From the NCBI RefSeq assembly GCF_964355755.1, contig NC_092675.1, positions 23,036,912-23,100,911 of the forward strand: a stretch of DNA of 64,000 nucleotides, in the 5' to 3' direction. The translations under genes and the position numbers were made by a program. Below the pieces are notes generated by a model. The model saw only the letters and a list, made by a program, of their open reading frames with translations, did not search any database and was not told where the DNA came from. This document shows positions 1 to 64,000 of this stretch, piece after piece (positions within the stretch are counted from its first letter, which is position 1; each line of letters starts with the position of its first letter). This DNA is from Antedon mediterranea (taxonomy: Eukaryota > Animalia > Echinodermata).

Positions 1-2
1 CA

Positions 3-3000
3 AGAGTTCAGAAAAAAACAAGGCACTGCGCATATTGTGCTGCAAAGGTTTAATATATTGTTTAGTGTGCTTATTTCCAAAGACACAGTAGGCCATTTAT
101 TGTACCTTGGTTTTAAAACAATTTTTAAAATTGACCCTCTTTCGATCCCATAGATGTCAAACCTATTCTTTTGTCATTGTTAGTTTTTCAATAAACATTT
201 ATAATGATAATCTACAGTTGTATTGTAACATTTCAACAATCAATGTTTATGGTGCTGTGAAATGTGGACAAAAAAACATTCCATCCTTCCAATACAACAT
301 TCAACAATTTTTTATTTTTTTTTATTTCATTTATTACTTTTAATAAAGCTCCTTACATCAAAAATATATCTAAATTATATAAAAATATAAAACAGTATAG
401 TATACAAATCATTATAACATTAAAAATACATAAATAAAATATTCAAATGTTTCAAATAAACTATTATTGGCTTCAGGTATCAAGAGCAGAATTGACTAGC
501 TCTTTCCGAGGTATTGCATCTGTCAGACGTCGTGCATCAACGAGCACCAGAATAAAAGTCTCAAAATCCCAGAAAGGAAGTGAACACATTGAAGTAAATG
601 ACAATGATGAAGATCATGATGATGGAACCCCATACAGTGCTGCTGTAAGCAACTTATCCGAGATGTGTAGCAATCTAGCAGACTATCTCAATGAAAATGC
701 ATGTGGAGAGAGTGAAGAGATGGAAGAAGATGCTGTGGAAACAGAAGAGGAAGATATCGAAGAGATGGAGATGGATGATGATGAAGCTGATGAAGAGGTA
801 CAGAAGTTGATTGGTGATGGCCTTGTTGTAGAGGATGATCCAGAGTTGATAACTGGTGCTGATACAACATCCAGTAACTCACCAGATGCTGAGATGTCAA
901 GTCAAGAAAGTAAAGGAAGTAGTGAATCTGAAGACAGTAACATTGGATCTCCTGAGTACAAAAGTCCTTTATCAAATTCTTTCGAAGTTCAGGATAACGA
1001 TAGAAGTGAAGATAATTCACCAATTGGATATTCTTCAGAAGACAATAGAACAGAATCCATAGATAACGCATTTATTGCCCACGACACACAAGAAAGACAT
1101 TTTGAACAAATTGGTAAAATTGTTGATACCTGTAGTAATAGTTTTCCTTTAGAAATGAATACAAAGCTTATATCAATTAATGAACCTTGTAAAAATCTTC
1201 CTACTGTTGAAAAGATATGCATAGAATCTGATAGTTCAACAGACACTGAAGGAGAAAGTAGATGTTCAGAACAAAATTCAAGGACTGATAGTATGCATTG
1301 TTTATCATCTAATGAAGCTTCGTTGAACTCTGATATTAGGAATAGCAATGTTGTAAGCAATTATAGTAGTAATGTTTCTTCTATTGCTAAAGATGTTACA
1401 GAACAGATTAAGCAACCCGATTCCTTTCAGGAGGATGACAAGCATGATAAATTAAAAGAGACATCAAACAAGGAGTTAATTCAAAAGAAGGATGAAGAAC
1501 TACAAATCTGTGATATGAAATCATCAGGTGACAAAGAATTGAGAGGATCAACAGAACAAAGCATAGAAAAAGACAATAATACATCAAAATGTTTACCAGA
1601 AGATAAAGACTTTAATAAAGCTGAAACAAGTTATTTACAGGATCATAAAGACACCAGTAGCTCAATAATAGAAACAACTGGACAAAACAGTATGCCTCAT
1701 GATAGTAAATCAAAGAGCAAGATATCTGCCGATAATGTTACACAGAAAATAGATGGCAGTATCGTTGTCTCCTGGACAAGGTATTTACTCAACATTTAAT
1801 TGTTTATCTTCATTGTGTTAAATACTTATATAAACAAAATTCATCAGATAATAATATACACACAGACAGACAACAAATAATTATTTAATTGTTGAATAAG
1901 AAATTGTATAGTGCCTTTTTCGATCATATACTACTACTTTGATATTATTGGTAGACAATTTAGCCTGAAGATACTGTAGTCCGGAAGAGTTATTTATACC
2001 CATACTAGTGTTGATCGCTAGACTGCCCTCTTTAGTATTTCTATTCTAATATAAAGCAAGAAGAGTTTTTGTTAATTATAGCTCTCTAAAATAATATCGT
2101 CCATCCTAAGATAATAATTATGTTCTATGATATTAAATTTCAGAGATGAAGATCGATTACTGTTGCAGACCTGTCAAACAATAGACAATAACAAAATGGC
2201 CCTTGAACAGGTATCTGAAATATTGGGAAACAAAAGCCTTTCTGAGGTATTTTTTTTTTCTCTCTTTAAAATAATGTTTGTTTTTTTAGTGCTGTAATAA
2301 TCTTAAGTAAGGTTGAATCTTACCACAATGTGCAAGTAAACATTGTATGATGTAGGCTTTCCTTTGCTTCATTATCTATGAACTGCTACATACAAAAATC
2401 AATAATAATGAATGAAATATTTGTAAGTGTCCTTTTAAAAGCATTGTTAATAATGTTTTATAACATGCACAGACGGTGTTCATGGTATTATCAAAACATT
2501 CTATTATCAGTAATATAATGTTAATAATATGATCTTTTATCGTGACAGTTTGGTTTTTAAATCTCAATATTGTAATGAATGTTAGAATAATAATGTTAAT
2601 GACATCTTTTTAAAATTAGCGCCCTCAATGGTTGATTTTGTTTAATATAGCGTCCTTTATGGATTGGTCACGCTTGTATAAAATCCCCATATATTAAATT
2701 TTTCAAAGTTTAATTTAATTGGAAAATCATTATAAAAAATACATAAAAAGTGATTAACATTAACTACAGACATTACAAATAAATACATTTATCAAAGATT
2801 TTCCTTGAAAGCCTCAAATATTTTCAATGTATTTTAATAACTATAAATAATGTATTTCAAACTGTTTAAAAACAGTATTTTAATAACTATAAATAATGTA
2901 TTTTAAACTGTTTAAAAACAGTTTAATTTTCATTCTTGTATCCAGAAAGATAGGCCTAATATAATTAGTTAATTACAAATTAATTTGGTATTGTATATCA

Positions 3001-3235
3001 TTTGTATTTGTTTACGATTAAGTTGTGTAATTTCTTGTGTTTGATTGTGATTCTATCTAATAATGTAAAAATTATCAATATCAATGGAATGTCCTAATTT
3101 ATATTTTGTTAGATTGAGGAGCGATTCAACACTTTGATGACATTGTTTACTAAACGTCCAAAGTCTGATGGTGAAGACAGTGTGGATAGGTCTGATGACA
3201 GTGAACGTAGCAGTACAAGTGACGTTGATGAATAA
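3..3235 (+). CDS. GON4L: GON-4-like protein, 3' part (last four coding exons in window: <=3-47, 477-1780, 2144-2246, 3113-3235)
   Basis: Phase-consistent GT-AG splicing gives ...RVQKKTRHCAYCAAK/VSRAEL...(long acidic region)...IVVSWTR/DEDRLLLQTCQ...LEQVSEILGNKSLSE/IEERFNTLMTLF...DVDE*. This matches the C-terminal Myb/SANT-like domain (WTRxxDRxIL..C...LGNK...RF..LM.LF) of GON4L/YY1AP1/CASP8AP2. The upstream CxxC-K motif favours GON4L. The gene begins before the window. Confidence 0.85.
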
Positions 3236-4329
3236 ACACAATTCTGAAAACTGATTGCATATTATGCCCTCACATCAAGTGTATAATTAAATATCTAACA
3301 CTATTCTTCCTTGAAATACATAACTGGGAAATAATATTATCATCATCGTTACTGGTTAAACACACGTTTGTTCTAGTTGATTTAAAACAAGTGTTTTTGT
3401 TGTTATCTTTTGATTTTTATTAATCAATGTTAATGATGATTTTTCTATGTATACTTGAATTTTTCTTTAAATTATGTGTCTAGATCTTGATAAATAAGCA
3501 TGTAAATATGTAACATAGGAAAGTATAGTATGTGGATTATCTTGGACAAATTTGTTTTATAATGTGTGTATTGTCTAAACTGCAATTTGTAATAATTAAA
3601 TTGTTTGAATTTTTGTTTGGTTTTTCAGAAAAGCTAGGTCTACTTTATTATGACATGCTTTATTATCCAATAGTGGATCATTAACGATTTTCACATCACT
3701 AAATAATAAAAAGTTAAAATAATTGTCAAGTATAGTATTGATTGAAATAATTAAATTGGAATTATTTACTAGTAACCAGATCCGTCACAAATATATTGAA
3801 CATGGCTGACGTGATCCTGTGTAAATTGCAACAGAAAAGAATGTTATTAACATTTGAATCGAAACCGATTTTTTTTCGTAGGGGTGTCTGTTGAAACATG
3901 ATAACGTGCCCACATCACAACTAAATTGTAATTCAACAAGTGATCTTTATAATATAAGATAATTTACCCCATTTAATTTTTTTTTAAAGCCCGCACAAAT
4001 GCACGTGTACATCGTATACAATTCACATTATTCTACCTTCTTCAGTTGAAAATAAATTAAGTTTCTTTATCTATTTAATAAAAATTGTTATTACAACGAA
4101 ATAATATTAAACACAAAAACATATTCAACTAACCAAGTTCAAGTTAAAATCTATTGTCAAATACAAAATAAATGAAATTTGCCTTCCAAGGTTCAAATTA
4201 CAATAAAAATAACAACAGTCAAAAACATACAATACTATACAATGGATAAGATAATATATAAGAAAATATGCTATGTATAAAACATTATGACATAAAAAAA
4301 CATTACCAATAAATAAAATATAAAACGTC

Positions 4330-4550
4330 TTACCGTACATCGTAATTAAAGGCGTATTTCATATTATTTTCTTGTTTGATTATCTCTTAATATTAGATAT
4401 TTATTGCTTTGACATTTTGTAAACAAATTAATTTGAAAATTAATAATGAAAAAATATTAATTTGTTTAAAATCAATTTTAATTAAGCGTCGACTACGTGG
4501 ATAATGCATAGGTTTGTAAGTACCAAATAACTTCGTAATTAAATGTTTGA
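4330..4550. repeat. ~220-bp dispersed direct repeat, copy 1 (copy 2 at ~9578-9800)
   Basis: ttaccgtacatcgtaattaaaggcgtatttcatatt...taccaaataacttcgtaattaaatgttt is present nearly identically at both positions. Confidence 0.85.
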
Positions 4551-4893
4551 ATGGGATTCTTTTTTTTAAACCGAAACAATGGAAAGTAGTTATGATGTAA
4601 GAGAGTGCTGTATAACGTTTTTGTAGAGAGATGGCAACCTTTTCCCAGTTTTTTTTAAATAGAAAGTTATATTTATTCTCATCTCTGGGATTACTATTAC
4701 CGTAGGCCTATAACTTCGTAATTAAATGTTTGAATGGGATTCTTTTTTTTAAACCGAAACAATGGAAAGTAGTTATGATGTAAGAGAGTGCTGTATAACG
4801 TTTTTGTAGAGAGATGGCAACCTTTTCCCAGTTTTTTTTAAATAGAAAGTTATATTTATTCTCATCTCTGGGATTACTATTACCGTAGGCCTA
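4527..4893. repeat. Near-perfect 183-bp tandem duplication
   Basis: ataacttcgtaattaaatg...taccgtaggcct starts at 4527 and again at 4710. Confidence 0.9.
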
Positions 4894-5032
4894 ATACTGT
4901 ACCAGTAGTACTATACCATAATGGTTATTGTAAGTTAGACTAATAATAAGCACAGTGCCACATTTCGAGTAAGATTATGAATGTGAGCAGGTTCTGTATA
5001 CTTTATACGGCGTAGATATGAGGTTGGAGCGA

Positions 5033-5191
5033 GGTTTCCACCACTTGAAACGCAACGCAAAGACGAACCCGAAGCATTTTGACCAATCACGACCCAATGG
5101 ATCATCTGAACTGTCGGCGCTTGTGATTGGTCTCCCTCACTTGACGTATACCTACGTCATTGCGTTGCGTACAAAGTAGTAACCAAGCTTA
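5033..5191. mobile_element. Degenerate palindromic MITE (partial relative at ~54654-54700)
   Basis: Arms acgcaacgcaa...gaccaatcac and gtgattggtc...ttgcgttgcgt...aaccaagct are inverted-complementary. The similar agcttggttcccc..acgcaac..ccaatcac occurs at 54654. Confidence 0.6.
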
Positions 5192-6693
5192 AGCTGTTTG
5201 ATTTAAAGTATAATCAATAGAAATACTAAACGGAGACGTGGGAGAACAATTGTAATGATGTACCATTACATCATTATTATATGACGGTTTTGTAGAGTTG
5301 TCAAGGTATTATCATTACAAAATTCGAAAATCGATTTCAGCGAGCCATTGTTCTCAAGCCATTGTACTTATTTATTCGTTCCACTTTCTATTTTATGGTG
5401 TTTAATTAAACTATTGTAATAGTTTCGTAGAACCAAAATGCTGGATGTAGTTATTCTTGTCTCATGAAATACTCTTAGCCTGATTAAACGAGAATGTTGG
5501 TTTACAATAATAATGATGAAACTCTATACAAATACTTTTAAAGGAAGCGTAAATCGTCTCCATTGTTTCAATACCTTTTATCTCAAATTTGTGCTGACAT
5601 TGTACCAACAATATATTGTCAGATGTATCTATATATAAATTATGCTAAAACGTCTTCCATCTTTGGCCAAAACGGCCCATTGTTTCGCCGAATAATGTAT
5701 TAATAATACCATTTTATCTACAATTTACCAAGCATTTTTTATTCCTTTTTACCACTTTTTATATCTACTAAAGGATTTTATTTATAAATGTTACCATATT
5801 ATTAAAACTAAAATAATAAACGTGTCCCTCGAATAAGCACCTCCCTCAAATTAACTCCGCCTCCTCCACCCTGTAAGGGTCCTACCAAACAATAATCACT
5901 ATACGCTAAAATTGCTATTAATCATCTAAGACACAGTGAAACAGGTTATTAGTAATAGTAGTTTAGTTTTACGAATATCAAGCATTTAATAATGGTAACC
6001 GACCGAAAACGTCCAGGCCAGAATGTCGTTCTAAAACCTTTTTAGCCGAGTCATTATGGCTTTCCGAGAACCATCGTCTACACTTCCTAGATGGGGTAGC
6101 GAGCTCACCCTCTAGTCGTACACACCATGGTTGTGATTTGGTTCCAGTTGCCAATTAGAAAGCAGCCAGTTGTGATTTTGCATACGAGTAAAAATCTTAT
6201 ATCTTTGATACAATATACTATTTGAACTATAACCAAAGTGAATTCTTCCATGTAATGAAATTAACAGCAAAACCTTGTATGTCATTTTTTTGTGAAAATA
6301 AATACAAATAAATATTTAAAACCAGGTATCAGATTGTGAATTAAGGTTATTTTTTAGTTGATCAATATTTATCCTTTTTAAAGTGTTAAAAGGTGTGTAT
6401 AAATAAAAATACCCCCAAACAATGTTCACTTAAGAAAGTTAAGATGATGTTTTGACAAATTTTACCCCAGTTTCTATCTGGATGTTAAATTAATTGACTT
6501 TTTGTATATTAGTATATACAATATATATTTGATGCATATCAGTTTTTTGAGTGACAGTGAATATTTATTCGGTTTAGTTTCAACTCATTTATGTTGATAT
6601 AATAGAGGTTATGTAATCGTGCGACTGTAATTATTTGTCCAGAATATGCCCAGATCCGTCGTCGGTGATTAAATTTTGATCCTGATTTCAACC

Positions 6694-8023
6694 AGGACCC
6701 AGAATATTTACCGTTATGGTGAATGATGCGGGTAACACCACTGATACTTGTTGGAAATTTGTGGATGATCTAACACTGGGAGAAATAATTAATATAAAAA
6801 ATAATAGTACATCATCAGAACTTCAATCCCATTTAGATTCCTTGAGTTGTTGGTGTAAACAAAATGACATGCTACCCAAGCCTTCGAAGTGCCATGTTAT
6901 TAATATAAATTTTATGAAATCCCAAATAAACTACCCCCAATTTACTATAAGTGGTGAAAAAATTGATACTGTACATAGTATGAAATTATTAGGTCTTGAG
7001 CTACAAGACAATTTAGGTTGGGATATCCAAATCAAAAGTATTATCTCTAGAGAGCAAGTAGAAGAATGTTTCTTCTTTATGCATTGAGAGGATATAGTGC
7101 ACCTATTGGTGACATGTTAAGTATTTATCAACTCTATATTCGGCCGCTGACTGAGTATGCATGTGTTGTTTGGCACTCTAGCATTACAAAACATCAGACC
7201 AATGAAATTGAGAGGTTGCAAAAGCGAGCATGCAAAATTATACTTGGCCAGGACTATGAGAGCTATGATACGGCCCTTACTCAACTTAAAATTACCAGCC
7301 TTGCTGAACGTAGAGAAAAATTAACATTAAAATTTGGAGAAGGTATCCTTAAGTCAGAGAGACATCGTAATATGCTGCCTGCTGAAAGACCTAATATATC
7401 TAGATTACGTAACCCCAATAGATTTACATTACCTAAAATAAAAACTAACCGATATAAAAATTCAACGATTCCCTATATTATAAACAAATTAAATTCCTCC
7501 TGTGAAAAATTAAATTAAAAAAATATATAATAAATGATTGTGCAATATTACCGCCTAAAATAATCAAATGAAGAGCACTGCAGACAACGTTTAATATTAA
7601 TATATACTGTAAACTTTTATTTTCCGAAATTTAATATATTTTTGTAGATTTTTAATGTTGTGAATATTTTAGTGAATAATTGTGCAATGTTGCCAGCTAT
7701 ACTAAAAGATAATAATAATAATCAAATAAAGAACAGTGCAGATAGGTTTTAATATATTATAATGTAAATTTTTCGTTTTTTTTAAATAAAAGTGCAATTG
7801 TATTTTCCAAAATTTTGTATATATTTTAAGATTCTTAATATTTTAAATCTTAGTGAATAATTGTGAAATTTTGTAATTGTAGGCTATATTCCGAATTTAT
7901 TATTGTAGTTTTTATAGATTTCATTTCAATATTTTTTATTGTAATACAAACGTTATTAGCTATGTGCTATTGTTTTTGTAATTTTATATATACCGTAATA
8001 AATAAAAAAAAAAAAAAAAAAAA
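6694..8023 (+). mobile_element. 5'-truncated non-LTR retrotransposon (CR1/L2-group LINE) 3' end: RT C-terminus, 3'UTR and poly(A)
   Basis: Translation GPRIFTVMVNDA...KFVDDLT (YADD-type RT motif)...LLGLELQDNLGW...IRPLTEYACVVW...IERLQKRACKII...RYKNSTIPY. A frameshift near 7050 (extra GA in tctagagagcaag) joins ORFs 6716-7087 and 7066-7518. An AT-rich 3'UTR with degenerate internal repeats is followed by aataataaat and an A-run at ~8005-8023. Confidence 0.9.
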
Positions 8024-8530
8024 CCTTTCTACTTTACTAGCATTTAATAACTAGCTACGGTAATCAATCACAATTTGTTTTATTTAATAAATAATCGAAT
8101 ATTGGAAAACAGTTAATAAATCTCGAACATGGCAACATATGACTACCTTTTCTGAAGAACAGGAATGATCAACCTTTAGATTTGTTTGTATATTGTTTCC
8201 ATAGTAATGCCAATTACAAATGTCCGTTGATGAGAGCTCTGGATGGTTGTTATCATAAAAGTAATATGGATGGTGTGGGCTACGGTATCAAGTATCAATT
8301 TATTATCCGTGTATTGATATTAGATACATAATGTTTACATTGCATATACGTATTGTACGAATGCATGCATTGAACAAATGAGAAAATCTCGTAAAGGATA
8401 CTTTATTATACAATATAATTATAACAAAACTATGAGAAACACGCACCAAAGTGTTGTTAAATATAGTTAATTATTAACATAGTATAATCGTCACGAAATC
8501 ACATGACATTTTATTAAGGTTTCCTACTTT

Positions 8531-9248
8531 AGTCGCGTGGAAGCGACTATATAGTTCACTATATCGGTCGGTCTGTCGGTCTGTTGGTCTGTCGGTCTGT
8601 CGGTCCGGTATCACTATGCGTTTTATCGCTTTCTGACCTTATCTTGATATCAGTTTAATCTAGCTAAGTCAATTTTTCACAGTATATTCCTTATGGCCAG
8701 GAATCGATGTGGTTATGTTTTCACGGTGCGCAATAAAAAATTACGCGGTCTACGCACGATTTAACGAAATCACGTTTGTAATCATATCTTCACAACCATG
8801 AATCACAATTAAATAAAATTTGGTACTCATAAATTTCAGGGCATAAATCATCATATGGCAATACAATTACGTGCGTAGCGCATGTAACGCATGCGTACGC
8901 GCGCTTAAAATTTTCCAAATTTATTTTCAACGAAATAAGAGTACGTTTCAGGCAATTTTAAGCGTTTACAAAATTGCCATGAGTGCGCAGATTTTTGCGC
9001 GCGCACTGCGCGTTAAATGTTGTTGCGCACTCTTTTTGCCCGATTTCTGTTTTCTTGACTTACTTTTCAACTCGAAATTACGTTATACGAGCACGTCAAA
9101 AGTGACAGGCTACGCACGTGTAAATTAAAAAAATGTTTTTAAACATTTCAACATTTTTAAACATGTTCAGTAATTTCGGTCAGTTGGTAGGTTGGTCGGT
9201 CGGTCGGTAAACACTAAGCACGCGACTGCAGCCATATATGGCCTTGTT
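8531..9248 (+). mobile_element. HINE/DINE-1-like non-autonomous Helentron-type element, long copy
   Basis: T-run, then AGTCGCGTG with a local inverted GCGACT, a (GGTC/TGTC)n microsatellite, the 3' subterminal inverted repeat CACGCGACT (9219-9227) and the stem-loop gccatatatggc followed by cttgtt. This is the canonical HINE layout. Confidence 0.75.
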
Positions 9249-9825
9249 AACAACAAGCTCGCTATATTTCAAAACTTGTATTTTTGCGACGTTGAGTAAT
9301 TAAAAAAAAAGTTAATTGAATTAACAACACGTAAGAAAAACAAAACCATGCTAAGAAATTACTATATGTATAGTTAATGGTATCTTTATATAGATTACGT
9401 GGCCACTGTCCAGAAAAAAATAATAAAGTAGGCCTATTTCCAGAGTTTGTATGTCATATGCTATCAATTTGAATTTCCAAATTATATTTGGCCAAACTAT
9501 GAATTAATTATGTTGTAAAACGTGGTGTCACATAATGCTATCAGAAATTTTGTGGAAACAAGTTTTATTTTTTAATATTACCGTACATCGTAATTAAAGG
9601 CGTATTTCATATTATTTTCTTGTTTGATTATCTTATTAAAATTACATATTTATTGCTTTGACATATTGTAAACAAATTAATTTGAAAATTAATAATGAAA
9701 AAATATTAATTTGTTTAAAATCAATTTTAATTAAGCGTCGACTACGTAGATAATTTATAGGTTTGTATGTACCAAATAACTTCGTAATTAAATGTTTCAA
9801 TAAGATCCCTTTTTTCTCCTTTACC

Positions 9826-10082
9826 ATGCCACCTAGATTGTTTTAGAGTTTAAATAGGGCAGGAGGCGCCTGGGTGCGGGATAACCGAGACCCGAGACAC
9901 AACTGGTGCTGACCGGGATTCAATTAGACCGATCACTGGTTAGTGACGAGTGCGTATCCTCTTACTTTGGTTTGGTTTTTTTTTTGGCATGGTTGGAATA
10001 CCTTTTATCGTATTAGTTTATGTAGGCCACAGCGCTTAGAGATTTCACAACAGGCGCTATATAAATCCAAGATATTATTATT
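9826..10082 (+). mobile_element. SINE/LINE-tail fragment ending in (TTA)-like tail
   Basis: The 3' end cagcgcttagagatttcacaacaggcgctatataaatccaagatattatta is shared, in reverse, with 49817-49879. Confidence 0.55.
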
Positions 10083-10836
10083 TTTATACGATAACAATTG
10101 TATAAAACGAAACGTAATAACGTGAACAGTATAGTTTGCTAAATTCTTTACAAAACGATTATAATTCTGTCAAAAATAAAATTAAATAATCATATACGTC
10201 CTTTTGAGATTGAAAAACAGAAATATTAGATTATATTAGAACTTGTCTTAGAGCTTGCAACCATTAGTCTATGGCCTAGAATTGACAGGAGTACTAAAGT
10301 ATGAAATAGACCTAGTGGAAATAGGATTGTAATTACTATTTATTGGTGTCAAATAGCAAAATGTTTTAATATTATAAGATTTTCCGCGTCCATGCACGGC
10401 GGGAGTTATTAGCCTGATAGAGTGGCAGTGAACTACACACGTACCGAGGCCGCCTTCCTATGTATATTACGTTCGCGTTAATAAAATGTAGTTATTTATT
10501 AATTATTACTGCAAAAAGACTCCCTCTCTTTTTCACTCTTCTCTTTCCACTGGCGCCACCCTTGGAACGCAGGCTACGAATGTACATGGATATGACTTAA
10601 GCATACGTTGAATGAACGTTTTGTGTGCATCAACATTAGAAGTTGCTCTAGGACAACAAATCATCTATTAAAATAAGAATAGACCCTAGTTATTGTTAAC
10701 ATTATCAATTGTTGTTCCAATAGGCCTATATATTGTATAGAATACATTTTTCCCTTTAAATAAGAGAGCGCAGTGTGATATATGAAATATTTTAAAAATA
10801 AGTTGGGTAAAAAAATACATGCAATCGTATTAAATT

Positions 10837-10967
10837 AGTCGCGTGCAACGCGACTCTACAGCTCACTATGTCGGTCGGTCGGTTCGTCGGATGGTCGGTC
10901 GGTCGCTTGGTCGGTCAGTAAACACTAAAATTGAGCATGGGGCTGCAGCCATGTATATATCCTTGTT
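10837..10967 (+). mobile_element. Short HINE/DINE-1-like copy
   Basis: AGTCGCGTGcaaCGCGACT hairpin, (GGTC)n, gtaaacactaa, gctgcagccatg...ccttgtt. Same termini as 8531-9248. Confidence 0.75.
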
Positions 10968-11823
10968 ATATTTCTTCTGCTTGTTTGATTTGGTTCCTTA
11001 ATTTTTTATAATCTTAAATATACTTTCTTATTTCCTTTTCTCTTCTTAAATTGATTTATACTATTATGAATATAATTGGAATAAAATGTTATCTTTTCAG
11101 TTTCTTCTTTATTTTGCCAACCAGAATGCACACATAGTTAGACATCTGCGTATGGGTTTGAGGATATTGATTAGAAGATATACGCGTTTCATATCATTAT
11201 TACTCCACAATAGCTATACAATAGAATCACGTGACAACAAATACAATAGTATTATTATTCCTTTCTACATTATAACGTCGTCGGTGTCTAGGTTTCCAAT
11301 AACATTTTTATACGTAATTGTTCAATTGATTGATTCTTTAATTAAAAATGTTTGTGAAATAATTAATCAATCGATATGATGTGACTTACTGAATATGAGA
11401 ACCTTTCAATTTCAATATTTAACCATTTGTTTATAATCGTCCCTATGGTAATGATCATTTCACCAATTTTAAGAGAATTGATGTTATTGCGGTCATTCAT
11501 CGACGGTTCTAACTGACACTATTATAACAAATATTTAGGCATCCAATTAACTTTACTCTAGGCCTTTTCCCTCAAGAACAGTGTCAATGAGGTTTAATTA
11601 ATTATATATTGTCAAAATTGAATGATCTAGTGAAAATGATTATTTGAATTTGTCTGGAAGTTGGTGGCGCTGGTAGATATTGGAACTCCCGGACTAATAA
11701 TATTCTCCAGCAATTAAACAGCAGTTGGTACGTCATCGGTGGTTGCATTTACCGATTTTGTTGATCATACTTACTTTGTTACCAATCTTGAAGGTTGCAA
11801 TATCACACTACACACTAAACATA

Positions 11824-12489
11824 ATGTCAAATAGTCCGCATTCTGTTGTCACCATAAACGAACCGATAGAATTAGATGGAAAAGAAAATCTGGAACTTAA
11901 TACAGTTCAAGAAACGACGGACGATAAACAGGCAGTTAATACGTACAAATCTAGTATTACTTTAATAGACCAAGATGTTGAACTTACCCGATATGAAGCT
12001 ATTAAACTTTGGATGGTGAAACATCCTTTAGTAATCGCAATTGTAATAGGATCTATAGCATTTCTGGTTCTTACTGTTATACTATGTGTTGTTTTGATTA
12101 ATCCAAAAGATGACAATACTGGTAAGTTTAAATTAGTTTGTATTATAATCTTGTCAATTGCTGAATTTAAAAACTGTAATCGTTATCGTTATGTCATAAC
12201 AAGCTTTATAGAGGAACACATTCTCGCACCTCCAGATTTGTTTGCGCTTTATAAATCTCAAATTAAATCCATTAAGAATTAAAACTAATAAATATTAATA
12301 ATATTATATATATATATAGATAAATCCAAAGACTGAAAATAATGACAATTCTGCTTGGTGATATACTGAATATATATCTCGGTTGGGGCGACTTTTTCTC
12401 ATTCTCACAGATTTCCTCATCGTTATCGTTTCAAATTAATTAATTAAATTTCAGTATCATCGGTTAAGGATTTATTCTGTGCCTATGAT

Positions 12490-12545
<56 letters not shown>

Positions 12546-14295
12546 CAATGATGTTGCGTAGCACTGTGTAAATTATATATAAATCATACTGTAAATTATA
12601 GAAACAGTTCGAATCCCGCCAGAGACAGGTTCGAATCCCGCCAGAGACATTTTTTCATACAACTAAAAAAAATACGGAACTTTCGCCAATGAGCTATGCT
12701 CGACGCGATTATGAGATCATGTTCCGAATATGAGCACTGTTTCTATAATTTACAGTATGATTTATATATAATTTACACAGTGCTACGCAACATCATTGAT
12801 TTACATATACACAATATTATTTAAAAAACCGTTGCGAATTAAAGTGGGAATTTATTCTGACTTGTTAAGCCTCCACTGATTGTGAGGGCGTTTGTTGTAT
12901 GAGAGAATGTATCTGGTGGGTGAAAATCTGTGATAATACCATACATGGCTCTGTGGTCTAGTGGTATGATACTCGCCCTGTAAGCGAGAGGTTGCAGGTT
13001 CGAATCCCGCCAGAGACATTTTTTCATACAACTAAAAAAATGATAAAGATGAGATATATATATACAAAATGATTCCGCCGATATCTAAACAAAATGTAAA
13101 TGACCATTACACGATTTAAATTATAAGTGTCAACAGTTGTAAGGAGAATAAATATAGTGATTTATAATATAAAATAATTATTATATTAGGCCTACAGAAA
13201 TCCCAAAGATTAGTCATAATAAATTTTATTTATCATAAGTCATATAGACTGATAATATTGCTCAAATATATTTGTTCTTAATTGTTAAAACGGTGAACAT
13301 ACTATGCAAGCACTATTATATCCCATTACCAAGGTAACGATAACAAGGGTCATGTTTCTTATTCCGTAACATTTTTCAAGCCCAAAGCTATACTAACTTC
13401 AGTAATACAGTAGTCAAGGTGACGAGCCCACCTAATATAAAAAGTAGTCTGCTTGCACCAAAATTAGATATTTCATATGTATTTGTATTGTCTTTATAGA
13501 GTTGTCAACGATTGGATCACATGTATCAACAGAAGAAACCAATACTTTACCTGAAAATGCTACAACTACTATAAATCCAACAACCAGGAAAACTTTGGCA
13601 ACGCTATCTAATACTCAAAACGCACCTTCCACTAATTCATACACAAGAGTAACCACAGCATCATATAGTACTGCCGATCTTACAAAACTAAACAGTGATA
13701 TTATAAAAACAAAAAGTTCTTCAACTAAGGAAACAACATTCCCAATTTCTGATCAAACATCTGTGGATTTAACATCTTCAAGTGGTTCCACTAAACCTTC
13801 TATTAATTCATATACAACAGTGAACACTCCGGCAACAGATACTACTACTCATTTTACGACAAACAATGAGGCAGAAACAACGGTAGCCGAAATTACTGTG
13901 ACACCCACAGGCAGTGTCTCAACTATGGAGGCACATTTGTCAAGTTCTGATAAAACAACAATGACCACTCCGGGAGCTGATACTACTACTACTACTACTA
14001 CTACTACTCTTACAGCAACAAACAATGAGGCAGAAACATCGGTAGCAGAAACAACTTTAACTACAAACAGTGTATCAACTATGGAGACACCTTTGTCAAG
14101 TCCTGATAAAACATCGGTGGATTCAACATCCTCAAGTGGATCTCCGGAAACAGATACTACTACTCATTCTACGACAAAAAATGGGGCAGAAACAACGGTA
14201 GCCAAAACAACTTTAACAACTACAAACAGTGCATCAACTATGGAGACACCTTTGTCAAGTTCTGATAAAACAACAATGACCACTCCGGGACCTGA

Positions 14296-14339
<44 letters not shown>

Positions 14340-14469
14340 TTACAGCAACAAACAATGAGGCAGAAACATCGGTAGCCGAAACAACTTTAAAAACTACAAA
14401 CAGTGCATCAACTATGGAGACACCTTTGTCAAATCCTGATAAAACAACAATGACCACTCCGGGAGCTGA

Positions 14470-14501
<32 letters not shown>

Positions 14502-14628
14502 TTACAGCAACAAACAATGAGGCAGAAACATCGGTAGCAGAAACAACTTTAACTACAAACAGTGTATCAACTATGGAGACACCTTTGTCAAGTCCTGATA
14601 AAACAACAATGACCACTCCGGGAGCTGA

Positions 14629-14669
<41 letters not shown>

Positions 14670-17224
14670 TTACAGCAACAAAGAATGAGGCAGAAACATC
14701 GGTAGCAGAAACAACTTTAACTACAAACAGTGCATCAACTATGGAGACACCTTTGTCAAGTCCTGATAAAACATCGGTAGATTCAACATCCTCAAGTGGC
14801 TCTCCGGAAACAGATACTACTACCCATTCTACGACAAAAAATGGGGCAGAAACAACGGTAGCCGAAACAACTTTAACAACTACAAACAGTGCATCAACTA
14901 TGGAGACACCTTTGTCAAGTTCTGATAAAACAACAATGACCACTCCGGGAGCTGATAGTACTACTACTACTACTCTTACAGCAACAAAAAATGAGACAGA
15001 AACATCGGTAGCCGAAACAACTTTAAAAACTACAAACAGTGCATCAACTATGGAGACACCTTTGTCAAGTCCTGATAAAACATCGGTAGATTCAACATCC
15101 TCAAGTGGATCTCCGGAAACAGATACTACTACTCATTCTACGACAAAAAATGGGGCAGCAACAACGGTAGCCGAAACAACTTTAACAACTACAAACAGTG
15201 CATCAACTATGGAGACACCTTTGTCAAGTTCTGATAAAACAACAATGACCACTCCGGGAGCTGATACTACTACTACTACTACTACTCTTACAGCAACAAA
15301 AAATGAGGCAGAAACATCGGGAGCCGAAACAACTTTAAAAACTACAAACAGTGCATCAACTATGGAGACACCTTTGTCAAGTCCTGATAAAACATCGGTA
15401 GATTCAACATCCTCAAGTGGCTCTCCTGAAACAGATACTACTACTCATTCTACGACAAACAATGAGGCAGAAACAACGGTATCCAAAATTACTGTGACAC
15501 CCACAGGCAGTGTCTCAACTATGGAGACACCTTTGTCGAGTACTGATAAAACATCGGTAGATTTAACATCCTCAAGTGGCTCTCCGGCGACAGATACTAC
15601 AACACATTCTACGACTAACAATGAGGCAGAAACAACGGTAGCCGAAACTATTGCAACACCCACAAACAGTGCATCAACTATGGAGACACATTTTTCAAGT
15701 TCTGATAAAACATCAGTGGATTTAACATCCTCAAGTGCCTCTACTCTATATTCTACTAATTCATATACAAAAATGACCACTCTGGCAGCTGATCCTACTA
15801 CTACTCATTCCACGACAAACAATGAGGCAGAAACAACGGTAGCCGAAATTACTGTGACACCAACAGACAATGTCTCAACTATGGAAACACCTTTGTCAAG
15901 TTCTGGTAAAACATCAGTGGATTTAACATCCTCAAGTGCCTCTACTCTATATTCTACAAATTCATATACAAAAATGAACACTCAGGTAGCTGATACTACA
16001 ACGACTCATTCCACGACAAACAATGAGGTAGGAACAACTGTAGCCGAAACCACTGTAACACCCACAAACAGTGTATCAACTATGGAGACGAATTTGTCAA
16101 GTTCTGATAAAACATCGGTGGATTTAACATCCACTCTGGCAGCTGGTACTACGACTATTACAACAACAAACAATGAGGCAGAAACATCGGTAGCCGAAAC
16201 CACTTTAACAACAAACAGTGTCTCAACACCTTTGTCAATGTCTGATAAAACATCCTCAAGTGGCTCTCCGGCGACAGATACTACAACACATTCTACAACA
16301 AACAATGAGGCAGAAACAACGGTAGCCGAAACTACTGCAACACCCACAAACAGTGCATCAACTATGGAGACACATTTTTCAAGTTCTGATAAAACATCAG
16401 TGGATTTAACATCCTCAAGTGCCTCTACTCTATATTCTACTAATTCATATACAAAAATGACCACTCTGGCAGCTGATCCTACTACTACTCATTCCACGAC
16501 AAACAATGAGGCAGAAACAACGGTAGCCGAAATTACTGTGACACCAACAGACAATGTCTCAACTATGGAGACACCTTTGTCAAGTTCTGGTAAAACATCA
16601 GTGGATTTAACATCCTCAAGTGCCTCTACTCTATATTCTACAAATTCATATACAAAAATGATCACTCAGGTAGCTGATACTACAACGACTCATTCCACGA
16701 CAAACAATGAGGTAGAAACAACTGTAGCCGAAACCACTGTAACACCCACAAACAGTGTATCAACTATGGAGACGAATTTGTCAAGTTCTGATAAAACATC
16801 GGTGGATTTAACATCCACTCTGGCAGCTGGTACTACGACTATTACAACAACAAACAATGAGGCAGAAACATCGGTAGCCGAAACCACTTTAACAACAAAC
16901 AGTGTCTCAACACCTTTGTCAATGTCTGATAAAACATCAGTGGATTTTACAACATCAAGTCATGAGACAGAAACTTTGGTAGCCCGGTCGACTTTAACAA
17001 ATACAAACAGTATCTCAACTATGCTAACACCTTTGTCAAGTTCTGGTAAAACATCGGTAGATTTAACAACCTCAAGTGGTTCTACTTCACTTTCTACTAA
17101 TCCAACAACAACGATGACCATAACAAATTTAACAACGAATGGTTTTAATACAGAAAAGGTTACTGATTTTTATACAGAGTTAGAAACAATTTTAGCAGAT
17201 GACATTACTTCTCTTACAACATAA
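11824..17224 (+). CDS. Type II single-pass membrane mucin-like Thr/Ser-rich glycoprotein (~1,340 aa; exons 11824-12121 and 13500-17224)
   Basis: Exon 1 encodes a ~65-aa hydrophilic N-terminus and a hydrophobic helix (LVIAIVIGSIAFLVLTVILCVVLI), ending at a phase-1 G|gtaagt donor. The acceptor ctttatag|AG at 13500 puts it in frame with the 1240-aa T/S-rich repeat ORF. Confidence 0.75.
12377..12540 (+). mobile_element. 3' part of the tRNA(ATC)-containing element with (TA)n tail
   Basis: tctcggttggggcgactttttctcattctcacagatttcctcatc...aatttcagtat matches 57941-58025 and is followed by a long (TA)n. Confidence 0.75.
12541..12803. repeat. Perfect 67-bp inverted repeat (12541-12607 / 12737-12803) enclosing a 5'-truncated tRNA(TGT)-family element
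   Basis: taaatcaatgatgttgcgtagcac...tatagaaacag is the exact reverse complement of ctgtttctata...gtgctacgcaacatcattgattta. gttcgaatcccgccagagaca is duplicated inside. Confidence 0.9.
12947..13018 (+). mobile_element. tRNA-like moiety of a SINE-type element (Pro-like body, TGT anticodon); probably not a functional tRNA
   Basis: 72-nt cloverleaf with A box (TGGTCTAGTGG), B box (GGTTCGAATCC) and anticodon stem ctcgc/gcgag around cc-TGT-aa. It has mismatches in the acceptor and T stems, and the same downstream body is repeated at 12650 and 28995. Confidence 0.7.
13820..17000 (+). repeat. Coding minisatellite of the mucin exon with (ACT)n poly-Thr tracts and a 684-bp higher-order duplication
   Basis: Recurrent NNEAETxVAETT...TNSxSTMETPLSSxDKT units. 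Sequence at 15661 recurs at 16345. Confidence 0.9.
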
Positions 17225-18558
17225 CAGAACGAGACAGATATTGGAATAATATAGTACTGTTTCTAAACACCGAATGTGACAAAGTCATCATCAAATAAGT
17301 TAATTATTTTGATCACAATATTATTACTTTCCAAGATCCAAGACCTAATCCCTATACTGTACAACATCAGCTGAGAGTATTGCTGATCTTATAACACCAT
17401 ACAACGGAATAAGGATAAATGCCTCCGTATAGTGGTGATGGTAATTGATTCTATTACACTTTTCCAACAACGATGGAGTAATCATCAAGATCTCCTCCTG
17501 ATACATTATTATTATCATCGTCATCATTATAGTAATTAAAAATGATAGATATGAATGAAGATATTCAGGTTTAGGTCGAAACAAAAAATGATGTACTTGA
17601 CATTTTCTAGATAATGTATAATTGTATAAAAGGAGAAATAATTTATGGTCATTCTGGCCTACGGAACTACCTACTAAACTTAAAAGAATCTGGCTGACAA
17701 GAGTATTAATCCATTGCCGCTTTATTGGGACAGAAAGGAGAGAATAATTATCATGAAATGAAATGTTAACGAATGAAAAAATTCACGAACATAAAATAGT
17801 TTTATTGTGTAAGTACACACCTAATACAATCAATAACCAGCTGCTCTTATCTTAATTTAATGTTGAAAGCTAGGCAATTGAACATTCTCTTTCAAATGTG
17901 TGCCCTACAGGTAGTAGGAGGAGGCCTACCGCATTGCACAACAATGTCATTTATTTTTAAACACAAAATTGACCGTGGAATAGAGGGCCTACATTTTTCG
18001 TTGAAATAAGAGAAAACATTGCATGGCATGTTATACGAAATCAAATGGCAAGGATAAGCTTAGGTGTGCTATAAAGGTTGTTGTAATATCTGTTTTAATT
18101 TCTAAACAGATCGATCGAATACTTGACATTTTCTGTAACACCTGCAATTTTTCGATTATGTTGTTGAACCGGATATTCTATTGGAGCAAAGTAATTTGTT
18201 AATTCAACATTATAAAAAAGACATCCTAGACTCCAAATTATCTGACGACAGAGCCTAAAGTGTTGGTTTCCTCGAACAACAATGTTAAATTTTGCACTAA
18301 ATTGTTTTTTTGTGATGTGATAATACATAACTTACCTACCTGTAGATCTTCCGACAATAGTTAGTTAGTTTGAGACTATTTACAATTATTCAATTTAAAG
18401 CTAATGTAAACCTTTATGACATTATTGTTTTATACATTTTGACAGATTTATTGCCTTTTAGAAAATGTAATTATATAAATAAGGTATATTTATAAATAAA
18501 GTTGATTGAAAAATTGAATTATTTACTTGGTCTAATACTAGACTATATTCGACATAGG

Positions 18559-18939
18559 GTGAATCTTTGTGTGATAAAAGGTTAAATAAATTATATTCCA
18601 TACACAATTATTGAAATAATTAGTTTAAAGATCCGGCTACTTCTAAGTGAAATAAGGCCATATACATGGCTGCAGTCGCGTATTCAAATTTAAATTAGTG
18701 TTTACCGATCTACCGACCGACCGACCGACATAGTGTGAATCTTTGTGTGATAAGAGGTTAAATATATTCCATACTCAATTATTGAAATATTTAGTTTAAA
18801 GATCCGGCTACTTCAAAGTGTAACAAGGCCATATACGTACATGGCTGCAGTCGCGTGTTCAAATTTGAATTAGTGTTTACCGACCTACCGACCGACCAAC
18901 CGACTGACCGACCGACACAGTGAGCTGTAGAATCGCGTG
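18559..18939 (-). mobile_element. Tandemly duplicated HINE 3' end plus flanking DNA (two ~175-bp units)
   Basis: gtgaatctttgtgtgataa...gatccggctacttc...aaggccatatac..atggctgcagtcgcg...(CCGA)n occurs at 18559 and again at 18735. Confidence 0.75.
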
Positions 18940-21900
18940 GAATAGATTGCATACTTAATTTTCCAAAACGTTTAGATTCCTATTTAACAAATAATAATGT
19001 TCCACTTTATCGTGTTTTGTAATAATGAGTTGCGACTAGAATAGATCACGGAAAACAAACCTGACTCTTCCTTTAGCAAGTCGTTATGGGATTACATTGT
19101 TTTCTGCGCTTTCGATGTCTTCGCCATTTAAATATAAAGTATCATAGTAAATCGATTTTAAAATGAATTTGATAAGCTATCATTTTTGAATATTTTAGTA
19201 AATTTAAACTTAATTTCTTGTCGTACAGCGCTATGATGTGTTTACATCCACGTCTTCTTCCATTACAGCCCAGGGCTTGTATAATGTTTTTAGGCAATTA
19301 CGTGATTAGAAAATGTAATGTATATAGCTTATAAAAACAATATTTGAATATGAAATCGGTCATGTGAATAATACCTAATAATAACAACTCCTTTTTAATT
19401 TGATTCACGAAAATTGACAAGGTTAAAATGTATCTCGGTCATATTCGTGCGCAATATCAAAAGGCATTTGTTCATAAAAAATTAATTGATCAAACATAAT
19501 AATAAGTGAATCTATTTTGGGGTCATTTCTAAAAAAACCTGACAGGAACATAATACAGTGTACACACAGCTATGCATAGGCCGCCTACACAGCAAGTTTT
19601 AACAAGTTGTTAATAATTTGATTTAAATCTAGACGCTAATTGTTCATCATAGCAAAATAAATATTGTTCAAACATAAGTGAATCTATTCTGGTCAACATG
19701 ACAGGAATACAGTACATAAACAATATATTGGCTAAGTGTTAATGGTGATTTTAATATAGTGATAACATTACAAAAATTGACCTGAAAATCTTTTTAAATT
19801 TTCACTGAGTCTGTTAAAAGGATTTTTTTTTCTGTTTCTTCACCTACTACTACTACTACTACTACAAAAAAAAGAAAAACAAAATAGGCGGGAGGGTTAT
19901 AATACTTCAATCTATCATCGTTTGTCTTTCTCATCTTACGACGTGGAATCTCAAGAAGGTCGTAATTTTACCAGTAGGCCTACTGCTTTGTTTTTCCATG
20001 ATTGTCCAAACACAGGAGCATTGTGACTATTATTTACCGTAGGCATCACTGGTAAGTTGTCATAACATCAAATGCGTAATATCTCTTGGAAAAAAATTAT
20101 GCCTACAGCCTTGGTTTTTTTCTAATGATATTGAATCTTTAAGACACTTTATTGTATGGCCTATTTTGTCGATGCGCCATAGTTTTCATACGAGAAATAG
20201 GCTTAAAGTAATATTTTCTCCTGAAAAAATATTTAAAAATTCTTTTGTTGAATATGTAATTTTAATGAAATAAAAAATAACTTTGACCACAAATTAGATC
20301 CAAACAAAGATATTTACACGAAAAGTGTAATTTAAAGCAACTGTCAATGGGTTTTTGGTTAAATTTCACTGTTTATTATCAAATTTGTTTTCTATGGAAG
20401 TGAATAGCTTTATGATTAGAACTGAAAACTGGCATAATCTTAATTCATTCTTCTTTTTTTAAAATGTTTTTGAAGGACAATATCATCTTTAATTACAAAA
20501 TCGACATTCCAATTATACATTTTAATTGAACGGTAACACGGAAATTTTAATTTTATTTTTCGTCTCCGTTTATTAATAATAATTTATCAATGATTTAACT
20601 ATATAAAATGCCTTTACAGCTTTATTCGCTCTGTTAATCATGTAATTAATTAGTTTGTTACCAAATACAGTACCTTTCAGTAAACACGTATCTGTATTAA
20701 TCCGCTAGTCTCTTTGGATTCCGTAACAAAATACTACTGTCGATCACACCTCAATAAACACTGGGAATTAAAGCTCAGGTACAGGCATGAATTTTAAATA
20801 TAATATTTGGTTAATTGTACATAAATCAAATATTTGTAACAGAAATCAAGATGAAAAAACATGAATTTCCCTTAATATGGTCAAATACAAAATTTTGTAA
20901 AATTCTTCTATAAAAACCAAAAAGACTTTTTTCAGTAGTTAGGTAGTTAACCTAATGTAATAACATGTCTGGTGACTCCCTAGAAGGTGAAAAACGGTGG
21001 TGGATATACGGTGGATAATTTTTGCTATAGAATGAAAATAAAAATCTGAAGTTGAATAAAAATACCAGAAATGTAATATTCAAGTTATATTACCTATATT
21101 TAGTCATCTGATAACATTTTTTACCACACCGTTTATTTTTCATAGCTTTTTAAAATGCCTCTCTATTTACAAAATTTGTGTACAAAAGAATAGAGATTTT
21201 ACTGTGTAATTTGAACTATCCCCCCACTGATAAGAAAGTGCTTATTTTCAACAAGCTCGTGTAACACAAATAAAATCCCAAAAATTATGAAACATAGGGG
21301 AAACTATAGATCGATAATTATTGGAATGTATGGTCAATAGAAATTTTTTGCCCGCATCTGGCCTTTAAAATCAGTTGCTAAGTAAATCGCACCAATATGT
21401 TTTCACGCTGCTGCTCTAGCCCGCTACGTCCCATTAGGACTACTAAATCAGAAGCTAAAGCAAGCAGCAGTTATAGTTCTAAGGACAGACAGTTTTGTGA
21501 AAATGGAAACTCCACTATGATTTATTGATTCCAGCTGCTACAGTAGACCCAAAAAACGTCTGGGAAAGAGTCTATTAGGACATGTCATGCTAAAATTACA
21601 AATCCCTAAGCATTTCTGGTATATTCAGTGTCAGATATTCATTGAATTATTATCGAAACAGTCCATTAAAGTTTGTGTTAGTAATAGGATACTTCACAAT
21701 TGAAATATCTAGGGTGATGAAGTGACCCCCAGATTTGACCTTAGCAATAAAATTAACTAAAGTGACAGAAATTGAGTATTCACTTCTGTAACAAAAAAAT
21801 ATTTATTCACGTATAAAAAAAGAAAAGAAACCCAAAAACCATTGTCTGACAAACAATTTAAGTATTTGTTGCTTTAAATTACATTTTTTTCAGGTAAAAT

Positions 21901-22314
21901 AACTATTATGTGACAATAAAATGACACATTCAAAAACATTTGAAATAAAAAATATTTTTCAATAAGCGAGCAGCGTTTTTTGTAAGAAATATTTCTTGTT
22001 ATTGATAATTCAACACAACAGGCTAGAGGATGAATGACATTTTTTTGTTAATGTCTTATTAATTCTTAAAAGTGTTAATACACAATTATAGTCATTGTTT
22101 TAGAGTATTAAATGTATCCGCCGAATTAAATGCTACTTTGGGTAATAGATTGATGGCTTCCAAAAAGATTAAACCATCCATCGCAAAAAAATTAAAATGA
22201 CGCGTCATGATCAAGCACTTGACTAATAAAAACGCGTTCCCGTTCGCTGCTCGTCGGATGGCACATGGGGGCGTTGTTTTGTTTTCGCTCGACTTATTCA
22301 TCAAGAACAACAAC

Positions 22315-25300
22315 ATGGCTGATATAATCAGTCGGAGGCGTAAGCATTTAAAGTCTAAAAGAAGGTCTGATGCTTTGGTTTTTCTATCAAACATTCCACT
22401 TGATGGTCCAAGTCATGAGGTTATACAATTAAAACATGCACGTTCGAGTGAATTATCGGATCAATCGCAGGGTAAATTGCAACTTGACAAAGACTGTACA
22501 CGTAGCGGCAGTGCCACTAGGTATACAGCAGCTCTGACTGATGATGTATCGACAGCGGATGAAGTCTTAGGCCTAGGCCTAGGCTTAGTTTCCATGGACA
22601 GCACGTGTGGCATTGCTGGAAGTACAACTCCTATAAGCTCACAACAAGGCATAGGCCAATTGCATCCGGTTGAGGACACAACCATAAGATTTTATGGTGG
22701 AAAGAGACGAAGTAAAGATGAATTAGAGACGAACTTTCGGCAAAGACAAAGTTCAGTAGTTCTTCTAAAAGATCGTTCTCATTCTTTAATTAGTCAAGAT
22801 AAAACTTTAGTTATGGGATCCGTGTTACCTGATGATAAAAAAATAGCATTACCACTATGTGGGAGCAGTAATGGGAATATCAGGTGGGAAGACCTATTGT
22901 GGTTGTACACCTTATTCAGACAAGCATTGTAACGCTGCATTTTATTAAACAATTACTAATACTACCCACACTTTATTACCTGCCAACTCCCATGCATAAA
23001 GGGTCTTTCACACCTGTTCAAGTGTTTCATTTTCACAATGCTACACGAAGCTATATGCGCCAATAGATGTGCATAGCCATGTGAAACGAAACATAGACCT
23101 TTGTTTTAATTTTCAAGCCGCCGGAGTGGAACCATGCAGGAACAGGTGTGAAAGACACTTTTGGTCTCGCACATCTATAAAAATATTTTAGAAAAGTATT
23201 GTTTCAAACTAGCTTGGATGCATAGGGTTATAATGCACTTTCGCACTTTGTTAATGGATATTGTTCTTATAAAATAATAACCCACCTTTATAAAATACCA
23301 ATGTAACATTTTCTCATTGAATTTTTAATACAATTAAAACATTTCCCTGAAACAATTCACCATTCTTAGTAAACCATGTTTAGATAACTTGAACAGTGAA
23401 TATACTTGCATAAAGTATACAATACAGAATACACCTACACAGCAATCAACTGGTGCTGGTCCTGCATGTATGTTTGTACATTAAAATGTTTACTTCTATT
23501 GCATATACTATAACTCCTATAGTAACGTGGGCAAACCTTTTATTAACATTTTCCAGTAAAGTCAACACAAGGTTTGGAAATCCGCCATGCTACTATTTCC
23601 CTTAAAGATGTACATATTCTGTTGTACGGAAATTGTGTATTTGATTCTCGAGTCCAACCTTAAAGTCAGGTGTAAAAACTCATTAGTGCTGTCTACTACA
23701 CACTGTCAATAATTATAGGCCTAAAATATGCAGATGGCTTTTTAGAAAGTGTATTTTTGTGTGTTTAAGATAACATGACTTGCCGCGTAAACAAAATATT
23801 TCTGAAAGCTTTCACAACCAGACTTGGACAGGTAGCTTCTGTAATTCTCCATAGCATTTAAACACGTGATTGGTTACTTCTTGACATGACATGTCTTCTT
23901 GTTTATTGATCCCTTTGTAGCTCAATAGTAGCTATTGGATTGGGTGTGTAAAAAACATGATTGTACAATTGGTGCGCAAGAATGACCATCTTACCCATAA
24001 TAATAATTGGCCAAGATTTTATGAGTTCTTAGTTGACATCACTACCAATTCATGACTCACAGAATCAATGTTATGGAGTGTGTTGCACTTTTTTGTGAAT
24101 AAGTCAGGTATAAATAAGAAATTCGTAGAAACTATATGTGTATGCTACAGTTGATATATTGATCAATTACCTTCCACTAACTAGCCTACAATAATGCATG
24201 TTAACTGACAGCTCTACTACTACATATGCTTGTCTGAATAAGTTGATATAATGAATTTTGATATTTTGTTTATTTTGTTTTCTCTTTTGTAGGAATCGCT
24301 CCAGGTTTATTGTTCTCATTTTAATGCAGTGGATTTACATACACATAAATGTCATCTATTCATGCACATAGTAACTGTACAAACGAAATAATAACAATTT
24401 GTTGACGATTCAATTTTCAAAGCTATACTCTCATAAAGCAAAGAAAGACAAATACATTAATATACACACAGTATGCATTGTGGCTATATTTACTTGTTTT
24501 ATTTATACTCCACATATAATGAAATCTGTTCAAACAGCTTACTTATGTTTTGGTTGGTAACCAATTTCAGTTGGTTGCAAAATTATGTGTAAAATGAGTT
24601 CAAATTTTGTCTAGGTCTACTGAATTTATACATATTTCAAATATTTTTTACCTTTTTAGAATGGTTTTAGTTTCAAGTCAACGATCCCCATTTGCAATAT
24701 TTTCATACTTGTCATATAAACAATTGAAAACAGGAGCAGGCAGGTATGTTTTATGTACTGATAAGTAACAAACATTATGAGTCAGTTTTATGATGTAGTA
24801 ACACCTGGTCGATTCACATACAAAACTACTCTCTTTTTAAGCAGTAAAATCAAATTACAGTATTGACATTGCATAAAATTGACAAGTTCAATACTCGAAA
24901 AAATTGTCATAATAATGCCTTTTATATACAGATTGCTTTATTAAAGGAATTATGAATAGAATAATGAGTTAAATTGTATATTAATTTCAAATATAGAAGT
25001 AATCATAAACATATATTCATGTGCAATAATCTTCTGTTTTTGTCTTTGGTTCAGTTATCAATTCTACTGAATTTTCAACTAATTGTCATTGCAACCCCTT
25101 TTTTCAGATATGAGATTGAATCCAATTTGAGATCTCGGAAACACTCTGGCAACCAGCAAATTGGAACGTGTGATGATTTCGTTGTGAACTTAAACAGTGA
25201 GGTGGCTGACAGTAAGGTAATACAGTAATACTATTATGCATTTAAATTATCTATGTTTTGGTTTTTGCATATTTGACCAAATTTGCTGCTTTTTCATTGC

Positions 25301-28180
25301 AGATAGTTTAAGTTGACATCATCTACAAAATTTCCTCTTTACTTTACCAATTAGTACATCATGTGCTTCTGCACCAACTTACCTCCAGGATACCATTTCA
25401 TGTTACCATACAAAAGGCCTTGGTTTTGAAATTGCACCATTAATTTGAAATCGGTGTAATTTATTCTTGTTAATTTTAGCACTGTATTAATTGTGTTTTA
25501 TAAATGATGTTTTGTGATATTAATTTATTGATTTGTTAATATTGTATCACTAATTGTTTTTAATGCTTACAGATTGTATCCTATCGTCACTTCTTGGTTC
25601 CTACTAGAGAGCATTTGCATATGCAGCATGTACAACTTAGACATATTGGACAAGACATGACAACTTTACCAAACTCGCCAGCTGCTAAAAAGCTCACCTC
25701 ACACCCATTTAAATCGGCAGGACTTCCACCTTCACCTTCAAAAGGTTTTGTACTCTGGTTAAATTACTCTGTATTTAAAAACTCTCCCAAAATCATACTC
25801 TTCCAAAACAGTTTCAAAATCTTTGATGCTGGAAATTCCTCCAAATGGAAACTTTCCCAAAAAATTAGATACTTTTTAACTTTGTCCAAAACGGAACACT
25901 TGGAAATTCCTCCAAAATGGGATACTAATGCATACTGGAAACTCCCCACAAATGGGCCAATGACACACTTCTCCCAAAAGGAAACACTTGGCTGCTACTA
26001 AACATGAAAGTTATATATGATTTTACAAAAGATACAAATTGGATAATAAATTAGATATTAATAAATTATGAATATGCTTATTAATTAATTTTACTTGCAG
26101 TTGTTGATGTAGAGAGTATATTTAATGAGAATCTTTTAACTGGAGGACATCTTTATGATCCAAATATATTGGATGATCCAGAACTTAGTGCTGGGAAGCA
26201 CAAAAAAGTGCTAACATTCCCTTCATATATGGTAGGTACAGTCAAAGAACTTATAACACAAGAATCTCCTGTTCTTCAATTTGCATTCAAAACACAGTAT
26301 CGGAAGTACAGGGTTAAAAGGTCAAACTGGGCGACGCCATTTCACAGCATGGAGCAGCGCCCCCTCCAAACTAGGTAGTCAATTACTCTACCCCCTAGAG
26401 TATTAGCAGATCCCCTCTATGATTTTGACTTTCTAATTTGATGCGGGCGCCCTACTCCTCAGTCAATTACTCTATCCCCCCTAGAGCATTAGCAGATCCC
26501 CTCTATGATTTTGACTTTCTAATTTGATGCGGGCGCCCTACTCCATGGCTCACAATGGCGCCACCCATAGCTCTATTCTATCCCACAATGCCTTTCGAAA
26601 TTGTTACGCGCTTCGGACGAACAGGAGATTCTTGTGTTATAAGTTCTTTGGTACAGTATTAAGCTCAATACCGATGTGCCAATCGAAATAATCATTTATT
26701 TTTAAAATATATTTCGAAGAAGATAAACAGAAAATATGGAGTTCATCATAAGCTCTGCTTATATTTATCCGATGATTTTAGAAACTTCATTTTTTTTTTG
26801 CTTGATGAAAAATCAGTTATGTTGAACCTGCTACCTTAAAAAAATGTGATTTGTATTCAGTGATATATGTTGATTCTGATGTGATATGCTATAATAGTAT
26901 ATAAATATAAATATTATTATTGATTACTACTTTGAAGGTATCTATAATTGAACATGCGAAACCTTCAGAACTGAAAAAGGATTTGAACGAACAGTTTGCA
27001 GAACGTTTTCCAAGAATAAATTTAACACTAAGTAAACTAAGAAGGTACCTTTTATTTTATTATAACGTTGTTTGACCACCCAATACATTTATAGTTATTT
27101 TTGGTGCAATGTGTTCACAATGTTGTTGACATTTGTAGTTATTTTTGGTGCAATGTGTTCACAATGTTGTTGATATAGTAGATAGCAAGTTGTTTGATTT
27201 TAAGTATGAATAGTTATTTTAAAAACTAAAAATATAAATAAAACAAATATTTTATTACATAATAAAAATAACGTTTTTCTTCAGTCTTCTACTTCAGATC
27301 ATTCTGAATTGTTCACATTGATTGATTTTATGTTATTTATTTTTGTATGTAAGTGTGTAGGTATAATAATTTTACTTGGTATTGTTATAGGTAATTATAG
27401 TTAATTTCATTATCATATAGCATAAAGAAAGACATGTGGAAAATCTGTATGGATTGTGACGTTGAACCAGCAACTTTAGCACAAGCATATGCCTACTATG
27501 AAAAATTAGTCTTGAATGGAAAAATACACAAACAGAATAGAAAGTTATGTGCAGGTAAAATATTATTAAATCAATGATAATTTTTTTGTTTTCCAATCTA
27601 TTTTCCCCAAACTCATCACCATGGCCATAGTCTGTTTGAATGTTTATAATGTTTTTTTCAATTCAAAAATCAGTATTTCTGGAACTCATTGCCACACCAC
27701 ATTGAAACTAGATTTTGAGGAAACAAAAGGACATTCCCAGAAAAAAAGGAATATTATGGCTAAAGGAATATTAGTTCCTGAAGGCCTATTGCTCACACTT
27801 AAGTACAAATTATCAAATAACTATGTTAAAATAGATTTGATGACGATATGATCAAAAGTGGCAAGATTTGCCTTTTTAAATTTCAGCAGAAGATTGAATG
27901 GTACATTATGTTCATAGTATATACAATCATTTATTATTATTTCTTAAATTATAATTGTATGCCTCTTATAGGTGCATCATTACTATTATCTGCCAAACTA
28001 AATGATGTGAAGCGATGTGATTTAGATGATGTTATCAAAGAAATTGAAGAACAATTCCGTGTCAGTCGAAAAGAACTATTTTCATATGAATTCCCGGTGT
28101 TAGTTGCATTAGAATTCTCATTACACCTTGCAGAATTTGAAGTCTTACCTCACTATAAAAGAATTATACAACTTACTTAA
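22315..28180 (+). CDS. CABLES: CDK5 and ABL1 enzyme substrate (CABLES1/2 ortholog); exons 22315-22883, 24660-24743, 25108-25216, 25573-25744, 26101-26231, 26938-27044, 27421-27554, 27972-28180
   Basis: N-terminal [16 protein letters not shown], then [54 protein letters not shown] and [32 protein letters not shown]. The cyclin-box-like C-terminus reads [32 protein letters not shown]...[13 protein letters not shown]...VLPHY. All junctions are GT-AG and phase-consistent. Confidence 0.95.
23000..23159. mobile_element. MITE with ~20-bp terminal inverted repeats (Tourist/PIF-like, tentative)
   Basis: agggtctttcacacctgttc ... gaacaggtgtgaaagacact, in CABLES intron 1. Confidence 0.65.
26243..26650 (+). 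mobile_element. MITE with 32-bp perfect TIRs and 7-bp TSD (P-element-like non-autonomous)
   Basis: caaagaacttataacacaagaatctcctgttc / gaacaggagattcttgtgttataagttctttg, with GTACAGT duplicated on both sides (26236-26242, 26651-26657) and an internal ~84-bp tandem duplication. Confidence 0.85.
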
Positions 28181-28900
28181 CCATTGAAAAGTTATAAATA
28201 TATTACCAAATTGTCTAAAGAGAATTTTGCGTTTAAAATGTCTATTGTTTTTTAAACTGTATAAAGACCAATGAACTGCATGATTTTTTTGCATGGAACA
28301 CCAACCAACTTATTCATGATCTACTAAAAAGACTTGGATGTGATGCTTAATGATATTTTATACATAATAAAGGCCTGTTTATAGATGATAACAAATCACT
28401 TTAAATGGATGATTATTATGCGCTTCAAGAATTTTCGATTTTGAATGATTGACTACTCTAATTAACACTCGGATGTGTTTATAATGCTGTAACTGTTGTG
28501 GTGATCGTCATCATTATTATTGTAACCATACATATTACAACATCTTGTGCATGTACTCCATATGTGGGCCATATCCCATATAAACCCATTACATTTATCT
28601 GATAATGTGATACAATATTTAGGCTATACTTTGATAAATTCCAAAAATGATGTTGACCATGTTTATTGTACAGTCTAGAGAAATACATTTATATAAAAAA
28701 ATTATATTCACAAATTTTTAGGTCTATGCTTTTTATTTTTGAAATTGAGTTTATTATTCAGGCACATAGGTCTGAAAGTCATCCAAGTGGTATTATATAA
28801 TAAGGTGAGATGTTTTACGAGGGTCGTTGGTTAGAAGATGAGCGTCATGTTTTACTATTGTCTGTTTAGGGGACTTTCAAAATATATTCCATAGCCCGCG

Positions 28901-28931
<31 letters not shown>

Positions 28932-28935
<4 letters not shown>

Positions 28936-29120
28936 AGTGGTATGATACTCGCCCTGTAAGCGAGAGGTTGCAGGTTCGAATCCAGCCAGAGGCATTTTTT
29001 CATACAACTAAAAAATATGGAACTTTCGCCAATGAGCTATGCTCGACGCGATTATGAGATCATGTTCCGAATATGAGCACTGTTTCTATAATTTACAGTA
29101 TGATTTATATATATATATAT
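28932..29120 (+). mobile_element. 5'-truncated tRNA(TGT)-family element between (TA)n tracts
   Basis: gtctagtggtatgatactcgccctgtaagcgagagg...ctgtttctataatttacagtatgattta(TA)n matches 12957-13035 and 12650-12770. Confidence 0.8.
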
Positions 29121-29126
29121 TTATAT

Positions 29127-29448
29127 GGTGGTGGTGGTTATTTATAACCACCATTTAAGCTGTTTTTTAGTCTCATTCCAAAATTGTTTATATCTCTACC
29201 AAGCTACCTTCTTTTTCTTTTATTCCTGTCCACCCAGGCAGCACTTGCCAGCTTTATACTATGACGTTATCCAAATTCTTTCACTTGCACTGATGAAGGG
29301 CTAGTGTTGCCCGAAAGCTCTGCTAACTTTTCTGGCTGTTTACTTTATCGTTTTGATTTAACTTTTCGCTTTTTATTTTTGTATCTCCATTGAGATCCAG
29401 CCACTGATACCCACAGCATTGTCATTTTTTTCAGTAATTTGCCTTTGG

Positions 29449-29483
<35 letters not shown>
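29127..29483 (+). mobile_element. (TA)n-tailed non-autonomous element resembling a Penelope-like pseudo-LTR, carrying a hammerhead ribozyme
   Basis: Family copies at 55117-55287, 57565-57812, 57813-57863 (-), 58095-58130 (-), 60831-60966 (-) and a fragment at ~12321-12349 (-). Copies that retain the 3' end finish in ..aatttgcctttggattta(TA)n or a close variant. Confidence 0.7.
29285..29326 (+). ncRNA. Minimal type I hammerhead ribozyme motif
   Basis: ttGCA-CTGATGA-A-GGGC(tagtgtt)GCCC-GAA-AGCT-C^TGCtaa. It has the complete catalytic core, a 4-bp stem II, a palindromic AGCU stem III and stem I GCA/TGC. Predicted cleavage is after C29320. Confidence 0.75.
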
Positions 29484-29489
<6 letters not shown>

Positions 29490-30175
29490 CTGTACCTCCT
29501 TCATGGTAAAATGTATTATGAAATATGATGAATGTGCAGTGCACATTGCTTGTTGATATAAAATACATGCCTAAGCTATCCTTATTTTCCGAAGCACCTT
29601 GGAGCAATAATTGAACAACTGCGAGGAATTGCACTGAAATAAACATATGAAAAATTGAAAAAGTAGCCTTCCCATGAAAAAGTATGTTAATCAACCGATA
29701 TACTTGCCACTATGATTCATTCTGTAACACAAACTGAGAAAAGTTTTATGGATAGGAATGTTTAGAAAAGACAATGTAACATGTTTTCTACAGTAGGACT
29801 ACATTTGCAATATAATATAGGATATCAAACTGTTTTTTTTAACGTTTTATTTTTTCTTCGTCATGTTTTTTTTTTTGGTTTTTACAATTCATATAGTTTA
29901 TTTTATATAATTATATTTGTTGCACTGTTATACATAATTCCCTTATGTAAACTTATATAGATACAGAGAGCGTTTCCACTATATTATACATATCCTTCAT
30001 GTACAATGATTGAATTCTTAATTGCACTGGAATCACAATTCATTATGTATAAATTACTTTTGTATTAATATGTATTTTATGTTTAAAAAATACAAACCGT
30101 TTTTAGTGGTCTTAGGCTTATTTCTTCAGTTACAGTATCATATTAATTGTTAGTTTACTGGTTCAGTCAAGTAGT

Positions 30176-33100
30176 CTAGATGAATAGTAAATCTTGTGAA
30201 CACGAGCACTTTTCGGTCTGTTGTAGCTCAAGTTGAACTGTGCTGTTGTCACTGCATCTAAAATGTTTCAGTGACATACTGGTCTCTGATGGTTTACACA
30301 CCCCAGTTACACTTATTCTTTGGAGACGCTGTTCAATAGATATCACTTTAGTGTATGAAGGGCAGCATCCGGTACATTCAGTTGTCTCGATAACACCAGT
30401 GCATGTATGTCCAGAGTCTATTGTAATACACAGGTTCTTCTTTATTTGTTTGGTAGAACATGCTGTGGTTGGCTCTTCAATAGGGTTAATTTCTGTTGTA
30501 ACTTCTATTCTATCTACGTCAATGGAATGTGTTTCTTGAACAGGTGTCACTGAAATAATAATGTTTATAACTTGTTGTAAAGTTAGGTTTGTGCATTGAA
30601 GACATTCTGTTCTTCACTTAAGTTGGTAATTAAGTACAACTGGAAAATAAACATTTGAAACCTAAAAGTTGCTTTAATTATACTAAAATTATAATTTAAA
30701 AATGTACCTAATTCCTTGGCAACAGTTGTGAAGGAGTACGTAAATAACTCTGTCTCTGTTGATTTTTCGCAAGCTGCTATAAATAACTCGGAGCAGACAC
30801 GATCCTCCCATTTTCCAGTGGTTGATGTCAGAACAGCACAATTGGACGTACCTGGCTTTCCTAATTCCCAATCTGAAACATAGATAGTGAATTCAGAGTA
30901 CAGATAATAATATCCATGTACGGCCTATATAGGTGTGAAATATGAAAAAGAATATTGAGAATGTGGGTTTTAGAACCTAATCAGTAATAAAGCGTCTTTT
31001 TTAAGAAAGTAATAGGCCTAAGGCCGAAATGGAAATTATTTATGCCACTTGCATGCACAGTTTAATATTCAAATATTATTAAACAAACAACATACTTGTA
31101 AACCCAGATTCGTCTTGTCCACTACTCCATATTCCATCACCATTAACAGATAACCCAATCCACATAGCATCATTATACTTTCGACGTTGTGAAATCTTTG
31201 ATCTTAAAAACTCATTCTCTTCAAGATTATCAATTGTTGTCATCACTGCGTTTCTTTCTGAACAGAAAGAACTAGCTGACGAAAAACTCAACCTTCTTAA
31301 TGAAAACTGGTAACACTTTTTGTTGAAATAGACCCAGTTCTCAGGACACAATTCTAAAATAAAAAAAAGGTTTGTATCAGTATTTTATTTAACATTAAGC
31401 TAATGTATTATTATTGTTTAAATAATATTAAACCTATAATGTTGGAATTGGTATTATTTTTCAATATAAAATGATTACCAGAATGAAAACCCACCTGCAT
31501 AGTTTGTTTCTGAATAGCTTTCCGTAACTACCTGAGGTTTCTCAGTTGATTTGGATGACGAAATGTCAGCTTTGTTTTCAACATGAAATAAATCGGTACT
31601 TGTATCTCCATTGTCTTCTGTAGTCACGGGAGATTTGACTACTCCTTGGTCAACTTCATTAGGTGTCTGTGTTTCTCCATTTTTTGTTGTTTTTTCTGTG
31701 TCTGTTTCATCAACAAAAACGATTTCTGTAGTTTTATCAACTTGTTCAACCATATCAGGAGCTTCCGTCCCAACTTTGTTCTCACCTTCTCCTGACTCTG
31801 TATCATCTGTAACCGTTTCAATTTCTATCTCTGTGTCTACAACGACCTCAGGAAGAGCTTCAGTAGTTTCGTCTGACTTTTGGTCAACTTCATCAGGTGT
31901 CGGTGTTTCTTCTATAATATCATCACCTCCTGTTTCAACCACAATCTTTACCTGTGGCTCTTCCTCAGTAGTAGTAGTAGTAGTCTCTGTTTCTTTTTCA
32001 GGTTCTTCAACACCATTGGAAACAATTTCTTCATTAGTTTCGTCTGTGTCTGTTTCACCAGCAACATCAACAGTTTCCATAGTTTTGTCAGATATATCTT
32101 CAATAATCTCTGGACTCTCTGTTCCAAACATTTCCTCTGTTTCTTTTTTGTCATCAGTAAGCTCAGCTGTTGTCATTTCTGTTTCACCTTCAGCCTCAGC
32201 TTCTGTTTCTTCTATTGTTTTTCCAGTAGTCTCTTTATCTACTGTTTCATCCGTCACTGTTTCTTTTTCAATTGCCCCAGGACTCTCTGTTCCAACTGTT
32301 TCCTCTGTGTCTTTCTCATCATCAGTAGGCTCAGTCACAACATCCTCTTCCATCTCTTTGTTATCCATTGTTTCTGTTTCTTCTTCATCATCAACTTCTG
32401 TTGTAGTTGTTTCTTCTATTGTATCTTCAGTAGTCTCCTTTTCTACTGTTTCATCCGTCACTGTTTCTTTTTCGATTGCCTCAGGACTTTCTGTTTGAAC
32501 TGCTTCCTCTGTGTCTTTCTCATCATCAGTAGGCTCAGTCACAACATCCTCTCCCATCTCTTTCTTATCCATTATTTCTGTTTCTTCTTCATCATCAACT
32601 TCTGTTGTAGTTGTTTCTTCTATTGTATCTTCAGTAGTCTCCTTTTCTACTATTTCATCCGTCACTGTTTCTTTTTCAATTGCCTCAGGACTTTCTGTTG
32701 TAACTGTTTCCTCTGTGTCTTTTTTGTCATCAGTAGACTCAGTCACAACATCCTCTCCCATCTCGTTCTCATCCATTGTTTCTGTTTCTTCTTCAGCCTC
32801 AGCTTCAGTTGTTTCTTCTATTTCCTCAGTATCTTCAGGTGTGTCTTTTTCTACTATTTCATCCGTCACTGTTTCTTTTTCCATTGCCTCAGGACTGTCT
32901 GTTTGAACTGCTTCCTCTGTGTCTTTCTTATCATCAGTAGGCTCAGTCACAACATCCTCTCCTGTCTCTTTCTCATCCATTGTTACTTCTGTTTCCTCTT
33001 TAGCCTCAGGCTCTGTTGTAGTTGTATCTTCTATTTTCTCTCCAGTATCTTCAGTAGTCTCTTTTTCTACTGTTCCATCCGTCACTGTTTCTTTTTCAAT

Positions 33101-36100
33101 TGCCCCAGGACTGTCTGTTTGAACTGCTTCATCTGTGTCTTTCTCATCATCAGTAGGCTCAGTCACAACATCCTCTCCCATCTCTTTCTTATCCATTATT
33201 TCTGTTTCTTCTTCAGCCTCAGCTTCTGTTGTAGTTGTTTCTTCTTCAGTATCTTCAGGTGTGTCTTTTTCTACTATTTCATCCGTCACTGTTTCTTTTT
33301 CAATTGCCTCAGGACTTTCTGTTTGAACTGCTTCCTCTGTGTCTTTCTCATCATCAGTAGGCTCAGTCACAACATTCTCTTCCATCTCTTTGTTATCCAT
33401 TGTTTCTGTTTCTTCTTCAGCCTCAGCTTCTGTTGTAGTTGTTTCTTCTATTGTATCTTCAGTAGTCTCCTTTTCTACTATTTCATCCGTCACTGTTTCT
33501 TTTTCAATTGCCTCAGGACTTTCTGTTTGAACTGCTTCCTCTGTGTCTTTCTCATCATCAGTAGGCTCAGTCACAACATCCTCTTCCATCTCTTTGTTAT
33601 CCATTGTTTCTGTTTCTTCTTCATCATCAACTTCAGTTGTAGTTGTTTCTTCTATTGTATCTTCAGTAGTCTCCTTTTCTACTGTTTCATCTGTCACTGT
33701 TTCTTTTTCAATTGCCTCAGGACTTTCTGTTTGAACTGCTTCCTCTGTGTTTTTCTCATCATCAGTAGGCTCAGTCACAACATCCTCTTCCATCTCTTTG
33801 TTATCCATTGTTTCTGTTTCTTCTTCATCATCAGCTTCAGTTGTAGTTGTTTCTTCTATTGTATCTTCAGTAGTCTCCTTTTCTACTGTTTCATCCGTCA
33901 CTGTTTCTTTTTCCATTGCCTCAGGACTTTCTGTTTGAACTGCTTCCTCTGTGTTTTTCTCATCATCAGTAGGCTCAGTCACAACATCCTCTCCCATCTC
34001 TTTCTTATCCATTATTTCTGTTTCTTTTTCAGCCTCAGCTTCTGTTGTAGTTGTTTCTTCTTCAGTATCTTCAGGTGTGTCTTTTTCTACTATTTCATCC
34101 GTCCCTGTTTCTTTTTCAATTGCCTCAGGACTTTCTGTTTGAACTGCTTCCTCTGTGTCTTTCTCATCATCAGTAGGCTCAGTCACAACATCCTCTTCCA
34201 TCTCTTTGTTATCCATTGTTTCTGTTTCTTCTTCATCATCAACTTCTGTTGTAGTTGTTTCTTCTATTGTATCTTCAGTAGTCTCCTTTTCTACTGTTTC
34301 ATCCGTCACTGTTTCTTTTTCAATTGCCTCAGGACTTTCTGTTTGAACTGCTTCCTCTGTGTCTTTCTCATCATCAGTAGGCTCAGTCACAACATCCTCT
34401 TCCATCTCTTTGTTATCCATTGTTTCTGTTTCTTCTTCAGCCTCAGCTTCTGTTGTAGTTGTTTCTTCTATTGTATCTTCAGGTGTCTCTTTTTCTACTG
34501 TTTCATCTGTCACTGTTTCTTTTTCAATTGCTTCAGGACTCTCTGTTTGAACTGTTTCCTCTGTGTCTTTCTGTTCATCAGTAGGCTCAGTCACAACAGC
34601 CTCTCCCGTCCTTGTCTCATCTATTGTTACTGTATCATCCTTATCTGTCCCGGAAACTTCTGTTTCAGTGACTTCTTCACTTTCAAATTCCACAACTGAT
34701 TTGAAAGATGATTCTTCGTAAACAACATTTGTTGATGTTTTGCATATAACACGATGCACTTTTTTACACGATTCAGCCATCCACTTTCCTGTGGACGATA
34801 TAATTACTGCACAAGCTCTACCATCATCTCCAACTGAATCATCTACATTTATATTGGATGGTTCTCCATCCTTCCAATCTGTGAAATTAGATATATACTA
34901 CAAATTAGATAACATTTATTATTAGAAATTACGAATTCACTTGCTAATCGTCATATTCGATTATGAATTTTAGAATGAGGTTTATGAGATATCTGTTTTG
35001 ATGTATTATTGTATTGTAAAACCTTAAATCCGAGTTGCATGTTGAAATAAGCTGATTCCACTAACACTCATTATTTAATAAAAAGTATTTGACTTTCGAA
35101 ATTTCATTTATAAAACCAAACAAGATTGTCAAAAACATCGTCATAACTAAAGAAAACCATAATTGTGTGAATGTATTCTGTAAGGGAAAAGGAAGTTGCT
35201 TCATTTTATTTTTTATTTTCAAATAAAAAGAAGAAATTATTTACTACACAAATACTACAATATAGATAAAACTAGAAATTGCAAAGTGCAAGTGAGTGAA
35301 GCAGATATAACATTACATAGTTTTGATGAGTCAGGGCCCTCCTAAAGACAGAAACTGAATGTCAATATTAGAACACTTCTCATTGTACAATCTCTGCCTG
35401 ATAAATGTATTTCACCTGTAAACATCAACTCTGCATAGGTGTCTTATACCAATGTTTTGACAAGCAATGACTTTTATGAGAGGTCAAATTGCTGTGCAGA
35501 ATATGAATAGTTGACATAAAGCAATAAACATATTACACATAGAGCGTGTATTTGTATATGTTAGCTGCTTGTTTCCAAAATGTTATTCGTTAACATTATC
35601 GTATTCATTATTGGTGAAACATTTTCATATAATTCCAAGACAAATACCCAAAATTCTATTTTAAATTAAAATTTACTTACTTTCAAATTGAACATCTTCA
35701 CCGGATTGCCACCTCCATTCCATTCCATATTCGCGTGTATAACCTATCCATGCACGGTTATTGTACCACTTTTTCTTTAACAGATTCTCTTTAACAAATT
35801 CATTTTCATCTTTACTAGACATATCAGCTAGATAAGAATTTTGTTCTCGACAATATTTGATAGCAGCAAAAACAGTAAAGCGTTTATTTGTGAATTTATA
35901 GCAGCTTCCTTGATATTGCAGCCATCCTACATTACACAAACCTGCATGTAAAAGAATTATTATAATTAAAAATTAAAGACAAGATAACATTTAATAACAT
36001 TTGCTTAACCTAGATAAAGAACATTATTTACTCAATATTAGTGTATAGTGTACATTTTTCAGTTTAAAAATATGAATACATTATGTTTCTATTTTTACTT

Positions 36101-39100
36101 ACTGCATCCATTAATAGTTTCTTTATCATCATCTACAGTTCCGTCAATCTCATCTTCAGTTTCAGTTATTTCTTCTACCTGGTTTTCAACTGTAGTTGTC
36201 TGATCAGCAGTAACCTCTGTGTCAGTTTTTTCATCAATATCATTAGTTACGGTTCCTTCTGCATCTATCTCATCTCCAGTTGTTTTGTCATCAGTAGTCT
36301 CCGTGTCTACGTTGTCATCCATAACTGTTTCTTCTTCAGCAGTAGTTTCTGTGTCTTTCTCAGAATCATCAACGCCATTGGAAACAATTACTTCTGTTGT
36401 TTCATCTGTGTCTGTTTCATAAAAAATATTAATGGTTTCTGTAGTTTTGAAAGTTTCTTCTTCCACTGCCTCAGGACTTTCTGTTTCAGTTGGTTCCTCT
36501 TCATCAGTAGGCTCAATCACAACATCATCACTTGTCTTAATCTCATCTGTTGTCACTTCTGCTTTTGTTTCTGTTGTTTCCTCAATTTCTTTTAGAGTAC
36601 CTGCAGTAGTCTTTGTGTCTACTGTATAAACCGTAACTGTTTCTATCGTAGGCTCATTCCCAACAACCTCTTCCGTGTCTGCCCCATCTGTTACTTCTGT
36701 TTCTGTTTCATCACCAACCTTAGCTTTTGTTTCGGTTGTTTCTCCAGTTTCTTTTCCTGGTTCTTCAGTAGATTCTGTGTCTACTGAGTCAACAATTAAT
36801 GTTTCTTCTTCAGTAGTTGTAGGACTCTCTGTTTCATCTGTTTCCTCTGTTTCTTTCTCTTCGTCAGTAGGCCCAATCACAACAACATCTCCCTTATCAG
36901 TCCCACCTGTTGTTACTTCTGTTTCATCATCAACCTCAGCTTCTGTTTCAGTAGTTTCTTCAGTTTCTTTTCCGGGTTCTTCAGTAGATTCTGTGTCTGC
37001 TGTGTCAACAATTAATGTTTCTTCTTCAGTAGTTGTAGGACTCTCTGTTTCATCTGTTTTCTCTGTTTCTTTCTCTTCGTCAGTAGACTCAATCACATCT
37101 CCCTTATCTGTCCCACCTGTTGTTACTTCTGTTTCATCATCAACCTCAACTACTGTTTCAGTAGTTTCTTCAGTTTCTTTTCCGGGTTCTTCAGTAGATT
37201 CTGTGTCTGCTGTGTCAACAATTAATGTTTCTTCTTCAGTAGTTGTAGGAATCTCTGTTTCATCTATTACCTCTGTTTCTTTCTCTTCGTCAGTAGGATC
37301 AATCGCAACAACATCTCCCTTATCAGTTCCATCTGTTGTTACTTCTGTTTCATCACCAACGTCAGCTTCTGTTTCGGTTGTGTCTTCAGTTTTTTTTCCG
37401 GGTTCTTCAGTAGATTCTTCGTCAGAGGGCTCAATCACAACAACATCTCCCTTATCTGTCCCACCTGTTGTTACTTCTGTTTTATCATCAACGTCAGCTT
37501 CTGTTTCAGTAGTTTCTTCAGTTGCCTTTCCGGCATCTTCAATAGTTTCTGTGTCTACTGTTTCAACCGGTGTGTCTTCAGTTTCTTTTCCGGGTTCTTC
37601 AGTAGATTCTGTGTCTGCTGTGTCAACAACTAATGTTTCTCCTTCAATAGTTGTACGACTGTCTGTTTCCTCTGTTTCTTTATCTTCGTCAGTAGGCTCA
37701 ATCACAACAACATCTCCCTTATCAGTCCCACCTGTTGTTACTTCAGTTTCATCATCAACCTTAGCTTCTGTTTCAGTAGTTTCTTCAGTTGCCTTTCCGG
37801 CATCTTCAGTAGTTTCCGTGTCTACTGTCTCAACCGGAATTAATGTTTCTTCTTCAGTAGTTGTAGGACTCACTGTTTCTTTCTCTTCGTCAGTAGGCTC
37901 AATCACAACAACATCTCCCGTATCAGTCCCACCTGTTGTTACTTTGGTTTCATCATCAACCTCAGCTTTTGTTTCAGTAGTTTCTTCAGTTTCTTTTTCC
38001 GGTTCTTCAGTAGATTCTGTGTCTGCTGTGTCAACAATTAATGTTTCTTCTTCAGTATTTTTTGGACTCTCTGTTTCATCTATTACCTCTGTTTCTTTCT
38101 CTTCGTCAGTAGGTTCAATCACATCTACATCTTCCTTATCAGTCCCACCTGTTGTTACTTCTGTTTCATCACCAACCTCAACTACTGTTTCAGTAGTTTC
38201 TTCAGTTTCTTTTCCGGGTTCTTCAGTAGATTCTCTGTCTGCTGTGTCAACAATTAATGTTTCTTCTTCAGTTGTTGTAGGAGTCTCTGTTTCATCTGTT
38301 TCCTCTGTTTCTTTCTTTTCGTCAGTAGGCTCAATCACAACAACATCTCCCTTATCAGTCCCACCTGTTGTTACTTCAGTTTCATCACCAACGTCAGTTT
38401 CTGTTTCGCTTGTGTCTTCAGTTTCTTTTCTGGGTTCTTCAGTAGATTCTGTGTCTGCTGTGTCAACAATTAATATTTCTTCTTCAGTTGTTGTAGGAGT
38501 CTCTGTTTCATCTGTTTCCTCTGTTTCTTTCTCTTCATCAGTAGGCTCAATCACAACAACATCTCCCGTATCAGTCCCATCTGTTGTTACTTCAGTTTCA
38601 TCACCAACGTCAGCTTCTGTTTCGGTTGTGTCTTCAGTTTCTTTTCCGGGTTCTTTGGTAGATTCTGTGTCAGCTGTGTCAACAATTAATGTTTCTTCTT
38701 CAGTTGTTGTAGGACTCTCTGTTTCTTTCTCTTCGTCAGTAGGCTCAATCACAACAATATCTCCCTTATCAGTCCCACCTGTTGTTACTTCTGTTTCATC
38801 ACCAACGTCAGCTTCTGTTTCGGTTGTGTCTTCAGTTTCTTTTCCGGGTTCTTCAGTAAATTCTGTTTCTGCTATTTCAACAATTAATGTTTCTGTGTCT
38901 GCTGTGTCAACAATTAATGTTTCTTCTTCAGTTGTTGTAGGAGTCTCTGTTTCCTCTGTTTCCTCTGTTTCTTTCTCTTCGTCAGTAGGCTCAATCACAA
39001 CATCTCCCGTATCAGTCCCATCTGTTGTTACTTCAGTTTCATCACCAACGTCAGCTTCTGTTTCGGTTGTGTCTTCAGTTTTTTTTTCGGGTTCTTTGGT

Positions 39101-42100
39101 AGATTCTGTGTCTGCTGTGTCAACAATTAATGTTTCTTCTTCTGTTGTTGTAGGAGTCTCTGTTTCATCTGTTTCCTCAGTTTCTTTCTCTTCGTCAATA
39201 GGTTCAATCACATCTACATCTTCCTTATCAGTCCCACCTGTTGTTACTTCTGTTTCATCACCAACCTCAGCTTCTGTTTCAGTAGTTTCTTCAGTTTCTT
39301 TTCCTGGTTCTTCAGTAGATTCTGTGTCTGCTGTGTCAACAATTAATGTTTCTTCTTCAGTAGTTGTAGGAATCTCTGTTTCATCTATTACCTCTGTTTC
39401 TTTCTCTTCGTCAATAGGCTCAATCACAACAACATCTCCCGTATCAGTCCCATCTGTTGTTACTTCTGTTTCATCACCAACGTCAGCTTCTGTTTCGGCG
39501 GTGTCTTCAGTTTCTTTTCCGGGTTCTTCAGTAGATTCTGTGTCTACTGTGTCAACAATTAATGTTTCTTCTTCAGTAGTTGTAGGAATCTCTGTTTCAT
39601 CTATTACCTCTGTTTCTTTTTCTTCGTCAGTAGGCTCAATCACAACAACATCTCCCGTATCAGTCCCATCTGTTGTTACTTCTGTTTCATCACCAACGTC
39701 AGCTTCTGTTTCGGCTGTGTCTTCAGTTTCTTTTCCGGGTTCTTCAGTAGATTCTGTGTCTGCTGTGTCAACAATTAATGTTTCTTCTTCAGTAGTTGTA
39801 GGACTCTCTGTTTCAACTCTTTCCTCTGTTTCTTTCTCTTTTTCAGTAGGCTCAATCACAACAACATCTCCCTTATCAGTCCCACCAGTTGTTACTTCTG
39901 TTTCATCATCAACCTCAGCTTCTGTTTCGGTAGTTTCTTCAGTTTCTTTTCCGGATTCTTCAGTAGATTCTGTGTCTGCTGTGTCAACAATTAATGTTTC
40001 TTCTTCAGTTGTTGTAGGACTCTCTGTTTCTTTCTCGTCGTCAGTAGGCTCAATCAGAACAATATCTCCCTTATCAGTCCCACCTGTTGTTACTTCTGTT
40101 TCATCATCAACCTCAGCTTCTGTTTCGGTTGTGTCTTCAGTTTCTTTTCCGGGTTCTTCAGTAGATTCTGTGTCAACAATTAATGTTTCTTCTTCAGTTG
40201 TTGTAGGACTCTCTGTTTCTTTCTCTTCGGCAGTGGGTTCAATCACAACAACATCTCCCTTATCTGTCCCACCTGTTTCTACTTCGGTTTCATCATCAAC
40301 CTCAACTACTGTTTCAGTTGTTTCTTCAGTTTCTTTTCCGGGTTCTTCAGTAAACTCTGTGTCTGCTGTGTCAACAATTAATGTTTTTTCTTCAGTAGTT
40401 GTAGGAATCTCTGTTTCATCTATTACCTCTGTTTCTTTCTCTTCGTCAGTAGGTTCAATCACAACAACATCTCCCTTATCTGTCCCACCTGTTGTTACTT
40501 CTATTTCATCACTAACGTCAGCTTCTGTTTCGGTTGTGTCTTCAGTTTCTTTTCCGGATTCTTTGGTAGATTCTGTGTCTGCTGTGTCAACAATTAATGT
40601 TTCTTCTTCAGTTGTTGTAGGAGTCTCTGTTTCATCTGTTTCCTCTGTTTCTTTCTCTTCCTCAGTAGGCTCAATCACAACATCTCCCGTATCAGTCCCA
40701 TCTGTTGTTACTTCAGTTTCATCACCAACGTCAGCTTCTGTTTCGGTTGTGTCTTCAGTTTTTTTTTCGGGTTCTTTGGTAGATTCTGTGTCTGCTGTGT
40801 CAACAATTAATGTTTCTTCTTCTGTTGTTGTAGGAGTCTCTGTTTCATCTGTTTCCTCAGTTTCTTTCTCTTCGTCAATAGGTTCAATCACATCTACATC
40901 TTCCTTATCAGTCCCACCTGTTGTTACTTCTGTTTCATCATCAACCTCAGCTTCTGTTTCGGTAGTTTCTTCAGTTTCTTTTCCTGGTTCTTCAGTAGAT
41001 TCTGTGTCTACTGTGTCAACAATTAATGTTTCTTCTTCAGTAGTTGTAGGAATCTCTGTTTCATCTATTACCTCTGTTTCTTTCTCTTCGTCAATAGGCT
41101 CAATCACAACAACATCTCCCGTATCAGTCCCATCTGTTGTTACTTCTGTTTCATCACCAACGTCAGCTTCTGTTTCGGCGGTGTCTTCAGTTTCTTTTCC
41201 GGGTTCTTCAGTAGATTCTGTGTCTACTGTGTCAACAATTAATGTTTCTTCTTCAGTAGTTGTAGGAATCTCTGTTTCATCTATTACCTCTGTTTCTTTT
41301 TCTTCGTCAGTAGGCTCAATCACAACAACATCTCCCGTATCAGTCCCATCTGTTGTTACTTCTGTTTCATCACCAACGTCAGCTTCTGTTTCGGCTGTGT
41401 CTTCAGTTTCTTTTCCGGGTTCTTCAGTAGATTCTGTGTCTGCTGTGTCAACAATTAATGTTTCTTCTTCAGTAGTTGTAGGACTCTCTGTTTCAACTCT
41501 TTCCTCTGTTTCTTTCTCTTTTTCAGTAGGCTCAATCACAACAACATCTCCCTTATCAGTCCCACCAGTTGTTACTTCTGTTTCATCATCAACCTTAGCT
41601 TCTGTTTCGGTAGTTTCTTCAGTTTCTTTTCCGGGTTCTTCAGTAGATTCTGTGTCTGCTGTGTCAACAATTAATGTTTCTTCTTCAGTTGTTGTAGGAC
41701 TCTCTGTTTCTTTCTCGTCGTCAGTAGGCTCAATCAGAACAATATCTCCCTTATCAGTCCCACCTGTTGTTACTTCTGTTTCATCATCAACCTCAGCTTC
41801 TGTTTCGGTTGTGTCTTCAGTTTCTTTTCCGGGTTCTTCAGTAGATTCTGTGTCAACAATTAATGTTTCTTCTTCAGTTGTTGTAGGACTCTCTGTTTCT
41901 TTCTCTTCGGCAGTGGGCTCAATCACAACAACATCTCCCTTATCTGTCCCACCTGTTTCTACTTCGGTTTCATCATCAACCTCAACTACTGTTTCAGTTG
42001 TTTCTTCAGTTTCTTTTCCGGGTTCTTCAGTAAACTCTGTGTCTGCTGTGTCAACAATTAATGTTTTTTCTTTAGTAGTTGTAGGACTCTCTTTTTCATC

Positions 42101-45100
42101 TGTTTCCTCTGTTTCATCTGTTTTCTCCGTTTTTTTCTCTTCGTCAGTAGGTTCAATCACAACAACGTCTCCCTTATCAGTCCCACCTGTTGTTACTTCT
42201 GTTTCATCATCAACCTCAGCTTCTTTCTCAGTAGTTTCTTCAGTTTCTTTTCCGGGTTCTTCAGTAGATTCTGTGTCTACTGTGTCAACAATTAATGTTT
42301 CTTCTTCAGTAGTTGTAGGAATCTCTGTTTCATCTATTACCTCTGTTTCTTTCTCTTCGTCAGTAGGCTCAATCACAACAACATCTCCCGTATCAGTCCC
42401 ATCTGTTGTTACTTCTGTTTCATCACCAACGTCAGCGTCTGTTTCGGCGGTGTCTTCAGTTTCTTTTCCGGGTTCTTCAGTAGATTCTGTGTCTACTGTG
42501 TCAACAATTAATGTTTCTTCTTCAGTAGTTGTAGGAATCTCTGTTTCATCTATTACCTCTGTTTCTTTTTCTTCGTCAGTAGGCTCAATCACAACAACAT
42601 CTCCCGTATCAGTCCCATCTGTTGTTACTTCTGTTTCATCACCAACGTCAGCTTCTGTTTCGGCTGTGTCTTCAGTTTCTTTTCCGGGTTCTTCAGTAGA
42701 TTCTGTGTCTGCTGTGTCAACAATTAATGTTTCTTCTTCAGTAGTTGTAGGACTCTCTGTTTCAACTCTTTCCTCTGTTTCTTTCTCTTTTTCAGTAGGC
42801 TCAATCACAACAACATCTCCCTTATCAGTCCCACCAGTTGTTACTTCTGTTTCATCATCAACCTCAGCTTCTGTTTCGGTAGTTTCTTCAGTTTCTTTTC
42901 CGGGTTCTTCAGTAGATTCTGTGTCTGCTGTGTCAACAATTAATGTTTCTTCTTCAGTTGTTGTAGGACTCTCTGTTTCTTTCTCGTCGTCAGTAGGCTC
43001 AATCAGAACAATATCTCCCTTATCAGTCCCACCTGTTGTTACTTCTGTTTCATCATCAACCTCAGCTTCTGTTTCGGTTGTGTCTTCAGTTTCTTTTCCG
43101 GGTTCTTCAGTAGATTCTGTGTCAACAATTAATGTTTCTTCTTCAGTTGTTGTAGGACTCTCTGTTTCTTTCTCTTCGGCAGTGGGCTCAATCACAACAA
43201 CATCTCCCTTATCTGTCCCACCTGTTTCTACTTCGGTTTCATCATCAACCTCAACTACTGTTTCAGTTGTTTCTTCAGTTTCTTTTCCGGGTTCTTCAGT
43301 AAACTCTGTGTCTGCTGTGTCAACAATTAATGTTTTTTCTTCAGTAGTTGTAGGAATCTCTGTTTCATCTGTTTTCTCCGTTTCTTTCTCTTCGTCAGTA
43401 GGTTCAATCACAACAACATCTCCCTTATCAGTCCCACCTGTTGTTACTTCTGTTTCATCATCAACCTCAGCTTCTGTCTCAGTAGTTTCTTCAGTTTCTT
43501 TTCCGGGTTCTTCAGTAGATCCTGTGTCTGCTGTGTCAACCGTTAATGTTTCTTCTTCAGTAGTTGTAGGACTCTCTGTTTCATCTGTTTTCTCTCTTTC
43601 TTTCTCTTCGTCAGTAGGCTCAATCACATCTACATCTCCCGTATCAGTCCCATCTGTTGTTACTTCTGTTTCATCATCAACCTCAACTACTGTTTCAGTA
43701 GTTTCTTCACTTTCTTTTCCGGGTTCTTCAGTAGATTCTGTGTCTACTGAGTCAACAATTAATGTTTCTTCTTCAGTAGTTGTAGGAGTCTCTGTTATAT
43801 CTGTTTCCTCTGTTTCTTTCTCTTCATCAGTAGGTTCAACAACATCTCCAGTATCTGTCCCATCTGTTGTTAATTCTGGTTCTTCACCAACGTCAGCTTC
43901 TGTTTTGGTTGTGTCTTCAGTTTCTTTTCCGGGCTCTTCAGTAGATTCTTCGTCAGTGGGCTCAATCACAACAACATCTCTCTCATCAGTCCCACCTGTT
44001 GTAACTTCTGTTTCATCATCAACCTCAAGTACTGTTTCAGTAGTTTCTTCAGTTTCTTTTCCGGGTTCTTCAGTAGATTCTGTGTCTGCTGTTTCAACAA
44101 TTAATGTTTCTTCTTCAGTAGTTGTAGGACTCTCTGTTTCATCTGTTTCCTCTGTTTCTTTATCTTCGTCTGTAGGCTCAATCACAGCCACATCTCCCTC
44201 ATCAGTCCCACCTGTTGTTACTTCTGTTTCATCATCAACCTCAACTACTGTTTCAGTTGTTTCTTCAGTTTCTTTTCCGGGTTCTTCAGTAGATTCTGTG
44301 TCTGCTGTGTCAACAATTATTGTTTCTTCTTCAGTAGTTGTAGGAATCTCTGTTTCATCTATTACCTCTGTTTCTTTCTCTTCGTCAGTAGGATCAATCG
44401 CAACAACATCTCCCTTATCTGACCCACCTGTTGTTATTTCTGGTTCTTCACCAACCTCAGCTTCTGTTTTGGTTATTTCTTTTCCCGGATCTTCAGTAGT
44501 TTCCGTGTTTACTGTGTCATCCTTAGCTTCTGTTGGTTCAACCTCGATAACATTTTTATTTTCAGTAACATCCTCAGGGACAGCTTCAGTTGTAACCGTA
44601 CATTCTTCAGGTAATGGTAGCGTAGGATCTGGTATTTAATAGAGTTGCATATTGTTTATACATTGTTATATCGTGTATTTTATGGAATTTAATTTTAACA
44701 ACGTATTATTAACTTGAAATTTGAATGAATGATATTATTCTAACGGCTTTGATAAAGTCCCTTTTTAAAATGTTAATGATATAGAAAGGATTAAGACCTT
44801 GTTTGAAAGACAGAGAAAATATTTCTTTTTTTATAGGCTACAACACCCCTGATTGAATCATTGAATTAGATAATCTTGTAATTTTATTCCAGCTGGGCCA
44901 TTTTTAAATGTTTTATCGAATAATGACTGATCTCCTGAAAATACTAATTTATTTTTTTAAACTGTTTTTGTCACATAAAATATATTCACTTTTGTCAAAA
45001 AGTAGATCGAGAAACAGTTTTAAATTTTACAGTATTTAGAATATACTAACCAAATTCGCACAGTATCTTTATGTGTCTTTCACATGGTATTGCAAACCAC

Positions 45101-48100
45101 TGTCCTAAACGAACTTTCATTGCGGCACATAGGTTTCCTCTTTGTGGTTCTCCATCCTTCCACGCTGAAAATAATTTAAAATTATATAACTAATTAACTA
45201 AATATATTGAGTGAATGTAGTTTAATGTATATCTATGTATATATGATAAAGTATATGAATAGTAGTTGTGGAATGTGTTATTGTCTAAACATAAGAAATA
45301 TGTCACATCACCCACAATCTAAGGAACAACTCAATATCTCATGATTATGTAAAGGAACATGCTTTGTTTAGTGCAATACCTTCAAACCGTGATGTCTCAT
45401 CAGTTGGAATCCAACGATATCCATCAACCTGTGAAATGTAACGGTAGCCTATCCAGATAAGCTTGGTTTTGTAACCATCGTCAATAAGTCTTTCTTGCAG
45501 AAAGTCGTTTTCTTCTTGAGACGATATGACAACAGGTCTGGCATTGCACATTTCCTCGTTACATCGTGCGGCAATGCCCTCAAACGGATTTGCGTTTGCC
45601 ACAAAGTAACAATTCTTTCCATAACTGTAGGTTTGAGCCGGACATTCTGTGAAATAAATAATATGCGATAAATAATGTTTCAATATCTAATGTTCCCATG
45701 TTGTTGTCTAATATTTAAATGTGTATTTTTTATTTCGACAGGGTTAGCAAATATACATTGCTCCGATATCCTGTCATTATATGTATGCGAAACATCTTAT
45801 TATATAGCTATACTTTAAGAAAATGCACATCCAATACCGTAAATCCCGTTTAATATATTAGGGAGCTTTTGCATCGGGACGGTAAATGAAGGGGATGGTA
45901 ATTAACAGAGCGTAACGATTTTTTTCGACACAAGCGCTGACGTCATCCTTCTTGGTGAGTTTATGCGTCTTTGGTTAGAAAAGTTTATTTAGTCATTTTT
46001 GTCATTACCAAAATTGCAGCTTGACAAGGGAATAAGATATCTGAATCCTTTGATTTTCCGACGACAACATTACAATGATTAATTAAAAATGTCTTACCTA
46101 TCATAGGTTCTGCCGTCCTTTTCGCTATTCTATGGTTAACCTATGTAATATAAATATATACAATGATAGATATTTTCAATTTAAATCAACTTGAAACAGT
46201 GTTTCAATATCGAATATCCGTCGATATTCGTACGATAACAAGCTCAATTTATAGAACCTAACTCTTAAAGAAAGTTAACCTACTCTAACCTAAATACTTA
46301 ATAATATTAATTGAGTAAAATGGCCGAGTGGTTAAGACAGAAACGCCGTTTACCATACATCAGTTCGAGGCCGACTACCTCCTAGTTCTGGTGGTGGAAC
46401 AAGTCTTCTCAGATATGGAATATAAGCCGTAGGTCCAATGTACACAATTTGCCCTTTGCCTTTAACGAAAATCATTCGTTCCCGGTGAACTGGTTTACAA
46501 AATATCCTCTTGGTCAGTGAGATTGTCACCAATCGGATAGGACAGTGATTGATTTACTAACACTAATTAATCAGTGGAGCTGCTGATTGGCAGAAAATCG
46601 TCGACATAAACTTTCTGAAAATGAGATTATTGTATTTGTCGTGTGATTATACTGCATAATTTTCGTCGTCGCTAAACAAGATACCGATCTGGTGAAACAG
46701 TCTGGTATGTTCTTTTTAAAATTATAACTAGTATTTATTATGAAACATGAACAAACCAGGCTTAGTTTCTCTGAAAAATTGCTAAGAAAACATGTCATGG
46801 ACAACAGTATAATAAAATTGGTAAAATAGTCAAAGTAAAGCAAGAAAAAAAAAATTATAGTCATGCAGACAGTTTCATGTTATAAGAAGGTTTTAAGGAC
46901 GTACATGTGTATTGCAAAGTGGTAGATCGGTTTGCCGTTTTGTATTTTTACACTATTACACATTGCTGTATTTATAATACTCATGTGCTACTCACAATTT
47001 GATATTGTAAAATTAACATATTAATTAACGGAAACATTTTAGGCATGAGGAAATAAAGCTATTAACCTCGTTCTAAAATGCAATGGTGTTCTTTATATTA
47101 TGATTATGAACTCGCTCTAAATTGATTAGGATACCGTGGCATGCTATGGACTGCTGTATTGAATTGAAATGATGGACCTGTTTCAATCGTAATCAATCAT
47201 TTCCACATGCAAAAATTGACCGTTTGAACATTAATTTAAAACCGTATTATCATACTGGTTCACTACCAAATTGATGCATGCATTTTCGGTATGTTGAAGT
47301 TATTATAATCTATACAGTAATTTGTATTTAGCTTGTACAGTTTTATAAAGCCAGCCTAATGTTTATGGACGTTTTCAGAAAACACAAGTAATAAAAAAAA
47401 AAAACAATAGGCCTACAGGCGTATAGACAGTAATATTAATAATATTAAAAATAATGGAATCAGTCTTTAATATTATAAAACAACCCAATAAATAAAGTCA
47501 TGTTAGAACATATAAACATATAAGCGCGTAACAATTTCGAAAGGCATTGTGGGATAGAATAGAGCTATGGGTGGTGCCATTGTGAGCCATGGAGTAGGGC
47601 GCCCGCATCAAATTAGAAAGTCAAAATCATAGAGGGGATCTGCTAATGCTCTAGGGGGGATAGAGTAATTGACTGAGGAGTAGGGCGCCCGCATCAAATT
47701 AGAAAGTCAAAATAATTGAGGGGATCTGCTAATACTCTAGGGGGTAGAGTAATTGACTACCTAGTTTGGAGGGGGAGCTGCTCCATGCTGTGAAATGGCG
47801 TCGCCCAGTTTGACCTTTTAACCCTGTACTTCCGATACTGTGTTTTGAATGCAAATTGAAGAACAGGAGATTCTTGTGTTATAAGTTCTTTGATATAAGT
47901 AATAATCAAATGAACCGCTAAACATTCTGAATTGTGTATTAATGTACGTTACGTGAGCCGCTGTTTTAATACATCTGTGTTATGTCACTATAAACTTCCT
48001 TCCAGCTTAACAGCTGAACTGATTCAGTGGTTATATCAATGAACTTTCGAATTGAGATAATTATCGTAAAAGTTCGTCATGCAATGCAAGATATTAAATA

Positions 48101-51100
48101 GTCTATTAAAAAGGATAAATGTAACAAGTTGTTTCATTATAATTTAACTATTATATTTAGTCATGACAAACTGGTGTACCATTATATCGATAATTATGAC
48201 GATCCACTTGGAAATGTAATTATCAAATGTGTATTCGCTCAAAGGGGAAGAAAAATCGTGAAGTGCCTATATTGTGTGACGGTGATATGAAATTTATAAA
48301 CTAAAGCTCTGTCTACACTATCAAACTTTAAGACAAATAATGTGATGTGCCTATGGACATGATGATGTCATATCACTACCGTATTTAGGCATATCACACT
48401 TTTTTGTCAAACTAGAAATTGATAATGATGCCATATTATAATTATCATGATTTAGGCCTAAAATAAATTTATATAAATTAATCTATTAAAATGTTTTACG
48501 ATGAACCAATATAATTTTATTTTGTTTGTTTGATAGATGCTGTTTTTTTTAAATTGGAGATGAACATCTTTAAATACGGTAGCCAATTTTCTGGTTCAAT
48601 TTAAAAAAATGGCTGTATATGTATTGTGTATTAGACACCTAAAGAACAATCCATTTTGAAATGAAATTTAATTATCAAATGTGTACTCGCTCAAAGGAGG
48701 AAGAAAAACAAAGTACCTATCTCATTTGATGATATGAAACGTATTTGTGAAACTTAGATGTCAGAAATTGATTGTGATGCCATCCATTTTTATGTCATTA
48801 CAATTTAGGCCTAATCACAAAAAGTAAGACCAGAAACAAGATGACTTTACAAAACAATTTTTACTCGATCGTTAACTACATTAAGAGTATCTGAGGACAG
48901 GATGACTTTTAAATTTGTCTTAAATGTACCGTGTCTGAACATTAGCCTGGTCAAGCGACCGACTATAACCGAATTACGGAAGAACTGTCACAGTAAGTTT
49001 TAAAATATTTTTACAAATTAGTTTGTGAACGGCCATTGCACTATTTTTATATCCGTCGACAAATACAATATGATAGAAAGAGAAGCGTGTAAAGGTTGCG
49101 CCATCTACAGTACGGTCGACTTCGCTTTATGAATTTTAACCAGATTTCAAAGCAATCGACTGCGGTGCGGTGCTCCGTTTGGAGAGATATTTTAAAAGGA
49201 CAAATACCCACTCAATTAACGTGAGCTGAAAGAACACAGGGGTTCGTTTTTCTAGTGGCTGATCTGGATAGGCGCGAATGCTGACGGCTGTGAGTCCGCA
49301 GATTAAATTGCCTCAGTTACAAGTTATGCTGGGGGACGATAATAAAACATACCTATACTCGATAACCAAACGGGAAGGGTAAGCCCAAAATGGTGTTTCA
49401 GATTCTAAAGCTGTTGTTTATATTGGATAAATAATCTTGTTATAGGCGATTTATTTTCATCGCTATAAAACATTGATTTATTTTGTTTTGTACCGCTATA
49501 GTGCCGCTATAGCTAAATAATTTCTAGTAGGCAGTGTTGAGTATGGTTGATAGAGCTAACCTAACACTTTTTAAAAAATAGAAGCGTACTTAGCTGTGGC
49601 TCCATGAAAAATAATTTATTGCGACTATTTTCCAACGCGACATATTTTATCCCGTCACCAATCTTTATATTAGGTCGGTGGTATACCAGTATAAATTGAA
49701 AGTATTTAAACTGAGTGACGTAATAATTAATTTGTAAATATGCCTTTCTAATTTGTATCATCATCATCATTGGCAAGATCCAGGGGCGGATGAATTGAGT
49801 TCATTGGTGGTATGTGATAATAATAATATAATATCCTGGATTTATATAGCGCCTAATGTTGTGAAACCTCTAAGCGCTGAATAATATTACCCCAGTCAAT
49901 TTTTTGATCAAACATACTCCCATAATGCAGCTAGTATTCAGCGCAAAGTGGGATTCGAACCTCGATCTCTCGATCAGTAATCCAACGTCCGGACACACTT
50001 TGCGCCACACGCCCTAACTGGCGACGGCAAGAAAGCCTCCTTCCCACAAGTTAACATCTGCCCTAAAAATATGTAAATAGTAATATACCTCGAGGCTACA
50101 TTATAGTACTGTGACTACACTACTTTCACAATACAAAAATTTGAATTAATGTAGGCCTCATAATTAGAAATATTTAAAGTAAATTAATAAAAGAACAAAA
50201 AAAAATCCATTTCATTCAATTATTAAACAGAAAGATCTGATTTATAAGGAAATTTGATGTAAGCTTTAGTACAGTAACAGTCAACATAAGAGAACATAAA
50301 ACATTTTGTTCAATAACATATACTGCAAGTCGTTGCTAATTGCAATCCCTTTTGGGTTAAAACAAGTGCATTCTTTAAAAGATATCGCAGACATCATTTA
50401 TGTAAACGAAAGTAGACCTGTCAATATCAGTATGAATGATGTAACTGTAACACGTTTTCAAGTTCCTAATTTTGGTTTTTCTCCATTTTTTTTATGATAT
50501 TATATAATTATTTATCAGCCTACAAAATACAAGGCTAGCTAATTTTAAAAATGGACAATAAATCTTTATACAAAGTATAGGCTATACATCTAATTTAGAA
50601 GTATTACCAGAGTTAACACAGTTCTATAAAGATGTATTGTCTTATATAAAATGAAAAATAAAGATTAATAAAATCAGACTTTGAAGATGTTTGTAGTTAC
50701 TTCCGATGGGGAAAATGACAAAATAAATGGTTAAGTTCAACTAAAAAACCTATTGGCTGGCAGCCAATTTGACAATGTTTTGCTTTAAATTACAGTTTTT
50801 TAGGTAAATACATTTTCTTTTTCAAAGTGGATAACTATTATATGTCTATTACTACTATTATATTAAACTAACAACTTTTTTTTAAGGGGGACAATACATC
50901 TTTAAAATATGAACTAAATGTGTTGACAATTAACCAATACAATTGTATTTTTTGTTTTATAAATGCATTTTTTTTTTCAAAATTAGCAATGAACATCTTC
51001 TAATAGCCAAATTTCCGGTTCAGTTAAAAAACTGTAAAAATGTATCTTTATTAAAATCTTAATACATACTTGAATTATTATCAAATCAATACACATAATA

Positions 51101-51321
51101 CGTATTTTATTAATCTCACAGCTACGATTAAACTAGAAATTAGCATTGTTAATGTAAGATATATATATATATATTTTATAAATGTCCAATCTAATTTTTT
51201 TTAATGGCCATATTTAATAAATCACGGTTCTGAAAAAAAAGTATTACTATAAACTTACCAGCTTGACTGCCTGTACAGTTGTCAACATGCACAACACAAT
51301 AATGGTATGTAGGTCTCTCAT
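30176..51321 (-). CDS. Giant secreted C-type-lectin / acidic-repeat / C-terminal cystine-knot protein (~4,480 aa); exons 51321-51259, 46140-46098, 45646-45380, 45164-45051, 44628-36103, 35941-35681, 34878-31495, 31353-31096, 30872-30708, 30549-30176
   Basis: Signal peptide MRDLHTIIVLCMLTTVQA. Three split CTL domains (CPxxxxxYxxxCY..., WIGY/WIGL, W.DGEP...C...G.W...C......C). Two E/T/D-rich repeat exons. The last exon has CTGCCPS...C.P...C...CSC (CTCK pattern). All ten exons join with GT-AG sites and matching phases into 13,455 nt with no internal stop found. Confidence 0.8.
32230..34600 (-). repeat. Coding 204-bp (68-aa) tandem repeat, acidic block 2
   Basis: VVTEPTDDEKDTEEAVQTESPEAIEKETVTDE... 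units. The shadow + strand ORFs recur every 204 bp (33135, 33339, 33543, 33747, ...). Confidence 0.95.
36700..44480 (-). repeat. Coding ~65-75-aa tandem repeat, acidic block 1, with higher-order duplications (1680 bp and ~1269 bp)
   Basis: VVIEPTDEEKETE...PTTTEEETLIVDTADTESTEEPGKETEETTETEAEVDDETEVTTGGTDKGD units. The 60-nt line at 39001 is identical to that at 40681, and sequence at 41392 recurs at 42661. Confidence 0.95.
46313..46445 (+). mobile_element. tRNA-derived SINE with Nin/Deu-like core; paralogous copy at 62467-62570
   Basis: A box tggccgagtggttaag and B-box-like gttcgaggcc, then gtcttctcagata...tataagccgtaggtcc, which resembles the GGATxAGAC.TAAACCG.AGGTCC Nin/Deu core. It sits at the same position upstream of exon 2 in both lectin paralogs. 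Confidence 0.6.
47525..47892 (-). mobile_element. Second copy of the 32-bp-TIR MITE, one TIR deleted
   Basis: Near-identical reverse complement of 26243-26610. ATATAAG flanks both sides (47518-47524, 47893-47899). Confidence 0.85.
48302..48415. mobile_element. Truncated hairpin MITE
   Basis: taaagctctgtctacactatcaaac terminus and an internal inverted repeat gacaaataatgtgatgtgcct / aggcatatcacactttttgtc. It is absent from the degenerate duplicate at ~48655-48815. Confidence 0.55.
49817..50015 (-). mobile_element. Internally deleted tRNA-derived SINE
   Basis: Minus-strand head gggcgtgtggcgcaaag...gaggttcgaatcccac (A and B boxes) and tail cagcgcttagagg...ggcgctatataaatccaggatattatattattattat, shared with 10030-10082. 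Confidence 0.6.
50630..50901. mobile_element. MITE with agatgtattgtc TIRs in an (A/T)TAA context (Kolobok-like, tentative); degenerate relatives at ~20230-20490 and ~21830-21910
   Basis: taaagatgtattgtc ... gacaatacatcttta. The internal ttgctttaaattaca..tttt.aggtaaa motif is shared with 21868-21900. Confidence 0.55.
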
Positions 51322-51412
51322 TCTGAAAGATGCGTAACCTGGTCGAGTACGACCGTCCCAACCAAACCGATGATTGTGGGTTAAACAGAACACCAATGTA
51401 TAAGTAACTAGT

Positions 51413-51419
51413 TTTTATA
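51413..51419 (-). promoter_or_regulatory. Candidate TATA box of the giant lectin gene
   Basis: TATAAAA on the minus strand about 90 nt upstream of the signal-peptide ATG at 51321. The AT-rich context lowers specificity. Confidence 0.4.
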
Positions 51420-51681
51420 ATTTTGAATTTCCTTTCTAAATTTTAAATTACTTCACAGGGGGCGCACTTCGTGTAATAGTAAAAAATAATTGTTCTCGGA
51501 TACAGTCACAAAAATTAATCAAAAGAGAAATGGAAATCAACAATGACACACTAATAATAATTATAGCTAGGCTAGCAAATGACTAATTCCTACCTACTAA
51601 AGCTGGCCTATATTACATTATACGAATGTGGCAAACAATAATAGGTTACTTTGGAAAATGTCAATTCAGCTCTTATGCAAA

Positions 51682-51750
51682 CATGGCTGCAGTCGCGTGC
51701 GCAAATTTGAGTTAGTGTTTACCGACCGACCGACATAGTGAACTATAGAT
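51682..51750 (-). mobile_element. Partial HINE/DINE-1-like copy
   Basis: catggctgcagtcgcgtg...ttagtgtttaccgaccgaccgacatagtgaactata, the reverse of the family's core. Confidence 0.65.
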
Positions 51751-54700
51751 AACAATACACCCTTGTCTGCTTCTTTTTACACACCTGGATAATGTCACCT
51801 GTAACAACGATATAACGGTCGAACAGAATGCATTATTCAAACCTCAATTTGTTTTTCTGTATTCTTTAAATCAAAGCAGAGCACCAATTATATGTTATAT
51901 AAACTATATATAGACCTAAACAAAGGTTTTATCATGTGATTCTGTTTGCAATAATGTAAAGTGAATATTATATTTTAATATAGGTACCCGAACACCACGA
52001 AAGAAAAAGAAACAGTATAACGGTATATGTTGTATTTATTTACATTTATATTGTAAAAAGTTCGTTCATAGAAAGAATGGTACAATGACAAAAATCTACA
52101 GGAAACAACCACTTCATCAAACAATAACATGAGAAAAAAGACTAAGAACAATTTGTTCACCATGGAGTCAGATCAAAATAGTCTTGTAGTGATGAATTCT
52201 ACTGTAAAATAAAAGAAAGTATCACTTTTATAAGACACGATAGTTGTTCTGTTTTGTATTAGCAAATTAAAATCTTGATCAAACGACAGCGGGAAGCAAA
52301 AGGTACTTACATTTCTACTTGATGATGATTGTTGATTTATATCACATTGATAAAATCTACCCGTGCGCCGTGATATCTTTATAAAGATTTGTACTAAATA
52401 TGATTCGGGCAAACTTTTTTTCGAAGGGATATTAGTAGGCCTATACAACGGAAAGATTGTATATAAAAATTACAGCAACTTTTAGTGTCCATCATAGAAA
52501 TCAGAATCAGCCTAAGAATAAAATTCTCCTAGGGAAGATTGTGGGTCAATTAATAAACGAACACATTACTTTCCAACGTTTAGTTTTTAAAATAAACCAG
52601 ATCAAATAATGAGCAGTTTGGCTTTCCGTGGCTTGTACATCTTAATTTATTAGAACTTTTCAGAAATAAAAAGTTAGTTACTCCTTGGTTCACTATTGGC
52701 ATTCAAAACTATCTTCTCTATTGGGATTGTACACATAAGGCATCGGAAGTCAAAATGCCAATAATGGCATAAAATAAAAGTACTTGGCATTCGAAGAATA
52801 TTAAACAAATAAGTTTTTTTATATACAACTAAATAAAATGAATACAAATTATGACCTTCAACAACTTAATAGCGAATATGTCAGCGTGATACAACATCCT
52901 TCAGCCGTCTATTTACATTCACGAAATAAATATGAGACATTTAACACAAATATTAATAATAATGATGATTGAAGATGTGATCTATTTTGTAAATTTAATT
53001 GTATTGACTAAACATAATGTACACACATTTCTAAAACATTATTACTTGTCCTTAATATGTAGATTTCTTGGCTTTGAGATATGGGATTGTGGCTTTTTCG
53101 GTAAGGGGGGGGGGGTGCACTTTGTGGTTTTTAATCAAGGTTGTGGTGAGAGTTATTAGTTTGTTTTTCCAGAAGAGTATTCCTATAAACTAGAGAATCG
53201 CGTTGCTACGACTAAAGAGATAAAAAAAAAGTCCGATGGCCAATGACGTCACAATTCAAGAACATTTAATAAAGAGAGTGTTACGAAAAAAGCTTTTATA
53301 TAAAATAATAAAAGATATCTCAGAAATGTATAGATACGTGTTCATTTTGATATTCGTGATATATGCAGCTGTAGCTATCAGGTATTTGTCGTGTATCATT
53401 CCAAAATTTAGCAGATTAATGTTATAGTTCCGTTATTAGTAGAGCATGCAAACTCGCCACTTGTGCACTGCCATCTCAAACTGACCTCTAATTGACACAT
53501 CGACCTACAGCCATCAGTTCAAGGATTGGCTAGAAATTGTGCTGACATTGCAGAAGGACAAGCACAAGATATTTAATTGTGGCACGAATTGCGTGCAGCT
53601 ACTAGACTATTGCATAAAATAAACAGATGACAGGGCATGCGCAGGATTGGGGAGTATCATTTTATAATTTCGTGTAATATTCATTAAATAGATATATTCG
53701 CACAATTACGCGAATAATCATTCAAGGACTGGCTAGCAAATGTGCTGAAATTGCAGAACGACACAAGCACATAAACGATGGTATTGTAGCACTAATAAAA
53801 TGCAGCTTATATTGAGAATCACATCATTCCGCATTGCGTGTAAACTTCAAGATAAATTTTGTCTTCGCATTCTAAATCAATAGTGTATGTCGAATAGTCA
53901 TGTGCGATGAATGTCAAAATGTGAGAAAAAAAACGCTACGGACACGTTGTACAAAATAATTGTAATTTAAGTATTTTATAGTTTTGTTTACTCATGTGCA
54001 GTGGTGGTTCCAGGATTTGCCCGACGGGGTTGGGGGTGGTAATGTGCGCTTAGCATCCATTTGGTGGGGACGCCAAGTGGGTTGGCTGAGCCCCGGAATC
54101 TCCCACAATATTAAACATTTAAATTTAGTTGCTTTTAAAGATGAAATCCTTGATTGGGCACAGCAGGGTATTTTTATCAAGGAATATGAATATTTTTCGG
54201 CCGAAACATGGTCAATCACCCGGTCCTTCTTTTTCCGGAAATCCAGATCATTTCATAGTTTATTGTGTGAACTCGGTAGAATTCATATAACTTCAGCATG
54301 CACTTTAATTATTTGAAATGTTCACGATTTTGAATTTGTTACTATTTTCATACCTTACAGTTAGTAGTCTGCTATCACTAAAATTTAAATGGAATATTGA
54401 TTCATTGGCAAAAGAATCAATTGTTGGATCTATTTAGTTTCTTTTTATATATCTCCACTATGATGGGGAACATTATCTGTGACTGTGATATTTCATTCAA
54501 TGCATTGGGCGAAATACAATTTTATCCCAAAGTGACACACATTGCCAACATTTTCTTCCCCCCCCCCCCACAATCTTTCAAACGTATACGTAAATTAATC
54601 AAGATGCCTGTCAAAGTGCTGTCAGCAGAGTTATTTTCTTGTCTTCTTGCACCAGCTTGGTTCCCCGAAACGCAACAATGACAATTTGGCCAATCACAAT

Positions 54701-55116
54701 TAAGCGATGGATTATTCTTATTAACTGTGGCACGATTTGATCCGATTTTCTTCTTCTGAGAGTCTTTTTGGGGGAAAATGTCTAAATACTACACAGTTAG
54801 AATATCTACTTCCTGTTTTAGAATGAAATGTTGAGCTAAATGTTTGGAGTCACACTATGTAGACATATGCTACTAGTTTACGAGTATAAATATTTCCACC
54901 CACGCATAGGAAATTAAAAATAGTTTTTGGTTTACTGTTGTGGTAGGTTACAAACGTCACAATGTTATCATCCATTCGATGGAATACCGTACCTAATGTA
55001 TTGAAAAACCTAATATTCGATGTATGTGTTGTACGGCAGTTCATATGTTAGGTATTATACAGATTATATAACAAACCTTACGAATATATAATTTATATTA
55101 TGTATATAATAAATAG

Positions 55117-55287
55117 ACTTGCACTGATTAAGGGCTATTGTTGCCCGAAAGATCTGCAAATTTGTCTGGCTGTTTCACTTATCGTTTTCATTTAGCTTTT
55201 TGCTTATTTTATATTTTATCTCCATTGGGATCCAGCCACTGATACCCACATCATTGTCATTTTTCAGTAATTTGCCTTTGAATTTAT
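55117..55287 (+). mobile_element. Diverged copy of the hammerhead-bearing element
   Basis: TTGCA-CTGATTA-A-GGGC..GCCC-GAAAGATC-TGCAA followed by the family body. The core carries a G8>U change. Confidence 0.75.
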
Positions 55288-56259
55288 AAATAAATTACAT
55301 AAAAAGACCAAGATGTCAAGGCTTATTATGTTCAAATCCGGTAAACAACATTTACGTATAACGGTAAGTTCATTACTACATTACTCTAGATCATTATACC
55401 AGTGTTGTGTGTGAATATTTGATTTTATTATTAACTGTTGTATAGATTCAATGCAATATTTGTGTTATACATTTGTGGTAGTGGTATGGATTTACAAATG
55501 TCATTAATGACGGTGAAAATATAATTTTCGTTTGATTCAAAAGTTGAAAACGGTTCAAATTATGTAATTTGGGTAAGATAATTGTTTACATTAGAAATAA
55601 TACCGCTTTCAGAAAGTGAAATTATATCAATGTTAATGCAAACGTTTATATTTTAAAATTTACATGTAGAGAAATACCCTTTCAATATAGTGAATCATCA
55701 TTGAGGAACAGCGTTATTTCCTTGAAGACATCTTATAGCGGGAATACAAATAGCTTGTGTTTAATTCAATTCTGTTACGCCAATTTCCTATTAAATATAG
55801 CAGAAAATATGACTGTTAAAAAGTTACTACTTACACACGGATGCATAATATTACAGCTGTCTGATAGAATTACATTTAACAACATACACTATATGTTTAG
55901 TAAGACATAATAGATAATATCCTCCTAAAACATCCTTTATCATAACACCTAAAATACTTGTATGTATTGTCGAGTGCAATTCGAGATCTAACATTGTATT
56001 TCATGTTTTAAAAATACATTTACATGATAATTACACATTAGCAATTATTCAATTTATTCAAAGATGTGATCCTGTAATATAAGATACAATGTTGAAAAAA
56101 CGACAAAGATAGTTAATATTATTATTTTAAGTGTAAAATCGATCGCATACTTTGGTAATCGCACTCGTGGATAACATTCTATATTTTTCTCCTTTTTTCA
56201 TCTTACCATTTATTGATCTTCTGTGGTTTACCTATATAACTATGCTTTCGGTAATCCTT

Positions 56260-56900
56260 ATGAATACTCGAAATAATAATAAAACAAAAACTAAACAACC
56301 GAAAGCACAAGCATTTAGGCCGAAAAGCTATGTTGATGACACGTATGCAGGTGCGGATAAAAACCGAGATGGTAAATCAACACATCAACCAGCCTGGCGT
56401 CACCAGCGAAGTATGCCAGTCAATTCCAAGAATGACGTGACAATGGGTCCACCGGACGATGCAAATGAGTTTTTTCAGTGGTATGTCAAAGTCAACACTG
56501 AGAAAATCTTCATTAGCAGGTAGAAACCAGAGTGGACATGGATAATTTGTTTACGTCGGTCGAAAGAAAATTAACTTGACTCAAAGCCTGAAATGCTGAG
56601 TAAATTGATGAGACCACTAGCCAACAAAGGATTACGATTGATGGTAAAATTGACTGAAATCTTGAACCGGGATAAAAATAAACTGGAGATCAATTAAAAA
56701 AGAAATAATATTCAGATTGTTGGCTACAAGGAAGAAAAAGGTGAATATATAGAAATTGTTAGTTGACCGAAATGGTTAGACAGTAATATATCTGATTTCA
56801 CTCAACTAGACTCAATTATATTCAAGGTCTTTCTTCAACCGAAACAACAAATTAGATTAAAATATCAAAGATTGAAAAGTAGCAGAATGTTTGGGAGCAA
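56260..56900 (+). pseudogene. Decayed LINE ORF1-like remnant (L1/CR1-type coiled-coil plus RRM region)
   Basis: Coding-like but stop- and frameshift-ridden translation containing KLEIN*KRNNIQIVGYKEEKGE, similar to the LENRSRRNNLRIxGxxE motif of LINE ORF1. Confidence 0.45.
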
Positions 56901-57564
56901 TTCTCCTGATTTACACTGTCTTCATACATGCTCAACATATCAACTATTGTTCTACACTTTTCAGTGTAAGAACAAATAAAAGAAAAATAGTTTTATGCAG
57001 ATTTCTTAACTTAAGTTATATCATTTCGTTAATTGGATAACAATCCGGATAATAATCGTAATGAGATAATTAACAACTTAAATATCGAGCTGGATATGCG
57101 GTCTTTTACTGAGGAGCTGCGGTAAGCTTCAACATCGTGTTACATATCTATAAGGGTACGTCTAGTTTAAGATTTGTATTGCTCTGCACATGTATAAGAG
57201 CAGATTGATATTTATAAGCACACTGAAACATGTATTGGCAAAACAATTAGGAATAAATTATATTAATAATAATGACGTGTAAAATACTGTGAAGATCCTA
57301 TATTTACACTGTTAACAGTGGAAAATGACAGCTGGAGTATATAGTTCATTGAAAATACATTTTAAAGAAACGAAGGGTATTTCTTTTTATTGTATTGAAT
57401 TTTTTTTTATTAGAGTGTATGTATTATCCGTATATTGACCTTGACCTTAAAAGGAAATTCAAGGTGTCCCATCAGTGTGTACGACGTCCGTTTTCATTTA
57501 TGCTGAAGGCGACACCATTGGATCACCAGTTAAAATTTGTAAGCCATAACTAACATAACTAACT

Positions 57565-57776
57565 AGCACTTGCCAGTTCTTATACTATGACGTTATCCAA
57601 ATTCCTTCACCTGCACCGATGAAGGGCTAGTGTTGCCCGAAAGCTCTGCTAACTTTTCTGGCTGTTTTACTTTATCGTTTTGATTTAGCTTTTCGCTTTT
57701 TTTTTGTATCTCCATTGAGATCCAGCCACTGATACCCACAGCATTGTCATTGTTTTCACTAATTTGCCTTTGGATT

Positions 57777-57818
<42 letters not shown>

Positions 57819-58160
57819 CCAAAGGCAAATTAGTGAAAAAAATGACAATGCTGTGGGTATCAGTTCGAACAATACCATGAAAGCCCCAGTGGTCTAATGG
57901 TTAGGACATCTGCATATCAAGCAGGCGGTCCGAGTTCGAGTCTCGGTTGGGGCGACTTTTTCTCATTCTCACAGATTTCCTCATCTTTATCGTTTCAAAT
58001 TAATTAATTAAATTTCAGTATATCACCGGGCGGTTTAGCATTAATGTTCTTTGCCTCTTGTGTTTATATATATATATATATATATAAAGAAAATTTAGCA
58101 GAGCTTTCGGGCAACACTAGCCCTTCATCATATGTATATATATATACACATATATATATG
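57565..58160. mobile_element. Nested (TA)n hotspot: hammerhead element (+), inverted tail (-), tRNA(ATC) element (+), hammerhead fragment (-)
   Basis: 57565-57779 hammerhead family (core CCGATGA), (TA)n, 57813-57863 inverted copy of its 3' end, 57864-58066 tRNA-containing element, (TA)n, then 58095-58130 reverse hammerhead. Confidence 0.8.
57883..57954 (+). mobile_element. tRNA-like moiety (ATC anticodon) inside a repeated element; probably not a functional tRNA
   Basis: GCCCCAG/TTGGGGC acceptor stem, perfect T arm ccgag-TTCGAGT-ctcgg and anticodon arm tctgc-atATCaa-gcagg. Diverged copies at 61042-61113 (-), 61402-61469 (-) and ~63946-64000. Confidence 0.7.
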
Positions 58161-58744
58161 ATTTATATATATTGATTTGTTTGTTGCAATTTTAATGTCA
58201 CAAAATAGTTATTGATTTTGACCAAAAATTGGATCGCAAAAAATTATCGACTTGATAAAACAGCAATTTAAAACAATCAAAATTTCAAATTGTTTTTTGT
58301 TAATTTTTACGGTTTGTTTTTATTTGAAAGCCCTAGTGGTATGTGTAATTATAAAACAATACATTCCTAATTTCTTTACATTCACAGTTTATGTTATAAT
58401 AGTTGTATTGTATAGGCCTATATTATCATCATGATAGCTACATACTTGTAAATATATATATTTTGTTTCATTTAATATACTTAAATTGTTTTATTTATTG
58501 TAAAATGAGGTTGTCAGATATGGCGCTTGTCATACTGACTCTTTGTCAAAAGTCTGTGATCACATTGCTTAATGTTAGAACTAGCATGCTATCAGAATAA
58601 AATAATACATTAAGTAAAATAATATTTAAACGAATACTACACCCGGTAGGTAACGAAACACAATAATGTTCACAAATTAAACTACGAATAGTCCTATCAT
58701 GCTACATATATATCATAATAGACTAAAACGTATTCTAGCCATAT

Positions 58745-61700
58745 TCATTCAGCACCTGTTGTTACTTCTGTTTCTGTTTCTTCATCAACTTTAGCTTCTG
58801 TTTGGGTTGTTTCTTCAGTTTCTTTTCCTGGATCGTCATTAGTTTCTGCGTCTGCTGTGTCAACCGTTAATGTTTCTTCTTCAGTAGTTGTAGGACTCTC
58901 TGTTTCATCTGTTTCCTCTTTGTCTTTGTCTTCATCCGTAGGCTCAATCACAACATCTCCCGTATCTGTCCAACCTGTTTCTTCACCAAAATCAGCTTCT
59001 ATTTCGGTTTTTTCTTCAGTTTCTTTTCCAGGATCGTCAGTAGTTTCTCTGTCAACCGTTAATGTTTCTTTGTCTTTCTCTTCATCAGTAGGCTCAATCA
59101 CAACATCTCCCGTATCTGTCACACCTGTTGTTACCTCTGATTCTGTTTCTTCACCAACCTCAGCTTCTCTTTCGGTTGTTTTTTCAGTTTCTCTTCCAGG
59201 ATCGTCAGTAGTTTCTGTGTCTGCTGTGTCAACCGTTAATGTTTCTCCTTCAGTAGTTGTAAGACTCTCTGTTTCATCTGTTTCCTCTTTGTCTTTCTCT
59301 TCATCCGTAGGCTCAATCACAACATCTCCCGTATCTGTCCCACCTGTTTCTTCACCAACATCAGCTTCTATTTTGGTTGTTTCTTCAGTTTCTTTTCCAG
59401 GATTGTCAGTAGTTTCTCTGTCAACCGTTAAAGTTTTTTTGTCTTTCTCTTCATCAGTAGGATCAATCCCAACATCTCCCGTATCTGTCCCACCTGTTGT
59501 TACCTCTGTTTCGGTTTCTTCACCAACATCAGCTTCTATTTCGGTTGTTTCTTCAGTTTCTTTTCCAGGATCGTCAGTAGTTTCTGTGTCAACCGTTAAT
59601 GTTTCTTTGTCTTTCTCTTCATCAGTAGGCTCAATCACAACATCTCCCGTATCTGTCCCGCCTGTTGTTACCTCTGTTTCTGTTTCTTCACCAACATCAG
59701 CTTCTATTTTGGTTGTTTTTTCAGTTTCTTTTCCAGGATCGTCAGTAGTTTCTGTGTCAACCGTTAATGTTTCTTTGTCTTTCTCTTCATCAGTAGGCTC
59801 AATCACAACATCTCCCGTATCTGTCCCACCTGTTGTTACCTCTGTTTCTGTTTCTTCACCAACATCAGCTTCTATTTCGGTTGTTTTTTCAGTTTCTCTT
59901 CCAGGATCGTCAGTAGTTTCTGTGTCTACTGTGTCATCCGTTAATGTTTCTCCTTCAGTAGTTGAAAGAATGTCTGTTTCATCTGTTTCCTCTTTGTCTT
60001 TCTCTTCATCAGTAGGCTCAATCACAACAACATCTCCATTATCTGTCCCATCTGTTGATACTTCTGTTTCTGTTTCTTCACCAACCTCAGCTTCTCTTTC
60101 GGTTGTGTCTTCAGTTTCTTTTCCAGGATTGTCAGTAGTTTCTGTGTCTACTGTGTCAACCGTTGTTTCTTCTTCCGTAGTTTCATCTTTGTCTTCTTCA
60201 GTAACATCCTCAGGGACAACTTCAGCTGTACATTCTCTAGGTAATGGTATCGTAGGATCTAGTATTTAATAGAGTTACATATTGTTTATACATTGCTTTA
60301 TCTTGTATTTATGAAATTGAATTTTAACAACGTATTATTAACTTTAAATTTAATCAATGAAGGATACTGTTTTTAACAACTTTGACAAAATTCCTTTTTA
60401 AAATGTTAATGATGTAGGAAGGATTAAAACCTTGTTTGAAAGACAGAGTGAATATTCCTTTTTCATAGGCTACAACATGAATCAATACATTAAATGCTCT
60501 TGTAATTGTATTATAGCTGAGCCATATTTCAAATATTGTATTTTCGAATAATGAATGCTTTCCTGAAAATACTAATCTTATTTTTAAACTGTTTGTTGAA
60601 TAATTGTTTTATTATGTCATAAAATGTATTCACGTTTGTCAAAAGTAGATCTAAAGTGTACAACGTACAGCATTTAGAATATACTAACCAAATTCGCACA
60701 GTATCTGTATGTGCCTTTCACATGGTATTGCAAACCACTGTCCTAAATTAACTTTCATTGCGGCACATAGGTCTCCTCTTTGTGGTTCTCCATTTGTCCA
60801 CGCTGAAAGTAATGTAAAATTATATATATAGGCAAATTACTGAAAAATGACAATGCTGTGGGAATCAGTGACTGGATCTCAATAGAGATACAAAAAAAAA
60901 GCGAAAAGTTAAATCAAAACGATAAAGTAAAACAGCCTGAAAAGTTAGCAGAGCTTTTGGGCAACCGCCCGGTGATGTACTGAAATGTAATTAATTAATT
61001 TGAAACGATAAGATGAGGAAATCTGTGACAATGAGAAAAATCACCCCAACCGAGACTCGAACCCAGACCTTCTGCTTGATATGCAGCTGTCCTAACCATT
61101 AGACCACTGTGGCTTTCATAGTATTGTTCAAACTCGATTGGATAGCGACTATTTAACATTCTCGGCGTGGTACGATGGAAGAGCACTAGTCCCTCAATTG
61201 TACGCACGCGCACCAGAGATCATATTGAAACGCCCTCATCTTTCAGTATTTTATTCATGAGGCGGGATCTCAGAGGAGAGACACTTTTATATACATAAAC
61301 ATCACAGGCAAAGAATAAATTCTGAAATACTGAAATTTAAGTAATTATTTAAAACGATAACGATGGAAAAGGATGAGGAAATCTATGAGAATGAGAACCC
61401 CCGCCCCAACCGAGAACCCGGAACCTCCTGCTTGATATGCAGATGTCCTAACCATTAGACCACGTGGGCTTTCATGGTAATCTCGATTGGATAGCGACTC
61501 TTTAAAATTCTCGGCGTGGTATGGCGGAACAGCAATAGTCCCAAGAGTCTCTATCCAATCGAGTTTGAACAATACCATGAAAGCCTTTTGAGTATTAGTT
61601 GTGGAATGCGTTATTGTCACCTCACCCACAATCTAAGGAACAACTCAATGTCATAATTATATAAAGGAACATGCTTTGTTTAGTGCAATACCTTCAAATC

Positions 61701-62322
61701 GTGATGTCTCTTCAGTTGGAATCCAACGATATTCATCAACCTGTGAAATGTAACGGTAGCCTATCCAGATAAGCTTCGTTCTGTAACCATCGTCAATAAG
61801 TCTTTCTTGCAAAAAGTCGTTTTCATCTTGAGACGATATGACAACAGGCCTGGCATTGCATCTTTCCTCGTTACATTGTGCGGCAATGCCCTCAAACGGA
61901 TTTGCGTTTGCCACAAAGAAACAATTATTTCCATAACTGTAGGTTTGAGCCGGACATTCTGTGAAATTAATAACACAAATAATGTTTCAATATCTAATAA
62001 TGTTCCCATGTTATTGTCTAATATAAATGTGTATTTTTTTTTTATCACGACAGGGTTAGCAAATATAAATTGCTCCGATACTCTTTAATGTCTTTAATGG
62101 AGGAAAGTGCTTAGGTTAGGAAAGTTTATTTCGCCGTTTTTGTCATTACCAAAAAGGCAGCTTCACAAGGAAATAAGATATCTTGCTATGTTACCATGAT
62201 TATAATGGTAGCTGCATGAAGATGTGGATTGATTTGAGTTCAGCCCGACGACAAAAATACAATGATAAAAATGTCTTACCTATCATAGATTCTGGCGTCC
62301 TTTTCTCTATTCTATAGTTAAC
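58745..62322 (-). CDS. Truncated tandem paralog of the giant lectin gene (exons 62322-62280, 61958-61692, 60802-60689, 60258-58745): CTL plus ~500-aa acidic repeat
   Basis: Exons and introns are collinear with 46140-44628 and have identical exon lengths (43/267/114 nt), intact splice sites and an open frame. The repeat exon stops abruptly (VTTGAE*) where homology ends. It may be functional or a young pseudogene. Confidence 0.7.
60831..61585 (-). mobile_element. Composite insertion in paralog intron: two tRNA(ATC) elements, one fused to the hammerhead-element tail, one with an inverted 5' segment
   Basis: Absent from the matching intron of the full gene (45165-45379). The junction gggcaac|cgcccggtgat is at ~60966. 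Inverted arms at 61469-61503 / 61543-61585. Confidence 0.75.
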
Positions 62323-63050
62323 CTATATAATATAAATATATACACAGTAATAGATATTTAATCACCTTGAAACAGCAATGTAATGTAACAAGCTCAATTA
62401 TAGCACCTAACTCTTAAAGAAAGTTAAGCTACTCTATAACCTAAATACTCTTTTCCTATATTAAGTGAGTCAAGTGGCCGAGCGGTTAAGGCAGGATCAC
62501 CGTTTTACCATGCATCGATTCGAGGCCGTCTAGCTCCTAGTTCTGGTGGTGGAGGAACAAGTCTTCAGATAATAGTGGGGAACCTAATGTTCCAAATATC
62601 AATTCCGTGAGATTTTAATGCTCAAGTTGAGTTCTTGGCAGTTTTGGAATCCTTAAGACTAGTAGAATTCATTGCAACTAGGGGCCAATTTTCCCGACCT
62701 AATTTGGCCGCCATCTTGGATTTCAAAATGGCCACCATTATTTAAAACTGATAGTAGCTCCTATTTTAAACCTCGTACGAAAGTGACAAATCTTACAAGA
62801 TTATGATAAATCAGTCCAATGGTACAATTTATATATTAGTGGGGAACCTAATGTTTCAAATATCAACTTCATGAGATTTTAATTTTTTTTATTAATATAA
62901 TTATTATAATAATAATATAATATTATTACAATCATATATAATTCTCAAAATTTACTGACAATGCAATACAAATAATATGTCAAACAACAATAACAATTAT
63001 TTTAACAATATTTATCTAAAGTTTAACTTCAAAGACGAATAAAAACATAC

Positions 63051-63158
63051 CCTAAGTCCAATGATGTATTTACCAGGAATTGGTTTCTTGGCTTTGCGTA
63101 ATGGTGCTAGGGTAGCACTGGCGACAACCACCAACAAGAGAAGACAAAATACACGCAT
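63051..63158 (-). CDS. Captured first coding exon of a proteinase K/aqualysin-like S8 serine protease (signal peptide plus start of I9 propeptide)
   Basis: MRVFCLLLLVVVASATLAPLRKAKKPIPGKYIIGLR followed by a phase-0 donor AGG|gtatgt, with acceptor ttgttctag| at 63166. LAPL....PIPGxYIVxL is the typical I9 prodomain start. No further protease exons are in the window. Confidence 0.7.
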
Positions 63159-63456
63159 GATGTAGTCTAGAACAAAACGAACATTTAAACAAAATTGGTA
63201 CAAATTACAATGTTATTTGTAAATTACACATTTTATATTATTCAAAAATCAATAAACATTAAACCTAAACTGGACTATGAATAATATTGACTGAAATGAC
63301 GACATCAATAAATACCTAGTATAGATGTCAATAAGATGATCAATCAAATCAACAAAACAATATGCAATGAACTTAAAACTTAAAACTTGAAATTAGGTAT
63401 GTCTAAATTAATACTATTACGAAAGAACCAATAACTGATCCTGTTGTTTGGCCTAC

Positions 63457-63522
63457 CTGATCAAATCTTGTCCTATAATGTGATTGAGAATGATGGTCCG
63501 ACGAGCTGCTGTCCTTTAAATA
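63457..63522 (-). promoter_or_regulatory. TATA box, initiator and short 5'UTR exon of the captured protease fragment
   Basis: TATTTAAAG at 63522-63514, Inr-like TCATTC with its A at 63491 (31 nt downstream) and donor CAG|gtaggc at 63457/63456. Confidence 0.6.
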
Positions 63523-64000
63523 CTTCATTCTGTCCAGAGGCGTGGTAATCAATGGTACAATTTATAATAATAGCATATGGCAGCCATATTTTGATGATTA
63601 AATACATAAATGCATACATTATATACGTTTTTATTGGCGGCCATCTTGGAATTTAATGTGGTTGCCATATGCTATTTTTATAAATTGTAGCGTTGGACTA
63701 ATTTATCATAATATAGTAAGATTTGTCACACACATTACGTTCGTACGTGGTTTAAAATAGGAGCTATACTATCAGTTTTGAGTAAAAAATAGGGGCCATT
63801 TTGAAATCCAAGATGGCGGCCAAAGTAGGGATGGGAAAAATAGTCCCCAGTTGCAATGAATTATACTAGTCCTAAGGATTCCAAAACTGCCAAGAACTCA
63901 ACTTGAGCATTAAAATGTCATGGAATTACATTAGGTTCCCCACTATTAGGAAAAATCTGCATATCAAGCAAACTGTTCCGGTTTCGAATTTCGATTTTGG

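Follow-up and report, generated by a model that had tools for sequence, protein, structure and literature searches.

A minimal hammerhead motif in an abundant (TA)n-associated repeat of Antedon mediterranea, probably the end of a Penelope-like element

A minimal type I hammerhead motif occupies positions 29287-29323 (+) of the window, the 64,000-nt stretch of Antedon mediterranea contig NC_092675.1 analyzed here. The repeat that carries it is probably the terminal repeat (pLTR, 3' end) of an endonuclease-bearing (EN+) Penelope-like element (PLE), present as thousands of truncated, non-coding copies at (TA)n, and cleavage by the hammerhead of these pLTR stumps is predicted to require two copies paired through AGCU. 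Under this reading, a GIY-YIG nuclease would nick (TA)n, and the PLE reverse transcriptase would copy the RNA from its 3' end and either halt early or fold back. Inserted copies would then decay, first at the CpG in C11.1-G12, while the double hammerhead would be formed only by source elements with two same-strand pLTRs. Our best guess for the clade is Neptune, because minimal hammerheads (PMC4209133) and microsatellite bias (PMC8557442) have both been reported for it. Coordinates are collected in Table 1, and the family was surveyed in contigs of five public runs, X2-X5 being one sample and X1 another study.

Table 1. Coordinates, within the window, of the hammerhead motif, its repeat family and neighboring features
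Feature	Position	Strand	Remark
Last CABLES-like coding exon and 3' part under a spliced X1 contig	27972-28639	+	Stop 28178-28180
Family A tRNA-headed repeat flanked by two TA runs, immediately 5' of the hammerhead copy	28932-29105	+	
Longest family copy in the window, 325 bp	29127-29451	+	BLAST to other copies
22-nt palindrome at 5' end of that copy	29132-29153	.	Self-inverted BLAST match, 91%
TCACT just 5' of stem I	29281-29285	+	Start of many long old copies
Stem I, 5' strand GCA	29287-89	+	
Hammerhead core CUGAUGA	29290-96	+	
Extra unpaired A before helix II	29297	+	
Stem II GGGC/GCCC, 4 bp, 7-nt loop	29298-301/29309-312	+	G10.1-C11.1 = G29298-C29312
GAA, then palindromic AGCU at 15.2-16.2	AGCU 29316-19	+	
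C17, predicted cut after it	C29320	+	
Stem I, 3' strand UGC (3-bp helix I)	29321-23	+	
Deepest-covered 3' segment	29404-29434	+	Reads like branch point, pyrimidine tract and CAG acceptor (motif scan)
(TA)16 at 3' end, likely insertion target	29452-29483	.	
Older copy, 87%, starting at stem I 5' edge in AT-rich DNA	55117-55295	+	BLAST
5'-truncated copy, 95%, core CCGAUGA (U4 to C)	57565-57809	+	BLAST
Inverted 49-bp family 3' end, joined to 5' side of a family B repeat	57816-57864	-	
43-bp hammerhead fragment between TA runs	58130-58088	-	BLAST
Copy starting in loop II, GAAA altered	60965-60830	-	BLAST
Family B tRNA-headed repeat ending in (TA)n	57862-58064	+	ARAGORN tRNA-Asp 57883-57954
Chimera: family B (61134-60963) to hammerhead family 3' part (60965-60831)		-	3-nt overlap, ends in (TA)5
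Family A copy, 5'-truncated, after an inverted copy of its own 3' end (12608-12543)	~12535-12810		
TA run, inverted piece, 5'-truncated family B copy, (TA)25	12312-12492	.	

The letters at 29287-29323 are those on which an earlier note on this DNA had based its hammerhead assignment, and a type I descriptor returns them as the only strict match on both strands of the 64-kb window. Block shuffles gave an equally strict match in 1 of 200 cases (a loose match in 29 of 200), and when one core mismatch is allowed, the extra matches in the window are only the sister copies at 55124 and 57616. The hammerhead search that the note had proposed as a check recovered the motif with the descriptor but not with Rfam, which gave no hammerhead match for the whole window at E<=5 or for 29100-29500 at E<=10. 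Folding of the bare 37-mer is not above that of shuffles (z -0.93). Across four sequence contexts, the pairing probability of stem I is at most 0.07 and that of stem II 0.00-0.57, and both stems fall to 0.00 in the long context of 28640-29600. Under an energy model that holds no tertiary terms, the double-hammerhead dimer (-17.1 kcal/mol) is no more stable than a pair of monomers that form stems I and II (2 x -8.9). Helix III can form only between two molecules, pairing through AGCU. The Rfam miss and the poor fold are expected of so small a structure, yet they count against the hammerhead reading.

Together with the lack of covariation described below, these results are what would be anticipated if the repeat were the tail of a TA-targeting LINE or of some other repeat and its likeness to a hammerhead were due to chance. 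We regard this as extremely improbable: the shuffles seldom yield a motif of this stringency, variation within the motif is low, and the motif fits the published consensus in full (PMC4209133). The two overlapping frames at 6686-7518 (+) were considered as a tail donor and rejected, as only short chance words are common to them and the family, and their 3' region has no tail in common with the repeats considered here. These frames resemble the C-terminal part of a LINE reverse transcriptase.

Feature by feature, the motif agrees with the minimal hammerheads of metazoan PLEs, as the earlier note had proposed. According to PMC4209133, this type is defined by the core, an extra nucleotide between 9 and 10.1, the pair G10.1-C11.1, a palindromic 15.2-16.2 and a short helix I, with a consensus (Fig S3) that runs U-rich, NNN, CUGANGAH, G...C, GAAAN, palindrome, NUH, NNN. 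The Antedon motif shares the core, extra nucleotide, G10.1-C11.1, a palindromic 15.2-16.2 that has no loop 3, 3-bp helix I and U-rich 5' flank, and like most of those motifs it is single and dispersed; its helix II lies at the short end of the published range, and its middle pair is G-C, whereas most of the listed PLE motifs have C-G and one turtle row has G-C (PMC4209133). The known motifs sit in PLEs, whereas a search for PLE protein motifs in six frames of the window found none. The words of the motif had no relevant match in supplement file 2 of PMC4209133. In the same source, a lone minimal hammerhead from Schistosoma gave no cleavage, and dimers and trimers cleaved at low levels. The role of PLE hammerheads in vivo is described as still open in PMC8557442.

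All four further copies named in the earlier note lie where it placed them (BLAST), and its statement that only the 29.3-kb copy has an intact core holds for the copies in the window. Two more pieces of the family's 3' end had been overlooked: one, at 57864-57816, is inverted, and the other, at ~12353-12312, has diverged. Six-frame translation of 29127-29451 gave no long open frame, and no start codon or reading-frame start follows the motif in this interval. The copy at 55117 has the core CUGAUUA (G8 to U) and a stem I of 5 bp, while the fragment at 58130-58088 starts inside the core and is without C3 and the stem I 5' strand.

The family is also as abundant as had been supposed, with contig depth over the motif ~10^4 times that of the flanks: the summed values are ~24,000 (X2), 11,000 (X3) and 42,000 (X4) times flank, which, since summed contig depth is not copy number, we read only as 'very abundant'. 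Family contigs cover 29140-29436 throughout and are 3'-biased, with a peak at 29390-29419 and a steep drop toward the 5' end; in each of four runs, relative to the depth at 29310-19, the values are 0.03-0.23 for 29240-49 and 0.003-0.014 for 29140-49. The segment 29404-29434 resembles a 3' splice site. We also considered a U12-type branch site upstream of stem I and rejected it, since it would lie too near the presumed acceptor. In some genomic copies, the last 45-57 nt (29377-29434) are duplicated in tandem.

Conservation of the core in the family consensus had been set by the earlier note as a refutation test; the core is kept, and the motif varies less than the DNA downstream of it. Positions with a variant in at least 2% number 3 of 37 in the motif versus 20 of 82 downstream (Fisher p 0.045), 1 of 35 versus 18 of 78 without CpG (p 0.006) and 1 of 35 versus 12 of 58 without CpG and the T tract (p 0.027). 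The contigs behind these counts come from one sample, with three runs, and from one further run; the positions are non-independent, and rare variants are lost in contigs. In four runs, the largest core variants are G12 to A (0.5-9.5%, at a CpG) and G8 to A (0.1-2.0%). The CpG at 29312-13 accounts, through both of its letters, for two of the three motif variants, which suggests decay after insertion, and within the stems only the CpG change C29312T reaches 2%. The note had looked to covariation in the two stems as a check; none appeared in the contigs, where no pair varied on both sides, and invariant pairs are uninformative. Stem pairs are likewise invariant in 3 of 3 full window copies, three near-identical rows that carry no covariation.

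The way in which copies sit in the genome supports PLE-like insertion, with 5' truncation, a fixed 3' end, palindromic or inverted ends and a bias for TA. The 29.3-kb copy ends with GGATT followed by (TA)16, 161 nt from core start to 3' TA end, and the window copies have five distinct start points, while four of the copies extend to the 3' end. Of the 13 TA runs with at least five units, 10 lie within 25 nt of the hammerhead family or of two tRNA-headed families, and these three families with their margins make up 4% of the window. Hammerhead copies are without a one-sided tail of 30-40 bp, a 40-nt extension occurs on family A only, and target-site duplications are unreadable in TA. According to PMC8557442 and PMC3846280, insertions of EN+ PLEs are likewise often truncated at the 5' end, may carry palindromes there as well as inverted pieces, show microhomology at their junctions and favor microsatellites, here (TA)n; the word TCACT is shared as well. 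Unlike the Pen2a pLTRs, the repeat has no ORF start inside it (PMC3846280), and its copy level is far above that of rotifer PLE families (PMC3846280, PMC8557442).

Other PLE clades offer partial likenesses. Hydra-clade elements share the preference for (TA)n and a hammerhead ~90-200 nt from the 3' end (PMC8557442 files S1, S2), but a helix III of 3-4 bp with a loop is part of every Hydra hammerhead listed there (PMC8557442), and none exists here, which makes this clade unlikely. The Naiad 'HHR_core' class resembles the family in its (TA)n bias and 16-nt core spacer; Naiads, however, have no descriptor-fitting hammerhead and an N-terminal endonuclease, whereas stems I and II are present here (PMC8557442). 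The words of the motif had no match in the Naiad, Chlamys and Hydra consensus files among the supplements of PMC8557442, and in metagenome contigs the hammerhead pattern and the 3'-end pattern each gave 0 matches.

Alternatively, and as the other option raised in the earlier note, the repeat could be a non-LTR retrozyme, in which neighboring hammerheads in the transcript of a tandem repeat cut it into units that give monomers and circles. The size and make-up of the family (170-325 bp, non-coding, GC-poor, with a type I hammerhead) fit such elements, which are likewise related to pLTRs (PMC7229834, bioRxiv 10.64898/2026.07.22.740005). That preprint derives retrozymes from pLTRs, reports dispersed monomers and accepts minimal motifs in tandem units, with one of nine dimers cleaved, and tandem joins through the TA end could be hidden here because TA repeats are skipped in contig mapping. 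The window nevertheless holds no tandem array of the family within its 64 kb, the two nearest same-strand copies are 2.5 kb apart and both have core changes, and the sole go-back joints, among 15 of the 41 joints, are 45-57-nt duplications of the 3' segment. Furthermore, PMC7229834 gives retrozymes head-to-tail arrays and canonical hammerheads with a 6-bp helix I and loop contacts, and assigns minimal ones, such as that found here, to PLEs. We therefore consider the retrozyme option unlikely.

Many long old copies begin 5' of the point where cleavage would place their 5' end. Among 32 listed long contig pieces, 15 start at 29281-29284 and none at 29321; loose ends before 29281 occur in 32 contigs of X4 and 31 of X5, with mixed AT-rich letters, and the window's older copy (55117) starts at the equivalent of 29283. 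Of 839 loose-end rows, the 24 listed hold no cluster of contig ends at the cut site, and depth shows no step up at 29321. These starts raise the possibility of a self-standing ~170-bp non-autonomous element with an initiator 5' of the ribozyme, copied in trans by a PLE, which is a variant of the PLE-end reading and not its opposite. The start cluster, the loose ends and the 55117 start all support so short an element, as does TCACT at its beginning, since the same word is called initiator-like in a rotifer pLTR (PMC3846280) and could serve here as a promoter. An internal promoter has been shown in the Penelope pLTR (PMC2377424). We nonetheless find this variant doubtful: family sequence reaches upstream as far as 29140 or farther; the pieces listed come from old, single-copy loci, many of which recur between runs of the same sample, and divergence below 80% may be all that hides their upstream part; and the initiator pattern has eight matches in 325 nt. 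An older subfamily with a diverged upstream part remains as the alternative for the starts at 29281-84. In either reading, the copies that begin there came from RNA still holding the whole ribozyme.

The position of the motif also invites a reading in terms of the gene upstream, which we take to be CABLES-like (from an Atlas lead at 0.83 and a Pfam Cyclin_N match at E 0.004, neither of which reaches a firm threshold). One X1 contig joins the last three exons of this gene across GT-AG introns and reaches 28639. The motif lies on the sense strand, 1107 nt past the stop, in agreement with the ~1.1 kb put forward earlier; it has the sole intact core in the window, and downstream of 28366 the + strand has no canonical AATAAA before 29638, which is past the element. 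Co-option of the ribozyme in the 3'UTR, where it would cut or destabilize the mRNA, would be consistent with this arrangement. Upstream of the motif, however, are the variant poly(A) signals TGTA (28667), AATACA (28682) and TATAAA (28692), followed by U-rich DNA, so that 28667-28697, ~580 nt 5' of the motif, may act as a variant poly(A) site. In a long transcript of 28640-29600, no folding of the motif is predicted, and the uncleaved lone Schistosoma hammerhead (PMC4209133) likewise speaks against co-option. Even with read-through, a lone minimal motif would be expected to cut poorly, and since the intact core is the family majority, no local selection is needed to explain it. We therefore consider co-option very unlikely.

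X1, which we guessed to be RNA, is one study represented by contigs only and was not counted as evidence on the 3'UTR. It has no cover at 28640-28859 or 29520-29739, and no listed piece bridges CABLES to the element. Family depth in X1 was rejected as a measure of expression, as this run also holds an intronic contig (depth 6.4). Another X1 contig covers 29905 onward, beside a minus-strand AATAAA at 29902 that is likely the end of a facing lectin-like gene. Small allelic differences between runs, including 3-, 6- and 8-nt indels, occur at 27623-28533, in the last CABLES intron and the 3' region.

Several other features of the window were recorded. Very long Thr/Ser- or Glu/Thr-rich tandem-repeat frames with units of ~160-216 bp extend over 13448-17224 (+), 30176-44635 (-) and 58745-60265 (-), and the minus-strand repeat frames with C-type lectin exons at 30583-31384 look like mucin-like lectin genes. 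A 470-bp duplicate (45301-45768 and 61615-62080, 92%) holds an apparent C-type-lectin-like exon on the minus strand. The repeats at 45969-46415 and 62110-62571 are 72% alike and have a tRNA-like stretch at the end, near 46320 and 62475; their downstream part is reminiscent of a V-domain SINE. A 372-bp repeat (26242-26662 and 47522-47905, 99%, opposite orientation), one copy of which lies in a CABLES intron, has two internal 86-bp units and short inverted ends. Inverted 270-bp arms (62570-62833 and 63679-63948, 83%) stand ~850 bp apart, with a further palindromic stretch beside them at 63550-63695, and the whole (62570-63948) is likely a non-autonomous DNA transposon.

Two tRNA-headed families also end in TA runs, as the hammerhead family does. 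Family A is also abundant, with depth at 28932-29105 ~2,400-3,600 times flank (X2-X4). ARAGORN calls its full head (12946-13019, in a copy spanning 12947-13049) tRNA-Thr, but to us it resembles tRNA-Pro more than Thr. Both the 12.6-12.8-kb copy and the inverted piece before it have the 40-nt extension that is absent at the 28.9-kb copy. The 12.6-12.8-kb copy also has a 21-bp internal duplication. Further family B intervals are 60963-61193, 61288-61585 and 63950-64000; in two family B copies, the ~80 bp upstream of the head holds the opposite-strand 5' half of another tRNA-like sequence, near 61160-61195 and 61510-61545. The inverted piece at 12.3 kb consists of family B sequence and a tail like the hammerhead family 3' end (a 47-column match). 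The arm at 57864-57816 could reflect a template switch, but it has a minor variant in common with the neighboring copy, which makes local duplication by fold-back at the TA run equally likely. Joints that single contigs show from family A to the hammerhead family, 28983 to 29293 (X2, X3) and 29081 to 29174 (X1), were discarded for their short sides and undefined middles.

Families A and B may be SINEs mobilized by a PLE, given the shared TA targets, the fold-backs and one chimera. When the last 35 nt were compared with the hammerhead family tail, however, only one of five tails was above shuffles (p 0.009) and the other four were not; local duplication may explain the 57.8-kb inverted arm, such clusters could also arise by nested insertion at a shared TA target, and the tRNA-headed repeats might themselves be termini of a different PLE. 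The comparison with a LINE partner covered the one LINE fragment in the window. A broader version, which we hold only tentatively and at less than an even chance, is that one TA-targeting PLE machinery moves its own ends and two unrelated SINE families, switching between RNAs, with most templates uncut. RNA would then start at the ribozyme 5' edge, and the hammerhead would be a promoter or boundary mark and not the maker of the template 5' end.

SINEs are generally taught as parasites of LINEs. Our search of the open-licence literature found no report of PLE-driven SINEs, and the word 'Penelope' does not occur in the accessible part of a paper on bivalve SINE partners (PMC11481361). PMC6685494 mentions short non-autonomous Penelope elements without detail, and the ability of pLTRs to mobilize other sequence in trans is shown in PMC3846280.

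As such, the motif is a further example of a class that was described in 2014. What the family adds is the combination of great abundance, a kept core and starts that lie 5' of the ribozyme, which offers a direct test of whether cleavage ever defines the RNA that is copied. If the tRNA-headed repeats are indeed carried by a Penelope enzyme, they would add a class of SINE partner.

Follow-up and report, generated by a model that had tools for sequence, protein, structure and literature searches.

A transcribed feather star gene predicted to encode a giant secreted protein with three CTL domains, two acidic repeats and a C-terminal cystine knot

We describe a gene of the feather star Antedon mediterranea, on the minus strand of the 64-kb stretch of DNA analysed (the window, whose positions are used throughout), that would encode a 4,484-aa chain in the order signal peptide, CTL domain, acidic repeat of ~2,825 aa (R1), CTL domain, acidic repeat of ~1,075 aa (R2), CTL domain and cystine knot. 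The gene is transcribed, and splicing of its six 3′ exons is observed. Judged on sequence, the product appears to belong to none of the gel-forming mucins, the SM30/SM50 proteins or the lecticans. The layout and sizes proposed in the initial annotation hold, including its 3,900 repeat residues (R1, aa 176-3000; R2, aa 3141-4215) and its single 8,526-nt exon. The ten exons are as follows.

51259..51321, minus strand: exon 1, holding the ATG, a GT donor and a predicted signal peptide (aa 1-~18)
46098..46140, minus strand: exon 2, brief propiece carrying a dibasic KR site, placed by AG/GT ends and frame
45646-45380 and 45164-45051, minus strand: exons 3-4, CTL1 (aa ~36-162), matched by Pfam Lectin_C
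44628-36103, minus strand: exon 5, 8,526 nt, acidic repeat R1, open frame with period 216
35941-35681, minus strand: exon 6, N-terminal part of CTL2 (aa 3005-3091), both joints in X1
34878-31495, minus strand: exon 7, 3,384 nt, CTL2 end, R2 and acidic tail, both joints in X1
31353-31096 and 30872-30708, minus strand: exons 8-9, CTL3 (aa 4220-~4345), joints in X1
30549-30176, minus strand: exon 10, linker and cystine knot with stop at 30176-30178, X1 contig

The joined CDS is 13,455 nt with a single terminal stop, and all nine introns are bounded by GT..AG. An AG acceptor immediately precedes the exon 1 ATG, implying an upstream untranslated exon, and the exon 10 transcript extends to at least 29905. 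Spliced contigs from run X1 join all five of the introns tested (of nine in total), from the giant exon through the knot (36103>35941, 35681>34878, 31495>31353, 31096>30872 and the last acceptor at 30549, in frame), which bears out, over that span, the earlier proposal of a single gene. None of the runs carrying this sequence is recorded as RNA. X1 is one run of one study whose library type is a guess (“RNA?”); since five introns are skipped in its contigs, we take it to be RNA. Contigs from runs X2-X5, which derive from one sample that is possibly the source of this DNA, continue through the introns. Two other acceptors for exon 10 were discarded, X1 using 30549 in place of each: the nearer AG at 30639 leads to a premature stop, and 30606 is in frame but has a poor pyrimidine tract. 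Long plus-strand ORFs across the repeats were set aside as antisense shadows, since splicing follows the minus strand. Blocks of 1,269 and 1,680 nt within exon 5 are recent duplications with 99.7% identity, so the exact exon length could be allele-specific or a feature of the assembly. Repeat exons of this size are easily lost from short-read gene models, and such proteins may consequently be missing from proteome databases.

The predicted protein has a mass of 494 kDa, 36% Asp plus Glu, 22% Thr and a net charge of -1,323. It is predicted to be secreted, its signal segment being its sole hydrophobic segment. Tryptic digestion is predicted to give 283 peptides, 206 of which measure 7-35 aa. The two repeats are alike in composition, with 39-40% Asp plus Glu against 5-7% basic residues, 21-25% Thr, 4% Pro, 2-6% Gly, less than 1% Phe plus Tyr, and neither Cys nor Trp; Pro, Thr and Ser together make up 31.5% of R1 and 27.6% of R2. 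Their ~3,900 disordered residues carry a net charge of about -1,310, and both repeats stretched out would span up to ~1.4 micrometres. R1 comprises ~39 units, mostly of 72 aa (216 nt), and is bordered by Cys172 at the start of exon 5 and a lone Cys3004 at its end, while R2 comprises 12 units of 68 aa (204 nt; period 204 x 11.9) followed by an acidic tail. A crude count over 10 of the 12 R2 units gave a pN/pS of 0.86 between units, meaning that replacement differences are nearly as frequent as silent ones; conservation appears to act on length and charge more than on sequence.

Pfam Lectin_C matches all six CTL exon pieces, four of them above the curated cut-off (E values of 6.7e-5 and 0.024 for exons 3 and 4; 2.9e-9 and 2.7e-5 for exon 6 and the CTL2 part of exon 7; 1.5e-8 and 0.0012 for exons 8 and 9). 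In the ESM Atlas, the CTL2 end plus R2 start reached at best 0.83, which we take as a lead only. Sugar-binding C-type lectins carry EPN or QPD plus WND at Ca2+ site 2; none of the three CTLs has this canonical site by sequence, the corresponding motifs being EPQ/WFA, EPS/WMA and KPG/WED. CTL1 additionally carries an extra Cys69.

Exon 10 contains ten Cys (4391, 4401, 4410, 4419, 4422, 4423, 4445, 4459, 4475 and 4477). By spacing, rather than from a solved structure, 4391, 4419, 4423, 4445, 4475 and 4477 are assigned as the six knot Cys (CxGxC plus CxC) and C4410/C4459 as a fourth, finger disulfide pair. The knot spacings, 18-8-3-21-13-15-1, can be set beside the 14-10-3-19-13-15-1 given for VWF in a passage of PMC8626975. 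The best ESM Atlas match is DAN/Cys_knot at 0.92 (194/256 features), with all ten of the best named matches in one clan, and Pfam DAN matches the last exon below its cut-off of 22 bits (18.2 bits, E 0.0026). Structural comparison used two models of low confidence (pLDDT 45.7 and 50.8): with one, Foldseek placed Norrin at E 0.03 and prob 1.00, with nothing at E<=0.001, and VIA gave a best Z of 5.1 (rmsd 4.5 over 82); with the other, VWF CK alone was matched, at E 1.1. The Atlas match and the Cys spacing together support the identification of the last domain as a CTCK/DAN-like cystine knot, as initially annotated.

The accompanying suggestion that the protein polymerises in the manner of mucins or VWF finds no support in the form proposed. 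Of the three interchain Cys of VWF (Cys2771, Cys2773 and Cys2811, or Norrin 93, 95 and 131; passages of PMC8626975, PMC6333368 and PMC4497409), the knot has no equivalent: C4445 is preceded by Thr at -3 and by Val at -1, and the seven residues after C4477 are free of Cys. The N-terminal D domains are likewise missing. The mature chain does have an odd number of Cys, 31, so that at least one is unable to pair within the chain; this odd count, the two extra knot Cys and the lone Cys before CTL2 make another disulfide linkage, by an interchain scheme other than that of mucins and VWF, plausible. One of the extra knot Cys, Cys4422, sits as in the CxGCC motif of VEGF, a family whose chains are linked through the Cys that follows the conserved glycine (PMC3328748, in part). 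The two extra Cys could also pair otherwise or stay free.

Searches for relatives with the knot exon against proteins of 217-2000 aa and with the CTL3 exon against proteins of 150-2000 aa yielded none among 37 and 85 candidates, respectively; a 4,484-aa relative falls outside both size ranges, so these searches could miss proteins so long. The knot exon had no match among PDB sequences. Against 1.84 billion representatives it had a single match, a bacterial PKD-repeat protein; we discarded it as artefactual, the match being the sum of 13 weak stretches. The architecture is undescribed in the literature searched, which comprised sources other than subscription journals. Within the window, a truncated tandem copy lies upstream of the gene, without a second CTL or a knot:

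58745..62322, minus strand: truncated tandem copy, open frame joined
62322-62280, minus strand: propiece, retained like exon 2 of the main gene
61958-61692 and 60802-60689, minus strand: CTL (Lectin_C E 5.9e-5)
60258-58745, minus strand: acidic exon, stopping after ~505 aa

At the DNA level, the first CTL exon and the sequence flanking it are 92% identical between copy and main gene. A suspected likeness of an exon at 63158-63051 to a proteinase-K-type prepro start was not borne out, and no subtilisin motif occurs elsewhere within the 64-kb window. A nearby Cables exon is 100% identical to Antedon mediterranea and 88% to Anneissia japonica, and a Thr/Ser mucin-like exon lies 13 kb from the gene.

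Our preferred reading, which we hold tentatively and at somewhat less than even confidence, is that the protein is a dimerising polyanionic Ca2+ scaffold outside cells, in the calcifying matrix of the calcite skeleton. The signal peptide would export the protein and the knot would likely join two chains by their tails, a bond between Cys4422 and the partner's finger-tip Cys possibly securing the pair in place of the mucin/VWF cysteines, while the lone Cys3004 could tie in more chains to give a branched net. Binding of Ca2+/Mg2+ and water by the ~3,900 disordered residues would be weak but in bulk, and these residues would hold amorphous carbonate and shape crystal growth. The three CTL-like domains, lacking sugar motifs, may serve as knobs at intervals along the chain on which proteins or mineral dock. 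The crinoid host and the strongly acidic chain favour this reading. Echinoderm skeletal matrix proteins are described as secreted, elongated, acidic, repetitive and fast-evolving, with a CTL plus an acidic or repetitive disordered region as a recurrent design (passages of PMC5460417 and PMC4336488), and as hydrogel formers (PMC6771980, in part). The Anneissia skeletal proteome contains CTL proteins, two according to the text and three according to the Fig. 3 table of PMC7351957; counting against the skeletal reading, passages of the same paper report those of the adult skeleton to be without repetitive domains. The words lectin, cystine, mucin, acidic and CTCK are absent from four supplements other than its main supplementary PDF. 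The 22% Thr, which could bear O-glycans in mucin fashion, also counts against it.

The protein might instead form a swelling gel, comparable to lecticans, in soft connective tissue such as arm ligaments or mutable collagenous tissue, with charge encoded in the polypeptide rather than in aggrecan's glycosaminoglycan chains, CTL-like knobs binding matrix proteins and divalent cations tuning stiffness. This we consider rather unlikely. It accords with the globular-polyanion-globular layout, with repeats that could, when extended, bridge fibrils and with the reported lack of aggrecan, versican, brevican and neurocan in echinoderms (PMC10381214, in part), but the lectican domains are absent and Ser-Gly sites in the repeats are few. 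Still less probable, in our estimate, is an acidic component of a mucus or adhesive, whether of the food groove, the tube-foot papillae, larval attachment or a brood glue, with O-glycans on its Thr and gelation by the Ca2+ of seawater. The VWF-like knot spacing, the Thr content and the mucin-like exon nearby speak for it, as does limpet mucus, which contains highly acidic proteins and one protein combining vWFD, CTL-like domain, EGFs and C-terminal knot (passages of PMC7333891); yet Pro, Thr and Ser total only 28-32%, with 4% Pro, where MUC2 has 60% Thr and 20% Pro, 77-78% of repeat Thr have Asp/Glu within two residues downstream, and VWD, C8, TIL and mucin-type interchain cysteines are lacking. 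We give little credence to some other specialised secretion, such as a coat of the egg or embryo, a lining of the gut or a store of ions, or to a shorter CTL-repeat form as the main product. Short forms would be easily made, given that the upstream copy terminates within its acidic exon and that readthrough of the exon 5 donor meets a stop two codons on, and the X1 joints cover five of the nine introns, the other four being the 5′ ones; however, the sole X1 contig over the exon 5 donor splices to CTL2, and the intron there has no X1 cover. A more specific proposal is a covalent, GAG-free polyanion network, in which a VEGF-like pair replaces the mucin/VWF Cys and the lone mid-chain Cys creates branches, that templates stereom or sets ligament stiffness via Ca2+; this combination we regard as improbable.

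The gene and its truncated neighbour show that CTL-acidic-repeat proteins are encoded in the genome of a feather star, a member of the crinoids, which are sister to all other living echinoderms. Skeletal proteomes had led to the conclusion that such proteins are peculiar to sea urchins (passages of PMC7351957 and PMC5460417), a scenario that would need revision if the protein is skeletal. If it resides in ligament, it would be a concrete candidate for a polyanion controlling mutable collagenous tissue. The knot offers a simple test case for whether the interchain disulfide scheme of a CTCK-like domain can change.

Several known systems invite comparison. Lecticans such as aggrecan and versican have a long polyanionic middle flanked by globular ends that include a CTL, with Ig and Link domains, an EGF-CTL-CCP end and clustered Ser-Gly sites. 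Against this general outline, our protein shares the polyanionic middle between globular parts, but its charge comes from Glu/Asp instead of Ser-Gly-linked glycosaminoglycans (eight Ser-Gly sites in the whole chain, four in the repeats, two in each) and it ends in a knot; its cysteine-bearing exons have only Lectin_C-clan and DAN Pfam matches, with none to Ig/Link, EGF or CCP, in keeping with the earlier view that it is unlike lecticans. The likeness to SM50/SM30 that was also put forward stands for design and fails for size, repeats and pI. SM30, SM50, SM32, SM37 and PM27 share secretion, an echinoderm origin and a CTL-like domain joined to a repetitive disordered region (passages of PMC5460417 and PMC6771980), whereas spicule matrix proteins have a single CTL, 270-428 aa, Pro/Gly/Gln/Met-rich repeats of MAPQG type and pI of 5.7-10.7 (10.7 for SM50 and 5.7 for SM30), SM30/SM50 being ten times smaller and not strongly acidic (PMC6771980, in part); here there are three CTLs, Glu/Thr/Asp repeats and a cystine knot. 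With gel-forming mucins and VWF the protein shares a giant secreted chain that has Thr-rich repeats and ends in a knot; the last Cys spacings of this knot, 13, 15 and 1, are common to VWF (PMC8626975, in part), and its best structural matches, in the models, are Norrin and the VWF CTCK. The protein differs in having three CTL-like domains, none of the three interchain Cys, two extra Cys elsewhere, no PTS domain as judged by composition, and no D1-D3 head, which mucin polymers require (PMC7599080, in part): the 172 residues before the repeat comprise signal, propiece and CTL1, residues 173-3003 are devoid of Cys, and VWD-C8-TIL assemblies are absent. The limpet pedal-mucus protein P-vulgata_1 also joins a CTL-like domain and a C-terminal cystine knot in one secreted chain, but it has 1,854 aa, is rich in Cys (7.6%) and is of the vWFD/EGF/Kazal kind, and passages of PMC7333891 list no acidic repeat for it. 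VEGF/PDGF knots share the CxGCC motif, with its extra Cys after the glycine (interchain in VEGF; PMC3328748, in part); these are free growth factors with the partner Cys elsewhere, whereas the feather star knot adds a fourth disulfide pair of the VWF/Norrin/DAN type.

The studied gene is real and transcribed. Six-frame translation gives two long open frames on the minus strand, at 44635-36098 (2,846 codons) and 34897-31478 (1,140 codons), surrounded by short C-type lectin-like (CTL) and cysteine-rich frames. Ten joined exons with GT..AG introns yield 13,455 nt encoding 4,484 aa with a single terminal stop, matching the ∼4,480 aa and the 8,526-nt exon of the initial annotation. Contigs from X1, a single run of one study whose library kind we guessed to be RNA, confirm all five introns tested (the gene has nine): a 1,841-nt contig reaching from the tail of the second acidic repeat (R2) to 29905 skips 30550-30707, 30873-31095, and 31354-31494, and a second, of 1,310 nt, leaves out 34879-35680 along with the intron between exons 5 and 6. 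These are separate contigs, none spanning the whole transcript; taken with the unbroken frames of exons 5 and 7, they place the first acidic repeat (R1), CTL2, R2, CTL3, and the C-terminal knot in one gene, as originally proposed. In runs X2-X5, all from one sample that may have supplied the window's DNA, contigs cross the introns unspliced. The four 5′ introns are predicted from splice signals, frame, and conservation in an upstream copy. With the closest acceptor, 30639, the last exon would run into a stop ahead of the knot, so RNA was needed here; the X1 contig, skipping 30550-30707, joins the exon at 30549 instead. The start-codon exon begins at an AG acceptor, and candidate untranslated exons lie upstream of it at 52340-52160 (minus strand), with a GTAAGT donor near 52310.

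The N-terminus bears the sole hydrophobic segment and there is no transmembrane stretch, so secretion is predicted. The three CTL domains initially recognized are borne out by Pfam Lectin_C matches to six of six CTL exon pieces; canonical sugar/Ca2+ motifs occur in none of the three. Their intron position is identical, and R1 and R2 are related (41% protein and 67% DNA identity, in low-complexity sequence with no shuffled control), which suggests growth of the gene by duplication of a CTL-plus-repeat cassette. R1 has ∼39 units, mostly of 72 aa, and R2 has 12 units of 68 aa; in both, D+E is 39-40%, K+R 5-7%, Thr 21-25%, and Ser 2-3%, and the entire chain carries a net charge of -1,323. The pN/pS of R2 units, 0.86 by a crude count over the 10 of 12 with exactly 68 aa between motif starts, fits the expectation for repeats in which sequence counts for less than composition and length. 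Blocks of 1,269 and 1,680 nt in exon 5 are repeated at 99.7%, which may mean that the array grew very recently or may stem from the assembly.

That the last exon encodes a cystine knot, in keeping with the CTCK pattern first noticed there, is supported by several observations taken together. Eight of its 10 cysteines align by spacing with the four intrachain bonds reported for VWF (2724-2774, 2739-2788, 2750-2804, and 2754-2806; PMC8626975), the last three spacings (13, 15, 1) being identical; Pfam DAN scores under its cut-off; and DAN/Cys_knot clusters top the ESM Atlas result (0.92). Structure search with the main model, a low-confidence single-sequence prediction (pLDDT 45.7), places Norrin (E 0.03, prob 1.00) and VWF CTCK (prob 0.96-0.98) at the top and names knot proteins in 37 of 38 among the matches listed, with 0 of 415 matches at E<=0.001. 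VIA with this model gives a best Z of 5.1 (rmsd 4.5 over 82). A second, shorter model was uninformative, its best match being VWF CK at E 1.1 and the remainder noise.

The mucin/VWF-like polymerization initially suggested does not survive comparison with these proteins. VWF is described as dimerizing through Cys2771-Cys2773′, Cys2773-Cys2771′, and Cys2811-Cys2811′, the first two essential (PMC6333368), and the equivalent residues Cys93, 95, and 131 are reported to link Norrin chains (PMC4497409); cysteine is absent at all three corresponding knot positions. D3 heads, reported as also required for mucin and VWF polymers (PMC7599080), are missing from the studied protein. We therefore rejected this reading, the mucin route being impossible for such a chain. 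Covalent dimers or nets formed otherwise are plausible, given two extra knot cysteines (C4401 and C4422, beyond the VWF-type eight), an odd 31 cysteines in the mature chain, and C3004, which lies just ahead of CTL2 at an X1-supported joint and is partnerless within its domain. C4401 is near the first hairpin tip of the pLDDT 45.7 model (strands 7-18 and 24-35) and C4422 is within CxGCC at the knot itself; judged by sequence position, they would lie far apart, one at each end of a stretched-out domain, making an intrachain bond between them unlikely, and could be joined across a head-to-tail dimer. The VEGF cysteine that follows the CxGCC-type glycine is reportedly interchain (PMC3328748). Alternatively, C4401 could bond C4410 across the hairpin, leaving C4459 and C4422 free.

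Upstream lie a shortened tandem copy and a candidate first exon for it:
62322-58745, minus strand, upstream tandem copy: retains the propiece and CTL1 and ends in a stop after an acidic repeat of ∼505 aa
63158-63051, minus strand, candidate first exon of the copy: 108 nt, ATG, signal-like start, GT donor, in frame

This exon bears no relation to the main gene's exon 1; together with the copy it would encode a predicted 682-aa single-CTL acidic protein. It has no match in Pfam or PDB searches and may resemble a proteinase-K-type protease prepro start, in which case the copy would be a chimera. The first CTL exons of copy and main gene show 4 silent and 9 replacement differences, too few for a judgement on selection in the copy.

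Elsewhere in the window, the gene for Cables, the CDK5 and ABL1 enzyme substrate, at ∼22317-28180, plus strand, is convergent with the studied gene; its last exon (27968-28177, plus) has 100% identity to an Antedon mediterranea protein, 88% to Anneissia japonica, and 72% to the next best, which identifies the window as feather star DNA. A 1,258-codon plus-strand frame at 13448-17221 (Thr 33%, Ser 16%, 159/201/312-nt repeats; no Pfam match) looks like a mucin-like exon of another gene, of which a 193-codon plus-strand frame with a hydrophobic segment at 11701-12282 (no Pfam match) may be an upstream exon. The acidic, Ser-rich 453-codon frame at 438-1799, plus strand (no Pfam match), probably represents a large exon from a nuclear-protein gene, and two overlapping plus-strand frames at 6686-7518 resemble, by eye, a broken LINE reverse-transcriptase end. 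A shared dispersed element containing an 86-nt tandem unit occurs at 26377-26544 and 47591-47758, a ∼250-nt one (87-95% identity) at 29240-29483, 57565-57809, 55117-55301, and 60830-60965, and several tRNA-like SINE fragments at, e.g., 28930-29050, 12600-12700, and 57880-58000.

We propose that secreted chains would pair through the knot, each extending as a polyanion of up to ∼1.4 micrometres whose repeats would bind Ca2+/Mg2+ and water in bulk, with the CTL-like knobs serving for docking. We tentatively place this in a calcifying matrix, at somewhat less than an even chance: echinoderm skeletal matrix proteins are described as combining CTL domains with acidic, repetitive, disordered regions (PMC5460417, PMC4336488, PMC6771980), a shared layout that counts for this site, although the CTL proteins of the adult Anneissia skeleton are reported as repeat-free (PMC7351957) and SM50/SM30 as small and not strongly acidic (PMC6771980). 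The layout would also suit a lectican-like ligament gel in animals reported to be without lecticans (PMC10381214), which we consider rather unlikely. A mucus or adhesive component is more doubtful again: Thr content, the knot, and a limpet protein reported with both CTL and knot (PMC7333891) speak for it, but the repeat composition is far from PTS as described for mucins (PMC7599080). Other roles are quite improbable.

No relative turned up in the searches, but two of them covered only proteins <2,000 aa, and a representative protein library did not return even A. mediterranea's own protein; this negative is therefore weak evidence. A public annotation exists for A. mediterranea and could include this gene, and we found no description of the architecture in the open literature. 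The protein partly resembles gel-forming mucins and VWF, SM30/SM50, and lecticans, but by their defining tests it falls outside each, so that its separation from lecticans in the initial annotation was sound, and of the SM30/SM50 likeness first pointed to only a partial resemblance stands. Spicule matrix proteins are nearer in layout to the predicted 682-aa copy product than to the main protein, which we regard as a novel form of secreted matrix protein combining CTLs and acidic repeats, and whose knot is unusual.

Follow-up and report, generated by a model that had tools for sequence, protein, structure and literature searches.

tRNA-bearing repeats beside a hammerhead family in the feather star Antedon mediterranea: candidate Penelope-type passengers with an antisense leader

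What copies a non-coding repeat that carries a tRNA look-alike in its middle? SINE-LINE pairs are the textbook tRNA-derived passengers. Here, the question is raised by a window (the whole stretch of DNA analysed, 64,000 nucleotides) from the feather star Antedon mediterranea, in which we find three high-copy non-coding families: H, which bears a hammerhead, and A and T, which bear tRNAs. A and T are abundant repeats of about 360 bp with the tRNA look-alike mid-unit and an antisense copy of its 3' half. Our best reading is that they are non-autonomous, Penelope-type, retrozyme-like units in which a tRNA takes the place of the hammerhead. On balance, we favour the view that A and T rely for copying on a Penelope-type reverse transcriptase/endonuclease of the kind that probably also serves H. 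The features on which the argument draws are as follows, in window positions.

12319-12376, minus strand: H 3' end; before it stand 14 nt shared exactly with the A trailer, plus 8-9 nt of TA
12377-12492, plus strand: A copy cut inside the tRNA, with (TA)25 at its end
12543-12608, minus strand: T 3' end in inverted orientation, 5'-truncated, facing the direct T array head-to-head
12607-13040, plus strand: partial tandem of T that repeats every 369 bp (12626 to 12995); full tRNA 12947-13018, then T6
12891-12934, plus strand: part of the T leader, antisense to the tRNA 3' half, T-run and trailer; helix with 12991-13032
28932-29105, plus strand: T copy cut in the tRNA, (TA)n on each side; partial tRNA 28930-28986
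29240-29451, plus strand: H29, the sole H copy with an unaltered hammerhead core (from 29290); (TA)16 end
55117-55290, plus strand: solitary older H copy, 87% to H29
57565-57776, plus strand: H57, H copy with a minimal type I hammerhead and one core substitution
57777-57815, no strand: (TA)n common to two opposite H 3' ends, tail-to-tail
57816-57864, minus strand: 5'-truncated H 3' end, head-to-head with A57 via a 3-nt overlap (57862-57864)
57862-58064, plus strand: A57, A copy cut 21 bp upstream of the tRNA, followed by (TA)n 58065-58086
57883-57954, plus strand: A57 tRNA-like module, anticodon ATC, cloverleaf fully paired, 57.9 bits, then T5
58088-58131, minus strand: internal H fragment (hammerhead core), flanked by TA-rich sequence on both sides
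60821-60830, no strand: insertion point marked by (TA)5, against (TA)3 in the paralogous empty site 45179-45188; no target-site duplication (TSD)
60830-60965, minus strand: H60, 5'-truncated and lacking about 7 nt at its 3' end; joined to A61a by the GTT overlap 60963-60965
60963-61287, minus strand: A61a, A copy with leader, tRNA (61113-61042) and trailer minus its last ~30 nt
61126-61166, minus strand: part of the A leader, antisense to the tRNA T arm, acceptor 3' strand, T-run and trailer
61288-61542, minus strand: A61b, diverged A copy, ~78% to A61a and arranged with it head-to-tail at a period of 356 bp; tRNA 61469-61402
61543-61585, plus strand: piece of A leader in inverted orientation, meeting A61b head-to-head and stopping at the tRNA start, no tail
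63955-63996, plus strand: diverged A tRNA fragment at the window edge

The sequence-only reading of this window gave all three families (TA)n ends and placed them together in shared (TA)n sites, and both claims are borne out. Such ends are found in each of H, A and T, and at least two families are present at each of four clusters (12319-13040, 28932-29451, 57565-58131 and 60830-61585), an arrangement matched by 142 of 200,000 random placements in simulation. Of 13 runs with at least five TA units, 11 have an element no more than 19 bp away, a figure that is partly circular, the tails themselves being TA. The 3' ends are fixed in copies of all three families, and 5' truncation is variable. TSDs are unreadable inside TA runs; an empty paralogue is available for a single site (insertion 60827-61586), and it carries TA where the insertion lies. 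This site shows no TSD, and it lacks 65 bp that the paralogue has.

Each family had also been credited with an inverted copy beside a direct one. All three pairs are present at the places quoted, but they are not one common phenomenon. The T pair (12535-12608/12736-12809) is head-to-head and of Penelope type, and a second head-to-head T joint (12900/12681) is seen in three of the four sequencing runs described below. The A inverted copy at 61543-61585 is likewise head-to-head; it ends at the tRNA start and is tailless. The H pair (57728-57864), by contrast with these, is tail-to-tail over one (TA)n with two separate 3' ends, and we therefore rejected the 57729/57813 inversion as a Penelope-type case: it consists of opposite 3' ends in one microsatellite. 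Independent ends on opposite strands had been named beforehand as counting against the proposal, and they weaken the H example only. An H inverted arm adjoining a 5' end occurs only as the cross-family arm at 57816-57864.

There are three cross-family joints in the window: H and A head-to-head at 57862, and A to H at 60963 and at 12354-12368. One contig also joins an A tRNA to the T arm of T. The reported joint between a tRNA-ATC element and a hammerhead-element tail does exist, at 60963-60965 with a 3-nt GTT overlap. As a trait of the family, the A-to-H fusion fails: at that point, the loose ends listed for each of the four runs go on as normal A tail or normal H. A single T insertion contains two template jumps at 2-nt overlaps, so the template switching proposed earlier holds within that insertion; across families it is suggested by the three window joints and the one contig, which could instead represent sequential insertions plus deletion.

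How far the families share an enzyme can be approached through their ends. The H and T termini are identical at 16 of 23 bases (0/5000 shuffles, with the 23-nt window picked after being seen), and the whole H and T 3' regions give no alignment above chance (1184/2000 shuffles). The A 3' end has no significant similarity to H or T (789, 1096, 1483 and 1664 of 2000 shuffles), and an A-H 3' homology built from three short blocks was rejected on the same ground. Calling the families unrelated was thus too strong for H and T, and A is without significant 3' similarity to either. A Pfam scan of 15 of the 52 ORFs in the window gave no Penelope-like element (PLE) ORF. A single reverse transcriptase was detected in the window; it belongs to a polyA-ended LINE (6686-8024), which we rejected as partner since it shares no end with the families. 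One shared Penelope-type enzyme may serve H, A and T.

Separate autonomous partners would also fit a Penelope-type origin, the joints then being successive (TA)n insertions followed by microhomology-mediated deletions. We regard this as unlikely: the terminal similarity of H and T speaks against it, and the clean H-A joint at 57862 has the two-arm geometry and the 2-3-nt overlap of the within-family T joint, to be set against the lack of A 3' similarity to H and T, the two H ends in one microsatellite, the TA still standing between the heads at 12369-12376, an A-to-H fusion that is not the rule in the family, and the 65 bp gone from the paralogue at 60827-61586, all of which favour it.

Family-level structure was read from contigs of four runs (three samples, two organism labels), taken as contigs and not as evidence of expression, even for run X5, which may be an RNA run. 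For A and T, element depth in these contigs is three to four orders of magnitude above that of flanks and single-locus contigs; the host flank 13045-13115 is uncovered in all runs, and the baseline there is given by single-contig depths. Upstream of the tRNA, the A family sequence continues for about 137 bp in contigs of all four runs, with the main 5' boundary near 61250 and a roughly 100-fold drop in depth from 61273. The T unit is 369 bp long, is arranged head-to-tail and ends preferentially at two 3' positions (12762 and 12801-12809). Its depth is continuous over the tandem joint and dips at the locus-specific joint 12605-12624; contigs bridge the tandem joint (run X4, records 11 and 12; run X5, record 21). 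T is therefore circularly permuted across its own tail, and its head-to-tail tandem is family-wide across the joint. A has one head-to-tail tandem in the window (A61a/A61b, period 356 bp), whose joint gains no support as a family trait from the depth, given the drop from 61273, and H has none among the window copies. The tRNA module is internal in both A and T, not a 5' head, and the contigs confirm for both families the earlier claim of conserved family sequence upstream of it.

That A and T are ordinary LINE-mobilised SINEs with extra 5' sequence, TA tails and occasional twin-priming inversions is quite improbable. High copy number, a tRNA-derived module, 5' truncation and a simple-repeat tail are indeed SINE traits, and SINEs with sequence upstream of a tRNA head exist, such as pectinid MESC (excerpt of PMC4758252). 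However, MESC-type SINEs have TSDs according to the same excerpt and none is visible here, T is permuted across its own tail, the T-run stands directly behind the tRNA, and there is no match to the window LINE.

The antisense leader in A and T, a new observation of this analysis, is an imperfect antisense of the tRNA 3' half and the terminator T-run, extending over 33 bp in A and 36 bp in T. The leader helices contain 11 G·U and 0 A·C pairs, and the sense strand is more stable than the antisense; this imbalance suggests that pairing is kept on the tRNA-sense RNA. The T leader pairing was equalled in 0/1000 shuffles (fold z -5.7), and that of the A61a leader with A57 in 2/1000. Tested each within its own copy, the leaders of the two degenerate A copies do not pair significantly (404 and 491 of 1000), and A/T cross pairings of leader against 3' part are not significant either (607 and 315 of 1000). 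Folded as circles, the 369-nt T unit has z -5.6 and the 356-nt A unit z 0.36, the latter on degenerate copies and no more stable than its shuffles. A captured head-to-head inversion could have made such a leader, and the tandem structure of T likewise recalls spread at the DNA level (satellite-like, rolling-circle or by a TA-targeting DNA transposon), with the leader as a fossil inversion. We consider this very unlikely, given the lack of terminal inverted repeats (TIRs; the best local score between 25-nt element ends is 4-5), the fixed 3' and variable 5' ends, and a G·U to A·C ratio that points to pairing on one RNA strand.

The tRNA modules (57883-57954, 61113-61042, 61469-61402 and 12947-13018, with a partial one at 28930-28986) have cloverleaf scores of 55-58 bits and a T5 or T6 run right behind them, which should end most Pol III transcripts. 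Other T-runs are scarce in the units, weakly so (P 0.10 for T and 0.017 for the A57 trailer), and A61b has two. The anticodon of the T tRNA reads Thr; its D-arm/anticodon-stem 22-mer falls in tRNA-Pro in 67/72 tRNA calls, and this "Thr" tRNA thus has a tRNA-Pro body. The A tRNA has an Asp anticodon with A34, and its position 32 holds a purine, an unusual combination; its body gives 2/2 matches to Glu and Asp. Searched against viral and metagenome contigs, the A-tRNA patterns gave 0 loci; the T tRNA pattern gave 77, where the family flanks are absent save for four matches of 23-29 bp, taken as chance. Although intact cloverleaves with a terminator behind them might suggest working tRNA genes, passively carried in dispersed or tandem arrays, the Pro body under a Thr anticodon, the A34 and purine 32 of the Asp-reading A tRNA, and a leader that would sequester the acceptor and T stems make this scarcely credible.

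H carries a minimal type I hammerhead with a palindromic helix III, a short helix I and an unpaired base 5' of helix II, which is 4 bp long; the core is intact in H29 only. No H copy in the window carries an attached ORF, and the H fold has z 1.2. In A and T, no hammerhead core was found on either strand at up to one mismatch. Against Rfam, the window has no match to a hammerhead or any other ribozyme at gathering level, and the part 54700-64000 has none even with E relaxed to 5. The Rfam miRNA matches, under gathering level, correspond to a TA-centred palindrome.

It is the insertion anatomy that upholds the Penelope part of the sequence-only reading: variable 5' truncation, head-to-tail permutation, copies inverted head-to-head, ends in (TA)n, and neither TIRs nor any visible TSD. 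Where we looked, the elements neither start at the tRNA, nor share a tail with a LINE (that of the window), nor end in TIRs. The preferred reading, non-autonomous units copied by a Penelope-type enzyme, would then work as follows. The A and B boxes of one unit may drive Pol III, whose reading through the one T-run would make a multimeric RNA holding the next whole unit, a scheme like that described for Schistosoma Sm-alpha. The leader could pair with the tRNA 3' half and the U-run, abolishing the cloverleaf and shielding the template from tRNA-processing nucleases. The enzyme would nick (TA)n, prime on UA tracts internal to the unit and copy from one or both target strands, perhaps jumping templates at 2-3-nt overlaps and at times onto the RNA of another family. 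A bolder version, possible though we lean against it, is that A and T are two independently arisen members of an undescribed class of ribozyme-free retrozymes, whose tRNA module launches Pol III, whose unit-length RNA is cut and perhaps circularised by the tRNA-processing enzymes of the host, whose leader is a folding switch from a processed tRNA-like state to a protected template state and back, and which one Penelope enzyme copies and can join with hammerhead units within one insertion.

Two families with different tRNA bodies and one design (internal tRNA, T-run, antisense leader) stand beside a hammerhead family. A, T and H would therefore give a natural comparison for the template needs of Penelope elements, and for whether the hammerhead is dispensable. 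In crinoid annotations, A and T would in addition raise the number of tRNA genes counted above its true value.

Known systems are compared here on the basis of excerpts of the sources cited. Metazoan non-LTR retrozymes are non-coding tandem units of 170-400 nt with self-paired RNA, proposed to hijack PLE enzymes (PMC7229834, bioRxiv 10.64898/2026.07.22.740005). H fits among them as a hammerhead-bearing member or a solo pLTR; A and T lack the type I hammerhead that defines each retrozyme unit (PMC7229834), and the word "tRNA" has 0 occurrences in the main text of the preprint (bioRxiv 10.64898/2026.07.22.740005). PLEs that target (TA)n include the Naiad, Neptune and Hydra clades, and non-autonomous Chlamys elements such as MRC1 are described (PMC8557442). 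Features shared with these PLEs are 5' truncation, tandems that are partial, a 5'-truncated copy set in inverted orientation at the 5' end, an extension of 30-40 bp, a bias towards (TA)n and the lack of discernible TSDs (PMC8557442). A and T differ in being non-coding with a tRNA module, and the excerpt mentions no non-autonomous tRNA-bearing PLE form (PMC8557442). The H hammerhead resembles the minimal hammerheads of PLE pLTRs in its short helix I, unpaired base and palindromic helix III, whereas their helix II has 7-8 bp against 4 bp in H (PMC4209133). The pectinid MESC/LP-SINEs share conserved family sequence before the tRNA module; they have TSDs and a LINE-derived head, whereas A and T have no TSD and an antisense leader, and T is also tandemly permuted (PMC4758252).

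Our literature search gave no tRNA-bearing PLE passengers save the hammerhead-bearing Sm-alpha, and the supplementary family lists of PMC8557442 and PMC7229834 may hold relatives. Schistosoma Sm-alpha/Sj-alpha have an internal tRNA-derived Pol III promoter and very high copy number, and they depend for their spread on a tandem order in which the upstream unit transcribes the next (PMC6765202, PMC2770079). A and T resemble them in a tandem unit with an internal tRNA-derived promoter, here predicted by sequence only, and in very high copy number; Sm-alpha carries a hammerhead and A and T do not, while their antisense leader and (TA)n ends are not mentioned for Sm-alpha in these excerpts (PMC6765202, PMC2770079). 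Sm-alpha, with tRNA plus hammerhead, is the closest precedent.

Self-comparison and alignments of the window resolve three repeat families: H, which carries a hammerhead, and A and T, which carry tRNA-like modules (anticodons ATC and TGT, respectively). The copies are as follows.

57565-57776, H copy (H57)
60830-60965, H copy (H60)
29240-29451, H copy (H29)
28932-29105, T copy (T29)
57862-58064 (+), A copy (A57)
60963-61287 (-), A copy (A61a)
61288-61542 (-), A copy (A61b)
12607-13040 (+), T array
12543-12608 (-), inverted T 3' end

The sequence-only reading held that all three families end in (TA)n and pile into common (TA)n sites, and both points are borne out: in H, A, and T alike the 3' end is fixed at (TA)n while the 5' ends vary, and the window has four mixed-family clusters, a result reached in 142 of 200,000 simulations that placed 12 merged blocks at random. 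A paralogous duplication (43030-46415 / 58753-62571) supplies one empty insertion site, where the paralogue carries (TA)3 in place of the element and 65 bp have no counterpart. Ends of the kind expected from a DNA transposon were not seen, there being no TIRs in the H, A, or T elements and no TSD at this one insertion. The last 23 bases of H and T share 16 identities, a value reached in 0 of 5000 shuffles for a length chosen post hoc; alignments of the longer 3' regions of H and T, and of the A 3' region with either, are not above chance.

H29 and H57 begin at the identical base and are both 212 bp long, and the H unit contains a minimal type I hammerhead whose core is unaltered only in H29. 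It fits the PLE (Penelope-like element) type as described in the parts of the sources consulted (PMC4209133, PMC6765202), except that helix II is 4 bp; H is a new family of an already known hammerhead-bearing sort. The 119 bp separating T29 from H29 (29121-29239), with a small palindrome at 29132-29153, may be either host DNA or a longer H 5' part.

The elements sit in non-coding DNA amid paralogous C-type-lectin/tandem-repeat genes, in eukaryotic DNA of 34% GC with a CABLES exon (100% to a feather star protein over 59% of the query, 88% to another crinoid), matches that place the host among the crinoids. Very long tandem-repeat coding exons adjoin C-type lectin exons in these paralogous genes (13448-17224, 31475-34897, 36095-44635, 58745-60265), some of them also carrying long reading frames that stay open on the other strand. 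Other repeats include a young short element of a different kind, present as 372-bp copies in opposite orientation (26242-26613 / 47522-47893; 98.9% identical, internal 86-bp tandem repeat); a MITE-like element at 62569-63948 (~270-bp inverted arms, 83%; inner palindrome 63550-63695); and GTCG/GTCT tetranucleotide arrays forming the core of a dispersed family (8529-8605, 9176-9249, 10835-10968, 18550-18938, 51681-51749).

The ARAGORN labels of the modules, Thr for T and Asp for A, are anticodon-based. A 22-nt D-arm/anticodon-stem motif of T belongs to tRNA-Pro in 67 of 72 calls, made from 70 of 77 loci, and a 19-nt motif of A to one tRNA-Glu and one tRNA-Asp (2/2 matches). A T5 or T6 run directly follows the tRNA, except in A61b, where it is lost; no other stretch of at least four T occurs in the T unit or in A57, a weak signal. 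Both families have AATACCAT at -12 to -5, with one substitution in A61a. A decayed tRNA-like or SINE head, called by neither ARAGORN nor Rfam, lies in both paralogues (46310-46400 and 62465-62560). For the genome of a different feather star, Table 7 of PMC13079724 gives 11,013 tRNA predictions, which hints that repeats of this tRNA-bearing sort are common among crinoids.

Contigs from four of eight sequencing runs (three samples, two organism labels) were compared with the window. At 60780-61640, 3398, 8477, 1249, and 7178 contigs matched, and summed depth over H and A lay 3-4 orders above flanks and single-locus contigs; as this sum is no copy number, we take it solely as high copy, on the order of thousands. 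Depth over A drops ~10-fold in 61244-61272 and ~100-fold beyond, so the family extends ~137 bp upstream of its tRNA; the diverged upstream copy A61b limits how depth is read across the A tandem joint. The tRNA is therefore internal, with conserved family sequence upstream (the leader), as had been proposed. At 12545-13115 (499, 1471, 158, and 858 contigs), T depth stays high across 12765-12830, where one unit meets the next, dips at the locus-specific joint 12605-12624, and the tandem joint is bridged by contigs (X4 records 11 and 12; X5 record 21); these data make T a permuted unit of 369 bp, and the next unit begins with the "extension" that both arms carry, at 12543 and at 12771. Among the best-supported loose ends, each of the two internal TA tracts has T 3' termini, with 13-15 contigs in three runs ending at the first and 4-7 in two runs at the second.

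The T leader has an antisense character that the sequence-only reading did not mention: it is complementary to the 3' half of the tRNA, the T-run, and the trailer (0/1000 shuffles by alignment; whole-leader duplex energy, 15/300). The predicted fold of 12803-13040 is a rod (z -5.7), at -63.5 kcal/mol; barring the leader from pairing raises this to -23.5 kcal/mol. The A61a leader pairs with the A57 3' part (2/1000 by alignment, 3/300 by duplex energy) but its pairing with the degenerate 3' part of A61a itself falls short of significance (404/1000), as does that of the A61b leader within A61b (491/1000); at 61029 and 61040 the contig majority letters are those of A57, which pair. No such pairing was found across families. 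Together the helices of T (36 bp) and A (33 bp) contain 11 G·U pairs but lack any A·C mismatch, and stability is greater for the sense than for the antisense strand; since a neutrally decaying inversion should presumably yield both kinds equally, pairing seems to have been kept on the tRNA-sense RNA. The two leaders have an 11-nt word in common (12883-12893 and 61238-61228), their alignment being marginal (69/2000 shuffles).

An inverted partial copy beside a direct one had been claimed for each family. According to the part of PMC8557442 consulted, a PLE inversion consists of a 5'-truncated copy next to the 5' end. The T copies at 12543-12809 match this, the template having been switched twice, each time at an overlap of 2 nt, and contigs of three of the four runs contain a further T locus in head-to-head arrangement. 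The H palindrome at 57728-57864 is tail-to-tail across (TA)n, which rules it out as such an inversion; re-parsed between TA runs, the locus holds a two-arm unit in which an H end meets an A copy head-to-head at a 3-nt overlap. The proposed A-to-H fusion near 60966 exists at 60963, and a second A-to-H joint, whose breakpoints differ, lies at 12354-12368; in one contig an A tRNA is joined to the T-arm of T. Fusion is not the family norm, as loose ends listed at 60963/60965 (28/52, 47/62, 20/22, and 51/56 contigs in the four runs) continue as normal A or normal H. The joints at 57862 and 12354-12376 are read from the window, without read cover in these runs.

The anatomy, the permutation, the leader, and the joints are observed; beyond them we lean, by a modest margin of belief, towards a mechanism in which Pol III, starting in the unit upstream, would read through, a behaviour described for Sm-alpha (PMC6765202, in part), the leader would shield the template RNA, an enzyme of Naiad/Neptune/Hydra type, PLEs with a TA bias in the portion of PMC8557442 consulted, would prime at (TA)n, and templates would occasionally switch between families. 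Separate autonomous partners with sequential insertion are an unlikely alternative source of these clusters and joints. The only RT found in the window (15/52 ORFs scanned; weak RVT_1 match, E 0.00064) belongs to a 5'-truncated, frameshifted LINE at 6686-8024 (+) with a 3' UTR, a polyA end, and no shared sequence; it was rejected as partner.

Among known systems, Sm-alpha has a tRNA-Gln origin, according to the part of PMC2770079 consulted. Our literature search, with subscription papers, Repbase/Dfam, and supplements outside it, found no published tRNA-bearing, hammerhead-free PLE passenger; a paper that it brought up deals with mollusc SINEs. A retrozyme has a hammerhead in its unit, whereas no hammerhead core was found in A or T; a classical SINE has its tRNA at the 5' end, whereas theirs is not. 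Judged from their sequences, A and T appear instead to work like non-autonomous PLE passengers.

Follow-up and report, generated by a model that had tools for sequence, protein, structure and literature searches.

Gene-piece capture by transposons is already documented in animals, and 370 cases of Pack-TIRs are reported from 100 genomes, at least 30% of them transcribed as chimeras (Tan et al. 2021, PMC8277862). The criteria given there include an internal sequence of 100-5,000 bp between arms of the same element and a unique, element-free parent of at least 90% identity. Ssk-FB4 of Drosophila, from the same source, is a multicopy Pack-TIR in which each copy has its own matched TSD. In maize, alternative (reversed-ends) transposition of Ac is described as having produced chimeric p1/p2 genes and tandem duplications (PMC1592236, PMC3744419).

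The locus described here lies in a 64,000-nucleotide stretch of Antedon mediterranea (the window; contig NC_092675.1, positions 23,036,912 to 23,100,911 of the forward strand). An initial annotation, made from the letters alone, had proposed that a DNA transposon delivered a protease promoter and signal-peptide exon in frame to a truncated lectin duplicate. The present analysis indicates that the locus is likely a young coding chimera made by a transposon, likely transcribed, with a hybrid protein of putative function. Contigs from public sequencing were surveyed in nine runs of three studies, none of them listed as RNA (the label 'RNA' for run X5 is a guess). A partial literature search by title or abstract start found no papers on this locus, and likewise none on signal-peptide shuffling by DNA transposons.

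Transposable element

The features of the element and its left flank are as follows.

62572..63946, no strand: composite non-autonomous TIR element, 1,375 bp (arm likeness, outer TAs)
62572..62833, no strand: right arm, meeting lectin intron 1 at a TA (parent-intron homology ends at 62571)
62817..62833, minus strand: 17-bp repeat copy 2, element-internal sequence
62836..62883, no strand: inner, third element end of 48 bp with TA directly after it (43/48 matches with the outer right end)
63550..63566, minus strand: 17-bp repeat copy 1
63550..63946, no strand: left arm and palindromic centre (self-alignment)
63947..63996, plus strand: left flank, a piece of a tRNA-derived SINE that breaks off at TA (alignment to the SINE at 57860-57990)

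The long-TIR element, initially placed at 62573-63945, was confirmed by the alignment of its outer arms within the window (62570-62833 versus 63679-63948, 83% identity, 233/280, E 7e-81), and its limits were set at 62572-63946, with a TA at both outer edges (62570-62571 and 63947-63948). No transposase was found inside the element, and its arm yielded 0 matches in one metagenome scan. The 716-bp insert described between 17-bp direct repeats was also recovered, the length following from the repeats at 62817-62833 and 63550-63566. The 17-mer belongs to the element's own palindromic centre (63550-63695), a point that the initial annotation overlooked, and was rejected as a proven target duplication. 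The third end at 62836-62883 was overlooked as well; its junction with the insert is bridged by a contig of run X1 (62807-62970, 2 differences). All three element ends share TAGTGGGG, which is readable with either a TA or a 3-bp target; the target is TA for Tc1/mariner and 3 bp for Academ (PMC5199201). Rfam miRNA hits in the window were all below the gathering score, and the hairpins were rejected as miRNAs.

The two flanks of the element come from different targets, the lectin intron on the right and a tRNA-SINE on the left. At the place corresponding to the right junction the parent intron has a TA (46414-46415). The left flank, which the initial annotation did not recognize as foreign to the lectin intron, has no match to the parent intron and aligned to the SINE at 57860-57990 with a score of 51 (best of 40 shuffles 45, mean 34); that SINE carries an Rfam tRNA match (E 7e-11). 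A second X1 contig has the same left arm and SINE flank, with 15 differences in 240 letters.

A multicopy family with empty and loaded relatives was seen in the public contigs. The empty element, with an expected length of 642 bp, appears as a contig joint 62816>63550 in run X1, and loose contig ends continue into the right arm in 4/4 runs, as they do in an empty element. Within 63654-63825, nearly all family contigs differ from the window letter at no fewer than 10 positions, as read from 40 of 246 rows. Insert-bearing copies occur at no fewer than three loci, at least two of them decayed siblings; the copies differ by 3-6%, and the siblings run into the left arm. One sibling has a 313-bp deletion and no ATG (joint in 4/4 runs in each of two surveys), a second is without about 47 bp of intron (4/4 runs), and a non-window contig lacking the GT donor is present in each of four runs. 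The 313-bp skip was considered as a splice and rejected, its ends not being GT-AG on either strand and its joint being present in DNA-like runs; all 3 joints of the second survey were genomic deletions in such runs. In X5 and X9 the insert is covered only by the 313-bp-deletion copy, which extends into the element upstream of the TATA word. The listed sibling contigs depart from the window sequence at about 62941-62960, one of them continuing for 79 unlike letters, and none among the matches listed reaches the inner element end.

Captured gene piece

62884..63549, minus strand: captured gene piece with promoter-like stretch, UTR exon, intron, coding exon and part of the next intron
63487..63522, minus strand: TATA-like and Inr-like words, predicted promoter (sequence only)
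63457..63491, minus strand: predicted 5'UTR exon, GT donor 63456, without upstream ATG
63051..63166, minus strand: coding exon, ATG 63158, 36 codons, signal-peptide-like and start of an S8 pro-region, phase-0 donor

The assignment of the coding exon to the N-terminus of an S8 protease held. Its 36 residues are identical at 26 positions to the aqualysin-1-like protein P0005 of the crinoid Anneissia japonica and at 22 to P0003 of the same species, both of which carry a Peptidase_S8 domain. Among 122 proteins compared, the score against P0005 was 135 (at most 49 in 200 shuffles), and residues 17-36 alone scored 76 (at most 40 in 500 shuffles). Pfam alone gave 0 matches on the 36 residues, as did a PDB search; the first match in an Atlas search was an I9 cluster (0.81), which is a lead only. 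Since the Pfam I9 match in P0005 begins at residue 57, no more than a stub of the pro-region can lie in the exon. The claimed TATA box, Inr and 5'UTR exon stood insofar as matching words and the GT donor were located, and remain predictions: 31 nt separate the start of the TATA-like word (63522) from the Inr-like A (63491), such words being common in AT-rich DNA. The stretch 62884-62940 of the captured piece is AT-rich and is not displayed in the sibling copies.

No second copy of 62884-63549 occurs within the window. Public contigs and annotated proteins yielded no donor S8 gene with matching introns and hence no source for a 'protease promoter' either; the sole element-free match listed was a single-copy contig over 63048-63183 (the coding exon only, 87-88% identity, 4/4 runs). 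The exon's N-terminus was found in 0/4 S8 proteins of A. mediterranea among 120 listed.

Lectin duplicate and probable hybrid transcript

62280..62322, minus strand: lectin duplicate exon 2, phase-0 acceptor
61692..61958, minus strand: lectin duplicate exon 3, first half of a C-type lectin domain (Pfam Lectin_C, E 6e-5)
61453..61550, minus strand: 98-nt SINE-derived exon, frame-shifting (used in the NCBI model)
60689..60802, minus strand: exon 4 of the lectin duplicate, with the domain's second half (in the 187-aa form an early stop lies here, 66 nt ahead of the donor)
58745..60258, minus strand: Thr/Glu/Asp-rich repeat exon, 504 codons (T 25%, E 24%, D 15%)
30176..52163, minus strand: parent gene with signal-like exon, lectin exons and acidic exon (partial model downstream of 35680)

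The parent gene begins with a signal-like first coding exon of 120 nt (52163-52044), whose phase 0 agrees with the proposal that a phase-0 signal exon feeds the lectin exon. Lectin exons, an acidic exon of 2,800 codons, further lectin domains and another acidic exon follow, with a weak DAN/cystine-knot match. No annotated parent protein of 1,564-4,977 aa was found among 29 candidates. Because the parent continues into more lectin exons, the duplicate is cut at its 3' end as well as its 5' end, the 3' cut having been overlooked initially; the repeat exon ends shortly beyond this breakpoint. A native lectin exon 1 within 62323-64000 was considered and rejected: the protease exon contains the most hydrophobic stretch among nine ATG frames of at least 20 codons, and the runner-up begins upstream of the predicted start site.

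GT-AG edges bound the exons 63158-63051, 62322-62280, 61958-61692, 60802-60689 and 60258-58745, which together form a 681-aa frame without internal stop, in agreement with the length given in the initial annotation. An NCBI model of A. mediterranea, XP_071954209.1 (P0001), already connects the protease exon to the lectin duplicate. It matches the translation of five window exons letter for letter, residues 1-36 being the protease exon, and it includes the SINE-derived exon at 61550-61453, which had escaped notice; this exon overlaps a tRNA-like Rfam match (61402-61469) in an intron segment absent from the parent. P0001 has 187 aa and half a lectin domain, covering positions 3-64 of the 107-position Lectin_C profile (exon 3 alone covers 3-62), whereas the form joining exons 3 and 4 retains the later cysteines as in the parent. 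The Peptidase_S8 catalytic domain is absent from P0001 and from the downstream exons. The phase-0 join 63051>62322 of the proposed hybrid gene is in use in the NCBI model; the 681-aa protein as its product is not supported: P0001 is the only annotated product, and no annotated 681-aa form was found.

That the model takes up a frame-shifting SINE exon in preference to the 681-aa frame suggests RNA alignments, rather than ab initio scoring, as its more likely source. A spliced hybrid RNA is a likely product of the locus, and its 187-aa form, with the early stop, a likely decay target. The joints 63457>63166 and 63051>62322 were absent among the 15 of 148 contig joints listed, which has no bearing on expression. 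The X5 contig for lectin exon 3 is of the parent type and appears spliced.

Duplicate and parent exons show 25 differences in 424 nt, with a dN/dS of 0.72. When polarised with run X6, 16 of 18 sites fell on the duplicate's branch (10 amino-acid-changing, 6 silent), a pattern not different from neutral (P 0.09). The 424 nt contain no indels, whereas 24 gap blocks and, over 756 aligned letters, 90 substitutions occur in three intron stretches. Without selection, the 681-codon frame and its splice sites would stay open with a chance of about 0.3-21% at 2-5% divergence. Together with the absence of exon indels, this suggests that selection probably acted on the duplicate's frame for a time, as a hybrid or before the fusion. 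Since the lectin introns are about 12% diverged, versus 3-6% among the insert copies, conservation of the frame may predate the fusion. In the contig survey, X6 (organism B) gave one parent-like and no window-type lectin contig, a coverage gap rather than proof that the window type is absent.

Origin of the locus

A simple jump of one loaded element does not account for flanks from two targets and a third element end inside, and an end-mediated rearrangement fits better. The preferred reading, held at a probability of roughly 50%, is that a loaded transposon was joined to intron 1 of the lectin duplicate by such a rearrangement, with a likely hybrid RNA and a protein that is probably non-functional or weakly constrained. 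Empty elements of the family are present, and at three or more loci the protease piece lies in the left part of an element; one end lies at a TA of the lectin intron and the other flank is a different target. One copy may first have inserted into the intron of the lectin duplicate, after which the short inner end of a loaded copy would have inserted there by one-ended (alternative) transposition, with loss of the promoter and exon 1 native to the lectin gene. As the NCBI model suggests, transcription would then begin in the captured piece and donor 63051 would splice to 62322. The predicted products are a 681-aa secreted lectin and acidic-repeat protein if the SINE exon is skipped and, if it is included, a form of 187 aa that stops early, with half a domain. 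As points against this order of events, no contig covers the element from end to end, 62571 is unbridged among the pieces listed, and ectopic recombination between two element copies yields the same pair of flanks.

A functional new gene is possible, although unlikely. Under it, a digestive-type protease supplied promoter and secretion signal to a module of a giant lectin/acidic-repeat matrix gene, and selection maintains a secreted, C-type-lectin-like acidic matrix protein of 681 aa, expressed in a new domain within one lineage of feather stars, the SINE exon acting as an on/off splice switch and its form being minor. The open frame with all splice sites intact would be improbable without selection, the exons are free of indels, the window copy has both the ATG and the donor that siblings have lost, and echinoderm skeletal matrix proteins likewise combine a lectin domain with acidic repeats (PMC4336488). 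Against this, the annotated 187-aa product stands alone in its cluster; its N-terminus was unmatched among 103 candidates of 71-2000 aa in a weak search; the dN/dS is 0.72; the 36-codon exon alone would stay open by chance in 46-67% of cases at 3-6% divergence; and the frame may owe its preservation to the time before the fusion.

It is doubtful that an ordinary Pack-TIR, lodged in a SINE elsewhere, recombined ectopically within the right arm with an element in the lectin intron. That route accounts for the two flanks, the 83% arm identity and the common left flank, and would make the 17-bp repeat a true capture scar; the departure of the listed siblings before the inner end speaks weakly against it.

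A silent pseudogene, in which a dead duplicate, truncated at its 5' end, simply has the element upstream of it and the nearest ATG exon was borrowed by the NCBI prediction, is quite improbable. The near-neutral substitutions, the decaying siblings and a promoter that is a consensus match only are consistent with it, but the frame is intact and free of indels, and a frame-shifting SINE exon is an improbable choice for an ab initio step. An assembly artefact, two loci mis-joined via element arms, is very improbable: the junction does lie within two high-copy repeats and 62571 is unbridged among the pieces listed, but the join coincides exactly with the limit of an element and with a TA that the parent also has, window-type contigs occur on both sides of it in X1/X2, the intron piece 62051-62295 recurs in a second sample (X5, 1 difference in 245), and the NCBI model crosses it.

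Comparison with described systems

An in-frame swap of a first exon and signal peptide between unrelated genes would show exon shuffling at an early stage, in a clean case that can be tested; the parent, decayed siblings and a relative seemingly with the parent-type gene only are all available for study. If merely a transcribed relic, the locus is a modest example of the raw material of gene birth.

With respect to Pack-TIRs, 666-716 bp lie between arms 83% alike and the empty form reads through, whereas no parent of at least 90% identity was found for the protease piece among the contigs and proteins listed and, despite a TA on both sides, the flanks are not the same locus. Like Ssk-FB4, the element is multicopy, holds the 5' region of a host gene with exons and introns, and is fused to a neighbour; the Ssk-FB4 copies have matched TSDs, in contrast to the different targets and third end seen here. 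Pack-TIR chimeras in the available account are UTR, retained-intron or near-whole-gene fusions, as opposed to the in-frame coding fusion of unrelated genes at this locus, although the full list of 370 cases may include one. As in maize Ac, coding and regulatory parts from two loci meet at element ends, where duplication breakpoints also lie; the maize cases as described concern linked paralogs, a hAT element and 8-bp TSDs and were caught experimentally, whereas the present locus involves unrelated genes, an apparently TA-type target and a route reconstructed from sequence. The first 36 residues resemble P0005 and P0003 of Anneissia japonica, but the hybrid locus has no catalytic domain. Echinoderm skeletal matrix proteins (PMC4336488) are secreted and combine a lectin domain with an acidic repetitive region, like the predicted hybrid, whose Thr/Glu/Asp-rich repeats are far longer than the Pro/Gln-rich ones described for them.

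Element structure and in-frame join

A real, transposon-made, in-frame join of a protease exon to a lectin gene is present in the crinoid. The structural description in the initial annotation was borne out by the arms, the 17-bp repeat, the exon edges and the phase-0 join. The features concerned are the following (arms and third end from self-comparison of the window):

62570-62833 and 63679-63948, two arms, 83% alike
62833-62883, third, short copy of the element end
62817-62833 and 63550-63566, 17-bp repeat, part of the element's palindromic centre
58745-62322 (-), duplicate (truncated lectin gene copy)
30176-52163 (-), parent (fuller lectin gene)

The same terminal word was found on all three element ends, and TA lies outside both outer ends, which places the element at 62572-63946. 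Homology to the parent ends at 62571, where the parent has TA. The proposed phase-0, in-frame joinability of protease exon and duplicate is upheld by five predicted coding exons with GT-AG edges, which give 681 joined codons without a stop; the first coding exon of the parent is likewise phase 0.

Captured exon

When 1.84 billion representatives were searched with the captured exon, four matched at E 0.001 or better, including P0003, an aqualysin-1-like, Peptidase_S8-bearing protein of Anneissia japonica. In a set of 122 proteins the strongest match was the P0003 paralog P0005 (26 of 36 residues identical; score 135, compared with at most 49 in 200 shuffles), and the stretch after the signal peptide also scored above all of 500 shuffles. 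Because of these matches and shuffle scores, the exon is, judged by sequence, the start of an aqualysin/proteinase-K-like S8 gene. The catalytic part is absent from it; the I9 match of P0005 starts at residue 57.

Another contig (975-1,387 bp; seen in four of four runs) matches 63048-63183 only, at 87-88%. The differences listed for it yield His21 and Glu25, residues shared with P0005, which makes an intact S8 gene likely, either the donor or the donor's paralog. The protease origin proposed for the captured piece stands for the coding exon; for the promoter and UTR exon, to which the upstream part of this contig gave no alignment at 80%, it is conjectural.

Route of joining

On the right, the element ends at a TA within the lectin intron. 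The sequence flanking it on the left showed no match to the parent intron; it corresponds to a tRNA-SINE interrupted at a TA (score 51, against 45 for the best of 40 shuffles). A second contig of run X1 has the same arm and left flank, differing at 15 of 240 letters. A single cut-and-paste insertion leaves the same locus on both sides, whereas these flanks differ, which argues for a junction of two loci, made at the element or inside it. Favoured is a route by which one element copy would first have resided in the lectin intron, and the inner end of another would then have inserted into it one-endedly. Ectopic recombination between two element copies is a possible alternative; for the favoured one-ended insertion, maize alternative transposition offers a model (PMC1592236 and PMC3744419). 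Clean delivery by a single element, as first proposed, is contradicted by lectin intron on the right and tRNA-SINE on the left.

Other copies

The copy survey covered contigs of public runs, in which depth does not equal copy number; X1 and X2 represent one sample, possibly the source of the assembly. Empty elements were seen as a joint 62816>63550 in X1 and as loose ends running into the right arm in four of four runs. Among the pieces listed, window-type insert pieces with zero differences occurred only in X1 and X2, and divergence of insert pieces from the window was about 3-6%. An insert form without 63147-63459, its ATG thereby lost, was found in six of six runs, a form without about 47 bp of intron 1 in four of four, and an insertion variant in X1; the GT donor was lost in one non-window contig per run (4/4). 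Sibling copies continue into the left arm and, among the pieces listed, depart from the window sequence near 62941-62960.

The sibling without 63147-63459 was the sole insert form covered in X5 and X9, the two smallest runs, one of them tentatively taken as RNA, and could be embedded in a different transcript. Two window letters in the predicted UTR exon and intron are at odds with the contigs: the one at 63474 with every contig listed in four runs, the one at 63444 with every X2 contig listed; these mismatches are possibly assembly errors or unlisted alleles.

Annotated product

The protease-lectin join is already annotated: the top match to the captured exon is XP_071954209.1 ('uncharacterized protein', Antedon mediterranea, 187 aa, singleton cluster), which consists of window exons 63158-63051, 62322-62280, 61958-61692 and 61550-61453, then 60802 to the stop. 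Exon 61550-61453 (98 nt) comes from a tRNA-derived SINE, and the intron segment holding it is absent from the parent. Lectin_C coverage is limited to profile positions 3-64 of 107. The stop lies 66 nt ahead of the next donor, in the exon starting at 60802, and would satisfy the 50-55-nt rule of nonsense-mediated decay (a rule from mammals) if the last intron is spliced.

Since the model takes a frame-shifting exon, RNA support behind it is suggested; on the strength of this NCBI model the locus is likely transcribed (probability about 0.75). Of the hybrid product initially predicted, the join is modelled by NCBI, but the annotated protein has 187 aa, and the 681-aa form was not found among 103 candidate proteins (a weak search). 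A selected 681-aa protein is considered improbable.

Lectin parent and duplicate

Past its acidic exon the parent has a minimum of two further lectin domains plus a weak DAN match, and for this reason the duplicate is one parental module truncated at both ends. The stop of the duplicate falls a few letters beyond the end of repeat homology. Over the 424 sites of the shared exons, parent and duplicate show 25 differences (dN/dS 0.72). With X6, from a related organism, 18 of the 25 sites were polarised (the other seven have no row among the X6 rows listed), 16 falling on the duplicate's branch (ten amino-acid-changing, six silent; P 0.09 against neutral). Counter to this near-neutral pattern, the exons contain no indels, whereas 24 gap blocks and 11.9% substitutions occur in three intron stretches, and the neutral chance of an open five-exon frame is 0.3-21% at 2-5% divergence, indels ignored, a value weakened by concerted evolution of the repeats. 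Intron divergence is about twice that among insert copies, so the duplicate may have used a first exon of its own until the fusion; the intact frame is therefore no proof of a working hybrid.

The parent appears to encode a secreted protein of very large size, in which Thr/Glu/Asp repeat exons (about 2,800 and 1,100 codons) separate at least three C-type lectin domains and a weak DAN/cystine-knot match stands at the end. An annotated parent of 1,564-4,977 aa was not found among 29 candidates.

Other features of the window

6686-7518 (+), broken reverse-transcriptase remnant (RVT_1 E 6e-4, under the curated cut-off)
13448-17224 (+, opposite to the lectin genes), Thr/Ser-rich mucin-like frame of 1,258 codons with 159- and 201-bp repeats
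22201-28180 (+), exons possibly CABLES-like, with a weak Cyclin_N match (E 0.005) as sole support
26242-26613 and 47522-47893 (opposite orientation), dispersed repeat of 372 bp whose two copies are 99% alike and contain an 86-bp tandem pair; probably a recent mobile element
60819-61585, 57565-58170, 55084-55295, 29240-29483 and 12286-12514, tRNA-headed SINE-like repeat family

The SINE-like repeats had very deep coverage in every run examined; two copies are confined to intron 3 of the duplicate and are not in the parent.

Comparison with known systems

The predicted long product would be similar in build to echinoderm skeletal matrix proteins, as far as these are described in parts of PMC4336488. 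Regarding animal Pack-TIRs, portions of Tan et al. (PMC8277862) give 370 cases, at least 30% of which yield chimeric transcripts, chiefly through fusion with a UTR or intron, and Ssk-FB4 as a multicopy example. The window locus works like these chimeras, but the test for a single insertion was negative and a parental protease gene at the 90% identity that Tan et al. require was not among the matches listed; it is therefore classed as a Pack-TIR variant, not a plain member.
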